A stretch of 64,000 nt of DNA from Lytechinus pictus. Its lineage: Eukaryota. The translations under genes and the position numbers were made by a program. The stretch spans positions 46,812,001 through 46,876,000 of the forward strand of contig NC_087251.1 of NCBI RefSeq assembly GCF_037042905.1. The letters are read 5' to 3'. The notes under the pieces were generated by a model. It had not been told where the DNA came from. It did not search any database and saw nothing but the letters and a program-made list of their open reading frames with translations. How positions within the stretch are numbered: the stretch's first letter is position 1; each line of letters begins with the position of its first letter. This document shows, in pieces, positions 1-64,000 of this stretch.

Positions 1-263
1 ACTGAATTCAAGAATACAAAAGTAATAAATTTCATAATATTGTTAAGCAGTGTCTCACAAATAGAATTTCACACAACTTTGTACACTAAATTTATTTTGA
101 CAAATCTATAAAAAGAATTATCTTCAGTTTGGGACATCTACCTCTGCCATGCATAGTACCGGTCACGTGACTGAAACACACGTTTGAATTTCTATTTCTC
201 TTTTTCCTTTTCAATTCTACTCACTTTCCAATTTCTCTCATATTAGAACAAAGTTTCTTTTAG

Positions 264-3200
264 TTTGATCACGGGAAACATATTTTGGCGATGTATTGCA
301 ATCGACTTGTCCGTCCCCCTACCCCCTGGGTCCTGAGACCAATTCCCCGTACTGGGTCAGCTTCTCCGGCCATCAGATCACCGATGGTTAATTCCATGGA
401 TGTAAGCAAATTATATGCAATTAAAATATGTAAATGAAAGAAAATAAGAATGAAACAAAAAAAAATGAAGAAATAAGTACCAAACTTATCTATGCATCTA
501 TGTCTTATCTGAGAGGATATGCCATTACATTATGATTGAACAATAATGATATAAAATTTTATCAACGACACCATAATTCTGGATTGAATTTAAATCAAAA
601 TTGATAATAGAACATTTGCGAACAAAAAGTGAAAGATAAATGAATAAAATAATGAATGAAAGATAAGCAAATAACAAATGAATAGATAAATTAATCAACA
701 AAAAGTAATGAATGAATGAATGAAAATAAACAAATGATCAAAAATAAATGAATGAATAATTTATTAACGAATAAATACATAAATAGATCAAATTTACATA
801 GATGAATGAACAATCACATGAATACATAAAGGGAAATACACAATAGATTAATGATCAAATAAAAAAATTAATGAAAAATAAGTAAATATAATTAAGAAAT
901 AAGATTATCAGTGAATAAAAAGAAATGAATAGACAAATAAAATAATTCAACTACTTCTCAAGCGTGCAATGTGGTGCAATTTCAAAACACAGCTTCTTAT
1001 GCATTTTTTGGCATACAGTCACTAAATTGAAAAAAATGGATAACAGAAACAAATAAAAACCAAAAAACCTCAGAGGCCGCTAGATTTGAAAAATTGAAAA
1101 TTTTATATATAGGTCTAAAATGGTAGGTTAATATTTAGATAATTCACATATTAAATTCTTAAACCCATGAATGCTTTCAGTTAGGCTTTTAAATGTCATC
1201 AATGTAGTATCTTAAAAAAATAATGATCAATTTTAAACAGGAGCTGTGTTGGTCTCACCAGGATCCAACTTTCTCCCCATCCGCCATCTCTCCCAACACA
1301 TCAGCTGGCAACATGTCGGGCAAGCTGCTTCTGCAGTGCTTGCAACATTCCCTGGAGAAACAGCAACTTCAGGAAAAGATTGCTGTACGTCTATTTACAA
1401 TCTACCATGTAGATTTCACTTGTACTTTTCAATTTAGGGGAAAATCCTTCAAAAGAAATAAGGATAACATATTTTTAACATAAAAGGTCTAGTGGTATAT
1501 TTTACAAATAAAAGTGGAGAATTCAGCATTGATTGATTTTTCCAATATAGACATCCATGAAATGAAATAAAAAGTAAAAGAAATATATTTTTAGTGATAG
1601 AGTTTTTGTTTTATTCTTGCCACGTGAAAAATACAATTTATTTATTTGATTCAAATCACAGAGCCTGGCTTCCCAGCTTGGTGTTGGGCCTGATGGAGAC
1701 AGCGCAGACCTCCTCGCTAAGATCAACTCTCTGGTGACAGAATCAGAGGGAAGGAGGCTACAGGCAGAGAAGAAGGCCAAGGCTTTCCAAGATCGGTTCC
1801 TGGACTCAGAGAGCGAAGTCCAGATCTTGAAGATGGAACTGGCCGAGGCCAGAAAGCAGAGAGATGCTGCTTTAAAGAATCTTCAAGTAAATACTTTCTT
1901 ATTTTTTTCCAATGATTTAACCAGAAGGGATGCAAAGTTTTACTGGACTCATACTTTTTGGAAATAATTTCTTTCATATTTTGATGTACACGATACATAC
2001 TGTATAATGGTATAATGTTTAGGGCTGAACAATATCCCAAATTTTCTATTTCATCAAACAATGTAAAAGTTAGAATCTATCCAATGTGAAATTTTGATTG
2101 AATTTTTTTTTTTTTTTTTCCAAGGATATGACTTGGGAGCCAGTTGAGAGCTCTTCTCCTGCCGATGGAGCAGCTACCAGAGGCTCTTGGTAAATGTCAA
2201 ATAAATTGAAAGAAATACAAATTATAGCAAAAAAAATGAATTCATTTATTTATTTTTTGGCGGTTGTCAGGCATTAAAATAATCTTTCACCCTTTTTTCA
2301 GCAAACTTATGTGGAAAAGGCAAATGAAATAGGAAGGAATAAAATATTTTTATTGTATTCAAATTTCATAATCAAACAAAGGAAAATATGTGTATACATA
2401 AAAAAGGAAATAAACCCAGGGCAAAAAAGTAAATTACAGAGAAAACATGAATAATAATTGTATTATTTTGATAGCTGGCAGACGTTCGTATACCAATTAG
2501 TTCGATTAATAAAGGTTACTTAAACAATGTCAATTTTTTTGTCACCTATAGGTATTCTGGAGACAACCCCCAGCCACTGTCTTCAGCACCATTAGACCGT
2601 GGAGTAGCACCCACCTCTACACCAGACACAGCACCATACAACCCATCTACACCAGACACAGCACCATACAACCCATCTACACCAGACACAGCACCATACA
2701 ACCCATCTACACCAGACACAGCACCATACAACCCATCTACACCAGACACAGCACCTTACAACCCACCTACACCAGATACAGCCCCCATTGACACCATACC
2801 ATTACCCCTTGCGTAAGCACTAAGTTAACTATACTATAAATTTTTTTTTTTTGTAAAAATCAAACCAAACAACAACATAAATCAGAAAGATAAAAAACGT
2901 TACGGAAACACGAGTGACAAGACAATATCCAACAGCCAACTATATTTATCCGATCGCTGTACATGCTGCTCACTTGATTTCTGTTAAAATTCAGGTGCCC
3001 TAAAAATGAAACATATTTAAAAAAACTGTGCCCTAATAGTTTTGTGAATGATTCAGGACTTTGAGACTGCAGAAGATTGCATGTTATTTATCCGCACCTC
3101 CGCTTCAATAGATAAAAAAAGGCTTTCATTAAAGAAGAAAACTATTATGATAATCATTATTATACCATTTTTTTTGTAGAACTACAACAGTGAGCTCAGC

Positions 3201-4514
3201 TGTTGGTGTTGCCACATCTCCTTCCAGCGGTTCAACTGCCCCTGCCCTCGTCCCGGCATCTTCCTTCGTCCAGGCAATGGGCGATCTGAAGTCCTTCCTT
3301 CCAGGAGGTGGGGACGTCTTCCTGGGCAGCGGAGTAAACGGAACAGTCCATCTCTTCCGTCATCGTGTGACCGACCATCCCATCGCACTGAAAACCTTCG
3401 AGCTCCCCAACGATTTTGAGGAGATGACTACGAAGGTTGGTTCTCTCTTATTTAAAACACCGTTAAAACGGTTATAGAGCTTCGCATTATAGACAGTATA
3501 AGACCAGACGATGCAATCGTAGATTAAAAAAAAAGATGTAACAAAGAGCATACTCAAAGAAGTTGTTTTTATTTGCATTGATTCGCATTTCGATAGGTCA
3601 AGGTCATCCAGTCCGAAGCTTTCATCCTCGACGTTCTTGGTAGAGAGGAGTGCTTCCCGACTTTCCTTGGATGCTTGGAGATCAGCACAGGAACGATTGG
3701 CCTTGCGATGGATTTCATCGGGGACACGACTACGGGAGAGACTTGGACACTCAGCCGTGGCATGAGAGAGTTAGTACTGAGTCAACAAGAGTGGTAAGTT
3801 GATGATTTATTCTAACTCTTCAGCATAAGGCTTTGTACATGTATAAATCTTTATTTGGATTTTTTCACGTGCCATCACCTGTCTTTTCTTTTCCTCTGGT
3901 CTTTTCTTCTGTTTTAGGTTCAGTCTGGCTCTCGACATTGCCAAGTCACTTGGGGTGATTCACGAGAAAGGCTACTTGATGAACGACCTCAAGGAAGACA
4001 ACTGCTTGCTTCGAAAGGCTACATCTGGACGATGGCAAGCGGTTATCGTGGACTTTGGGCTGGCTTGTTCCCGAACCGAACCCTTCTCCTTCTGCTTCTC
4101 CACCGAGGATAAAGAGAAGTATCGAAGAAAGGTATGTTTAACGTGTTGGTCAAATTAAAATTCTTTTATGGTTCTTTATTACTAATTTTTTCATTTATCT
4201 AATTCACTGTTTTCTCTCTAATTTGGATGTCCATACAATGGTTTTAAGAAAAATTCTATCGTAATATAATTTACACTTTTTTTATTTTATATTTACAGGA
4301 GATCTATACCCACATTGCCCCAGAATGCGCCCTCGATGACCATCCGATCTCTGTCTCGAGCGACGTGTTCCAGCTCGGCCGTCTGTTGACCCTCATGGGA
4401 GATCGCACGAACACCGCCGATCTCACCGCCATCGGGAACATCTGTCGGCTTAATACCCACCTCTGCCGACCCACCATCGACGAGGTCGTCGACGAGATCG
4501 AGAGGGTAATGTAG
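264..4514 (+). CDS. Multi-exon Ser/Thr-type protein kinase (non-RD) with coiled-coil and Pro/Thr repeat N-terminal region; 5' end uncertain and may lie upstream
   Basis: Phase-consistent GT-AG exons: 264-401, 1241-1384, 1662-1886, 2125-2189, 2552-2812, 3180-3435, 3597-3793, 3918-4131, 4299-4514 (TAG), plus a possible extra exon 128-181. Motifs: LGSGVNGTV (Gly loop), IALK, QSEAFIL (alphaC Glu), MNDLKEDN (catalytic loop), DFG, HIAPE, SDVFQLG, RPT. AATAAA at 4683. Confidence 0.88.
630..945. repeat. Degenerate (AATG/AATA)n low-complexity tract in a kinase intron
   Basis: Repeated aatgaatgaa/aataaat units. Confidence 0.8.
2616..2786 (+). repeat. Coding 30-bp tandem repeat, (STPDTAPYNP)x5 plus a partial unit
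   Basis: Unit tctacaccagacacagcaccatacaaccca starts at 2616, 2646, 2676, 2706 and 2736, inside kinase exon 2552-2812. Confidence 0.95.
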
Positions 4515-6890
4515 GCTCTCACTGCATTTCAAGAGATGTTAAATCATTTCCCCTTTTTTACATATTTAAAAAAAAATTTTTTTACGAATTTAGAGTAGAT
4601 ATTTTTTTTAGTAACCTTATTTCAATTTCACATTTTAATCAAGACACTGCTGCTTCACTGAATGATGTTGTTTGATAACTTTAATAAATTTTGTATTCAG
4701 ATAAATCATGTTTTCACAATTGTTTTGAAATCATGAAAATTATATTTTCATCTTGCATCAAACATGCAGTAGAAATACTAAACATGCAGTAGTAATACTA
4801 AATGGTAAAACGAACGAACTAACAATTTGTTATGATTAGTTTATTATAATTCATTATTTAAAGAGTAAAAAGGGTATCACTGCATCTGCATCACAACGTC
4901 TTATTCACATCAAGTTATAAAACGAATATTCGCAAAATAATTAATTGATCTGAAGAAATTTTGAACATGATTACCAAAAAGAGACCAACGGCATATTCTA
5001 TATTTGGTTCTCCCCCGATATAACAACAAAAAAAAGAATGAATTTCGATTTTTTTTTTCTGCTCTGAACCATCAGTACTTGTATCCAAAGAGAAGTTGAA
5101 TTTTCAATAGTATAAGTGAAATTCTAACAGAGCAATTATTAACGATGAAGTAAGTTTATGATATTTTATGAACTTTTTCTTCAAAGAAAGAACCACCTGG
5201 AATACATATTACAAATAAATTTGAATGAAAGGTAATTAGACTTCAGATAATTGCAGGGTAATTGATTTATTATCTTTTGAAATGCAGTGATATAGGGTAA
5301 GTATTGTAAATATTCTTTATATACTATTTTACTTTAGAATTCTCATAGCTGTTCGATATTACAATTATGATTGGTATAACAGTTTGGCAAATACAAGGGC
5401 CCTAGTTGGATAAACGTTATACTATTCGGGTAACGTTTTTCATCCAATGGTAACTAAATCTAGGTTGATCATGGAACATGTGGAGATTACCATTGGATAG
5501 CAACTTCATTTTGAAGCAACTGGGCTCTACCCATAAACCATTGCAGTGAAATTAAACTAATTGCTCGTTCAAACGAAAGAAGTTCTGCAGTACTTCTAAA
5601 AAATCTCGGCTCTGGATAAAGTAATAAAAAATACAAAATTGATTTGATTTGTGATTATTCGAATTCCAGTTCGTGTCGGCCAGGATAACTTGTACGTAGT
5701 CTGCAGCCAAAATATCGTGATTGAAATTGTTACCATATTTACTCATCAACTTGATGAAAGTATAGCATCATAAATCAAATCAAGAAGCCAGGGAGCTTTT
5801 ACAATAGTATGCAAATTCAGGCCACTTTCTTAAAGAAATGGTTTACCCAGCAAACTAACTTAAGCATTATATTTCATTAATAAAGATCATATCAGCTGAT
5901 CAACAACGATGAATTTCATACGCAAACATAAAGATAGAAAACATCATTCGTTGCAACTTGTAATTATATGACCAAAAAAAAACATGAACCGCTATGTTTA
6001 GAAAAATGAAACAAGAATTGATATTGAAATGAAACTAACTGAATAACAATCTGGTCAATATTCAAAAAGATTTTCATGCACTGTTGATAATACGGAGATG
6101 GAGCAATCGGTATCGTAACCGAAGGTAGTCCATCACGGTACAGAGCGGGGTGGGGCTCTGTACACAGGGGCGGCGCCCGGGTATTTTTGATTGGAGGATG
6201 GGGTGTGAGACATTATGAAGATTGCTTTTTTTCTCAATTGAATCAATTTTAACATAGCAATTTCTTTTACACTTTTCATTCTCTTCATTTCCCTTCTATT
6301 TCTATTTTTACTCTCCCCCAGTTTTCACTACTTGAAAAAAAATTTGGGGAACACCCCCTGCCCCCCCCCCGCCCCTTCTGTGGTGCCGCCCGGCCTGTCT
6401 GTACAAAATGTCGAAGGCATGTATTTTTTAACAATTATTATTTTCGCAGGGTAGGTGTTGTAATGGGTCATTCATGTGAAGTGGATTAAAAATAAATTCT
6501 CTCCTTCCTTTTTAAAGGCTATGGCTATATGAGAAGGAGGAGAAGAGTTATTCGAAAAAATATATATTTGTCCAGAGGTGGGGTACATTGTGTGTGTGCG
6601 TGTAAAAGGGGAAGGTCATTCAGGGGGACCGTATCATTAACGGACTAGTCAGACGTTTCATCCGACTAAGTTTGCTTAATTCGACAGTTACATTCGTAAT
6701 AAGGCTTCCCAACCAATGAAAATCGAGAAAAATGTCACATGGCATAATAGGATAAAAACTGTTTAAAACTGTATATGCATATGTTTTTCTTTTCTTAGAA
6801 CATTGAAATAAACAGTAATTAATATCATTTAAAATATGGCTTTGTGAGAAACATTTCACAAAAAAGGCAAAAATAACTAGGCTTATATTA

Positions 6891-8902
6891 GGAGTGGGCT
6901 ATACATGGTTAAAAAATACATTTTTGTCATTTTAATATGGCAACAGTTTTTTATTCCTTGTACTGTATCTCAACATGAAATGACAATATTTTTTGTCTTG
7001 GGTCCTAGAAAAAAGTATGCCGGGCCAAAATTTTAAAATGGCCGCCAACCCCCCCCCCCCAAAAAAAAAAAAAAAATCACAGTTTTGGCCACAACTTCTT
7101 TATTTAGTGGTCCTTTTCTCTGGTTTTGATGTCTATTCATATGTTTTTGGGGGCAGGCAATTTGTTTTACCTAAAATTAATACTTAAAAACCATTATTTG
7201 TAGAGTTAAAAGGTGATTTTACCTAAATTTACAAAAAAAATTACCCCTTTTCACCAAAAATTAGGTTTCATCGTCTTGTGTTTCTTGGATATAGGACAAT
7301 ACGAGTTCCACAATAGCAAGTAGTTTCATATAGCTATATTGCTCTACTTTGGGTTTTACGGATATTTGCGAAATATATCTTATTTAAAAAAATGCCATTT
7401 ATCCATAGGGGCTATATACAGTATAGTACCATGTATTGTACATACTGCACTGCATACATGTATGTCCTTGCATTGCCCACTGTCTGTATATAAACTATAG
7501 TGTCATAGAAATGAGCTCTTGAATTAAATGCCTCAGAAATTGAAGATACTGTATGTTTTGTCCGAAAAATTGAAGACATGTTTTGTCAAATATGCTCATG
7601 CAGGGGGCGGAGAGAGGAAAATATCATTAACGATGGATTATAGTGAGCGTGTGTGTGTGAGGGTGTGTGTGAAGGTGTGTGTGTGTTGCATTTTTTTTTG
7701 CTTATCTCTTTTTTTTTCTGTACATTTCTGTATTTTATTCTTATTATGTACAGTATGTTCCTTCGCTGTTTACATCTCATTTATTGTAGGGCCCCACGTA
7801 CAAGCTCTGCTTTTTAGGGGTCCTCGAAAACCTCTCATATATGTTATTTAGCCTTTTGTAATATTATCTGTTCATTGATTTGTACTTATACATGTATTTC
7901 TGGTTTTTGAATGAATTAAACTTGAAACTTGAACTTGAATAGTCAACCCCACATTATGGCATTTTATACACTGTGGCTATTCTGTTACCATTATCATAAT
8001 AGTAACTTTGCCATCCAATGGTAACTTGCATGGAATCCTTGATTCTGATAGGCCGTTGATCAGCGTTACCATGGTAGTTATCTGACCCCATAAACTTAAG
8101 GTTATACACCACAACCAGGTAAAAATGAGCCTCCAAATGAAGAAGATATGGCTAAAAATGTGATGTGCGTACATGTACATGATGTTTATGTGCAATGTAT
8201 GTTTATCATCGGGTTACATCATGTACATGTACATCAGCTAACAAGCAATCAAATTCACAAGTGACAATCTAATTCTAAACCTCAGGAGCTCACTTCTATG
8301 ACACTATAGTTTATATACAGGACTTGTTATTTGTCATGGTGGTCAATGCATGGATATATGCAGTGTAGTATGTACAGTACATGTATAACGTACAGCCCCT
8401 ATTGATAAATGACATTTTCTTTAATTTGATAAGATGTACATTGCAAATATCTGTCAACCCCAAATTAGAGGAATAAAAGCAATATAGCTATATGAAGCTG
8501 CTTAATACTTCTCAACTAGTATCGTCTAATATCCAAGAACCACGAGACGATGAAACCTAATTGTTGGCTGAAAAGGGGGTCTAAAAATCATAAATTTAAG
8601 TAAAATCACCTTTTAACTCTACAAATAATGATTTAAAAGTACTAATTTTAGGAAAATAAACAATTGCCTGCCCCAAAAAACATATGAATAGACACCAAAA
8701 CCAGAGATAAGGACTACCAAATATAGACGTTGTGGCCAAAACTGTGATTTTGGGGGGGTTTGGCGGCCAATTTGGATTTTGGCCCGGCACACTTTTTTCT
8801 CGGACCCGAGACAAAAAATATTTCATGTTGAGATAAGGTAAAAGGAATACAAAAAACTGTTGCCACAGTCAAACAAAAAATCACCCATTTATAGCCCACT
8901 CC
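6891..8902. mobile_element. Non-autonomous foldback-type DNA transposon with ~600-bp imperfect terminal inverted repeats
   Basis: Starts GGAGTGGGCTATA and ends TATAGCCCACTCC, flanked by TA on both sides. 6891-~7520 is an imperfect reverse complement of ~8280-8902 (e.g. agaaaaaagtatgccgggccaaaat vs attttggcccggcacacttttttct). No transposase ORF. Confidence 0.85.
7700..7940 (+). mobile_element. 3' tail remnant of a CR1/L2-group LINE inside the foldback element
   Basis: Stem-loop-like gggccccacgtacaagctctgctttttaggggtcc, then an AT-rich UTR and an (aacttg)n tail. Confidence 0.5.
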
Positions 8903-9662
8903 TACTTATAAAGTCTGCACATGAGTTTAGGACAAACGGCTTCTCTGTGAGGAGGATCGAAAAGGTATCGGAACAAGAAGGGGATTAATAAAGTACATGA
9001 GGACGATTCCCCAATGATTAAAACAAGGTTCTCATCGTACTATAATGAGGTACTGTTTATCATAGCAACCGTTGTCATAGAGCAGTGATAGCAGTGATAT
9101 CATGTCCTTAAAAATCATATATTGGATTTAAACAATCATAATTTAATTTTAATAACTTAACATTATATACGTAGACATTTACGTAATGAAATTGGCGTAA
9201 AAAAATAGGGGCACAAAACGAGGTATAGGGAAAAGGTCTAAAAAGTAGCGAACGAGCGAAAAAGTTGACGGTTGAATTAAAACTATAATTTCTTAAAAAA
9301 TTGTCAGAAAATGATATAATATTTCACACTTTTTTATTTTCTCCTTTTTTGTGAAGGGGGCGGTACTCCAGTTCACCATAAGCCCCCCCCCCCCCCCTTC
9401 TACGCCAGTGGAGTATTCGTTGGTACGGTAAGGAGAATTGGCTCACACAATTTTAGATTAACAAGTTAATGATAGAATATCTCCAATTGTATCATGGTCA
9501 GACGAAAAAAAAATTGAGAGAAACTCAGAAGAAAAAAAGATGAACCCGCCCACTCCCATCCATCAAATAAGAAATTCAGTGAATGGCTTCAATAATCAAT
9601 CAACAGAGATTTGATAATATCATTTTCTGTAATGATATCGGTAGTGATAAGTACATGACTGA

Positions 9663-9752
9663 TTATCATCACCATCATCATCACCATCATCATCATCGTC
9701 GTCACCACCATCGTCACCACCATCATCATGATCATCAGCATAATCATCATCA
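9663..9752. repeat. (CAT/CAC)n microsatellite
   Basis: Direct reading. Confidence 0.95.
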
Positions 9753-10856
9753 ATATGGACATCTTGAAAGAGACACTTGGGCAGCATGTGTATGTATGAT
9801 CATGATGACTAAACTTGGTTTAGACACCTAGGTGCTGATAAAGAACTCTATATGATCATGATAATGTGCGAAAATTATCACTCAACCGTCTCGTCAGTCT
9901 CAAGTTGCCTACCATTCTTTCTTCTCATCCGAATATGTAAACTTCTAACATTTTGAATATATATTTCCCACAAAGTATAAAAAGCTTTATTGAGAAATGC
10001 AGTATTCATGTCGCTAAGTGCTCTAAGTAATAGCTTTTACTATTCAAATTCGAATTTTTTTTCTCGCTCGGTCGCTACATGCTCCCTCGCAATATAACAT
10101 CTAAAAAATGCAGAATACAGTAATGCTCTCTTAGGTGCGGGTATAGCAAGTCAATAATTCCTTGCAATACAATAAAGTGAGTAGCGACTTTTTTTCAAAT
10201 AGGCCTAAATCTACTATACCTATCACGAACATTCTAGATTCATCTATTTTTGTCAAAAGCATATAGCGTTCTGAATTTGTTCATTCTTTAGGATAAATAT
10301 TTGTTTTAAAAGAAAATGGTTCGGTCGCTCTGATATTCTCCCTGACCAATGCTAAAGAAAAAACATATATAGTTAAGAGTCAGGATGTCGATTCATGTTT
10401 CAGATGGGGGGGGGGGCGTGGAAAAAAATCCCAAAATTTTCGGCGCGCTCTGCGCGCGAAATTTTAACAATAAAATGTTGCACGTGAAGAGTATCGAAAA
10501 CATGACAATTTTCGTCCGCCTTAACTTGTGAAGTGAAATCATATGCCCTCATCTGGATGTATAACACCAATCAGGGACTAATAGGTGTCATGTAGATAAA
10601 ACGTTTATAATAAACATTCTCAAGCATTTTGATTATGTGAATTCATTATTGGATCGGTCGCTACGATTCCTCGCACGATATTAGAAACATTTTGGGGGCA
10701 AGAGCGGGGGGCGTACTAGCTGCTTAGTCAAATCAGTATGTTCTCCCACGCACATAATGCTGCCCACGATTGGCAATTTTCGTTGCATTGAATAAAGTAA
10801 CCAACGACGAAAATTTATCAAGACTTCTAAAAAAAATAAGTCTAGAACCGCGCCTA

Positions 10857-11033
10857 TACTGCTGCTGATGCTGCTACTACTACTACTGCTGCTGTTGCTA
10901 CTACTACTGCTACTAATTCTACTACTACTACTACTACTACTATTATTATTACTGCTGCTACTACTACTACAACAACTACTACTACTAATAATAATAATAA
11001 TTATAATAATAATAATTATAATAATAATAATAA
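10857..11033. repeat. Compound (CTG/CTA/TAA)n microsatellite
   Basis: Direct reading; explains the poly-L/I and poly-S ORFs. Confidence 0.95.
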
Positions 11034-11164
11034 CAAAAACGATGTGCAAAGGGTTAATCGCTACGAGACTTTGAAAATAAGCACATAATTTTCAAATCAA
11101 TTCGAAAAAGACAATAATAAACTATCATATTGCTGTGGAATTCAAGCATATTAATTTAATGATT

Positions 11165-11590
11165 TAATCATTATCATTATTATCGTCGTCGTCATCATCA
11201 TCATCATTATTATTATTATTATCATCATCATAATCATGTACATCATCATCATCATTATCATCTTCATCTTCATCATCATCATCATCATTATCATCATCAT
11301 CCTCATCATTTCATCCTTATTTACATTTTATATTAAATAGTTGTCTATTGCATGTTTATTATGTAACTTGTTTTGTAACTATACATGCACTGTGACTCGA
11401 AAGAAATTGTTAAAATGAGAAAGGAATATGAAGAATAAAGTACCTCTGAATGAGGAAAAGAAACAAAATTTATCCTCATCATCATCTTTATCATCGTCTG
11501 TGTCTTCTTTTTTATCACCATCTTCTTCATTATAATCGTCATTATCTTCTTCTTCTTTTCCTCTTCTTCTTCTTCTTTCATATTCCTCTT
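11165..11590. repeat. (CAT/TAT)n and (CTT)n microsatellite clusters
   Basis: Direct reading at 11165-11310 and 11476-11590. Confidence 0.9.
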
Positions 11591-12238
11591 CTTTTTTGTT
11601 TATATAATATTATACAAATGAGTAAAAATAACCAAAATATAATACATGTATATTGATACAACCGAGAAAATGGTAATAAAAATAATATAAAATAGGATAA
11701 GAAATCTAAAAATAAAGAAAATAAAAACATATTTTTAAGGATATTATCACATCGACTTCAATAAAACGATAAAATAAAGATAAATATTTGTGTTTTTATT
11801 TGTAGGGGATGGGGGCAATAAACCCCTACCCCCATCAATACACTGGTAAAATAAACTTGAGAAACCAAGGGAGTATTCATCAATAGAAAATCCAGCGTGT
11901 GGATAGTGCAATGAAATACGCTTGCATTAATACGAATGCAGATCGGTGTCATTTAAATACCGATGAAATATTATTTAAAGGGCAATTTAATTGAAAATTA
12001 AGGGTACTGGATGCAACAATTCCCTTAATTTTCTCTTCACTTTTTTGAATCCATGGGAACTTGGAGGTACAACGGTCCATGATGAATGAAAAGATGAAAT
12101 TACAATTTTAGGAATATTTTTATTTGAATGCCCATAATTTGCTTGATAACCGTTGATTGCCTGGAAGTTGTGCTAACGCTTAATCAGTCTTAATCATTCC
12201 TCATTATAATGATTTCATTTTATGTATTCTTTAAGTCT

Positions 12239-13500
12239 GGGTCGTGTGGTCTAGTGGTTAGAGCAATGGAGTCATGATTATAAGGTCGTGAGTTCAAATT
12301 GCATCTCTGTCATTATCTTGTGTGTTGCTGCCCTCTACGTTCGTTGTCATAGATGAAGCTTTATCTTGGAATGAGCATCTGCACCGTATTACAATGTGTA
12401 TTTCGAGAAGCATTGGAATTATTTCTAAGTTAAAATTTATTTTGCCTCTTGAAACTTTATTCCTATTGTACAATTCCTTAGTACTCCCGTATACTACTTA
12501 TTGTAACGTTGTTTGGGCTAATTGTGGCTCAACAAAACTGACTTCTATTTTCAAATTACAAAAGAGAGTTATTCGCATTTGTACAGGATCTCATTACTTG
12601 GCTCACGCTGATCCATTATTTTTCAAACAGAAAACACTAAAAGTTGCCGACTTATATACTCTTACTGTTTAAGTATATTAATAACCTACTCCCTTCGTCT
12701 TTTGATGATATGTTTAAGTTCAATAATTCTGTTCATACCTACCCAACTCGTACATCTGGAAACTTTCATCTCACAAACCCCAGACTGTTAATTACCTCTA
12801 AATCAATTCGACATCATGGTCCAGACATTTGGAATAATCTTGCAGAAAATATTAAATCTTGTTCCACTTTATACTCTTTGAAATCAACTCTTAAAAGAAA
12901 TATCATTCGATCTTATTCATCCCAACCTTCAAATTAATCCTCATTTACCATTATAAATTAAATAAAAAATATAAATTCTACAGCTATCTTCTGCACCCGC
13001 ACCCGCACCTGCACCTGCATTGCACCCACTTGTTCAGTAATTATACCAATCATAGTCACGAACCCTTTTTATGAGGCCGCCATCAATTACAAGCTTAACC
13101 GCTCACGATGGCGGTCTCCTGCGTTCATTAAATTTTGTTAATGTTCCTTTTTTATTATTAAAATGTGAAGTATATGCCCACACCATTTTTTTCCTTCAAA
13201 TTATGTATTATGTTTATATTGTATACATTATGAATCATTTTGTATATTACAAACAATGTAAATATTTTTGATAATGTATTGTGAACGCAGAAATAAAATT
13301 AAAACAAACAAAACAATTATCTCCACTTAAACCAAACAAAGGCCCGAGAGTTATTTATGTCGTCTCTAACGGTCAGCCACTATCACTGATTAATCTAGAT
13401 GTAAAATGTTTTATATGTAATTGGTTATATGCCAGCTTGGCGTTGATACGACAGAAAGCTGATTTTTCTGAGTTCCTAGGGAGTTACCCCAAAGAAACTC
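12239..13500 (+). mobile_element. tRNA-derived SINE split by a LINE insertion (SINE parts 12239-12318 and 13323-~13500)
   Basis: A-box tggtctagtgg and B-box-like gagttcaaat. The joined halves match the uninterrupted copy at 58121 (cattatctcc..ttaaaccaaa..ggccc.agagttattt..gtcagccactat.actgattaa). Confidence 0.8.
12319..13315 (+). mobile_element. 5'-truncated CR1/L2-group non-LTR retrotransposon (C-terminal RT region, 3' UTR and tail)
   Basis: ORFs 12322-12672 and 12644-12937 (IDEALSWNEH..ISRSIGII..LYNSLVLPY..YCNVVW..LQKRVIR..H.YPTR), one frameshift. 3' stem-loop gaggccgccatc...gatggcggtctc. A-rich tail. Candidate TSD attatct at 12312-12318 and 13316-13322. Confidence 0.9.
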
Positions 13501-14026
13501 CAACTTGAGAAAATTTGAACTCTTCACAATATGATAATACAAATGTCAACATTCATCTGTCTTTGGATTAAATGAAAAAGTGGAATACTAGTACTCGACC
13601 CAGTGAAAATGAATTACAAACTGAGTGCGTCCTAAATTCGTAGATGGCGTTGTTTGGAATAAAGGTCAAGGGAACATTTGGTCCTGCATCTTTGCTATAT
13701 CGTACGATTATTGTACGAATTCACGATCACCGTAGCCTCTGCGATTTGGTTAAACTTTAGCGTGTATTTATACGAATTTCCGTATAGGATCGTAGCCTTT
13801 AAACACATCGTACGATCAATAAACTACATCATGGGAAATGGGTATCGTACGATCTATATGCAATTTCCGAGAATAATGTTACTGTCATATCAGAGCAAAA
13901 AAGCTCGATCTCAAGACCTTTGTACGATCTCGGTGCGGTCTCTGTTTGACTTTGTCTTTGGCCCTACACAAAGTCTAAAACATGAATGCGTATATACGGT
14001 GGTTCGTTGCCCTCTAAAATCGTTAA

Positions 14027-14490
14027 AGTGGAAGTTCACCCTGACAAAAGTTTATTATAAAAATAGCAGAAAAATGATAACAAATATTGCCGAAGTTTTG
14101 AGAAAAATCCATCAAAGAATTAAAAAAGCTATAGGAATTTGAAATTATTTATTTGTACCTCATGTGCGAGTAGCTTCCCTACATATCGTATGGTAAAACA
14201 TTAATGAAATGTCATTTTCTCAGAAAATTGAAAATGATTTTTTACTGTGCCTTAAGTATTTAATAAACAAATTATTTCACACCCCCGTTCCTTAAAAAAG
14301 AAAACAAAATAAGTCATCACGAACCATTAAAAAATTTAAATTTATGCATTCTATATTACATTACAAATGGGGCCTAATTATTTTCTTAATCTTTCATGTA
14401 TTTTCTTCAAACCACCAATATTTTTTCATTATTTTTTTTTCTGCTATTTTTTACAACAAACTTTTCTTCAGGGTGAACTTTTAATTTTAA
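14027..14490. mobile_element. TTAA-flanked non-autonomous DNA transposon (Kolobok/piggyBac-like MITE)
   Basis: ttaaagtggaagttcaccctgacaaaagtt ... aacttttcttcagggtgaactttt..ttaa inverted ends. Confidence 0.65.
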
Positions 14491-15162
14491 TTATCCATCA
14501 CATGATGACAAATGTAACTAGGCATAAAAGATAAATTCAGTGTAATTAGTCTCAATCGTATATGCTTCTCTAATAGGTGAACGTAAGCGATACGTCTGAT
14601 CTGGCGAAGACTACGCATTGTGAATGCGTAACGCAGCCACAGTGCGTAGTCCTGATAATTGATGCGAGCGCAAAGCACGAGCCAAAAAATGTGATATTTC
14701 TAACCTCAAATGTATTATGTTTCACTTCAAAAAATGTATGATACATTTTGAAAAAGGGGCACTTTCCATTTTGAAAAAGGACATTTTTTCTAAAGGGGGA
14801 TGTTTTTTCGGGGGGAAGTGCCCCCTGCCCCCCCCTGATCCGCCGCCCCTTAATCAAGAGAAGTATAGGCTCATTATCTTAGTTATCCCGGGTTAGTAAA
14901 CAAAATCATCTGATAACCTGGAGTTCGACAGGTCAACATCCAAAAGCCGATTCAGATTGTAATTTAAATCCTTGAAATTTAGAGTTTGGCCAACAAGTAA
15001 AAACAGAATCTTATGACAATTAAATATTTTTACAAATCCTCATTTTTTTTAATCTTCTCTTTACAAGGTGACACAAACTCTTTGTCATTTAATAATATAG
15101 AATTTTATTATCGCATATAAAAAACAAAAAATATATTGCGGCTTGTTTGTTTTATTTCCGTA

Positions 15163-15381
15163 CACAGTAAAAACGCTGTTTAAATTTTTATACAACGCTG
15201 TTTACTATATGAACCTACAGTATTTGTTTAACCGTTTAAACAATCATGTTTAATTTATTGAAGATTAGATATTGAAAATTAAACTTTGTTGCTTGAGATT
15301 TAAACACTTGTTTAAACTGTTTAAACAATTACTGTAAGGTTCATATAGTAAACAGCGTTGTATAATTTTTTTTTTACTGTG
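15163..15381. mobile_element. Palindromic MITE with CACAG...CTGTG ends (related copies at ~21833-22033 and 39757-39934)
   Basis: cacagtaaaaa...ttttactgtg flanked by TA; internal inverted repeat acaacgctgtttactatatgaacc / ggttcatatagtaaacagcgttgt. Confidence 0.85.
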
Positions 15382-15711
15382 TATATAAAATAACAAATAC
15401 AAAGTACATATAATACATACAAAATTTGTATTTAATACATACAAAATTTGTATTTAATACATACAACATGAAATGATAAGATCAAGGTTAAAATACAGGA
15501 ATAAAAGGAAGGAAGAAAGTAAATTATACGGCTGGTAGTCCATATTCAGCTGCAATAATGCATTGCTGCTGGTCTTCCATTTTAATTTTAATTTCGGAGC
15601 CTTTTACTTGCAAAGAGGCTATACGTCAAAGATACGTAGGCATATTTATTTGACATTCTTTCTGCTATATAAAACCCATCTATATACATAGCAAATGTGA
15701 TGTAGAATTAA

Positions 15712-15873
15712 TCCTACCGGCAGTGTCGGGTACCCATGCATCACCTGGGTTGAGTGCGGCACAATGTGGGTAACTTTCTTGCTGAAGGAACACAAACCCT
15801 GGCTGGGCCGATTCGAGCCCACGTCCCTCTTTTTGAAAGAAGAGAGTCGTAACCACTAAACCACGAAGCCCCC
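15712..15873 (-). mobile_element. tRNA-derived SINE, same family as the copy at 24514
   Basis: Reverse complement reads ggggcttcgtggtttagtggttacgactct...gggctcgaatc...ttccttcagcaagaaagttacccacattgtgc..cccaggtg..atgggtacc. Confidence 0.85.
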
Positions 15874-16767
15874 CAAAAAATAATTCTCCAAAATCATTCC
15901 TATACTTTCAAGTTTTCGACATGCACTCTTTAATATTTATTTATGTTTATGTTTATTTAATTTCCAGGAACATGACAACAGTGTATTATGACATGAAAAT
16001 ATCTTTTAAAGGGTCGGAACTTTAAACTACAAAGCACATTTAACAATAAAAACAACAAATAAAATTTATGTTTAAACATATTTAAATCTCTCCACAGTGT
16101 TAGTTCAAATCTATACAAAAAAAGTGGACAGCATGTACGTGGCAGGAGGATTATATAGACAAGAATATGGAAAGGTTTCGCTACATTATATATTTCAGTA
16201 ATCTTTATCAGAAAGTATAAACGTTCCAGTCTTCCAATCAGCATGCAGCGCTTAGAATTCTGAACACTTCCAAAAAAGAGATATATGTCTACACTTATAG
16301 TTCGTCTGACATTATGCCATAAAATAATTATTGCTTCCTCGAATTCTTCTCTCTAATTTGTTCGTTTATTTCCTTGATCATCAGCAAAGAAGGAACAATG
16401 TTATATCCTCTCTTTTAGGGTACATTTTCCAGCAGAAAGAAGATTAAATATTGCTGCATACCGGGCTGCAAAAATGTACCGATGTTCAGGTATTTTGTAG
16501 AGAAGATGACAGTTCTTATACTGGTCCCAAATATTTCTATTTCTATTCCTGTAAGCAGGCGGGATTTTCCCCGTCAGTCGCATAGACCAGCTAATTCGTG
16601 ACAAAGTTAGGGCTACGGCCTGTACTGACCTCTCGCGTCGGGTAGACAAGCACTGACGGGGGAAAAAAATCGCGACCCGGGCTAAAGATGTAACTTATAT
16701 GTTATTTAATATAATATCTTGGTGTTTTTCAATTTTGTGGCTTTGTGTGCACACTTTCTGAGATTCT

Positions 16768-17079
16768 TCAGAACAGGAGCATTCCATATGATGGTGACAC
16801 GTTCTCATTCGCCGACCAGCTGTTATCGTTTCGAGTGTGAACAGGGACGTAACTGGATACCGGTAATGGCGGTGCTACCAAAGCCCCCATTCCAATAAAA
16901 CGGACCACTCTCCCCAGATGCTTGCCAAGTGACTTTCCAACCTGAGAAGATATTGCAATATTGAAACAAATAAGAATGATAAAAATCAGTTTTATTGCAG
17001 TAGTAGTAGTATATAGTATGGGCAAAGGCCCGTTGAAAGTACGTAGTAGTAGTAGTAGAAGTAGTAGTAGTAGTAGTAA

Positions 17080-17136
<57 letters not shown>

Positions 17137-17269
17137 CAGTGGCGTACCTAGGATTTTCCACAGGGGGGGGGGGCAAAATCGGCCGCCAAAAAAATTGACA
17201 AGCAAAAAAAAAAAAAAAGGTCTTCAATCAAAAATAAAGGTTATTGTACCAGAAAAAAAATTGACAAGC

Positions 17270-17302
<33 letters not shown>

Positions 17303-20300
17303 TCTTCAAGCTCGTCAGGGGGGGGGGGGGCAATAAAGGTCTTCAAGCTCGTCAGGGGGGGGGGGCATAAAAGGTCTTTCAAGTTCGTCAGGGGGGCAGA
17401 TATGTATTGTGTATGGGTTGTGGCTCGTCAGGGGGGGCAGAGTGCTGCCCCCCCCGTAGGTACGCTAGTGAGTAGTAGTAGTAATAGTAGTAGAAGTAGT
17501 AATAGTAGTAATAGAAGTAGATGAAGTAGTATATACAGTGCGTATAAAAAAAGTTTACACTTTGAAAAAGACCTGCATGGGAATTAAAAATATACAACAT
17601 GCAGATAATTTTTTCACATAATAATCTTGGGTTTGGGTCTCATCTATCCAATGAAAGTAAAAGTTTTGACAGAATGTTACACTTGAGTGAGGACTGTCCA
17701 TTTTTGTAAAGCTCGCAGAAATCTGTTTGCGCAGAAATGCTCGTTTTTACGCTGTGTCATGGGGAAAGGGCAAGATCAAACTTACCCTGCGAAACATTTC
17801 TCATACATTTCCCTTGCACTTTTAGTCAATTGAAATAAAACGGATACATTCAAGCATTTTGTAACAATTTTGCCACCCAAATTGAAATTTCAACACTTAG
17901 TAAGCACGACCTTTTCCCTGTTTGTGCCAGCTGGATCTGAGGAAATAAATGAATCTGAACAAAAGTTTATATCAGACATCTCCAGCATTTTTTCACTAAG
18001 TTTTTATCATTTAAAGTGGGTTTACATTTAATTTTTCATTTACTTCTTGTTTCTTCACACTTTTTCCAAGCTTGACAATGATTAACAAAATGAAAATCAA
18101 GCCTTAGCCATTTCATGTAAATCACAGCTCAGTGTAAAGCAATGATATCGTCACGATGGCCTCGGTGTGTGGGGGAGTGGGGTGGGGCGCAATGCACTCT
18201 TCGAAATGTTTTGGACAAGGAAACTAGTTAAAAAAAGGTAAAAGATATCTTCAAATCAATTTACTAGCTAAATTCCACGTGTTCCTCATGATTAAGGTCT
18301 ACTTTTATTCGCATAACTATTTCAAAGTTCTGCGCAAATCATTTTTCACTAACTTTTCAAAAGTGAGTGGTGCTCACTCAAGCGGAAATTTTTTTCGACA
18401 ATTATCGTTTTTATTTTTCATAAATGGATCTGTACCAATGTTGAAATGTGGAAAAATCTTAAAGATATTACAAATGTATAATTTTACAGGATTTTTTCAA
18501 AGTGTTAACTTTTTTTGATACGCACTGTATAGCAGTTTGTCGCTCGTTTTACGAGTTGACCATTGAGTTCTATATAAATTATAGTCTTCTTTTAAATATC
18601 AAATTCTCATGGTCATATCAACTCCACCACCTCATTTGACCTGACGAAAGTTTGCAACAAGTCAAATTTGGGTACGCCATTATGTTTAAATATGGGGGCA
18701 CAGGGAAAGGGGCACCTTTTGTTTCGAAAAACAAATAAAAAATGATTAATTTACTCCACTCACATGACTCATGAAACTTAAGGCAAATAGGATTATTCTT
18801 ACAAATTTTGTTTCCTTCATAAGAAGTAACATGTAAAAATTAGAATATTGTTTTCTTGTTTCTAAAAATTTTCATACGGCATTTAATTAGAGGTTAAAAG
18901 GGATGAATTTCATTATCAAAAGAAAAAGAAGTAGCGAAAGGGGTAAATCATATTTTGAAAGGAATTATGCGATTAAAGGATGCACTTGCAGAAAGAAGAA
19001 GAATGCTAAATTAAGATACCGGGCGCTCATCGGGCACGAGGTTAAGGACACCTTATCTGACATGAAGAACAGGCACCTCTGAGAAGGCAAAGGGGCACTC
19101 GTTAATACATTAAATGGGGCCTTCTCAGGTGAAAGGGACACAAAACATGTTTGTGGGGGCACTTTTCTTGGGTAAAAGGGGGCACTGATATACGAGAAAA
19201 GGCACTTTGTAACACACAAAACAGGTCCTTCTCAGGTGAAAGGGACACAGAACACGTTCGAGAGGGGGCATTTTTTGTAAAAATTGGCACTTATACGAGA
19301 AAGGACGCTTGGTATAACACCTAAAATGGGTCCTCTTTAGGTAAAAGGGGGCACAGCACACGTTCGTGAGGGGGCATTTTTCTTGCGTAAAAAAGGGCAC
19401 TTTTAAGTGCTTCAAAAAGTGGGGGTGGCACTGTGCCCCCGGCCCCCAGGGTCACCGCCCGTGGTATAAAGTTTCGCTGTCCTTTAGTCACGTTTCCGTC
19501 ACAATTGTCACTCCTACTTTGGTCATTGGGTCTTGTATGACATCAAATCAAATCAAATTGAACTTAAGAATTCATCGAAGTTAGATTTTAGACACATCCA
19601 AACTATATGCCTTAAATAATCTGCGGACAATAATTACCATGAGTAATATAGTCATGATAAAGAACATTGTCATCATTTAAGAAATAAGTGTGATATCTAC
19701 TTTTACACAGTATACAATTTTCACAAGTAGATCGAGGTTAGATGCCTGCATGCGGCATGATAACATTTGCATTCACGTGACATTACAAACGGGAAATATC
19801 AGTAGATAATTGTTTTTCGATATGAGGCTTCCAGTGTAATTTATTATCAAAGAGAACATCCCAAAATCTGGTAATTGAAACATTAAAAAAAAAGAATAGG
19901 TCTTGTAGAGTATTGATTTTGTTACTGAAGAGCATATGATTTGTCTTCCGATAGTTGAATGAAAGCTTGTTGGCTTTATCCAGTCTGTAACATTTGTTAG
20001 TTGACATCATCATGGGAAAAAAATATTGGAATCGTCAGGGAAAAGTATAAATGAGTGCAAATTAGATATATTTTGAATGATAATAATATAACGAATAAAA
20101 AGGAAGCGCGACAAAGGATTACTTTTAGGAGGATACATTCATACAATAGATGTGCTTTGATCCAAAAGGGCATTGCACTTTTAGTTCACTGAGTATATAC
20201 AAGCTGACATCAACCTGGTATAATTCTGTCACAATAAAAATTTCTTTTTTTGATATTGTACATAATTTCTTGTTGCAATGCAAATCCTTCCAATATCATG

Positions 20301-21458
20301 TTCTCACATATCCACTAAAGCCATGAATAGAATAATTATTCATCAAGCAATGTTTTGATTGACGTTATGGCGAATGTTGCAACGTCTCACCCGATGGAGT
20401 ATACTCCATTATGTACATAAAGTATGTAAAGTTTAAAAAAAAGTTAACACGTATAACAGAAAATTGTAAATAGTAAATGTATTTAAAATAAATATGAAAT
20501 TTGCCCCACGTTTTCAATCTGAAGACATTTGATTGATTGATTTTATTTTATTTCTGCATTCTAGATAAATATGCAACATAACATCTAGGTGACACATTTA
20601 AGTTTTACAAAACAATAAAGCAATAGTCATAATAAAGCAATGAAAAATATATATCAACAAGAAGCAATATTCAATTAAAAGAAAAATATCAGTTTAAACG
20701 AATGCAGGAGACCGCCATTGGTCTCCTGCATATTTATTACAATATATTGAAATATTGCAATTGTTTTTAAATTGCCAATGCCCCATATTTATCCATTTAT
20801 GTTTTTTTTTAAAATACAAACAAAAATGTTCCGTGGGATATTAATAGACCCATAAAAATGTACATGCATATTTGATATTGGTAATATATGCTGGTGTCGG
20901 CCGTTTATTGAGAACCAGGTTAACATCAATACATGAAATTCATGCAAAACGACCTACCCTTTTCCAAAAACGATTAGATGAAGTCGGTTCTTGATTCGAG
21001 CTCACACCGTTATTCATACGACAACGTCTCCTTGATCTTCTGCTGTGACATCGACCCCTGCTCTCATCTTTGCCGCCTTTTCCGAATTTGGCGTTTTTAG
21101 TTTGACCGATCGTCTGCGTTGATTCTGTCGATGTCGGTCTCTCCTCTGGTGTCATCAGGTCGTCATCGTTCTCCTTGTCAACGCCTGGTTCTCGATGATC
21201 ATGCAACCCATCTCCGATTCCATCTTCAAGGAAAATCAATACCTTCCCCATTTCTTGGTCCATCCCCATCCTTTCTTCTCCAAACGATGAATCGACCCCG
21301 GCGAGTTTCCAACACTTCGCGTTGATCTCATGCGCTGTTATACCAAGTTCATCAACCAAGCTGCTGTCATCATCAACGGCGATTTCGCGATCAGGCAAAG
21401 GCGATTGTTTCGATGATAATGTTCCAGGAGCTGTACTAGCTGTCGTCGAGAACCTCAT
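16768..21458 (-). CDS. Two-exon orphan gene A (~224 aa): acidic disordered N-terminus, basic patch, amphipathic C-terminal segment
   Basis: Exon 1 21458-20958 (ATG in gcaaaagATG context, ends NRFWKR, donor GTAGGT). Exon 2 16941-16768 (acceptor tcttctcag, VGKSLGKHLGRVVRFIGMGALVAPPLP...SPSYGMLLF*). Both phase 0, GC-rich islands in AT-rich DNA. Confidence 0.72.
17043..17520. mobile_element. (AGT)n microsatellite interrupted by a G-string hAT-like MITE (17137-17470)
   Basis: TIRs cagtggcgtaccta / taggtacgctagtg with AGT repeats on both sides. Confidence 0.8.
17536..18527. mobile_element. Non-autonomous Tc1/mariner-type element
   Basis: TA|CAGTGCGTATaaaaaaagtttacactttgaaaaa ... ttttcaaagtgttaacttttttgATACGCACTG|TA. 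Confidence 0.88.
18680..19465. repeat. Old interspersed element with internal degenerate 'aagggcac' tandem units
   Basis: Repeated aaaagggggcac / ttctcaggtgaaagggacaca motifs ending in a G/C-string (gggggtggcactgtgccccc). Confidence 0.55.
19780..20340 (-). mobile_element. Highly degraded CR1/L2-group LINE RT fragment
   Basis: Minus-strand remnants SFILFPDDSNIFF (decayed FADD motif), ANKLSFN.RKTNHMLF and LFDNKLHWKPHIE. Confidence 0.75.
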
Positions 21459-24400
21459 CTTTTGCTATACTAGCAACTTCAAGACTTGACGGACTGAGGG
21501 TATGTTATAAGCTTATCAGGACCCCTTCGTGCACTTACATAGCGGCCAGTGGTCTTTCTCTCTTTATAGTTATGACTTTTGAACAACAAGATTAATATTG
21601 ACACGAAACGGGTGACTGGTCTATATAGATGAGCAAACTCCAACTGTTTTAACTTGACATGCAGCAAACGACAACCCTGGATGCCATAGTTTTTTTTAAA
21701 TTTCCTGCACAAATAACTGGAAGTGGGATGTGTCATGGCTGGTATGTTTTCCATATTAAGAAAATGTCGGTCTACATACCAAGGAGAGTTCACGGCCGTC
21801 ATTTAGACTCCTGTCAAAATGCAGGCTTTCTACATACAACAGTTTAAAAAAAATACAACGCTGTTTACTATATGAACCTTACAGCAATTGTTTAAACAAC
21901 TGTTTAAATATTAAGCAACAAAGTTTAATTTTCAATAAATTAATAAATTGTTTAAACGGTTAAACAAATACTGTAAGGTTCATATAGTAAACAGCGTTAA
22001 TTGTATAAAATCTTAAACACCGTTTTTACTGTGTACAATCAACATGATTTGTAACATGAATCATCATTCTACGCTTTATGAAGTATATGCAAAATTTAAG
22101 GACTGTCTATACATGGGGGTATATCTGATCTTGTACCGCAAGGTCATACATCCGAACTTTTACATATTTATTTAAGTTTTTTACATTTATTTGAATTATT
22201 AATTAATACATTTATTTCCATGGGACCCCGGGAAGAAAAAAATCGTTATTCATAATCAATCTGAAACGGGTCAGCCCTACGATATAATGTTTTATGTTTT
22301 GTATTACATTCATAGTTATGTATATTTTGTTGATATTTTATGTATTTTTGATAGTGAATAAATCCAATCCAATATTCATTTGATAGAACGCCCTTTCCTT
22401 TCGGTTACAAAGCACTGTGCATTCCATGTTTGGGCCACAAAAACAATAATGCAAACCAAGAAAACCAAACCAAACTTAGAATTTCAGTAATAACACAGCA
22501 TAACTATTTTTCAAATATTCTCCATCGAAGCACGATTATCAATTCTGGTTGTTATCAAAGAGGTAAATTGTGTGGTTAATTCGATTGTTCATGTATACCT
22601 TTCTTGTTAAAAAGCTCAAAGGACATATAACATGAACAAGGTTGTCGTGTGACCTCGGAAGACCTCGGTCATGACCTGAGACTTCCTCGGAGTACTTCCT
22701 GCACGTGAGTTAATTCCGGAGCATACGTACTCTTTTGTTTTCATTTACCAGGGTCAATTTACTCTTTGTCTATATAGAGGCGTCGATCGGGGGGGGGGGT
22801 TGAGGCAGGGAATGTTCGCCCCATGAAAATATTGGGGGCACACGTATCGATATGCCCTCGATAATTTTGAGAACTTGACAAAATCATAATATACAATGTG
22901 AATATATTGTGTTTTGGAAAGCATTGGAAAGCACTTTAAAACCATTAAACTTGGCATAAAGATACTGTTAAACATTAAAAAAAGATCGACGCGCTATACA
23001 AGCGCAAATTGTATTGTGCCCCAAAATTTGTGGACATTTTTCACATTTTCCACCTACCCCCCCCCCCCCCCTCCGAAATATGGATCGATCGCCGCTGCTC
23101 TCTACTATACAATCAGGGGCGTCTTTTAATTAAGAACAAGATATATATCCAACAAAAGATTATTGCAAATCGAAGCGGGAGTTCTTTTGTGGTTTAGAAT
23201 TGAAAACGGAACATTCTATTCACCTATTAAATCATGAAAAGTATGGGTTTTTGCTACAGAAATGATGACAATTTCTATATTCCTATCTGAAAAGCGGACA
23301 TTAGTGAGCACGATCATAAATAAAGAACGAGTTGTGTATCTCAATCTCACTTGCTGATGTCTGTGTAACATTACAATCTTATTTTATTTTTGCACCTGCG
23401 GAATTATTGGGGGGGGGGGCAAAACGATATGTTTGCCCCCCCCATATTTTCATTGGTGGGGCGATCGCCCCCCCCCCCAGGATCAACGCCACTGTATACA
23501 ATCAAAATGTATTGATGTATTTCTGATGTATACGATATACTGCTATAAATATTTTTCATGTTATCATTGTATACATTGTAAAATAATATGTTCATGTCAA
23601 GTGAATGAATTTTGTTAATAAATTCAAATTCAACATAGCATGAAACAGAGCTACTACATACAGGAACAGAACTCAAGCAGGCAAGCATGAATTCTCGCTC
23701 AAAAATTGTGGATTGTACTTTAAAATGAATTTCAATTTTCCAGCAACGCTCATCATAATGGTTGTAGACATCATTTCTCCAAGATACTTACCGGTTGTGC
23801 TACTGATGTTACTAAAAATAATTTAACAGGAAAAATAAAGGTTGGTGATAGCGTTGTATCTGTAAATTCTAGCATCTGAGTCATCCAATCATTCATCATG
23901 CCTAGCCGTTGTAGTAGACTATTTGGACTCAAAGCATTATAATCGGAAACAAAGATTCAAGACACATGATTATTCAGTTAAAAAGTACAATTATCATATA
24001 CTATATGTAACCTCAATAGTTTGAGTATTGCCCTTTTTCTTTCGGAAAACAATTCCCTCTGACGAGAAGTGTCCCACTTTTAACACCAAGTGTGTAGAGT
24101 GCGTCTGTTCGGACTGAGATTTTTCTTTCTTTCACTGCTTGTCTTTTTTTTTTTTTTTTTTTTTTTCTTGGCTTGTCAAAAAAGGAGTAAAGCGACAAAA
24201 TTTTATTTTTACACAAACCATCTTATATGAAACCATGGCTCAATCATATATTGTCTTTTTTTCCTTCGTATACATATTGCTCTATTCAACCAGGAAATAA
24301 AATCTGACAATGATGGGCTTGATGTCTATCAATCGGCGTTGACTTATCACTTGAACTTCAAAGGGGGATGTTCAATATTTTGACTGTCGTGATTTTCCGA

Positions 24401-24513
24401 TCAAAGGTCTAGTGCCCGTGTCTATTTGACTCCATTTCAAATTAATCGTAAGTACACGTATATGGGAAAGTTTGTAAGGGGGAAAAATCTGACACGTGTG
24501 AACGCATATAAAT

Positions 24514-26180
24514 AGGGGCGCCGTGGTCTAGTGGTTAAGACTCTGTCTTTCAGTCTGAGGGACGTGGGTTCGATTCCAAACCAGGTTGTGCCTTCCTTCA
24601 GCAAGAAATTTACCCACAATGTGCTGCAAACAACCCAGGTGAGGTTAATGGGTACCGGCAGGAAGTAATTCCTCAAAAAGCCGTGAGCACCGGCAGTGGC
24701 GTATCGTGGGTCACGGCATTGGGGGGGGGGCACCAGCAAAAATTTTGAGTCACTAGGTGAACGCGCGCTCAGTTGCCAGGTATTCTGACCTTACAGATAC
24801 ATTTTAAGGACAGTGCCATTAAACGGATATGTATCTCGCTGATCAAATAATGCGAGCGCGAAGCGCGAGCTCAAATTTTGTTATATTCAGACCTAAAAAG
24901 GGACATTATTTTTATCAAATATTTGTAATCATGACACGTACCTGTCTTGCTAAGCAATGCGAGCGCGAAGTGCGAGCTGAAAAATTTGTATATAATGACC
25001 TCAAACAGGGAGATTTTAAGGACTATATTTTAGAAATCCATTAAGAGTATACATATCTCACCATAGTCATCTAATCCGAGTGCAAAGCTCTTGCTGATTT
25101 TGTTAGAATTACATCTTAACACATTGAGCACTTGTAGTCATTGTAATCATGATTATTAGCATACGCATCTCACTAATCAAATATTGCGAGCGCGAAGCAC
25201 GAGCTGAAAATTTAGGAAATTCAGACCTGAAGAGGAGCATTCTAAGGCTTGTTTGTAGGAATTCACTAAGACCATACATATTTCACTAACCAATCAATTC
25301 GAGCGCGAAGCGCGAGCTAAATTTTTTTTTTATATTCAGACCTAAAAAGGGATATTAATTTTTTCAAATTTTTGTAATCATGATAAGTACCTGTCTCGCT
25401 ACACAATGCGAGCGCGAAGCGCGAGCTGAAATTTTAGGAAATTTAGATCTGACGTGGGGCATTCTAAGGCTTATTTGTACGAATTCACTAAGACCATACG
25501 TATTTCACTCACCAAATGATGCGAGCGCGAAGCGCGAGCTGAAATTTTTTTGATATTCAGATCAGAAAAAGGGACATTTTAAGGACTGATTCTAGGAATT
25601 CATGGAGAGCAGACATATCTCACCAATCCACTAATGCGAACGTAAACACGGTCAGGAATTTTTTTATATTAAGACCTTAAAATGGGGCAATCACTTTAAG
25701 TAGTCATGAAAAAGAAGCATACTATTGTACATATACAACAATTATATCTCGAAGTGCGAGGAAATATATTTGGTGTATATTGACTTGAAAACGGGAGGTT
25801 TTGGTACAACCGGATTATATATCTCGTTAAACAGACAACGCGAGCACCAGGAACAATGAAGACATAGGCCCTGAGCAAATTATGTTTCATAAAGTTATGA
25901 AAAAATGTTTCTTATGTAATATAACATAACATAATTATAATATAATGTAACATTATAATAACCAATAATTTCTTCTTTCCAATCACGTTTCTCTTCCTTT
26001 CTCCCTCTTTTTCTCATTTTCCCAGTTTTTTTTTGTCAGCCGATTGGGGGGGGGGGGTCACGTGCCCTGAGCACCGAAATCGGTAAACTAGCTTAGCCGG
26101 GGTAACATAGGAGCGGCTTGAGCACCTAACAAGGTGGATATACGTGCGCAATGAATAAAAGATAAATAAATAAAAATAAA
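24514..26180 (+). mobile_element. tRNA-derived SINE (24514-24692, resuming 26068-~26180) interrupted by a G-string element
   Basis: A-box tggtctagtgg, B-box ggttcgattcc, central cccaggtg..aatgggtacc; 3' part with A-rich tail after 26076; tgagcaccg present on both sides of the insertion. Confidence 0.8.
24693..26067 (+). mobile_element. G-string DNA element with an internal ~115-125-bp tandem array containing gcgagcgcgaagcgcgagc
   Basis: Begins cagtggcgtatcg..G-run. Motif recurs at ~24852, 24958, 25186, 25300, 25408 and 25521. A related copy lies in opposite orientation at ~45850-46315. Confidence 0.8.
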
Positions 26181-26229
26181 CAAATAATAAGAAGAATAAA
26201 TGATTGGGGTCCGACCACTTGACCGAAGA

Positions 26230-27022
26230 CCCGCGAGACCGACTTTTTTTTTTCTTCATCAGGTGCCGAGTGGTTTAAGGCGCCTCGTTTGTGGAGGTGC
26301 AGGGAGGGGGAGTGTCCCCCGCGAGAATCAAGCGTGGAAGCTCCGGCGTTCCTGTGAATCGTTCCTTGTCTGCTCCCGCTCATCTTGATACGTCCTCTGC
26401 CTGTTTTCGGGGGGGGGGGGGTAGAGCCAAAATAATTCCCGGTAACTAAGTCCAGAAGGATTTCATTTTAGGGGGCGGTAGTGAGCAAGCGGGAGGGGAA
26501 AAACTCCCCTTTTGATATGGAGCGCCTTTCGCGCGCTCATCATTAAGTGTTTCGCACACTTCTCGTGCTCACTACCGCCCCCTAAAATGAAATCCTAGCA
26601 AAGCCACTGATTCTGGACATAGTTACCGGGATTTTTTGCTCTGCCCCCCCCCCCTCCAATAACAGGCAGAGGACGTATTAAGATGAGCGAGAGCAGATAA
26701 GGAACAATTCAAATGAACGTCGGACCTTCCGCGCTTCTCGCGGGGTTGGGGTACACTCCCCTCCCTGCACCCCACCCCCCCCCCCCGGAACGCGCTTCCC
26801 GTGCTCACTACTGCCCCCTGAACTGATCAAATTCAAATTCAAAAGTTTATTGATATACAATCCTGATCATGCGACTAATTCTAGACGGAATTACTGGGAA
26901 ATATTTGGCTCTGCCCCCCTCCCCCTCTGATAACAGGCACCTGTTACGCCGCTGCAACGAGGCGCCTTAAACCACTCGACCGCGGCGCACCCGATGAAGG
27001 GGAACAAAATCGGTCTCGCGGG
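26230..27022. mobile_element. Composite palindromic (foldback) element with nested inverted repeats
   Basis: cccgcgagaccga..cgagtggtttaaggcgcctcgtt vs aacgaggcgccttaaaccactcg..tcggtctcgcggg; further inverted pairs at ~26300-26450 / 26620-26770 and 26458-26490 / 26566-26597. Confidence 0.75.
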
Positions 27023-27489
27023 CTGTCAACTATAGTTATAATCAATTTCTGTATATTACTAATACTGCACTGATCACCAAGAACGAATGAAGATATTCAA
27101 TCCTTTTTGTTTGTTTGGTCACATCAAAACCCTACTATAGGGTTTGGGTGTGGGTTTGGGTTTGGGGGGCAAATTAGGGGTGGTGCCACTAAAAAGGGGC
27201 AGGGGTGATCATCCTCCAATGATATTTCAAGTAGTGATAAAAATAGGGGAAAAGGGAGGGAAAGGAAGGAAAAGAGGGAAATAAGACAAGAAATATTACA
27301 AGGAAAGGTCTGCATGGGCCGATAATTCTATAATTCAATTTTTAAAAGAAAATATGACGTCAATTTTAGACCGTCTTGCCCCCCCCCCCCCCCCCATCAA
27401 AATACATTGCTGCCCCTGTACACCATAATGGCTTAGTGCTAGTCCAATTCGTCTACTCATCATGTCATCTAATAACTAGTTGGTTCAAT

Positions 27490-28007
27490 CCCGGGGGGGG
27501 GGGCACTCGACCAAAAAAGTGGTAGGGGTGTGCCGCGGGCGAGACAAAAAACGGGGGCCTTGGAGCGGGCTCATTGTAAAAAGGAAGGTCCTCGGAACGG
27601 GCTTCGGAACTACAAATGTTTGTGAAAACGGGGGTCCTTGGAACGGGTCGCCTGCGTGCGAGTGCGTATGCATCCCTATGGAACGTATACTTGCAGCTAG
27701 CCCGGCGGCACGACTGACGGGCGCGCTAGCGCAGAGGCGATGGTCGGACAGCGAGCTGCGGCCGCTTTTCACCAAAATTGCGACCGGAACGGCGTAACGG
27801 AAAATATGCGAAGCCATGGAGCGGATTTTTTCTTCTTTTTTCTCGAGAAGAAGAAAATGCTATGCTCTGGAGCGGCTTTCTTTGTTCTTTTTCTCAATAA
27901 GACAAAAATGCTATGCCTCGGAACGGAAATTTGAGTGTAAAAATGGGGGTCCCCTCCGCGGCACATACCCACTATGCATTATATACTGAGTGCCCCCCCC
28001 CCCCGGG
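27490..28007. mobile_element. GC-rich MITE with CCCGGG(G)nCACTC TIRs and a 7-bp TSD
   Basis: gttcaat|cccgggggggggggcactc ... gagtgcccccccccccggg|gttcaat; inserted within an older tagac..aatgg-rich repeat (~27425-28208). Confidence 0.85.
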
Positions 28008-29416
28008 GTTCAATAGCCATTTATTGACAATAGACCAACTGGTTATTAGACGAAAGGGTCAAAGATGAAATGGTGATTGGACCAAATGGTTATTGGACCA
28101 AATGGTTTTGAGACGAAGTTTTGATGGACAGACTGGCATATTAGACTAAATGAAAGAAGACGGTGTGGTGAGTAGACAAGTTGGCAGTAGACGAATTGGT
28201 AATTTACCGTCCAGATAGCCCTTTGAGATTTGGTGTCCCTAATTAAATTTTATTGTGATTCTTAAACTGGAATAAACTTTTTGTCAATTGTGGAGTTTTC
28301 TTGGAGGAACTAACTATAATATTCCATATTTGTTATTCAGTATAATGAAATACAAGAGAAATATTGAAGATGGCATATCGTCTATTGAATTTCTTCATTT
28401 GCATACTTACTGACTATATTATATGCATATCACGATATTTGTGCCAATGAGCGAAACTTAAAAATTGCAAAACATTATCATTTCACACCCGATTTCCATT
28501 AAATGTTTCAGATTATGCATGCCTGATTTTCCTCTCTCTATTCACATAACCTTTATTCTCTGTTTCTATAATATTCTCGTAATCACTACAAAGTGGACTC
28601 TCGAGAAAACGAGTTATTTTTGTCAGAGCGCGCTCTTTAATACCAAACGATTCAGCAAAAAATAAGGGGATTTCCCATTTTTCCTTTTTACGTTTGTTGG
28701 TTGACTTGTCCTTGACAGTAATTGCTGACAGTATGATAACTTGATATGAATTCTTTAGGTTGGGGATAGACCGTCCAAGATATACATCGAATGAACATTT
28801 AGCATATCTATCTGATTTCCAGGGGGTTCTGCGCTCATACCTGCGAATGCTATATCGTGGTATGATATATTGATTCATTATTATGATTGTTTTACTCATG
28901 TTTGAAACGCAAATGATGTAAATGAAATACAACAGAAAACTGATTTTTACAAAATAGTCCCGGAATTCATAAAGACATGGTATAGACGGCGAGCTCGAGT
29001 CCTTCCCTCAAATTTCACCTTAAACTCTCCGGTCTATACGTTAATACTTTATTATGACATGCATTGCGTTATCAACATGGCGCAATTTCTTTGATTTTGG
29101 CTTGCCCAAAACATGGGCGGAAATCCCAGGGGGACAGGGGGGACGCGTCCCCCCTACCCAAAATAGTAAGGGGGACACAATATCAAATGTCCCCCTACTA
29201 TTTTTGATCTTTTGTGATGGAAAGGAATACATCATTCAAAATCGAAATAATACATGTATTTTGGGGGAGATGACCTTACTTTTTGGGTGATAACCTTTTT
29301 TTTTTAATGCTTGTCAAATTTTCCAGCCCCTGGTCCCCCCTACCTTTGGGGAGAGATTTCCGCCCTTGCCTAGCAAAGCATTATGCGCCATGTTGGTAGC
29401 CCATTGAATTGCTCTG

Positions 29417-29561
29417 GGGCCCGTTGCAGAAAGAGCTGCAATCAAACGCAACTCTAGAAATCATGCGTAACTTGGTTTTCAACCAATCAACAGCGCGCAT
29501 TTTGGACTTGCGATTGATTTTTTTACTTGCGTTTAAACGCAACTCTTTCTGCAACGGACCC
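29417..29561. mobile_element. Short MITE with CTG TSD (PIF/Harbinger-like)
   Basis: ctg|gggcccgttgcagaaagag ... ctctttctgcaacggaccc|ctg. Confidence 0.85.
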
Positions 29562-30235
29562 CTGATCATGTTTAACCAGGGGCGAGGGGACCGCCTCGAT
29601 GGTTTTAAATAGAAAGAAGAGCATGCAAAAAGTTTTAGGGTTGTTAACTGTATATCACCCCTTTTATTCAATTGAGTAAAAAGTAAATAAAAATGGCGTA
29701 ACCTGTAGATCTCCCCGCCCCTTCGAAAAATATTCACGCCGCCCAAGTCTTTGACACTAAAACAACATGAACCACGTTTCCTGACAAAACATCTTAAATT
29801 TCATACCGCAAAGACTGGAGGACTTCTATTCAACATAATAAATTAATAATTTTGATCCCGGATCTAAACTGGCTTCTATACGTCATGACGAATGTGAGAC
29901 CTAATATCATGTCAAACTCAATTCATTGACTTTCTCTCCGCTATAAAATCTAATTCCTAATAAAAAGCAATATTTTTAGATCAATAATGTTTGGGAACGT
30001 CTATGAACTACTATAACACTAATTCATTTATTCAATTGAAAACTCTAAATGTTTTATACCCCACATGCCCCCGAACCGCGAATTATTCATATTTCGTTTC
30101 ACTCTGGTGAAAACAAAGGGTGCATTGGCAAAAATGTGTATATATATACTAATATTCAATTCAATTCAATTTTTCAATTTCAATTTTCAATACTAATATG
30201 AGCGCACCTGATATATTCAGATGGTCTGCTTTTAA

Positions 30236-30829
30236 AGGGATGGTCCGGGTTTAAAATATTTATATCTAAATAAATAGAGTAGATTCACAGCGAGCAAAAT
30301 GCTGAAAATTTCATCAAAATTGGATAACAAATAACGAAGTTATTGAATATTTTGTGAAAACAGCTATATGCACGTCGTCATGAATATTCATTAGGTGGGC
30401 TGATTTCATCACATCCCCACTTTCCCTTTTCTTATGTTATTACATGAAATAATGAATGTTTCATTTTTCATACATGTGTAAATGATGTGTCTCCATTAAG
30501 ATGAAATAAGTTGCGGCAATAAATAACTAATGCACTTAATCAGTTGTCAATCCAATTGTTTTAGTTCTTGGTAGAAAATTTTTGAATAAACCTAATTTCA
30601 TATAATAAAATACAAAAGAACAAGTGGGGATATGACATCATCAGCCCACCTAATGAATATTCATAAAGACATGCCTAGAACTGTTTCACAGGAATAATGC
30701 AAATCTTTAAAATTCAATAAATTTGTTATTTGTTATCCGATTTTGATCAGAATTTACTTTTCAGCATTTTGCTCTGTGAATTTTACTCTATTTATTGAGA
30801 TATAAATATTTCCAGCCTGGACCATCCCT
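30236..30829. mobile_element. TTAA-flanked MITE with long TIRs (Kolobok-like); related copy at ~49536-50137
   Basis: TTAA|agggatggtcc ... ggaccatccct|TTAA; internal inverted gaatattcattaggtgggctgat / atcagcccacctaatgaatattc. Confidence 0.85.
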
Positions 30830-31631
30830 TTAATTTATTCTCGGGCGAATTGTGTTTTGGAGTAGCGATGGAGTCGGAGGGCAAAATCGCTCACCTGTGA
30901 ACGTGCGGGGTCGAATTAGTAGCCCACTTCTATTTATTCAATGATTTGGGATTGTATTGTTATCATTGCAGACGGGGTCCCTGTATTGTCATTGCTTTTC
31001 ATGTATAGTGCCGGTGTTCCTGCGCGACTCCGTGTGGTATATGCTTGATTTGGCGTGTAGTTGCACATTATATTATAAACATATATCCACGAAGTATTTT
31101 GTACATACGTTCTTCGCAATATAGGACCGGATACTCTTCGAAAAACTATAGTTACTCCCCAAACACATATTCACGATCTAATTCTTGTATGTCCTTCGCA
31201 AAATTTGTAGGACCAGATACTCTCCGAAAAACTAGTCGCGGGTAAAATACCGTATTTCTGTTTATGAGGAAGCGTATCTTGTCTATGGGAAAGTGCCTCT
31301 TAGCTTTTCAAACATAGTAAGTATAATGTATTATCATTCAACAATATTCTATATTCGTGTTTTCGTTTTTGTATAGTAAAAGCGTAATTAATAATCACCG
31401 ATGGATTTGATATAACAGGAATGTCATTGACTAAATACCATCTGTTTTCAAGTTCATCTCGAGATCTACAAATATCATGACAGAGGGGCCATATGCATAT
31501 ATTCTTGTACATGGAACCAAGCTCGCTATAGAGTGGTAATGGTTTCTAATATATACTATTATAATAACCATATACTGAAAGTTGTATTGTCTAACAGTAG
31601 GGTGTGTGGTGGGTGTGCATAGTTACTGGTA

Positions 31632-31898
31632 CACTGCAAAAACTCCGGTGTTGATTAACCACCAGCCCGGAATCTATATATTATGTTCACATCCAGAGAA
31701 GTAGTAAACAACGCCAGGTTGGTTTTGGTCTAACACCTAGATAAGTTCTTTTTATACAACACCAATTAGTATATATTATATTAAAACAGCATATCGGTTT
31801 GATTCCAAACTGGCGTTGTTTCAATACGTCTCTGGTGTGGACATAATTATATAGATTCCTGGCTGGTGGTATAAATCAGCAGCGGAGTATTTGCAGTG
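31632..31898. mobile_element. CACTG...CAGTG MITE (EnSpm/CACTA-type); second copy at 40078-40304
   Basis: cactgcaaaaactccggtgttgatt ends; the 2-bp TSD is TA here and TG at the 40078 copy. Confidence 0.85.
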
Positions 31899-33737
31899 TA
31901 TACACGCAGCACCCACAATTCAATAAACCGAGATTAGTATGCATAAGAAGTTTTACGAAGTCAGAAAGTACATTAGAGTTGATCTGTACTTTATACATGT
32001 ATATTCTACATTAAAAGGCGTATAATGATGTCCCATTGTGCTTCGTTTTCACTGATCTAGCGAGAAAAAAGTGATTACTTGTACAAAACAGTGCAGCCCT
32101 GTATTTCATACCACAATTTTCATATCGAACTTCTCCATTTTAACTGTCGCCATCGACGCCAAACTCGCAATGGCCCACAAAATGCTCCTTGCCTTAAAAG
32201 GTGTTCACAATCTCTATTTTCAAAGTGGTACATAAAATAAAACGATCGAGCTACTGTCTAATTCTGTCATGTATTGGATAGTAGCACTTCCCTGCATGCC
32301 ATCGCGAGTATTCGACAAATCCCTAACTTTTCACCCCAGTCACTCGATCTTAATTGCCCCTCCATGTCTTTTATGGTCTTCAAATGGGACGGTCATCAGA
32401 TCAAATTCATTTTGTCTTTCGGCAGACTTGCATGTCAACAAAATAAGGGTCATACCTACTCCCCGTTGTTTTAAATCAATCAGATATCCAATGAGAACAC
32501 GTTCTATCACAATTAATTAAAAGAGTGCTATTATCATTATTATGATTATAGATGATATATTTCTCCCCTCGTTCAAAAGCATTAATGACATCATTGTGTA
32601 TGTTGAGAGGGCAGAGGGTCATTCGTACAGGTAAAAGCCCTCAAAACAAATACGTAAGACTATAATTACACAGTTCAAATTTGACTTAAAAACCGAGAAA
32701 CCTTTGCCCCCTGCCTTAGTTTTTATCTTAAGAGTCCACAAATATGACCACCGCGAGTGGAGTTTTCAATGTGTGGTTTAGATGGCTGCAGGTGTGTAGT
32801 GGCGTACAGATGGGATGCTTGCACCCCCACAGAGAGAGAGAAAGAGAGAAAATGAAAGAAATTGAAAAGCGAGAGGGGTGAAATATGACTTATTTTTGAT
32901 ATTGTGTCAAAATCTATCGAAAATTGTGATTTTTGTAATAAAATATCGAAATTTTTGCTCACTCGCTTCGCTCTCTTGCAAATTTTTATAAAAAATTACG
33001 CAATACGCCATACCTAGCCCCCCTCAAACTTTCTGGCTCACAACGCCGCTGTCTATATGGCAGAGCCACCAACATGAACAAGAACATTTCAGCATTTTAA
33101 AACCTGAAAATCAGTAAATAAGTGCGGAGTTCAGTATTAAAAAAATACCAAAGGACCGCACCTAAAACTGAAACTTTAAAAATCAGTATTTTGCATGAAA
33201 CCATTCATCATTCGTCTCACTTTTCAGTATACCAAAATACTGAAATTCTAGTACAAGTTGGCAGCTCTGAAAATGTATATTATCCAGTTATCAATTACAT
33301 TTTAACATTTCATTTATTTTTTTTCTTAACAGACTGATCGAAATACTTCATGAAACCCTCGATGACTGCGTTGGGAAAGATTTTCATACTTTGGACACCA
33401 AGCGCCTAATCATGCTAATATTGCAAAAATAGAAATTCAGTCACTTGCATAAGTTAAGACTCCTTAATCAAACACGATTGCAATGCTACTGGGGCGTGAG
33501 TATTACTCAATATTTACAATAGCTATCAAGGGACGCGAGATGTCGGGAGAGATCCCGATTGCTTTTAAACTTTGAGAACTCGTAGAAGATTAAAGATGAC
33601 CTTTATATCGACACACTTCACGTGCAAGAACAGCCCTTGAGATCCATGAAATAGTAAATGAGACCTTTATACCGACTGAAATACATATCAACTCCATACT
33701 TATTAACTTGTTAATATCTCGATATAATTTTATCAAC

Positions 33738-36700
33738 ATGGGTACAAAGGTGAAGGGAAAGAGAGGACCAAACGAGACAGAAGACGAGACGTTGAAGAAA
33801 CAAAAGAAGAAGAAAAGAATCTGGTCGTTTCGACTGATCCGCAAACGCAAGAGACTGTCCCAGTCGCAGGAGTTTCTTCACGATACCCAAGCTCAGAACT
33901 TCAGGATCGAACTCGAGATCGATGAGCAGGTGGAGAACGAAAGCGACGTCGAAATGGTGGTTGAGGACGACATCGAGCATCATGGCCCGCCCACGGAAGA
34001 CGACATCGTTAGGGATACTAGATCCGACGGTGACCACGACGTGGTTGACGGGATGGACGAGCCGACTGCTAAACGCAGAGGAGCAGACGAAAAGAAACGA
34101 CTGTTCAAGATTTGGGGAATTTCATTCAGTATAAAAAAGCGCAGGAAGAAAACAGAGTATTCCAAGTTTTCCGAATCGACGGACAATATTCTGGGTGATC
34201 CACATCAAACCGAACTAAAGGCAGATGAAGATGTTCATGATAGAGAAAATAGAAAAAAGACTAAAAAGACGAACTCAAAGAGGTATGTCCGCTTCGAGAC
34301 GGACAATGATGACGACAAAGAGAACATGGCGATGTCGATAGATGACGCGGAGGACAATGAAATCAACAACCAGCCACATTCGTCGTCGATGACGCCGAAG
34401 AAGAAAAAGAAGTCGACTAAAAAGAGGATAGCCAAGGTAAGAAAGGAGTGAGGGGATGTTCGCTCTTACTTAAAGTTAGTTTTATATTGACAGCAAAAAC
34501 AAAAACGCATATGTTTGGAGAAAATCCACTAGAAATCATTTTTTAACACTAAGTTTTATTGATTAAAAAATTATTATGTGTCAGGTGATGTAAATTGCCA
34601 TGTCAAGTGCCATTTTCTCAGAAAATTTGAAATTATTTTGTACATTCAGGGCAATTATTTCAAACACTTCTCATCTTTGAAAATGAACGACGATGAACCA
34701 ATCTATGAAATTGATATCGCATGACATTTCTGCTATTAGGTGACGTCGCAAAATTAAAATGTTAAAACTCTGTTATTCTTCGATAAACTTCCGTAAAATC
34801 TTCATTGATACAATTTTTTAATTTTTTATATTTTTATTAAAACCAATTTCATTCATTGTGCAAGGAAATAACGTTTTCTCAGGGCGCTGAGCGTTGGAGA
34901 AGGTATACGGTTTTTTTTAATATACGAGTCATACAAGCAAGCGAAACGAGCAAAACCTCGGCAAATCGATGATTGTTGTAATAAAGTTGATACGTAAAAG
35001 TTGAGTCGGACAGATAACAGGGGAAATTAAATGAAAATTCTGATGTTGAAAATACAATATAATGATTGAAAAATCCTTTCTTTTTTTCATAGGTACTCCT
35101 TTCCCTTTCTCCCTTTAGACCTATTAATTTAATTTGATCGATTATTTTTTTTCATTCTTAATTTGTTTATTAATTTCATTTCATTGTCTTATTCAAATTT
35201 CTTTGAGGAAGTATCGCCCAAGCTACTTGCACGAGAGCAGCTATCATTGAAATAAATAAATACACACTCTATCAAGTAAAAGACAATTCTTCAAATGAAT
35301 AAGATTATTGGGTAATAACTCAATTTGTTAACTAAATCTTTTTCAAACGCACTCTTTAATGAGATACATGAATTGGAATTGGACCATTATTTCCTTCCTA
35401 AATATATCAAAGGTCAAGTCTTCCGTCCTTGTTCATAATATCCTGGGTTTTTTTTTGTTGAGAATATAGAAATATTACAGATATATAACATCTATCATGG
35501 CTTTTCTCCAATTAGGCCATAGTAGTCTGATGGTGTGCCGAATTTGCATTTATTTCTATGAATTTTTATTTATAAAGTCAAAAAGGGGCCTAAGCTTTCG
35601 ATCCTAGCAGAATCTTCGTCGGAGGCAAAATGACAAACATATAAAGTGGAACAACCATAATATAGACCACAAACAAGCTACAGCAACACTAGAAACAAGG
35701 AGACAAAAAGGGCATTAGTGAGTAGAGAAGACCAATCAGGTTAGTGAAGGGGATGAAAGAAAAGGAGTAGGCAGACACAAAGGGAAGTTAGTGTAAGTAA
35801 GGCCAAGAGGGATTAAGATAATGAGGCAGGCAACATCAAACAGGATCTGGAACAAAACAGTGATAGAGGGATGAATAACTAGAGAATTAGTGAGAGGTGG
35901 GTCAAACAGGTTACAAAGAAAGGCTTAATAAACTGGTGCATAAGAGTGGGGGGAAAAAAGAAGAAAAAGAATGGGGAACAACTGATAATGTGCAAAAGAC
36001 ATATAAGTATATATGATAAAGCATTAAACAAACTAAGAGAAGAAGGTAAGTGTAAATATGTATCTATAAGTGATATGTATATAAATATATCCAAAAAAGA
36101 AATGTATATGAAAAAATATATAAATATATACACATATGGTGTAACTGATATGGTAATCCGCTAGGTGTGACGGGAAAAAACATAAGACTATATAGTAGGA
36201 AAGAAAAAAAATCTGTATATGTGAAAAAGAGGAAGCAAATTGCCTAAAAAGGTAAAATCAAATATAGAAGAGAGGGGGTGTATTATGAAGAAACCATAGT
36301 ATACATGTAAATAAGCAAATGTGGTAAATCTAAAAGAGGTGAGTGGAGAAAAAACAAATATATATATATATATATAATAATTATTATATCGCCTGAATAA
36401 GGAAGGAAAAATTGGAGCTGAGCTTGTATGAGATATGGGAGGAAAGTAGAGTAAGAAACTATAATGTAACTATTCAAAAGAGCTGAGGGGAAAAATTATA
36501 TGTATATATAAATTGAAAGTGGATAGGAAAGAAAAATCAGTCGTTCCCCTCTTGGATGTTCAGGCCATGAGGTTGGGTGGTGCGAAGTCGTCTCATCCAG
36601 AGCTTCTCCCTGCTAGTACGGACTGAGTCAGGACGGGTACCTAAAGATTCGATGCCCTGTAGCATCATGTCAGTGATGGAGTGGTTGGGGAGGTTAAAAT

Positions 36701-39700
36701 GGCGGCCAACTGGAGTGTCCAGCTTTGCTGTGTTGACGGTGGATCTGTGCCCGTAGAATCGTTTCTTGAGTGTGGTCTTGGTTTCCCCTATGTATTGTAC
36801 CCTACAAACTCTGCAAGTGATGAGATATACAACATTAGTGGTAGTGCATGTGATGTTGCCCTTGATTTGGTGAGACAGGCTGGTAGAGTTGCTGGTGAAA
36901 GTATCGCCCTCGTGAAGGTGTATTTCACATATGATGCACCTGTTGCTGGTGCATTTGAAGGTGCCATGCTGTATGGGAGAAGAATGGTTAGTGAGGGAGG
37001 GCACTTCAGCACGAACAATGAGGTCCCTGAGATTCGGTGGGCGTCGGTGTGCTAGAAGGGGAGTATCGGGAACGGCCTCTTGGAGACGATCAGAAGTGTG
37101 TAAAATGTGGTGGTTATCAAACAGGATTTTGCGGAGAGGGGGTAGATTGGGATGGAAGGTGGTCACAAGCGGTATTCTGTCGGTGGTCTCCTTGTCACTT
37201 TTTGGTTTGAGAACTTCAGATCTGGGGAGAGAACGAACTTTGTTAATTGCCAGTTGGACTGCCCTGGCCCCGTGGCCCCTAGCACAGAGATGTTTCTGCA
37301 GATTCCTGGCATGGAAGGGAAAATCAGGGTCCTCGGAGCAGATACGGCGAAGTCTGAGGGCTTGACTGTAAGCGATGCCGGTTTTGCAGTGACGGGGGTG
37401 GCAGCTGGATGAGTGGAGGTACTGGTGGGTATCTGTGGGTTTAGAGTATAGGGTAGTGGTGATACCATTAGACTTTTTCTGGACTGTAACATCAAGGAAG
37501 TGGGTTTCCTGTTGGAAGAAATCAGAAGTGAATTGGATGGTCCTGTGGAAGGAATTGATGTGGTCAATGAATGTATGGAGGCTGTCTTCATCCCTGGTCC
37601 AGATGAAGAAAATGTCGTCTATGTAACGCCACCAAATCCATGGGCGACAGGGGGCTGAATCTAACATCTGCTGTTCCAGCTTCGTCATGAAGAGACAGGC
37701 GAATGAAGGAGCCATCCAGGTGCCCATTGCTGTACCGAATATCTGTAGGTAGTGCTTGCCCATGAATGTGAAGTTGTTTTTTGTTAGTACATGAGACATC
37801 AGAGATTTGATATCGGATATGGGGGGACTGGAATGGCCACTGGCGGCCAAGGCTTCACATGATGCTTGGATACCTTCGTCGTGGGGAATGCTGGTGTACA
37901 GTGAAGAAACAATCCATTGCCTGTATGCAGTTCTTATTGTTCCAATCACAGCAAAATACACTTTCGACAATGTTATTACCCTTATGTATAGAAAATAATC
38001 AAAATATCATTTGGTATCATGTCGCAACGACCTTCGTAGTTAACACCCGCGACGTGTTCAAACAGTTTTGTTATAATTGGGTGTGGTATGAACTTTGTTA
38101 CACCTTGGTATACACGATATCTCGATGCTTTTTTTTTTTGGGGGGGGGGGGAGTGCTCCCTTGCATTGCTAGGACACATGAATAACCTAAAGCTGCAATT
38201 ATTACATTGCATGTTCGGTGTTAAACGAAAGATTGCGTTATCGTATTTACATATCTACTCATTAATGACATGAGTGTCATTATAATTTGTTATCATTTGT
38301 CATGTTTATTCATTGCCCTGGGAAGCGGGGGTTGCTGCGTGTATTATTTTCCATAGGCAGCACCCCCTGAAAATCTTGGTATGGTATCCCGGGCCGTTTC
38401 ATAAAGCTGTTCTTAAGTTAAGAGCGACTTTAAGAACGACTGGTGGTCCTTTCTTGTGGTAAATGGTATACACAAAAACGTTAATTGGCGAGGGTTTTGC
38501 GCGTAAGAAATGATCACGAGTCGTTCTTAAAGTCGCTCTTAACTTACGAACAGCTTTATGAAACACCCACCCGGTATATAGTAAAATTTAAACCAAAATC
38601 ACCTTCATTTTTTATTGAAAAAACAAATTTTTTGGCTTGTCAAATTCCTCCTGACAAAAATGACCTTTATTTCATAGTGAAAACTTTTTTTTTTGCTTGT
38701 CAAATTTAAGACAGCTACCCCTATTTAAAAGAAATCGTTCCCAGGGCCTGTGTTTATTATCATAAAATGATGATTAAATTATGTGATCAATTTCGAGGTT
38801 GAATATACGCTCATGCTCAAGGTTTCCCATAATGTTCACACAATGTTGTTCCCCTCTCAACATTGAATCGAATAACCAAAAGAGATGGATAACTAAAACA
38901 GAAGACTTCGGACCATCTAGGACGGTATTACCACTTAGAATAAATCAATGTCCCTTGTAATATTTGGAAACATCATTTTGTCAGATTTTCCAAATTTTAT
39001 AACATTTATATTCGCCACCATATATATGCAAGTGAAAAATTACGACATGAATATGGCTTTGTTATTAAAAGTTTCAAACTCACGTAGAATGGGGAGAATT
39101 TCAGTGATTTGGAATATATTCTAATGTTACTATCAGATGATTGCACAAGAGATATTCACCCATGAAAAGTTTCATCTAGGCTATCATGTTTTGTAGCATA
39201 TTGTACGACAATTTGACCACACTGGAAGAAAACAGTGTCAGAAATTGCTCACAGTGTGCTCATAGCATGTCCAGTGTGTTCACAGTGTATTTATAGTGTG
39301 CACACATTGTGTTCACAGTGTGTGCACAAGGTGCTCACAGTGTGTTTACAGTGTATTCATAGTGTGCTCACATTGTGTTAACATTGTGCTCAAAGTGTGT
39401 GTACACTGTGCTCATAGTATGTTCGCAGTGTATATTCATAGTGTGCTCATATTGTGTTCACATTGAGCTCAAATTGTGTTCAAAGTGTGTGCACAAGGTG
39501 CTTACAGTGTGTTCAGTGTATTCATAGTGTGCTCACATTGTGTTCACAGTGTGTGCACAATGTGCTCATAGTGTGTTCGCAGTGTATATAACATAGTGTA
39601 CTCACATTGTGTTCACAGTGTGTGCACAATTCGATCACAGTGTGTGCAGTGTGTTCACAGTGTGTCCACACTGTTAAAGTGCTCATTAAACAGTGTGGAG

Positions 39701-40569
39701 ATCATTTCACACTATGGACACGTCTACAGTGTGTATGTGTGTTTTGTGTTCACATACACTGTAAAAATGCAGAAAAATTTTGTAATCACGTTGTTTAAGT
39801 CCGTCACTCTAAGGACTATGGTTTAAACGTATAAACAATTGTTTAAACTTTCTAAACAACTAAACAATTAAATAGTTGTTAGAGTGACGGGCTTAAACAT
39901 CGTGTTTGAAATTTTAAACAGCGTTTTTACAGTGAAGTGGACTAGCTCTGTGAATATGAGATTAATACTGTCAAGTTTGAACATTTCACAGTACATGAAG
40001 GTGATTTTACAGTGTGTTCCACACTGTGAACACACTGTAGGCACCGTATTTTTTAATCCCAGCATGATATGAAACTGCACTGCAAAAACTCCGGTGTTGA
40101 TTTAACACCAGCCCGGAATCTATATATGTCTCACCAGTTTCGTTTTGGTCTAACACCAGAAAGGTGTTTATACAACACCAATTAGTATTAAAACAGCATC
40201 GATTTGATTCCAAACTGGTGTTGTTTTTCAAAACTTTTCTGGTGTGGACATAATTTATATAGATTCCGGGCTGATGTTGAATCAACACCGGAGTTTTTGC
40301 AGTGTGGGAACAGTTTTCTTCTCCATGACTGTAACTGTATGATTATCTCTTCTTTTTTTTATACACAGGCTAGTAGGAAAACAGGTCGTGTTTTCCGAGA
40401 TGGAATGATCCAAGTAGGTCACAACCTCCAGTATCTGTCACCGATGCCTACACCCCATGTCTTTGCGGATCCTAGTAAGAAGAAAGCCAGCTACACAGAC
40501 ACGCCCAAGAAAAGAAACTACAAGTACACTGCCAAGGCCCCGCCCACCAATCCGTACGGATTTCTGTAA
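33738..40569 (+). CDS. Two-exon orphan gene B (~299 aa): Lys/Arg clusters, acidic disordered regions, amphipathic C-terminal segment
   Basis: Exon 1 33738-34436 (atcaacATGG, 233 codons, ends KKRIAK, donor GTAAGA). Exon 2 40369-40569 (polypyrimidine acceptor ...atacacag, ASRKTGRVFRDGMIQVGHNLQYLSPMP...PTNPYGFL*). Phase 0. Confidence 0.8.
35570..37912 (-). mobile_element. 5'-truncated Penelope-like retroelement (RT + GIY-YIG endonuclease) in the intron of gene B
   Basis: Open frame 36537-~37910: SSLYTSIP, GTAMG..MAPSFA, WWRYIDDIF, FLDV, YSKPTD.HQYLH, GIY-YIG-like NVVYLITCRVCRVQYIGET..RFYGH, REKLWMRRL..PHGLN. About 950-bp 3' UTR. Confidence 0.95.
35588..35626 (-). ncRNA. Minimal type I hammerhead-ribozyme-like motif at the Penelope 3' end
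   Basis: Minus strand: GCCU-CCGACGA-A-GAUUC(UGCUA)GGAUC-GAAA-GC-UU-AGGC. Stem I gccu/aggc, stem II, palindromic AGCU in place of stem III; core differs from CUGANGA at position 4. Confidence 0.65.
38390..38570. mobile_element. Palindromic MITE (Harbinger-like family)
   Basis: gtttcataaagctgttcttaagttaagagcgactttaagaacgact vs agtcgttcttaaagtcgctcttaacttacgaacagctttatgaaac. Confidence 0.85.
39246..39750. repeat. Degenerate ~11-bp minisatellite (gtgtgttcaca-like)
   Basis: Many cacagtgtgtt/cacattgtgct units. Confidence 0.9.
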
Positions 40570-41170
40570 AGTTTAATTAGGACACAGCCCCCCCCCCCCC
40601 CCACTCCCCAAGGTTTAGGATTCAGGGCTTCGCCCACCAACCCTTAGGAATTCTTTTGATATTTGAGACACAGTACCTCGCCCACCAACCTGCATGGAAG
40701 AATTCGTTTAATATTCAGAACACAAGGCCCCACCCACGAACCCGTATGAACTAATTTAAGGTTAAGGACACAGGGCCCCGCCTACCAACCTGCAACTACC
40801 TACATGGATTAATATTCAGGACACAAGGCCCCACCCACGAACCCGTATGGATTCATTTAAGGTTAAGGACACAGGGCCCCGCCTACCAACCTGCAACTAC
40901 CTACATGGATTAATATTCAGGACACAAGGCTCCACCCACGAACCCGTATGGATTCATTGAAGGTTTAGGACACAGGGCCCCGCCTACCAACCCGTATCAT
41001 TCTTTAAGGGTTAAGGCACAATGCCCCGCCCACCAACTCTTATACATACTGTTGTTAAAGGTTTAGGATTCAGGACCCCGCCCACTAATTCGTATGATTG
41101 ATCAGGCATTGGAGAATTAGGACACACGACCCACCCACCAACCCATATGGATTCGTTCATGTTTTAGGAC
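40530..41170 (+). repeat. ~45-55-bp minisatellite with a 101-bp higher-order repeat, running from the last codons into the 3' UTR of gene B
   Basis: Unit core ggacaca(a/g)ggcccc(g/a)cccaccaa(c/t)ccgta(t/c)ggatt; atattcag recurs at 40711, 40812 and 40913. Confidence 0.9.
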
Positions 41171-42268
41171 ATTAAGACAATAAACTGACACATTATGTTT
41201 GAAAATTCCAATTTAGATAGGCGACGTTTTCATAGTGATTAAAAATCAATTGTGAAATATAGAAATTAACATTTCTGTATATTTCAGTACTGTTGTTTAT
41301 TGATGTATTTTTCGTTCAGGATGAAAGGACAGTTGCAGTGGTCAAGGTACAAGTACTTCTTAAAACACATACACATACATACGAAATATGTTGGTTATTA
41401 GCATAGCTGTGAAGACTATAAATCGCCTAGATATTATTTACGTTTTTCCACTTATTGTCTAGAGTATCTCTGCCAAAAGTGTTTTAGATGACTTTTTGTT
41501 TAGAATAGTACGTTAGATGACTCGTAATTGTCCCCACTATGGAGAAATTATGACGACTATGTATTTTATTTACTTATTCTTTTCAATAAAGATATGGATT
41601 CTTTCAAGTAGGTTATATAAATACTCTATCAAGAATCACTGCACGCGCAGATTGGATTATATTTTCCCTAGGTCTTTATATTACCGGTATTTGTTTGTCT
41701 TTGTTTATCTCTAATTAATGAGGACAGAAATATATTTTTTACTTTATCAAGTAATGACGAAATTTGTTTCGATGTGAAAACGGGGTCCCGTAATGTTCCA
41801 ATACTGTTTCATCTTTAATTTAATTTAGATGCTGAAGTATAATTGCGTAAGCTGTATTGCAAAACGGTAAACGCTCCTCAACATAGCATAACGTCTACAG
41901 AAAAAACACTTTAAAAGGGTCCCTGCAACCAAAATCTAAGTTGGCTCCTTTTGATGGACAGTGCTGAATACAACTCATATGTTGCTTGTTAAGTTTCAGA
42001 ATATGTTTTTCATAGGTTTTTGAAGAATTTTTAAAGGATATTTTTTACCTTACAAACCTTTATTCTATATATAAAAAATAGCGCAGATCATATTCCTATA
42101 GCGACATCATTTTATCAATCATTAGACCATGATGGGGAACATTCAAACAAAATGTGTGATCATCGAAGTGTTTAAAGAATTAGATATTGCAGTATAGCAT
42201 TTTGGAACCATTAATTTTAACCCGTTTTATCGTCCAAACTTCTGAATACTGATATATATAAATAGATA

Positions 42269-42530
42269 GAGGTGTTGTAGCTCAGCGGATATGTCTCCAG
42301 AGCTTGAACCACAAGGCCGGGGTTCAAATCCCACCGCAGCACTAGCGTCCTTTGGCAAGGCGTTTATCTACATTTGCCACTCTCCACCCAGGTGTAGTTA
42401 ATGGGTACCCGGTAGGAAGGAATTCCTTGAACACCCGAGCAACCGATCATAGCCATGCTAAAAACCGGGTTAGCGCGTAGAAACATTTGTATTAAGCGCT
42501 ATATAAATGTTGCACATTATTATTATTATA
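42269..42530 (+). mobile_element. tRNA-derived SINE, apparently full length with (TAT)n tail
   Basis: A-box tagctcagcgg, B-box ggttcaaatcc, tccacccaggtg..aatgggtacc core, gcgctatataaatg + tattattat end. Confidence 0.88.
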
Positions 42531-43575
42531 TAAGAATGGAATTTTTTGCTTTGCGGGAGGGCGTCTCGCTCGATTTACACACACACATAAAAAAATTGTA
42601 AAGAAAATTATTGTGGAGGTTTCCAATCCGTTTCGGGGGAAAAAATTAACGAAACAGTCGCAAATATGTATGGCGTGTGCGTGTAGTATATCAATATAGT
42701 CTTTTGAGCCACGAGAAACATTGGAGGCGTTTCACACGTGCCTTGTCATCTATTTAAAAAATGCTATCGATTTACGATATTGGTAGCTTATAATATTGTC
42801 TCAAAACGTAACTCTTCTAATTTTACTACATGTACATTTATTATGCCATTTTCCGCAAACAGTTTTTTTTTCATCCGCCATATTGGCTTTATAAGTTTTG
42901 TTATTGATTATTAATCAATAACAAAACATGAGAAAATTCTATCATCATTCCTATTGGACGGCTATCTTGCATTCATTGTGTGTACTTTTTTTAATTGAAG
43001 ATTTCATTTTAGTATTTAGTTTCATGTAAAATAATGTTGTTTCGGTGCAATTAAGACTAGAGACCTATTATACTCAATTTCATACTTTAATTTCTGATTT
43101 TCTTTTTAGAATAAACTCTTGCCACGAAACGCAAAATATACGCAGTTTTTTTTACAGTATCATTGTGTGTTTTGACAGTTATGTTCTGTAAAAGATAGAA
43201 TATTGCGAATATTATTACTCATTTATTTTGATATACACCTATTAGATTTGCAGTTTGGGGACTCGTATAGGTGCGTGGATCGACCCCAGAATTAAGTTTC
43301 ATAACCAATCAAAAAATGAGAAAAAGAAGGAAACTGAAAGGAACATGATTAAATGTGATATTTGAAATCTATCAAAAGAATTTTTAAAAATATATATTTA
43401 TGCCTAAATCACAATGTTTTTTTTTTTTGGGGGGGAGGTCTTATTACGCCACTGACAGACACATTGAGTGTTATTGTCAAAAGTAAATAATGGACTAAGA
43501 ATCTCCCAGAATTCGGGTTGATTTTAACCAGTTTAGTCAGGCACATATTCACTAACTGATTTGTTAGACGATCTG

Positions 43576-43845
43576 GGCCCCGTCTTACAAAGAGTTACGA
43601 TTGATCCAATCAATCGTAACTCTATAGAAATCCATTAGTGTCATAATTTCTTATACAGGAAATTTGAAAAATTTCCTTTGTATACGAAGGAGAACACACC
43701 AAATTGTTTAGAAATCAATGAATTTATGGATATACATTCATATCTAGATTTTTTTAGAACATATCCACATTTTATATGTTGACTTTGTTGGCTTTCCATA
43801 GTTGCGATTGATTGGATCAATTGTAACTCTTTGTAAGACGGGGCC
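43576..43845. mobile_element. MITE with CTG TSD (PIF/Harbinger-like); further related MITEs at ~43935-44217
   Basis: ctg|ggccccgtcttacaaagagttac ... gtaactctttgtaagacggggcc|ctg. Confidence 0.9.
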
Positions 43846-44733
43846 CTGAATTGTACACGATGATCGAGGATCCCTTTGCATTAATATTTCAGATTAAATG
43901 AAACCCTTGGGTTTTCATGGTAAAATTCTGATTTCTGGAGCTATGTTTCACAAAGAGCTACAACGAATGTAACTTTGCCATTATGACAGCTATACTTGGT
44001 AACTTGGTTTAGCAGCCAATCAACATTAAAGTTTCCATGGAAGTAACAATAATGACAAAGAGACAGTAGTTGTGATTCTTTGTGAAACGGGCCCCTGGGA
44101 TCCGTTTCACAAAGATTTGTTGTGATAACAATTTTCTATAGCAGCCAATCGAATGATTTCATTCGCATAAAACTGTTATTTTAAATCTATTATAAAAAAA
44201 TGTGAAAAGGCCCGCAGATAATTCACTTGCGAGCAAGAATTAAATTAGTAACACTGGTGGCTCTTAATCCCTATAAGAGCTAGGGCGGCGCCAGGATATT
44301 TTGATAGGGGGAGCAAGACGATCGACCTAAAGATGACGTTATATTTTTTTCAACAGGGGCATTCAAACGATCCAGAACTCTCCCTTAAAAATATAACATC
44401 CTAATTCTTTAAAAAATTTATAAAAAGATTATTACTGAACGACCAAGAAAGGAAAAGGAAAGGAAAAGAGTAGAATATACTAGTTCCCTAATGTTATGTC
44501 AAAATATGGATTTTGTTTTAAAAAGTACAAAATCTTTATTCGCTTGCTTCGCTCTCATGCATCTTTTTTTTTTCATAGAAGTTTTGCTATATCCGCCACA
44601 TCTAGCCCCTCAATTATTTCGGCTTAATATATGCCACTGTCCCCGAAAAATAATTATGAAATATTTTCAGAAAAGTTATTTTATTCACGTCACTTTACGC
44701 CGAGGTACGCGGACATAATTTTAAGGATTATTG

Positions 44734-44766
44734 TGACGTCATACGCGTGCCTTGGCAACATCCAAT
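44734..44766 (+). promoter_or_regulatory. Candidate promoter cluster of the TMEM262-like gene: CRE + imperfect RFX X-box + CCAAT
   Basis: TGACGTCA at 44734-44741, cgtgccttGGCAAC at 44746-44759, ccaat at 44762, ~270 bp upstream of the ATG. Possible 5'-UTR intron 44851-44918 with a CTAAC branch point. Confidence 0.45.
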
Positions 44767-45026
44767 CGCAAGCGCATCATCATATCAGATAAAAAATCTC
44801 AATTAAAGGCAGATGAATTTGAAAGCTCTATATCTGGAAATCATGACACGGTATAATATCTCCATTTTTTATATATAAACTTGAATTCTGCAATCTAACT
44901 TTACATGTTTAATCACAGATCAATTAACAAAATAATAAGAAAGAGATACTCAGATATAGGCCTAACTTGGGTTTAACTAACTAAGAAAGGTTAGACTAAG
45001 CGGAGTGTCGAGAACTCCAGTCAGCG

Positions 45027-47437
45027 ATGGCGTTCAACATTTGGGCCCTGACTCAGAAGAAGACTCTCTATGTATACACATCATCATTGTCTGTTTTGGT
45101 GTTGGCATTCATTATCGTCTTTGATCTTCTACAATATACCGTCTTCGAAAGAACAGATATGACCTCGCAAGGATTCACAGAGAGCTTACTGGTAAGAATA
45201 TTAGAAGTATGTTCAAGATTTTTATTTGGAGACGCCCCAATCAAATAATGACCACTATCTTTTAATTATTTTGTAGCTTCAAATGCTTTTAATTTTCACA
45301 TAGTTTCATTCATAGTAATACTAATAGGATCTTGTCTATCAATTGCTTTCGAATTACCTTACGAACTTGTGTATGCATCGACTTTCACATTATTTTCGTA
45401 ATTGTAAATAGATCTACTGCTGCAGATCTATTCTACATAACATGTAGGATGGGGGTGGGGTGTCCGGAAACTTTAAACTCTTTGAAGCCTTCTTTTTGGG
45501 GCTTCGGATGACACAAAAAATATTAATTCATTAGTTGTAATCTTCAAGTTTGTTCTCTATAATATTGCCTACATTTTGTACAAGAAATCGACGAGAATTT
45601 GCGTTAAAACGTTTCCAAATGGCAATTAAAATCGATTGTCCGAACACAAAGCCTGTCCAGACATCACCTGGGTTCAGATTCATGCAAATTTGCATTCACA
45701 TTTTGAAAGTTTTTTTTTTTAAACATATTTAATCTTTTAAAAACTAAAGTGAAATACCTGGTGAAAGTTGATTGTCGCATGTTGAATTTACTTGTGTAAA
45801 GAAATATCATACCCATATACTGACCCATATTAATCCACTTTTTATGTTAATAATTTTCAGCTCGGGCTTTGCGCTCGCATTATTTGATTATTGAAACATG
45901 TATCGTCTTCATGACTAACTGCAAACAGTCCTTAACATGTACCTTTTCGATCAGGTGAGAACGTATATTAAAAAATTCTGCTCGCACTTCGCGCTCGTAG
46001 TAATTATTTAGTTACATACGCATCTTGTTCAGGATCACAAACATTGCCCAGAATGTTCAATTTCAAGACAAAATACATGATATCTCCAAAATTTTCAGCT
46101 CGCGCTTCGCGCTCGCACTATTTAAATAGGGCTTATGAGATTATTATACATTTATGCTGTTTTATAAGAATAAAGCTAAGAAATGGCCACTAGAATTACC
46201 CCTTCAAAGAAACAGATCCAAATCAACATTGAGCGGCCGATCGGGGAAACTATGGGTGATTTTTTTTTTCGCCCCCCCCCCCCTCCATCCATTGGCGAAA
46301 GCTGGATCAACCCCTGATTAAAACACCAATCATTTCATATTGCTTTGCTAAACAAATCGATTACTTTTTGTTTCTTCAGACGATTCATGTTTTGAGCTAC
46401 TACACGGCCTTACTAGGGTTCGTCTATAACACGAAGGCTGGGAAGAGATTGGGCGCTGCTAAACTGGAGTGGATTTCAGTTGGTAAGAGAATGAATGGTG
46501 TACAGTGACCCCCCCCCCCAAAAAAAAAAAAAATGTATATATAAATAAAACAATAATACAATAAAATAATAATACAAGAGGGCTGCCTATGTACAAGATA
46601 GAGACGGGCAGAAGAACAACTCATACAACTGGATGGATGGATATATAGATAGATAGAATAGGTAGGGGGGAATTTTTCCTTTGGTCATATTTTTTCTGAT
46701 GGATAAAATAACAAGAAAGTTGATGAAATTACAGTCCCCCTTTTTTCATTTCATTTGTTATTTCAAATGAACGTTGGTAGAAAGTCTACATGAGTTCTGG
46801 TAATCATGTATTCTATTGGCAAACGATAAGGCCCAACACAACACACAAAGAATGCCTCGTCTACTACTAAAATGCTATGTGGGTTGTATTGATCAATAAT
46901 ATTATGAGCATTAAAGAATAAAAGAAAAGATGCAAAATATAGTGGATATGGTATATTGAGAGTGAGGAAGACATTTAATCTGGATTGGACTAAAGTTGGA
47001 AATGTAAGTCATGCAATAGATTGCTAGTGATGTGACCTTGTAGTTTTGTATATCTTTACTCTCGAAGACCAAAGGTATGTCATGTGTCATAAATGGGCAT
47101 TTGACAGAGAATGTGGAAGAAGTTTCCCCTGCAAGATTTTCATCCGATTGACCACCCAATCATACCCCGATTCTAATACCCCCCCCCCCCCCCCCCACTT
47201 TGTTTGTTGAGGTATAAAACTAAAACTGTTTCCAAATAGGCCTATAGCAAATTAAAATAGAATGAAGAATATGTTATATAAAAAGGTAAGATACATTACA
47301 TAATATCATATTTGGGCCATTTATATCTCTCTTTCTCAAATGCAGTTGCAACGTTTTTGCTGTCAATCATGCGAGTAGGCATCGAAATCAGCTTCCTCTC
47401 GTTCCGCAAGCAAGCGTTCAAGAATTTCAACGAATGA
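45027..47437 (+). CDS. TMEM262: Three-exon, 119-aa, three-transmembrane protein; TMEM262 / CatSper auxiliary subunit eta (CATSPERH)-like
   Basis: Exons 45027-45191 (phase 0), 46380-46482 (phase 1), 47346-47437 (TGA). Protein: MAFNIWALTQKKTLYVYTSSLSVLVLAFIIVFDLLQYTVFERTDMTSQGFTESLLTIHVLSYYTALLGFVYNTKAGKRLGAAKLEWISVVATFLLSIMRVGIEISFLSFRKQAFKNFNE. Size, three hydrophobic segments and motif spacing match my recollection of mammalian TMEM262, and it is convergent with ZFPL1. The gene model is more certain than the name. Confidence 0.72.
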
Positions 47438-50400
47438 CGGACAGGGAAGCACCGGAAGATGTCTTGAAATGTCACTTATCTTTCCATCATTTTTTGTTTC
47501 ATTATTAAAAGGACCAAAGCCTCTGGATGGCATTGTATAGTCAATCCTGCATTAGTGACCATTTGCACAGAAGGTCCACATCTCTATACAGACCAAAAAT
47601 TTGGTCTCCCCTTGAATAAAATTCCCAATTGAAACACATCAAAAGAACCTGTCCACAAATACCACCTGTTCATGAAGACAGTTTTTCTCATTTTCTTTGA
47701 GTTGGTCTTCATATATGGGTTTGCCTGACATGACAGCCAAGTCAACCGGAAATAACTGATAATGAACCTTGAATTTTGAATCACTGTCTACAACAATCAA
47801 TATCAATTTAAATGTTATGTATGTTCTGATTTGCAATTAATATTTATATAGGTTAGATAATAAATTGAATCTGGATGAAGACAGAAATTTAAACAATCTT
47901 GTTGATCTCACTTTTCACTAATAGATGCATAGCTTTCTTTAATATTTCCTTGTCTGATTTTTTCAACTTTCGCCATTCTGTTTCTCTTCTTCCCATTCCA
48001 CACATTAATGTTATTACAACGGTAAGTACATGTCTCATATTGCCATCACATTAAACACCAAAGAACTAATCATAAATAATATTGTACTTTGTAGCATCTT
48101 TATTGAAATGGTTAAAGAACGCATTTTCTTTTCATATATTTCAACAACAATTTCATTAAAATTCCAAATTTAGAATATACCACGTCTTATGAGAGCAAAG
48201 CATGATATTCTGTCAATGTGTGTAGCTCCCAACATAAGACCCATTCTAAATGAACTAATCATGACATTTTTATTACATATTTGTGTGATGTAATAAAGGA
48301 CATAGAAAAACACATAACATGCTGATATCTGTACACAATTGAATAATTATACAAACAGCTCATTTTGACCTCTTTAGGAATGTAAAACAAGATTGCCAAG
48401 CATTGAATTTGCTGGACTAAATTGACAAAATAAATTTTCATGAAGTTTATGCGATAGAAGTGGACATTACTTATGTATGAATAGCAGATTTGCAGTCCCA
48501 CATGAATTCATGTTTTGTTGGTGCTATTAAGAATTACTTATATTGCATACATACAAAATACACCGGATTTGTTTTTCAAGTCTTCTTGTACACAAAAAAA
48601 ATCTAAGGATGTTCTTTTAGCAAAAATCTCTTGAAATTAAATGACTTAATAGGTGAGAAAATAGTCCCTTTTCAAATAATTAAACTTTTTTTAACACAAG
48701 TGCTTCAAAAGATGTTTAAAATGACTACAATACTGAAGTACTGTAAATGAATGTGTATTATCTTAATACCTGGAATAACCAAGGATAAATCCTTATAAAA
48801 ATCAAAATAAGTCCTTAAAAATGAAATACTTATATGAATACTTGGAGAAATATTATATCACTACATTGAAAGTCATTAACTGATTGCGGCTATACAGGAA
48901 TTCAGTATCCTACTTCATAAGACAAACTGGAATTAACCAAAATGCTATCTTGACAAAACTACATGCATTTGCAATCAGTGACTGGCAAGTATAGAAACAG
49001 TGTTATACATAGTGCGATCACTTTCATTCAATTTATCTAAAGTACATGTAGAATATAATTTGATGGTAGAATCTGGAATGGAAATTCTTATATAATAAAT
49101 TCAAATCTCTCTCCCATTCTTGTTCTTTACATGGGAAGGGAGTAGTTGCACATTAAAGACTCTATAAATTAATTCTAGGACATATATTACTCTTTATATA
49201 CTACCCTTGAACTATATTTAAAGCTGTCTACCAAATTGATTTTAACACCAATCCATAATCCCATGGTAAAAATAGAAATGCATTCAATATTTCTATGTTT
49301 TTTTATTCAATGATAATTTGGATATATTGCAAATAAATAAGAATATAGAATTTGGAATCTTTATTAAGTCCCATGACCTTAAACTATCCACTATTTGGGT
49401 AATCTATCTACTTGATTAGAGATGCAAAAATCATGATAGTTTGGTCTGAGTATTGTCATTTTGGGCAATTAAGAATATTTTATCAGCATTGGCTCTCACC
49501 ATCCAAGGATTAAATTAGCAAGAAATGTGAATGATAAGTGATCTACACCACCCCAACAAAAAGTTGATTTGAATAAAAATAGTAAAATCAAACAAGCATA
49601 ACACTGAAAATTTCATCAAAATCAGATGTAAAATAAGAAAGTTTTGCTTAAATTCGCAAATCAGTTACTGCACACCCTGGTCGGTATGCAAATGAGGAGA
49701 CTGATGACGTCATCCACTCACTATTTCTTCTGTATTTTATTGTAAGAAATATGAAATATTCTAATTTCCTCTTCATTGTCGAGTGAAACAACGATTAATT
49801 CCTCCATGAACATGTGGAATTAACATTGTTTAATACTATATGGTTCAGTCAAGTTGGTCCTTATTGTCAAATCTGTAAAAAATGAAATATTGTATAATTT
49901 AAACAATAAAAAACCAAAGAAAAAGTGAGTGAGGGACATCATTGACTGCCTCATTTGCATGTCACTGAGTTGTGCATATCACTGTTTTGTGAAAAATAAG
50001 CAAAACTTTAAACTATCATAACTTTCTTATTTTACAACAAATTTTGATGAAATTTTCAGCGTTACAAACTGTATGTTAGTTTGATTTTTCTCTATTTATT
50101 CATATCAAAATTTTTCTGGAGTGGACTTGACCTTTAATATGATTTCAAACTGGTCCATTTATTCAAGGAACGTAATATCCTATGGGAATTCAAGTATTTC
50201 ACCCTGATTGCCTCATTTCAACCAGAAGTTAAATGGATACTCGATTGCATAAGAAATATGTGCAATTTTAGCAATGTTTGTAAGGAGTCGAGCATGAATA
50301 CTCCCAAGGGAATGGAAAAGGTGTCAGACACATTATGTGTGGGCAAACCTGAGCGCACGTATCGCAAAGTGTAGGGGGGTATCAATCCAGAATATAAAAT

Positions 50401-52575
50401 GTCTGTATCAAGAAAGCCTTTGCAATCAGAAACTCGGAACAGAAAAATAAATATCTACGCTGTACTCTTTCTTATCAATATGAACAAAAATACTTGATAA
50501 ATCGGATGATCATTTTTGGGCAATTCCATAAAATAAATATGTCCATACCCAATGCAGGACCTTTCTGAAAACATTTGTCTCTACCGACATTTACTAGTTC
50601 ATATAAAGAGTTATGCTTTCAAATTATCATGGCTTGAGCAGTTCATGTAATGGATTAACAATGGAGAAGAAGGGTTGGACATACAAAATGTTGATCATTT
50701 TTATAGGATTTCCCCTTAAGCCATCTCTTGGAGAACTTCCGCCTCTTCCAAACTACATTTTCATGGGAAAAAAATTATATCAACCACAAGTAATCAAAAC
50801 CATACTACTCAATATACCTTGTGTGGATAATGAATCATGTTATATAAATCTTGGTAAGACCTTGAAATATTCATTTTTATCGACAAACAAACAAATGTAA
50901 ATTTTCAGCCACTCCCTTCAATAAATTCATGAATGCAAAATTAAAAATAAATATATTTGATAAATGTATATGATTTATTGACAAATTAAATAAAACAAGA
51001 CATATAAAGTAATAAACTCTAATATTTGAAATAATGGTTGACTTGTGGTGCTTCACACATTGTGTTTCATTCCCATTCATTGACAGTTCACTAGAAATCA
51101 AATACAATGTAAAAATCATGCTCTGGCTGGCTAACAACTTGCATATCTGGAGTTTGAATTTTGTGATCTTCACTGACTAATGTGTTCTGAGACGATCAGA
51201 TGCAAGAATTTTGGTAGCTTAAAACATTAGTCAGTGAAAATAACTGAATTTTCTTTTCATAAATGCTCTCCAGATCTCTCGATATGGACAGAGATTTGTC
51301 AGGAGAAGACATTTGGCAATATTTCTGTTACAAGTGACTATAAGATAAATTTTTCAAGTAGGAGAATAGAATCCACTGATGAGAATTTCTTGAAAAGATC
51401 CTCAATTCTGGAGAAACTCAAGATCCAAGCACAGATATGTCTGAGGAGGGTGTTGGTCAAACAGATACAGGTGATAATGATAAAAAAAAACATATGAGGT
51501 CATATTTCAGGTAAAAAAATGGATTTCTTTGATGTACTTGTACTTGAGCGCAATGTGGAGTAAATGGACCCCTACAAAAAACAGCATTTGCTGATAAAGT
51601 GTTCCATCACAACTAAATAAATAATTAAAAAATAAATTGTTGTCTCGTTTTGGAGATAACTTTTATCAGAGGAAATGAAAAGTGAGGGCAGATGACATGC
51701 TAACAGTTACTTTTAAGAGCATTCAAATCATCCCCTTTAATATGGTCATCTGATCTAACTACCACTCATGCGTAAAATTTGTGCATAAGCTTTATGGATC
51801 CCCATCCTGGCCTCTAGGTATATGCACAGTACAACATGCAGGCAATACCATGGAAACTTAACAAGCATAAGGATATTTACAGAGTATGATTTGCACTGAA
51901 AATGAGATGTTTTATACATCAAAAACCAGAGTCAGCCATAATCTCTTATCTTCTATCAGCTGGGTAGGAGTCTCGTTGCCATGACGGCCATCAATGCCCT
52001 GTAAAAGGTGAAGCCATGAAGCCGACATTCATCACCAAGTGCTTTCCTTCTATTCAGTTAGTATGTCTTCACCTTCACACAAATGTCTGCTTCTTTGCTT
52101 GCACATGCACACACACAGACTGTCACCATAACTTCCACTCTGGATTGTAACGGCTGATAGCTTTGGGTGCGGCAAATTCAAGTTGTCACTTTATTCCTTG
52201 CCACACGATCTAAAAAATGATGATCCGCCATATTACCGTAGGTACTTGCATCTCTAAGTTTTTACTTTGTCCTCCACCAAGGTTAAGCATGGTAAGTCAA
52301 TAACAGCTGAATAAACCATGATTTGTCATTAATTCACAGGCCTCTAATTTATTACAAATATTGTATCTATACACGACTGCACTGGCCCATAAGCTCTAAA
52401 TCAAGTTGATACCGAAGCTCAAAGCTAGAATATGATAAATGCTTTAAATATAAACATAATGTTTGCATTGGTCACAGCTCAGCAGAAAAAAATGACTAAA
52501 GAAGTCAGGTTGATCCCCTCAATGTGACTTTGGAAAGAGTCTTTTCTCTCATCATCCTCACTATGCAAAAATTTC

Positions 52576-55500
52576 TTATATTCTTCTCCCGATCCTGATG
52601 TTGGGGTTGTTCATGGGGTCGAGTAGGGGGTCCGAATTCGCTGATGCTCTGCCGACCGACGTCATGATGATGACGAAGGTGAAGAAGGCAAGAAGACAGA
52701 TGAGGAGCAGCACGGCGATCCTCTTGATCTGGGCGTTGGAGTCGACTGGTTTCCTACTGCTTGTTCTTGATCTGAAAAAGAAGAAAACCAATTAATAATC
52801 AGATTTTATTTTCCAAATCAACAATCCCCATTGCCATTGAACTCCAGTGCTACTGCTACAACAGGCATTACTTTCACAGGAGTGGTGCAACAGTTCAATG
52901 ACGAGAGGGGAGGGAGCGGTTGATTGTACAAGAAAAAGAATAGGTGTGTGTAAATAGTGTTGAGAATAAAAGAATGGAAGGATTGGTGATGAGTGAGACT
53001 GGTTGCATTTGTGAGAGTTTATAGGAGCAACGTGATTGCTTGCTCACTCTTGACCCACTTATGTGTAAAATTGGTTTTTCCCCTCTCTCTTCTTTATCTA
53101 AAAAAATACATGTAATTCCCCCCCCCCCCAATCCTTTAAAAAAAAATACTTTAACCTTTAATCTGACATTGCGTTATTCTTTCGTCATGATATGTGTTGT
53201 ACTTCATATTTTGTATTGTACAGAAAAAACTGTGCATGTACTGCCTGCGGTCTGCAACATGCAATATTTCAAGAAATCCTTTTGAATTCTATTAGTTACA
53301 CCCTGCTTGTTCACGTAATATCGAACCAGAACATAGATATTACCCGTATTACGTAAGAACAAGCAGGGTGTAACGATTTTACCTCTTTAAGTGTCCCCTT
53401 ATATTATAGCGGAATATGCAAAACCATGTATTTTGAGAATGATTTTTGAAAGGAAGTCATTCATTACATCACAATGATCACAGTAAAAAGAATGCACCTT
53501 TTGCCATTGAAACTGATGCACAAATAGTAGTGCGCAGTGCGATGCTTAGATACGCACTTAATACGGCTTCATATTACATGGTTGAAATCAGCACTGGGCA
53601 TGCGCCTAATAATGAAAACAACAGCTAAACACTAAACAGGTAATACTTGCTCATATTACCAGTTTGATCTTTGTGACCCAGTAAAATAGGTAAATACGGG
53701 TTTGTCTCACAAACAAAATCGACCAATCAGATTACAGAATTCATGAGAAATATGGCCCACCCCATTATGGGGTGTTGCAAGAAACTTACGATCAATTGCA
53801 AGTCTATTTTTGTTTCCTAAATCAATCATATGTCTTGCAGTTAATTGCAAATTAGTGATTGATTGCTAATCTGCTCCTTGAACCAAGAAGTTTAATCTGA
53901 TTTGCTACAGCTAACATTGATCTATCAATTGTAAAATTGCAACAGAATATTTGCAATTGATCGCAAATATTTTCTTGCAACACCCCCTAAGGGGGTGTTG
54001 CAAGAAAAGAGATAAAATTCAATATCTTAGAGATAAAATTCAATATTATTGCCACTTGTACTGCAGCTTCTTCTAATTCTCCTATAAATATATCTACTCA
54101 ATTTTCTGTAGCTGTTAGATTTTCTGAAGTTGGTGCTACCACTGATATCAACATTTAAGCACAGGGTTCCCGGCGATTCAAGAAAACAAATTCCCTGATT
54201 TTTCCTATTTTCCCTGATGAAGTTTAAAAATTCCCTGATTATTATTGAAACCCATTCCCAGTTTTGCATGTTTTCTAAGTTGTTGTAGTGAATTACATGT
54301 ATTTTCAGTATAAAAAACAATGATGTGAAACTTATTAGTACCACCATAACAAGTCATTCAATGGATGTTATTTTGATATTCAACAAAATATAACAGAGTC
54401 TGACTGACTACCGTGCTTTCGACTTTTGGGCCGATCAAAATTCCCTGATTTTAGGCATTTTCCCCTGATTTGAGGTATTTTTCATCAAATTCCCTGAATT
54501 TTCCCCGACTGGAAAAAAAGTAAAATAATTTCCCCTGATAGGCTGGGAACCCTGAAGCAGCAATCTGGAGTATGACAAATCTTACTTGAACCATCTTGCA
54601 AACCAGTGAAGAGCACTCCTCCTCTTGTACTTGTCTTTGTCATGATCTTGAACGATGTCTACAATCATTTCCTCCTTCCTTGTATCATATACTCTGTGCT
54701 CTGTTAAGTGGAAATAAATTTAATAGTTTCTGATTCAGGCATACAGCTCCAGTTTTTATATTTTCTCATTTCAAACAAAACGAAGTACAAAATCCATTAC
54801 AAGTATCAGGAAAATCAATACTTAGATTAGGATATATGCAACATAAAATACGAACAACTTTAGAACGATAAATCTTAAACAGTAAATTAAAAATTCACTT
54901 GATTGTTGATACAAATAATGATAAAAAAATTAAAATAGAATTCACTTTCATCATTTTGTACTTTGCAAAATAGAAAACAATGCAAGAGCTTTAGCAATCT
55001 TACATACAGCATATCTCCTGATTGGAATATAATTTGATTACATTTGCGGCACTTGACAAATAATCGAATGAGACATATTTGCAAGATACTTTTGAAATTC
55101 AAAAAGATTTTAAAAGAAGATACAATTCTAGAAATCTCTTTTAAAACCCCCTAATTTTTCTTTTCAGTCAAATATTTTCTCAAACTTTCACTAATCCTAT
55201 ATTCTATCCTCTAATTAAAAACAAAAGAAGAAACACTGATCTAATTTCATATCTAGTGAAAAAGAACATAACGTAACATACCAGCTCCACCACCACTTGC
55301 GAACTGCTTGTCCGACCTGGTGTGTGGCCCAACGCTCTCCACTGCTGATGTCCCAGTCGACCCCACCCCTAAGGCTGCTGGTTGCCTCGGCTGCGGTCTC
55401 GTCGTCTGACCATAGCTCCCTCTTGAGACAGGGGCGGGGGCAGCCTGCTGGGGAGAGACTACAGCTATTGCAGTTGGGGAAGTTGCTGGTATGGAATCAA

Positions 55501-58500
55501 AGGACTGAGTTGCTGCTGGTAATGTAGATTGTGTGTAGGCTGGGATGTCTTTCTTAGGCTCTTCAATCTGTAAGTGATCGTGAAAATCAACACAAAGCTG
55601 TAAGAACAATTCCACAGATTTATATCTTATTTTGTCCACATCAACAAAGCTACTGGCGAACGTTCCATCGACACTCTACAGCAATGCCAAGTAATAGGAC
55701 GGAACACATTTTTAATGGGCAAGGTCCGAGTCCGACATGCCACTTCCATGGGTCAGCTTCACCTTGTAGTTGCAGTAATCACCCTTACCCCCTCTTCCTC
55801 TGCCAGAATGCATTCTCCATCATAAACCCAAACCTCCTGTTCTCTTGCTCCATTTGCTTCTTTCATCCATTCCTCCTTTGAACACATCCGGCAGAGGCGG
55901 CAGAACGTCAGGCTCATACAATGAAAGTGGAGAGGCACTTATTGTTTGGCAGACAAAAGGTGCCCCTCCACTTTCTTTGTCCAAGCCTGATGTTCCGCCG
56001 CCTCTGACATCAGGAGAGTGTTACAGAAAAGGACTTGTCGGACGATTTATCTGACAAGTCCTGTTTTATCCCACAGTTACCATGCACTAACAAGGCTTCT
56101 CAGCCAATCAAAATCGGGGAAAGTTGTCTCATCGAATGACATGTTGGATGAAATTATTGATGAAACATTCCCTAGTAGAAATGGAGAGCCTCGAAGTGTT
56201 ACACCAACTTGTAATGAAATTAATAGGGTACAAATAATCTGGAAGACAAGTGCTCATCTTTTATTTTCACATTTATTAGAGTGGCAAACATTCTTTTATG
56301 TCACAAAAAGTACATTTCATGGCTACATAATCATCTACGAGCATGCCTGGTGCATTAATCTGATGCCTCCGCAGCATACGTACATCTGCATATAAATCGT
56401 GTCAATTATGAATTATGACACTACTCTCCTCCAACGACAAATCGAAGCAACTCTGTGGAATGAGTTTCTTAGTAAATGAGGAAAATGTGTCATTGCTTTT
56501 ATGTGGAAAATACTGGTTTATTGGGAGTTACTTGCTTTAGAAATATCTACACTTGACAAATTGGGATTGTGTGACTCCAATTCCTTTAACATCACAGTAA
56601 AGCGACCAGAAAATATCTTAAATCAAGAAAAAACAACAGAGTTCTTTCCTTTTGTCAGAGTACGACAGAACACTTGTCAACTAAAAAAATCTGTTGGCAG
56701 CAAATGCTTAAGGGGAAGACCTGTCTCAATGCTATGCTTTTGGCAAAGGAGTGAGTTGGGATAGAAATGGGCCACTGCACTATTGTGAAAATGTTAACAT
56801 TGCCTTGATGGGAGATCCCATAGCCCAGTAGGTAGAGCACTGGTTGTGCATGCCAGGGTCCTAGGTTCAAATGATTTTAAAACATTTTTTTCCTCTACCG
56901 TACTTTAACTCCTTCCAATAATGATGGCAGGAAGTGGGGCGACTTACTCTTTAAAACAAGGATTAATTCCGATCGATACTATCGCCAAATTTTACGCACC
57001 AAATACCAAAATAGGCCCTTGACAGCATCATTTCCTGTGCGCGCATGAGGCGTGCATGTAGCCATCGTATGATGTGATTGCAATGCCCGTGCTGATCTGG
57101 GGTTTCATCTACCTGGTTTTCGCCGCCTTTCCTGCATTCGATTTTCAGAAAAGACAGAATGGAGTTATTTCTAATGCGGCGTTTTCAGGTTGGATCTATT
57201 GTGCCAAAAGGTGAGGAATTTTCACAAATTATACAAAACACCATGAAGGATGACAAGAGTGTGAATTCTCATACTGGCAAGTTTGTTGTGCAAGCGTTTT
57301 TGCAAATAAATGCTTAAACAGGGAATGGGATTGAACATAATTTGTGATGAATGCTTGGTAATCTAGCCTGCTGGCATGTACAGTGGATTGCGTGAGTTGC
57401 CTTGCTTTGGCGTAGGAACTTGATGATTTATAGGAGCCTACTGCGAAGTAGTAAGTACAGGGCTAATCATTGCCTCAAACGGTGCCCAAAGAGCTCAGCT
57501 TCATTTAGAGCACTGGTCCTGCAAGCCTGGGTCCTGGGTTAAGGTGTACATTTCATAGAGACTTATAACTATTATAACTTTGCCATTTTGGAACTGCAAT
57601 GGAAACATTGATTGTCACTGGCTGCTGATCCCTGTTACCATGGTAGTAGCCATAATGGCAAAGTTACAAAAATTGTGGTTCTTAATGGAACAGCCTCCAG
57701 ATCCCAGTCAGGGCAGTGTAATTTTCTAATATTAAGTTCTATGATTATTTCCTACCCTACAAATTATGATACTTATAATTTTACAATACGAAAACATTTT
57801 TCTTCATTTGTTTTGTTTTTCTTTTTGCAGGAAACAAAAACAAACTTACCAACGACAGTCCTAATCCTGCTCTTGCCCAGTTGACCGTTGCTAGATATTT
57901 CCGGAGTGTCTCAGCGACAGGTGATATCATGTTGGGGCTTGGGAATATGCTGACGTTACAGGTCGGACATGTGTAGCCTGCTGGTGCAGTGTTGGAAGGG
58001 AAGTTCCTCGCATAGGCATCCAAGCATTCCCAGTGAAACACATCTGTGAATAAAAAGATTGAAAGCGGAATAGAGAAAATAAAAGTACAACTACACATAT
58101 AGTTCTGAAATGCAATTTACAGGGTCATGTGGTCTAATGATTAGAAAATTGGACTCATGATCGTGAGGTTGTGAGTTTCAATCCCCGCTTGGCCATTATC
58201 TCCCCTTTAACCAAAAGGGCCATAGAGTTATTTCTGTTGTCTATGAAGTCAGCCACTATGACTGATTAACATAAAATTGGTTATTGACCAACTTTGCATT
58301 TGATGTGGCGGAAAGCTGCCCCAAGTTCCTATGGGAATGACTTCAATAGAAACAGAAAATACATTGCACTTCAGCAAAGTACGTCAGCTATAAAGTTGAC
58401 TGTGAGTGACACCAGTCCATCCACACTAAAATAAAAATATCAATAACTTGGTTCCTTGTATTTGAATTCAAAACATGACAGGTCTATGGTAAAAAATAAA

Positions 58501-58720
58501 AGAAAAAAGGGAGTAAACTTGAAGTGCATTACAACAAAATTTGTGAATATTAAAGACATTCAGTAAAAATTGCCTCTTGTTGAAAATGGAGTAGTAGGTC
58601 TTACTTACCATAACATAACAATCTAACCACATCGCCATCTGCCAATTCATTATCACACAATGAACACTTTGTACTGTAATCACTATCTTGTAGCCATTGA
58701 AGATATGACTTCACAATACA
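52576..58720 (-). CDS. ZFPL1: Zinc finger protein-like 1 (cis-Golgi tail-anchored protein); first coding exon lies beyond the window end
   Basis: Exons 58720-58609 ([23 protein letters not shown]), 58043-57850 ([33 protein letters not shown]), 55567-55282, 54700-54586 ([23 protein letters not shown]) and 52771-52576 (TM helix, [15 protein letters not shown]). All GT-AG and phase-consistent. Confidence 0.96.
53769..53987. mobile_element. Palindromic MITE in a ZFPL1 intron, followed by a second truncated start
   Basis: ggggtgttgcaagaaa ... tttcttgcaacacccc, then gggggtgttgcaagaaa again at ~53991. Confidence 0.75.
54162..54554. mobile_element. MITE with CAGGGTTCCC TIRs and a 5-bp TSD (hAT-like)
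   Basis: aagca|cagggttccc ... gggaaccctg|aagca; internal aaattccctga repeats. Confidence 0.85.
56014..56172 (+). mobile_element. Diverged copy of the MITE family found inside the transposase at 61499
   Basis: Shared ggacttgtcggacg.tttat..gacaagtcc..tatcc.acagttaccat..gccaatcaaaatc..ttgatgaaac. Confidence 0.8.
58121..58330 (+). mobile_element. tRNA-derived SINE, same family as the copy at 12239
   Basis: gggtcatgtggtctaatgattag..gtgagtttcaatccc..cattatctcc..gtcagccactatgactgattaa. Confidence 0.75.
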
Positions 58721-60171
58721 CTGAAAAGAACAGAAGAATATATTAAATTACATTCACATTATTTTTAATGATTTTAAAAATTACAGAATGTTATCACAAA
58801 TTTCATAAAAAAGAAATATGAAAGCATCATGACTCGGGAATAATTTTTCTGGGATTACATCACAATTTTCTCTGAATTTGTATGACTGATACAATACAGG
58901 TTTTGAAGAGAAGGGAAAAGAGGGGTTGATAGAATATACACATTAATTACCGTGCGTTAAATCGTTGAAAAGGTGGATAAAGAACGATAAATAGACAGTA
59001 TCTATATTCAGTGAATAGAAATGCCAAGAGTAAAAAATATTTAGAATTAACGGCAGACCTATTCTCACTAAATAAACAATTTGCGTAGGAATACATGCCT
59101 AAATAAACAAATTCAAGTCATTCATGTAGATGACAAAATAAATATAAATAGGCATATCACCAAATGAACATCTCGGAAAATAGTAAAGGTATAGGGCCTA
59201 CTACTGACTCAATAAATAGCTCGAGTTTGGGCTGCTGACGTCATAATAGAGCCAGTTACTACTCTCGTAGGTGTGAAGCTATTTTTTTCTCAATGGCATC
59301 TACACGTACATGATATCGTATGTTACATGTGTGTAGGTATGCCTAATTCAGTGGAGATGTAAATTTCAATGCCCGTTACGATGATTGACGTTTGGACTGG
59401 CCCGTTTGTAGAGGATGTTTTGGATACATGGCAAAAATGTGTTTGCCTCGTGAAATACCCCCTCCCCCTTGAAAGTTAAATCAAATGTCTTACCGTTTTT
59501 CTATAATTTAGTGTTTTGCTAATATAATTAATAAATCCCATGCATTGAAAGTTCACTTTGAAATAAGGATTTATGGATAGGCCTATGATACACATTCAAA
59601 CTTCACATGTATTGTTAATTTAATGGAGAATCAAATAGCCTAAATCACTATAATGAATATGCATGTTGTGATATGTATAAGGTAGACTTATTCTTGGAAT
59701 AAAAGTGTGTAAATAGATCAGAACAATTCGTGTGTTGGATGTAAACATCTCTCGGGAGGGGGGGGGGGGTCAGTTGCCGCCAAAACTTGCTGGAAGTGAG
59801 AACATCGCACAGGTGCATGTATGCAGGAATATTTCATTCATGAAGATTCATGTATATTACATCTCTGGGTGAAGTGTGTGTCTCTCATTCATTTTCAGTT
59901 ACACACTGTTTGTGGGAAATGAATAAGTTATGTGATTGGTCGATTCTGCGCATGATTAGAAGTTGGAAAATACTGCACACTGATTTGTCTATTCAGTAAC
60001 TCCATTTGACCAATGAAAACCTGTAATATTGTCACGACATTGATTGATTGACAACTGATTCACTAGCTCTCTACTCATGATTATTCATAAGAATCTCGAT
60101 AACCTTATTATCAATCTGGCGCGTGGCTCACCAGTAGCTATTATCTTTCTGAATATTACAACTGCCATAAA

Positions 60172-60514
60172 ATGTCAACCAGGAATTGACAAATATATTT
60201 ACTTTGGAGTGATATTCAGGATATCATCGGAGAGGCAAATGTATGGCCGAGAAGAATTAGAAGATATTTTTGGAATAAGAATCGAAGACATTGGAAAAGG
60301 TGTTTAGTTCGTTTTTGTCAACGGCCTGAATCCCATAGTATTCATGGAATGGGCTAACCTGTACGGGTTATGCCGAGATAGAGCAGCTGTTTTGCACTTT
60401 GAAGCTCTGTCTCGCCTTTCCGAAGGAGGAAGAAACTATCGGATATATGCATGGAATATTTCGACAAAGCGGTATGAATACCTAAATGGTCAACCTAAAT
60501 ACTACCACATAAAG
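60172..60514 (+). pseudogene. Decayed small (~113-aa) Trp/aromatic-rich accessory protein upstream of the transposase
   Basis: MSTRN*QIYLLWSDIQDIIGEANVWPRRIRRYFWNKNRRHWKRCLV, frameshift at ~60309, then FVFVNGLNPIVFMEWANLYGLCRDRAAVLHFEALSRLSEGGRNYRIYAWNISTKRYEYLNGQPKYYHIK followed by a GTAAGT donor. The TGA at 60187 is plausibly a CpG-decayed CGA. Confidence 0.65.
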
Positions 60515-60703
60515 GTAAGTTTTATTCTGCAAATCTGTTTCAATGCATTTAGGTCTATATGAATATTCATAAGCCCCATTTAGTTTTTGGTATAGGTAGG
60601 CGTTGTCAAATTATGTAGATCTTTGCCTGAGTGAGTGATACTGATTACGGTTCCCGCCAATTTGATTCACTTCACACTAAGTCGTCGATGTAAGATCATC
60701 AAC

Positions 60704-62249
60704 ATGACTTGGTCAAAGCGAGAGCAATCCAACATCGGATTACTAAATTTTCACAACCCATTTTCTTTTCACCTGCTTTTAGCCCAGATGTCTTGTACAA
60801 ATGGTTAAAGGAGAATCATTTCATTGCATCACAAATATTTTGTGAAGTTTGCAAGAAACCTTGCAAGGCAATTAAGAAAGTGGGAAGGAAAGGAGGCAGA
60901 TGGCCTCACGAGAAGAGTTATTCCGGCCACAAGTTTTCCTATTTTGAGGGAACTCATTTTGATGTCCGGGAGATACTAATCTTTTTGAGAGAGTGGATCT
61001 TGGGATCTACACTTCACCGCTGTGCTGTTGAATCCGAAATGGATTACAAGAACTCCGCCGTGGACTAGGCAAATTTCCTCCGGAAGTTCGTCCATGATCT
61101 GTATTATGAGTCAAAAACTTCGCGGGGAAGTTGAGATCGACGAGAGCTTGTTCAGGAGGCGAACCAAGTTCCATAGGGGAGATCCTCGCGAACTGAAAAT
61201 ATGGATCTTCCGGATGGTCGAAAGATCTTCAAATAGGATCGTTCTCTACCCAGTTGAGAAAAGAGACGAGAACACTCTGCTGCCATTGATCAAACGACGT
61301 GTGGAAAAGGGATCAACAATCTACTCGGATGGATGGCATGCCTATTATAGGTTGAACGAGATCAGGTATTGTCATTTTACCGTTGAGCACTCCCGACACC
61401 TTTGTGCAGAAGTATCGAGACATGGCAACAGGAGAGGCAAACACCGTTCATACTAATACGATAGAAGGTGCCTGGAAGCAAGGGAAAGACCACTTCTGGG
61501 GAGCGTTTCATGAAAGGACTTGTCGGACGTTTTATCCGACAAGTCCCATTATATCCGACAGTTACCATAGTAACAGTGCGGCTCTGCCAATCAAAATCAA
61601 GGAAAGATGTCAGATCTGACAACTTGTCGGACAAAAATGTTGATGAAACGCCCCCCAGGAGAATGAATGGGTGCAAAGCATCGACATTCGAATCTCATCT
61701 CTGTGAAGTGATATGGAGAAACAGGAATGCGGCAAGCAAACGCCTGCATTCATGGATTTGATCAGGGATCACTATCATCCCAGAGGAAAACCCGACAAGA
61801 AGGACAACCTCATGAGAGAGGAATCAACGAGCGAAGCCCCTGCCCGGATAGATTCTCCGCCAAGAGAACTAGTAGCTTCACCAGAGAGAGCATCGCCCCC
61901 ATTGCCTCCAAGAGACGTTCCCGGACTGTCAGGCATCCGTCCACAAGCCGCATCATCCGTGCATTCGTCATCCTCGACTCCCACCGTCAAGCACGTCCTC
62001 TCCTCGCTGAGTTCTAGCATCGCTAGTCCGCTTCGTGTAACATCGCCATCTTTCGGCCGAAGCAAGAAAGGCAAGGGGAAGAAGAAGCATAGAAGTGACA
62101 CTGTAACTGGCACATTACATCATCCTCCCGGCTTTGTACCCATCGACAAGAAAGAGAAAACCAAACCTTAGAAGGACAAGAGTGTAAATCTGTATGAAAG
62201 GCAAAACTTCGTTGCAGATTCAGGATCAGACGACGATTATTTCCAGTAG
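60704..62249 (+). pseudogene. ISXO2-like / IS1595 (Merlin) DDE transposase pseudogene
   Basis: N-terminal CxxC (CEVC), SAVD*ANF (TGG>TAG), VEIDES (D), WIF.MVER, RDENTLLPLI, GSTIYSDGW..Y (D), HFTVEHS, VHTNTIEGAW (E), FESHLCEVIWRN. Several frameshifts and stops, a MITE insertion, and a Ser/Pro/Lys-rich C-terminal tail. Confidence 0.93.
61499..61655. mobile_element. 157-bp Harbinger-like MITE inserted in the transposase
   Basis: ctg|gggagcgtttcat ... atgaaacgccccc|cag; removing it restores KDHFRRMNG. Confidence 0.9.
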
Positions 62250-63427
62250 ATGAGTTCCAAAAAAAAATTTGTGTTTGTGTTTGGAGTTTTAATTCAGACT
62301 GGATTTTGAAAATTACACGCCTATTTTTGTGGCAATTGGAGTTTGGAAACTTTTTAGTAATGACTTTGAAGAACAGAATTGTTGGATTTGACTGCTCTCA
62401 TGATCATATGGATATGAATTTGGAGCTAATTCGCATTTTGGCATTGATCATCGTCATAGTTACTCATCAGGAATAATGTAGATTCATAATATACATTATA
62501 TATATATTTCTGGAAGATAATTTAGAAGATATGTAAATAGTAATGCGTGATTATATTAGCTTGTGAAAGGGATCTGTGCATTTTGTAAATATTTTTATAT
62601 CATTTAATTTTATTCATGAAAAGTATAATCTTAAATTAAAGCCCAGCTTTTCTGATCTATCACAGTTCAATTTATTCAGTAAGATAACCAATGGGACAAA
62701 TATCAGACTTAATCATTTTTGTTAAATTTTATTTTTCAGGATCTCTTTTGGCAAGGCCCCAGTTAATAACGATACGTGCCTCTACATTCTTCCCCTCAAC
62801 TTCTGACAGCAACAATTTTCAGAAAAGCTAATTAATCATCCGGAATATCATTGCTAGGTAAGTTAGAAAACGAAATGAAATTGCCTTACATTCATTTAGT
62901 CAGTGACACTCACGCTACTTAAACTTTTCAATGAGCTTCAATTAGACCCTACTAGTAAACTGATCGAGGGTTTTGTTTTATTTTGTCGGCAAAGTTAAAA
63001 TGGAATTCTCGATTCCTACAAGTAATTAAATTTGTGTAATGGAATTCATTTAGTTGTAATTGGACAATCATTTTCTCATTTTCTAAAAGTGAAAAAAAAA
63101 AATTTCTTACATTTAGGCCTGAATTTATTATATATGCACCTTGTATTAATCTTCAATTTATTTAGTTCGTTGTCAGTTTTGTCAGTAAAAGGAAAACGTG
63201 ATTGTTCTGCGTATAGATATGGGATTTTACTTCTTTATATAATTTTCTCTGCCGGTTTGCAGGACCCTTTGATGAGTTGTGACTTCAGCCGACCAGAACG
63301 ACGTGATCCCCATGACAACCGCCACAACCTCCTGTGAGCTCTGCCGTTCACCGCGCTGGCAACTGGAGAATTTGAGAAGGAACGATTAACAATCAAAGGG
63401 TAGTTTTTTGTACTCCTTTTTAGGTAA

Positions 63428-64000
63428 TCCACTTAAAATAGATCAATTCAAACTGTCTATATATTTATCCTCCTTTTTTACTCCACTTTTTATCGAAATT
63501 ATGCACGGTAATTAACCTGTATATTAATTACATCAACCCCTCTTTTCCCTTCTCTTCAAAACCACTGTGCTACTTTTGGCCAGTAGGCTATCCACTAAAT
63601 AAATCAATTCAACTCTCTATATACTTATCCTCCTTTTTTTACTCCACTTTTTCAACGAAATTATGCACGGTAATTAACCTGTATTCCATCAACCCCTCTT
63701 TTCCCTTCTCTTCAAATTCTCTCTGTCACTTTGGCCAGTACGCTACTTGTCCTCCTTTTTTACACAAATTTTAAACCAAATTACGCACGGTAATATATTC
63801 CATCAATCCTCTTTTCCTTTCTCTTCTAAACCACTCTGCCACTTTTAGACAGTAGGCTATCCACTAAATAAATCAATTCAACTGTCTATATGCTTATCCT
63901 ACTTTTTGACTCCACTATTCAACCAATACTACGCACGGTTATTAACTGGATATTCCATCAACCCCTCTTTTCCCTTCTCTTCTAAACCACTCTTCCACTT
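63428..64000 (+). repeat. ~150-160-bp tandem repeat array (about 4 units, one shortened; continues to the window end)
   Basis: Recurring atccact..aatcaattcaact.tctata..ttatcct..gcacggtaattaac..catcaacccctcttttcccttctcttc..aaccact. Confidence 0.92.

Follow-up and report, generated by a model that had tools for sequence, protein, structure and literature searches.

In the mouse, the sperm channel CatSper contains a small membrane subunit, CATSPER-eta (TMEM262), that passages of PMC12799140 describe as essential for the channel: its knock-out leads to the loss of all CatSper subunits and of the current, and it is through eta that paired channels touch within the membrane. According to a passage of PMC10523455, co-evolution screens for CatSper components missed this subunit, and in a 2025 OrthoDB table, it appears in none of the non-vertebrate rows examined (invertebrates, fungi, and protists). 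Similarly, no invertebrate or protist eta is reported in the titles, abstract openings, and passages on TMEM262, CatSper, and ZFPL1 that made up our sample of the literature. The gene described here lies in a window of 64,000 nucleotides from Lytechinus pictus, a sea urchin that is becoming a genetic model, and with a probability of about 0.9, we consider it to be the TMEM262/CATSPER-eta ortholog and likely a three-helix CatSper subunit of the sperm tail.

Three short exons joined across GT-AG introns yield 360 nt that encode 119 aa with no internal stops, beginning at the first in-frame ATG downstream of an in-frame stop, and the product has three hydrophobic peaks (19-residue Kyte-Doolittle maxima of 2.25, 1.37, and 1.90). 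A preliminary description of this DNA had proposed three short, in-phase exons encoding a 119-aa protein with three hydrophobic segments, and this is borne out both by the exon reconstruction and by a RefSeq protein (P0042, XP_063957595.1; L. pictus LOC135154668, “uncharacterized”) that is identical at 119/119 positions; all four motifs that it had named, FDLLQY and TDMTSQGFT among them, are present where it had placed them. Identity is 117/119 with a protein of L. variegatus (P0001) and 61 to 67% with two further urchins, and since the product matches RefSeq proteins of both Lytechinus species, the same exons recur in an independent annotation. A 122-aa relative is contained whole in a contig of 1109 bases, as expected of a spliced transcript. 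The three exon frames rank 1st, 2nd, and 4th of the 1632 open frames in the window with a vertebrate profile (5 proteins) and 1st to 3rd among the window's open frames with a non-animal profile (6 proteins). Searched against the L. pictus genome, a hemichordate query recovered each of the three exons here and no better match elsewhere, a single-copy call that covers the best-scoring candidates and that a remote paralog could escape. Upstream of the gene, a CRE-like palindrome and an RFX X-box-like site may hint at a promoter; when the 500 bp upstream are shuffled 5000 times, the two patterns, which were written after the sequence was seen, occur singly in 0.5% and 2.2% of cases, respectively, and together in none.

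Table. Features of the eta gene (45027-47437, + strand), its flanks, and the neighboring ZFPL1 gene (positions within the window unless noted)
Feature	Position	Strand	Remarks
CRE-like palindrome and RFX X-box-like site	44734-44741, 44747-44759	+	~280 bp upstream of the eta ATG; possible promoter elements
eta exon 1	45027..45191	+	residues 1-55: short N terminus, TM1, outer loop; ATG to phase-0 donor GTAAGA
eta exon 2	46380..46482	+	residues 56-89 plus one base: TM2, inner loop, start of TM3; polypyrimidine-CAG acceptor, phase-1 donor GTAAGA
eta exon 3, coding part	47346..47437	+	residues 90-119: TM3, conserved Arg99/Glu103/Arg110; acceptor TGCAG, stop TGA
two candidate AATAAA poly(A) signals, eta gene	47615, 47859 (47615..47864)	+	sequence only; AT-rich region
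probable long ZFPL1 3' UTR	48086..52575	-	high-copy repeat interrupts at ~49550-50140; minus-strand AATAAA at 48104-48099
ZFPL1 last coding exon	52576..52771 (52771-52576)	-	C-terminal transmembrane helix, stop
ZFPL1 coding exon 5	54586..54700	-	both junctions in one contig
ZFPL1 coding exon 4	55282..55567	-	low-complexity linker
ZFPL1 coding exon 3	57850..58043	-	RING/U-box-like part
ZFPL1 coding exon 2	58609..58720	-	spliced contig evidence
ZFPL1 coding exon 1	L008:9086-8985, ~7 kb past the window end		B-box-like; zf-B_box E 4.5e-4, below cut-off

Profiles in both directions, the predicted fold, the tree, and one probably shared intron position all support TMEM262/CATSPER-eta, with no better family, and the assignment made in the preliminary description is thereby upheld. 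Searched against 177,635 PDB sequences, a profile of three sea urchin proteins has the mouse chains 7eeb_M and 9ubw_M as its two best matches, in this order (E of 0.26 and 0.33), with a colinear alignment to residues 23-114 of 116 of the mouse chain, and among 1.84 billion representatives, it finds the named TMEM262 proteins of garter snake (E of 1.2e-5) and sturgeon (4.3e-6). A profile of 18 sequences without the known vertebrate members places 7eeb_M at the top of the PDB (E of 3.2e-7; next unrelated chain, 0.97), and hhalign of urchin versus vertebrate profiles gives 98.5% over 105 columns; a PDB result of E 1.8e-14 from alignment A2 was set aside as circular because A2 includes vertebrate members. 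From the vertebrate side, a vertebrate-only HMM gives the window protein 60.9 bits, versus maxima of 9.3 among 2100 shuffles and 7.2 among 58 reversed proteins. HMMER aligns with 7eeb_M the same four motif pairs that had earlier been lined up with mammalian TMEM262. Identity to vertebrate members is 30 to 32% over ~105 residues; polar residues are conserved within the helices of the family, and the helix core that is kept comprises Ser19, Asp33, His58, Tyr71, Arg99, Glu103, and Arg110.

Single-sequence PDB searches with exon 1 or with L. variegatus P0001 returned no chain at E 10; garter snake TMEM262 as a single query against the L. pictus genome did not find the eta locus, giving one chance match with stops; and mammalian TMEM262 is absent among the 30 looked-up representatives of 39. 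Pfam scans of the single exons, P0001, the 39 aligned members, and two named vertebrate TMEM262 proteins gave no family over cut-off, and the Pfam copy used seems to be without a TMEM262 model. A precomputed label, PF15837.11 (DUF4716), on P0001-3 and P0040 was rejected: model.10 of this family matches neither P0001 at E 10 nor the eta locus, and in the L. pictus genome it gives four weak matches elsewhere (0 over cut-off). Also rejected was P0020, a 2462-aa repeat protein of Anaeramoeba that is a false positive of the representative search (-2.7 bits on the vertebrate HMM), and P0058, the sole addition of the last word-based homolog search, was left unclassified at 15.8 bits on the same HMM.

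In a tree of 36 rows, ambulacrarians (97/94), vertebrates (99/99), and non-animals (99/95) each occupy one side of a branch, and the family follows species groups, with deep branches below the starred threshold. As judged from read-through proteins, the column of intron 2 is probably common to L. pictus eta, sturgeon (whose P0056/P0057 leave the family pattern there), and another urchin; at the column of intron 1, the read-through products of four relatives (P0022, P0024, P0034, and P0035) leave the family pattern, again on the evidence of proteins.

Three-helix bundles are a common fold. An AlphaFold2 model of the eta product, built from an alignment that included four vertebrate members, has three helices (pLDDT 89.6), and the structural superposition proposed in the preliminary description comes out in favor of CATSPER-eta chains in both searches. 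Foldseek places 7eeb_M at rank 1 (TM 0.79, rmsd 1.3 Å, 101 columns; its E of 5.6e-3 is above 0.001), and VIA places 9ubw_M at rank 1 of 48,161 (Z 14.0, rmsd 3.1, 111 aligned; next, 11.2); the structure alignments put identity with the mouse chain at 13 to 15%. The amphipathic H0 helix with Trp3 that makes the mouse eta-eta contact does not recur in that form in urchin eta, which has a short N terminus, and Trp has no fixed position in the family: in 16 of 39 aligned rows, a Trp falls within the 16 residues that precede the conserved Lys, its offset varying from 4 to 13. Because human eta is also without Trp3 (according to a passage of PMC12799140), this residue does not define the family.

On the opposite strand and convergent with eta, the neighboring gene had been taken for ZFPL1, an identification confirmed by its exon structure, Atlas family matches, and spliced contigs (four junctions in a public contig) and in agreement with the adjacency in sheep. 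Its product has the ZFPL1 layout of N-terminal B-box-like and RING/U-box-like zinc domains, a linker, and a C-terminal membrane helix, and its N-terminal motif presumably agrees with that of human ZFPL1. In support of the RING/U-box-like part in exon 3, the top Atlas clusters carry PF25998 (U-box_ZFPL1) at lead-level scores of 0.79 to 0.83, and 10/10 of the best family-bearing matches fall in the ZFPL1 family or clan, with scores of <0.9. Within the probable 3' UTR, one contig extends from the spliced exons as far as 50617, and others span 50105-50642 and 48086-49573; coming from one run, these contigs give a weak hint of its end point. On sheep chromosome 21, ZFPL1 (42,614,303-42,617,433) and TMEM262 (42,617,767-42,618,327) are 334 bp apart (PMC10626677, supplement 5). 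The next gene in sheep, VPS51, was not recognized by eye in the 44 kb upstream of urchin eta. The linkage of ZFPL1 and eta is likely an inherited deuterostome gene pair, and we see no sign of a function shared by the two.

That the protein might be a distant paralog or a look-alike three-helix membrane protein, with a compositional match to TMEM262, is very improbable and largely refuted: low identity, the empty single-sequence PDB searches, the structure tool's own note that helical bundles may reach Z 13 to 14 by chance, and the PF15837 label would suit it, whereas the reciprocal profiles with their shuffled and reversed controls, the conserved polar residues inside helices, the species-like tree, the intron column probably in common with sturgeon, the neighbor gene as in sheep, the one copy found in the genome, and the failure of the PF15837 model at this locus all speak against it. 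Even harder to sustain is the idea that the gene is real yet silent or decayed, or that hydrophobic frames in the 3' flank of ZFPL1 happen to be joined by chance splice sites. One sequencing run, which is not listed as RNA and says nothing on expression, has no contig joining the eta exons and one low-depth contig that starts at 44362, crosses exon 1 without splicing, and ends at 45719; set against this are the open 119-aa frame with canonical splice sites, its conservation in L. variegatus and two other urchins, the spliced-transcript-like contig of the 122-aa relative, and the same RefSeq model in two species.

The family of this TMEM262/CATSPER-eta ortholog includes members from mouse, sea urchins, lancelets, tunicates, and cnidarians and, outside the animals, from the zoosporic blastoclad fungus Paraphysoderma and five protists (the filasterean Pigoraptor, the ancyromonad Fabomonas, Ancoracysta, Rhodelphis, and the metamonad Trimastix). 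With the vertebrate-only HMM, the six named non-animal proteins reach 41 to 61 bits, whereas no shuffle exceeds 9.3, and hhalign gives 98.8% for the non-animal proteins. When animals are left out of the profile, mouse TMEM262 is the top match in the PDB (E of 0.004), and it came second (E of 0.14) with an earlier animal-free profile that had long N termini; modeled from an alignment free of animal sequences, the Rhodelphis protein shows three helices (pLDDT 81). Transcriptome contamination is possible for the protist members, although the non-animal rows group on a branch of their own. The preliminary description had eta predate the echinoderm-chordate split; that it is older than the split holds, but its age was understated, given the cnidarian and non-animal members. 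Judged from these sequences, CATSPER-eta is probably a core part of CatSper that is as old as the channel and dates from near the eukaryote root, not a vertebrate add-on. Its old role would have been the assembly of the single channel, and the Trp-stacked eta-eta contact of the mouse zigzag rows may be a later addition.

In the sea urchin, the eta product would be a three-helix membrane subunit of CatSper, the sperm-tail calcium channel; by analogy with the mouse, its helices would pack next to CATSPER-theta on the CATSPER4/beta side, and both the assembly of the complex and its delivery to the flagellum would depend on it; there, CatSper would supply the Ca2+ rise that steers chemotaxis. The L. 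pictus genome has matches over the Pfam cut-offs to TMEM249 (theta) and CATSPERB (beta), and the gene table of the ARMH2 paper, in the rows compared, lists CatSper pore subunits for L. variegatus. Less surely, the urchin may lack the eta-eta contact by which mouse channels are linked into zigzag rows, or may build it in another way, because the N-terminal segment that carries Trp3 in the mouse is variable among non-amniotes and short there, unlike the helix core, which is kept. The lack of conservation in that segment also favors an otherwise unlikely alternative, namely, that a true TMEM262 ortholog does not serve CatSper in urchins and is a general ciliary/ER protein recruited to the channel by vertebrates only. 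Against this, none of the 18 named members (from 30 of 39 representatives looked up, 11 of those without species) comes from the groups that are CatSper-less in the rows of the published table (flies, nematodes, molluscs, and most fungi), though these are heavily sequenced, and the L. pictus genome itself encodes theta and beta. Eleven of the 12 named animal matches belong to species or genera with CatSper pore genes in that table, Rhopilema lying outside the rows compared.

What is new is the range of eta, extended to sea urchin, cnidarians, a fungus, and protists; the subunit itself is known and is not a new kind of system. Were its origin to coincide with that of CatSper, eta would no longer count as a false negative in the co-evolution screens. 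Urchin eta, once named, supplies a missing entry in the inventory of the chemotactic sperm that has been studied best. Two questions thereby become testable, namely, whether zigzag arrays have an ancient origin or are confined to amniotes and which residues of eta make up the assembly surface that is conserved, and the wider family suggests that a minimal protist CatSper, possibly easier to express, includes eta.

CATSPER-theta/TMEM249, like eta, is a small membrane subunit of the same complex; passages of PMC10523455 and PMC12799140 make it the direct partner of eta in the mouse and, together with rows of the published table, extend it to invertebrates and protists. Unlike eta, theta has two helices and belongs to PF15158, and its gene, which is split into small exons, is on another contig of the L. 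pictus genome. Mouse CATSPER-eta/TMEM262 (chain M of 7EEB, 9UBW, and 9UBX) resembles urchin eta in length (116 versus 119 aa) and in having three membrane helices in the same order, but the urchin N-terminal segment is shorter and modeled as one helix that continues into TM1, and its Trp sits at a different offset. The TMEM262 proteins of garter snake (XP_013930219.1) and sturgeon (KAK1148587.1), along with unnamed whitefish and shark members, are found directly by the urchin profile, but these vertebrate members form their own well-supported branch (99/99), apart from urchin eta. Finally, ZFPL1 and TMEM262 are direct neighbors in mammals (sheep) as in the urchin, and we take the mammalian pair to be tail-to-tail on opposite strands; compared with that pair, the urchin stop codons are 5.1 kb apart, with the long ZFPL1 3' UTR between them.

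The three-exon plus-strand gene convergent with ZFPL1 is a new, unannotated member of the known TMEM262/CATSPER-eta family, and the preliminary description, which had named it a probable TMEM262 ortholog, was right on the evidence of profiles, fold, and tree. Joined, its exons comprise 360 nt and encode 119 residues with three hydrophobic peaks, and the motifs named in that description are present in three plus-strand frames. Exon 1 as the sole query retrieved one longer protein, Lytechinus variegatus LOC121419018, whose cluster includes a Lytechinus pictus protein (P0042, RefSeq XP_063957595.1) that matches all 119 residues of the spliced product. Both proteins are labeled "uncharacterized"; the gene model was therefore already in RefSeq, and only its identity was missing. 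CRE-like and X-box-like candidate sites, matched by patterns picked after seeing the sequence, lie 280 bp upstream and would fit a spermatid or cilia gene. A contig from one public sequencing run (X1) reaches into the gene and may be pre-mRNA, antisense RNA, or DNA. Elsewhere in the window, we read the 489-aa minus-strand frame as a putative Penelope-like retroelement.

Positions of the eta exons and of other elements in the window
Feature	Position	Strand	Remarks
Protein-kinase-like gene, exons	1650-4514	+	Pkinase match at 3847-4155 (E 5e-5); preceded by a coiled-coil exon
283-aa open frame	33600-34451	+	rich in Lys/Glu/Asp, with basic clusters in several places; Pfam scan at E 0.01 without a match
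489-aa open frame	36537-38006	-	reverse-transcriptase-like motifs; C-terminal GIY-YIG match, E 2.4e-4
X1 contig	44362-45719		unspliced, low depth; covers eta promoter, exon 1, start of intron 1
eta exon 1	45027-45191	+	GTAAGA donor; phase-0 intron after
eta exon 2	46380-46482	+	canonical acceptor; GTAAGA donor; phase-1 intron after
eta exon 3	47346-47437	+	canonical acceptor
Interspersed repeat	49550-50140		very high copy; within probable ZFPL1 3' UTR
ISXO2-like (IS1595-type) transposase remnant	60694-61456	+	ZFPL1 intron 1; broken frames; PF12762 E 3e-17
Short pieces related to this remnant	~56000-56120; 61465-61760		also at L016, an L. pictus locus around TMEM249

Single-sequence searches of Pfam and the PDB with exon or urchin protein queries gave no match. 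A profile of three urchin proteins placed mouse TMEM262 at the top of 177,635 PDB sequences, weakly (E of 0.26) and with nearly the whole chain aligned, and it paired the same motifs that the preliminary description had set against those of mammalian TMEM262. Against 1.84 billion sequences, this profile recovered 39 representatives at an E value of ≤0.001; species look-up covered 30 of them and returned a species for 19. Twelve are animals (Lytechinus, Patiria, Saccoglossus, Branchiostoma, Ciona, Thamnophis, Acipenser, Carcharodon, Coregonus, Rhopilema, Acropora, and Actinia), among which the Thamnophis and Acipenser members already carry the name TMEM262, and six are not (Paraphysoderma, Pigoraptor, Fabomonas, Ancoracysta, Rhodelphis, and Trimastix). 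A 2462-aa repeat protein, also among the 19, was rejected as a false positive.

Membership holds in both directions. An 18-sequence profile devoid of known vertebrate members matched the mouse chain at an E value of 3.2e-7 (next unrelated PDB chain, 0.97), and a profile of five vertebrate proteins scored the window protein at 60.9 bits, the named invertebrates at 44 to 92 bits, and the six non-animals at 41 to 61 bits. Controls reached at most 9.3 bits for 2100 shuffles and at most 7.2 bits for reversed proteins; shuffled sequences do not stand in for unrelated membrane proteins, a control that the PDB searches supply. Profile-profile comparison with the vertebrates gave 98.5% for the urchins and 98.8% for the non-animal group. 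In the PDB, a first version of an animal-free profile put PsbZ ahead of the mouse chain, which came second (E of 0.14); with the profile's two longest members removed and two others exchanged for cluster mates, the mouse chain came first (E of 0.004). Four database proteins (P0001, which is the L. variegatus protein, P0002, P0003, and P0040) bear the precomputed Pfam label PF15837.11, and a newer Pfam model could already group these proteins; the DUF4716 model (PF15837 version.10) does not reproduce the label on them.

An AlphaFold2 model of the L. variegatus protein, built from a 39-row alignment, has three helices (5-38, 47-74, and 79-105; pLDDT of 89.6). Its first-ranked Foldseek match is mouse CATSPER-eta (PDB chain 7eeb_M; TM of 0.79, rmsd of 1.3 Å over 101 columns, E of 5.6e-3), followed by a second mouse chain, 9ubw_M, with the remaining matches listed at a TM of ≤0.56. 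VIA ranked 9ubw_M first of 48,161 (Z of 14.0, rmsd of 3.1, 111 aligned; next Z, 11.2). Because three-helix bundles are a common fold, this match is agreement and not proof by itself. Polar positions are kept across the 39 rows (Ser19 in 36, Asp33 in 38, His58 in 32, Tyr71 in 33, Arg99 in 34, Glu103 in 31, and Arg110 in 28). The N-terminus is unconserved: a Trp falls ≤16 residues before the conserved Lys in 16 rows, at varying offsets.

A 36-row tree, which leaves out five fragments and the false positive and trims long proteins to their last 135 residues, places ambulacrarians, vertebrates, and non-animals each on one side of a starred branch and supports cnidarians at 88/74; it is midpoint drawn, with no root shown. 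Two sturgeon TMEM262 models (P0056 and P0057), which seemingly run into intron 2 and lack the third helix, cease to fit the family at the alignment column that holds urchin intron 2, and their next residues are those expected if a phase-1 donor were read through. At the intron 1 column, four further relatives diverge in the same way; read from proteins and not from DNA, these breaks hint at intron positions that the sea urchin may share with these relatives.

The convergent neighbor is ZFPL1, as proposed. The Atlas clusters nearest its exon 3 bear ZFPL1 Pfam families. Five of its coding exons lie in the window, the first coding exon lies about 7 kb past the window end, and one public contig joins all four in-window junctions exactly as predicted. 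Contigs extend from the last ZFPL1 exon toward 48086, 13 bases beyond an AATAAA on the minus strand, a weak hint that ZFPL1 transcripts stop roughly 650 bases away from the eta stop codon. The mammalian genes presumably also face each other. ZFPL1 and TMEM262 are consecutive in sheep, 334 bp apart (PMC10626677, supplement 5), and stand side by side in a list in PMC10298528. Shared descent is the simplest reading of the adjacency in urchin and sheep, these being two end points only.

Huang et al. 2023 (PMC10523455) count Catsperh among the subunits missed by a co-evolution screen, its orthogroup range being unlike that of other subunits. Within the rows covered here (supplement 5 rows and parts 8, 9, and 12 of 16), the Fig. 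3 source table of the ARMH2 paper (PMC12638846) has Catsperh entries for mouse, white shark, paddlefish, and two garter snakes. None of the 11 invertebrate deuterostomes has an entry, nor does any other invertebrate row or any of the 10 rows of part 12 that stand for fungi and protists with CatSper. Our search shows a family range much wider than these rows give; CatSper itself is known from metamonads and a few other protists (PMC8516963). The available PNAS 2026 text cites an alignment with "several nonmammalian species," and the available portions of PMC13674862 do not use the name Catsperh for the gene. No report of an invertebrate eta was found in the literature searched, which excluded subscription papers and current InterPro entries.

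In sea urchin flagella, CatSper numbers about 1,700 channels and includes the beta, gamma, and delta subunits (PMC7024835), and the L. pictus genome holds genes for CATSPER-theta (TMEM249; G000:C13:25271359-25275388, loci L010, L011, and L016, with small exons) and CATSPERB (G000:C15:28962129-28966529). Mouse eta has three membrane helices and contacts theta, and its knockout abolishes all CatSper subunits and the current (PMC12799140). We infer, with a probability of about 0.9, that the window protein would act as the eta subunit of sea urchin sperm CatSper and be required for channel assembly. In mouse, the eta subunits of a channel dimer touch each other through Trp3 of helix H0 (PMC12799140). 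A contact of this type is less likely in the sea urchin because neither H0 nor this Trp is conserved in the family; human eta, too, is without Trp3 (PMC12799140).

Follow-up and report, generated by a model that had tools for sequence, protein, structure and literature searches.

The window analysed here, a 64,000-nucleotide stretch of Lytechinus pictus DNA, contains a broken copy of a 7-kb two-gene Merlin transposon. The element lies on the plus strand, antisense to a host gene to which both flanking exons belong, and together with a nested insertion it takes up 11.8 of the 12.3 kb of the host intron. Its features are as follows; positions above 64,000 are extended window coordinates (chromosome C7 position minus 46,812,000).

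58609..58720, minus strand: host gene exon 2 (GT-AG bounds, reading frames)
58,721 to extended 70,984, minus-strand gene: host intron 1, holding the whole element
58899..58999, plus strand: left subterminal arm, truncated inner end (part of one 156-bp unit), corresponding to intact-family position 947 onward
59000..60171, plus strand: 5′ non-coding part of the element; aligned columns share 82% identity with the intact copy
60172..60508, plus strand: ORF1 pseudogene (114 aa in the intact copy)
60704..62249, plus strand: pseudogene of the Merlin transposase; the intact copy encodes 489 aa, including a CxxC motif, the DDE core and a low-complexity tail
61497..61656, strand not assigned: nested 160-bp element with inverted ends, inside the transposase
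62740..62857, plus strand: exon A, likely non-coding; four aligned copies retain its acceptor and donor
63263..63400 (provisional 3′ end), plus strand: exon B, likely a non-coding terminal exon, with indels relative to the intact copy
63421..64000, running on to 64,057, plus strand: right subterminal array of 156-bp units
Extended 64,030-64,213: hairpin of 184 bp, to the right of the array and followed by unique subterminal DNA
Extended 64,497-70,667: nested insertion separating the right arm from the right TIR
Extended 70,668-70,695: right TIR, flank AAATTTTT
Extended 70,985-71,086, minus strand: host gene exon 1 (GT-AG bounds, frames; weak B-box match)

An earlier note, made from the letters of the window, had placed the element in a ZFPL1 intron. 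A location within a single intron of a minus-strand gene, with exons on both sides, is borne out, whereas ZFPL1 is a presumptive name for the host gene, and the comparison of exon 1 with Pfam gives no more than a weak B-box match.

Decay of the window copy

Identity between the window copy and the intact copy ranges from 80 to 93% by region and falls to 70% in exon B. Since the window copy starts at family position 947, its left TIR has been lost: the left 946 bp of the family, comprising TIR, hairpin and most of the array, are missing, and the TSD is absent there too. At the other end, a nested 6.2-kb insertion flanked by a 6-bp duplication pushes the right TIR outward. Extending the window, as the earlier note had proposed, recovered this TIR at 70,668-70,695, and TIRs with 8-bp TSDs are found in other family copies. 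The nested insertion has short inverted ends and contains a minus-strand PHD-endonuclease-RT retroelement (a 761-aa and a 204-aa frame).

The ISXO2-like transposase with its long low-complexity tail is present at 60704-62249 as described, its remnant matching PF12762 (E 3e-17), and so are the two exon-like segments with strong splice signals at 62740-62857 and from 63263; all features do lie on one strand, the plus strand. The small accessory ORF was correctly seen upstream at 60172-60508, but in this copy an early stop (codon 6), a deletion of 8 nt and the loss of its own stop codon break it. The transposase is likewise broken, by several frameshifts and by the 160-bp element at 61497-61656, which belongs to a family with GGG...CCC inverted ends and has relatives at window positions 56007-56180 and 6618-6694. 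As for the opposed repeats of about 150 bp, the partial 156-bp unit at 58899-58999 is indeed inverted relative to the array at 63421-64057, but both are inner parts of subterminal arms of about 1 kb rather than the ends of the element. The hairpin of the window copy folds with a z-score of -13. The copy itself is ordinary decayed DNA.

Anatomy of the family

A genome search with the DNA of the element returned six matches. An intact copy at C7:36.25 Mb is 7,153 bp long, has 28-bp imperfect TIRs beginning GGC and is flanked by the TSD TGGTTCTT. Inside its TIRs lie inverted arms of about 1 kb, each composed of a 200-bp hairpin and 156-bp tandem units; ORF1 (114 aa) comes first between the arms, followed after a 195-bp spacer by the transposase (489 aa) and then by 1.2 kb with the two exon-like segments. 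The ORF1 and transposase frames are both unspliced. Comparison of the intact element with Rfam gave five matches, all far below the gathering score and mostly in the hairpin. The copy on C11 ends as the intact copy does, with the TSD TTTAACAG, and carries an internal deletion and a 4-kb insertion. This insertion (4.1 kb, at about 11,304,850-11,308,970) has long perfect inverted ends and sits in the intron between exons A and B.

Querying the genome with the left end uncovered gene-less derivatives with identical TIRs, and an exact 8-bp TSD surrounds seven of the ten that have both ends. Among two-ended family copies overall, which do not include the window copy for want of its left end, the figure is 9 of 12. 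Further gene-less relatives at C3:5.85, 24.60 and 30.33 Mb retain exon A, an exon-B-like segment and a 156-bp array, the one at 24.60 Mb as a tandemly duplicated 5.4-kb unit. No ends were found in a TIR and TSD search around older ORF1 subfamilies, so the full anatomy is established for one subfamily.

Because ORF1, exons and repeats stand in the same order as in the window inside the TIRs and TSD of the intact copy, they belong to a single element, and the family carries more than one gene. Such co-occurrence was among the checks the earlier note had called for, and the test by which the note would have refuted itself leaves the single-element reading standing. The expectation of several spliced genes does not carry over: the intact copy has two genes with unspliced frames, and the downstream exons are likely non-coding.

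The Merlin superfamily is characterized by TIRs of at least 24 bp starting 5′-GG, an 8-9-bp TSD and a DDE_Tnp_IS1595 transposase (Feschotte 2004, as given in PMC8101967). The present family has this domain (the intact transposase matches PF12762 with E 2e-22, and its alignment displays the DDE core in EID, SDG and TIEG motifs), a 28-bp TIR starting GG and an 8-bp TSD. It also shares imperfect TIRs and internal tandem repeats with the superfamily as described in PMC8101967, and adds to that description a second gene under purifying selection, a splice donor behind the stop of that gene, non-coding exons and 200-bp hairpins. The usual description of Merlins as having a single transposase gene, which is descriptive rather than defining, does not hold here, since a second gene is conserved. 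Large size and repeat arms are not new, as the zebrafish Merlins Merlin-1_DR and Merlin-2_DR measure 10-13 kb and have repeat arms (PMC8101967, S1 Table). An extra ORF discussed in PMC8101967 is antisense and was judged to have arisen by chance, and the words 'accessory', 'primase', 'hairpin' and 'intron' do not occur in its main text. Among the papers listed by literature searches, none was seen to describe an accessory gene of Merlin or one resembling primase; Repbase, Dfam, Feschotte 2004 or further supplements of PMC8101967 may annotate a second ORF. The interest of the family lies in ORF1 and not in the decayed window copy.

Two-gene DNA transposons are familiar from PIF/Harbinger, CACTA and MuDR, and some bacterial IS1595 members carry passenger genes. 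These systems likewise enclose a transposase and a second gene within the same ends, but their second proteins are unrelated to ORF1, and they belong to other transposase superfamilies or to another domain of life.

A splice-donor consensus, AAAG/GTAAGT, is found at 60514/60515, just past the position of the ORF1 stop. At 0-8 nt behind the ORF1 stop, GTRAG occurs in 6 of 13 lineages (background 1.1%) and GTRA in 8 of 13 (background 7.4%); as the lineages are related, these figures show conservation of the donor and not its independent origin. That strong donor, together with the missing stop codon of the window copy, would fit a longer, spliced transposase whose first coding exon is ORF1. This reading is extremely unlikely and largely refuted, since the intact copy and most homologues have a stop before the donor, the transposase has its own conserved start, and other families place ORF1 either downstream of the transposase or opposite to it.

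The acceptor and donor of exon A are kept in the window copy, in the intact copy and in two relatives of about 63% identity, the latter two having a GC instead of a GT donor. The length of the exon is 118, 91 or 106 nt among copies, and it contains stops in all three frames in three of the four (the window copy and both distant ones), whereas two frames are open in the intact copy. Exon B differs from that of the intact copy by indels of 8, 1, 4, 1 and 6 nt, and no reading frame common to the copies runs across exons A and B. Stops in every frame of exon A and frame-breaking indels in exon B make both exons likely non-coding.

One Logan contig (run X6, guessed to be RNA; depth 430) begins its match at the first base of exon A and joins the end of exon A to sequence behind an AG located 24 nt upstream of the exon B acceptor proposed in the earlier note. 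Neither the joined form nor its upstream 26 letters were found in the assembly (allowing two mismatches) or in the family loci (five edits). This single contig has the look of a spliced product of a diverged copy, but may also reflect a deletion in DNA. In raw RNA runs, three gave no reads at 90% identity and one gave two partial reads at 82%, counts that come without a host-gene control and are no gauge of expression. Could intact members nevertheless carry several spliced protein-coding cargo genes, one of them encoded by exons A and B? The persistence of the exon A splice sites in copies only about 63% identical, the contig joining A to B and the two open frames of exon A in the intact copy speak for such genes; the stops in every frame of exon A in three of its four copies, the varying exon A lengths, the exon B indels and the lack of any further ORF with homology in the intact element make them very improbable.

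Linkage, conservation and distribution of ORF1

A protein search of the genome with ORF1 gave 19 matches among 25 candidates, corresponding to 13 copies in 11 regions. Transposase sequence lies downstream of ORF1 on the same strand at all 13 copies, with just the first 29 residues remaining in that orientation in one case. In the C10/C1 pair, ORF1 has a dS of 0.18 against a dN of 0.025; in the C7/C2 pair, dS is saturated against a dN of 0.14, and the window copy shows decay. These substitution patterns indicate purifying selection on ORF1, which is a gene of the element. Between two subfamilies, ORF1 is 61% identical as compared to 36% for the transposase, and identities of the two proteins correlate over the 13 loci (rho 0.64, p 0.0016, near-copies included). 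The term 'cargo', used in the earlier note, undersells a gene whose divergence tracks that of the transposase. That ORF1 is neutral passenger DNA, or that ORF, exons and repeats are independent insertions, is almost certainly wrong: some metagenome loci do have ORF1 with no transposase within 3-9 kb, but the order conserved inside the TIRs and TSD of the intact copy, purifying selection on ORF1 and linkage at 13 of 13 copies refute it for this genome.

Two unusual arrangements were noticed in the assembly. At C15:11.801-11.805 Mb, the 3′ part of a Merlin transposase is repeated five times in tandem ahead of a broken divergent ORF1 homologue, and at C3:5,966,636-5,970,247 two intact 455-aa Merlin transposase genes stand divergently about 3 kb apart, with no ORF1 detected.

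A protein database yielded 144 ORF1 homologues among 633 candidates, and none of the 120 listed has a Pfam domain or an informative name. ORF1 itself has no sequence match in Pfam, PDB sequences, PHROGs, phage records, viral contigs or prokaryotic genomes, and nothing was found in Atlas (best 0.83 and 0.89). At 22 metagenome ORF1 loci, the transposase is downstream as here in two, convergent in three, an upstream fragment in one and absent from 16, 11 of which are on contigs shorter than 2.4 kb. The metagenome homologues at L132:44-554 and L138:725-877 are apparently split by introns, which indicates eukaryotic hosts. At two loci, transposases from the other main clade are followed by a divergent homologue of 143 aa (hhalign probability 80%, E 1.5e-5). 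In a transposase tree of 38 sequences, from which one 87-aa fragment was left out, a 100/100 branch splits the 12 rows with ORF1 upstream from the four with ORF1 downstream or convergent; no ORF1 was detected for the remaining 22. The presence of ORF1 in both clades and its apparent absence from these 22 rows thus point to an old yet optional Merlin partner.

Predicted fold and putative role of ORF1

When the predicted ORF1 model is compared with the PDB, the best rows form a coherent set of folds resembling the C-terminal domain of the primase large subunit (PriL-CTD), the portion of primase that grips the primer, with weak scores. Much closer are matches in BFVD, where CRESS-DNA virus proteins align over nearly the full length with TM 0.69-0.72 (probability 1.0, best E 3e-4, 17-24% identity). 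The closest found, the uncharacterised A0A345MQ97 (Circoviridae sp.) and A0A345MY62 (Cressdnaviricota sp.), are predicted models like that of ORF1 itself. A model of the divergent homologue (pLDDT 42, from three sequences) was left out of the fold comparison.

The most conserved ORF1 residues match the PriL triphosphate motif by eye. R43, which is 96% conserved, would correspond to PriL R306 and PriX R72 by motif spacing, a match likewise made by eye. Relative to the PriL C-terminal domain (p58C, PF04104) and archaeal PriX, as portrayed in PMC5700102, ORF1 is a stand-alone protein of 114 aa encoded by a transposon, and it has a C-terminal beta-hairpin. Four cysteines bind a 4Fe-4S cluster in PriL-CTD, although not in PriX, whereas the invariant or nearly invariant columns of a 105-row ORF1 alignment contain no cysteine. 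Neither sequence nor profile comparison gave a significant match of ORF1 to PF04104 or a solved PriL, comparisons with the host PriL profile were not significant, and a collection of viral PriL sequences for deepening the profile yielded three marginal loci.

On the reading that we consider somewhat probable, the element is a cut-and-paste Merlin with two genes, dead and truncated on the left in the window copy, and its second gene specifies a small protein of predicted primase-large-subunit-like helical fold, likely binding single-stranded DNA or nucleotide ends during transposition. A DDE transposase cuts at the TIRs and generates the 8-bp TSD; ORF1 might serve as an element-encoded helper, either at the cut ends or in the gap that remains, where ends need holding or synthesis of DNA has to begin. 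Lacking a catalytic primase domain and conserved cysteines, it would be a binding module, by analogy with archaeal PriX. Its message may start from a promoter of its own, with a second promoter serving the transposase; a similar 12-mer precedes ORF1 by about 90 nt and the transposase by about 150 nt in three copies, and in none of four more distant ones. The ORF1 transcript would be spliced just past the stop, probably across the transposase gene onto exons A and B. A splice junction so near the stop codon would escape nonsense-mediated decay.

The second proteins of Harbinger, CACTA and MuDR elements are regulators or transposase partners, and there is a modest chance that ORF1, as a real element gene, is one too, its primase likeness reflecting a common helical arrangement. 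This view is supported by the weak fold scores, by the co-divergence of ORF1 with the transposase and by its dispensability in many Merlin families. It is weakened by the coherence of the PriL-CTD-like set, by the fit of the most conserved residues to the triphosphate motif and by the much closer structural matches in small DNA viruses that have no transposase. A bolder form of the primase-like reading, which we regard as doubtful, is that these Merlins share a PriX-like initiation gene with small circular single-stranded DNA viruses; together with the host primase and the 200-bp terminal hairpins, its product would start DNA synthesis on the element ends, so that a cut-and-paste element copies itself, and the gene would have been exchanged among CRESS viruses and two or more clades of Merlin.

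The usual picture of Merlins is that of elements with one gene, and little work has addressed how they move. ORF1 surpasses the transposase in conservation, is found in both main clades observed and resembles a primase initiation module; if its proposed role is true, some transposons of the cut-and-paste type would carry their own means of acting on DNA synthesis or of protecting ends. At 114 aa it should be easily expressed, mutation could target a single arginine, an intact copy is available for assays, and the protein provides a first functional lead for the unnamed CRESS-virus proteins. In the genome itself, the primase large subunit (PF04104) locus on C17 has a counterpart at C1:36,225,150-36,226,453, whose C-terminal domain is divergent.
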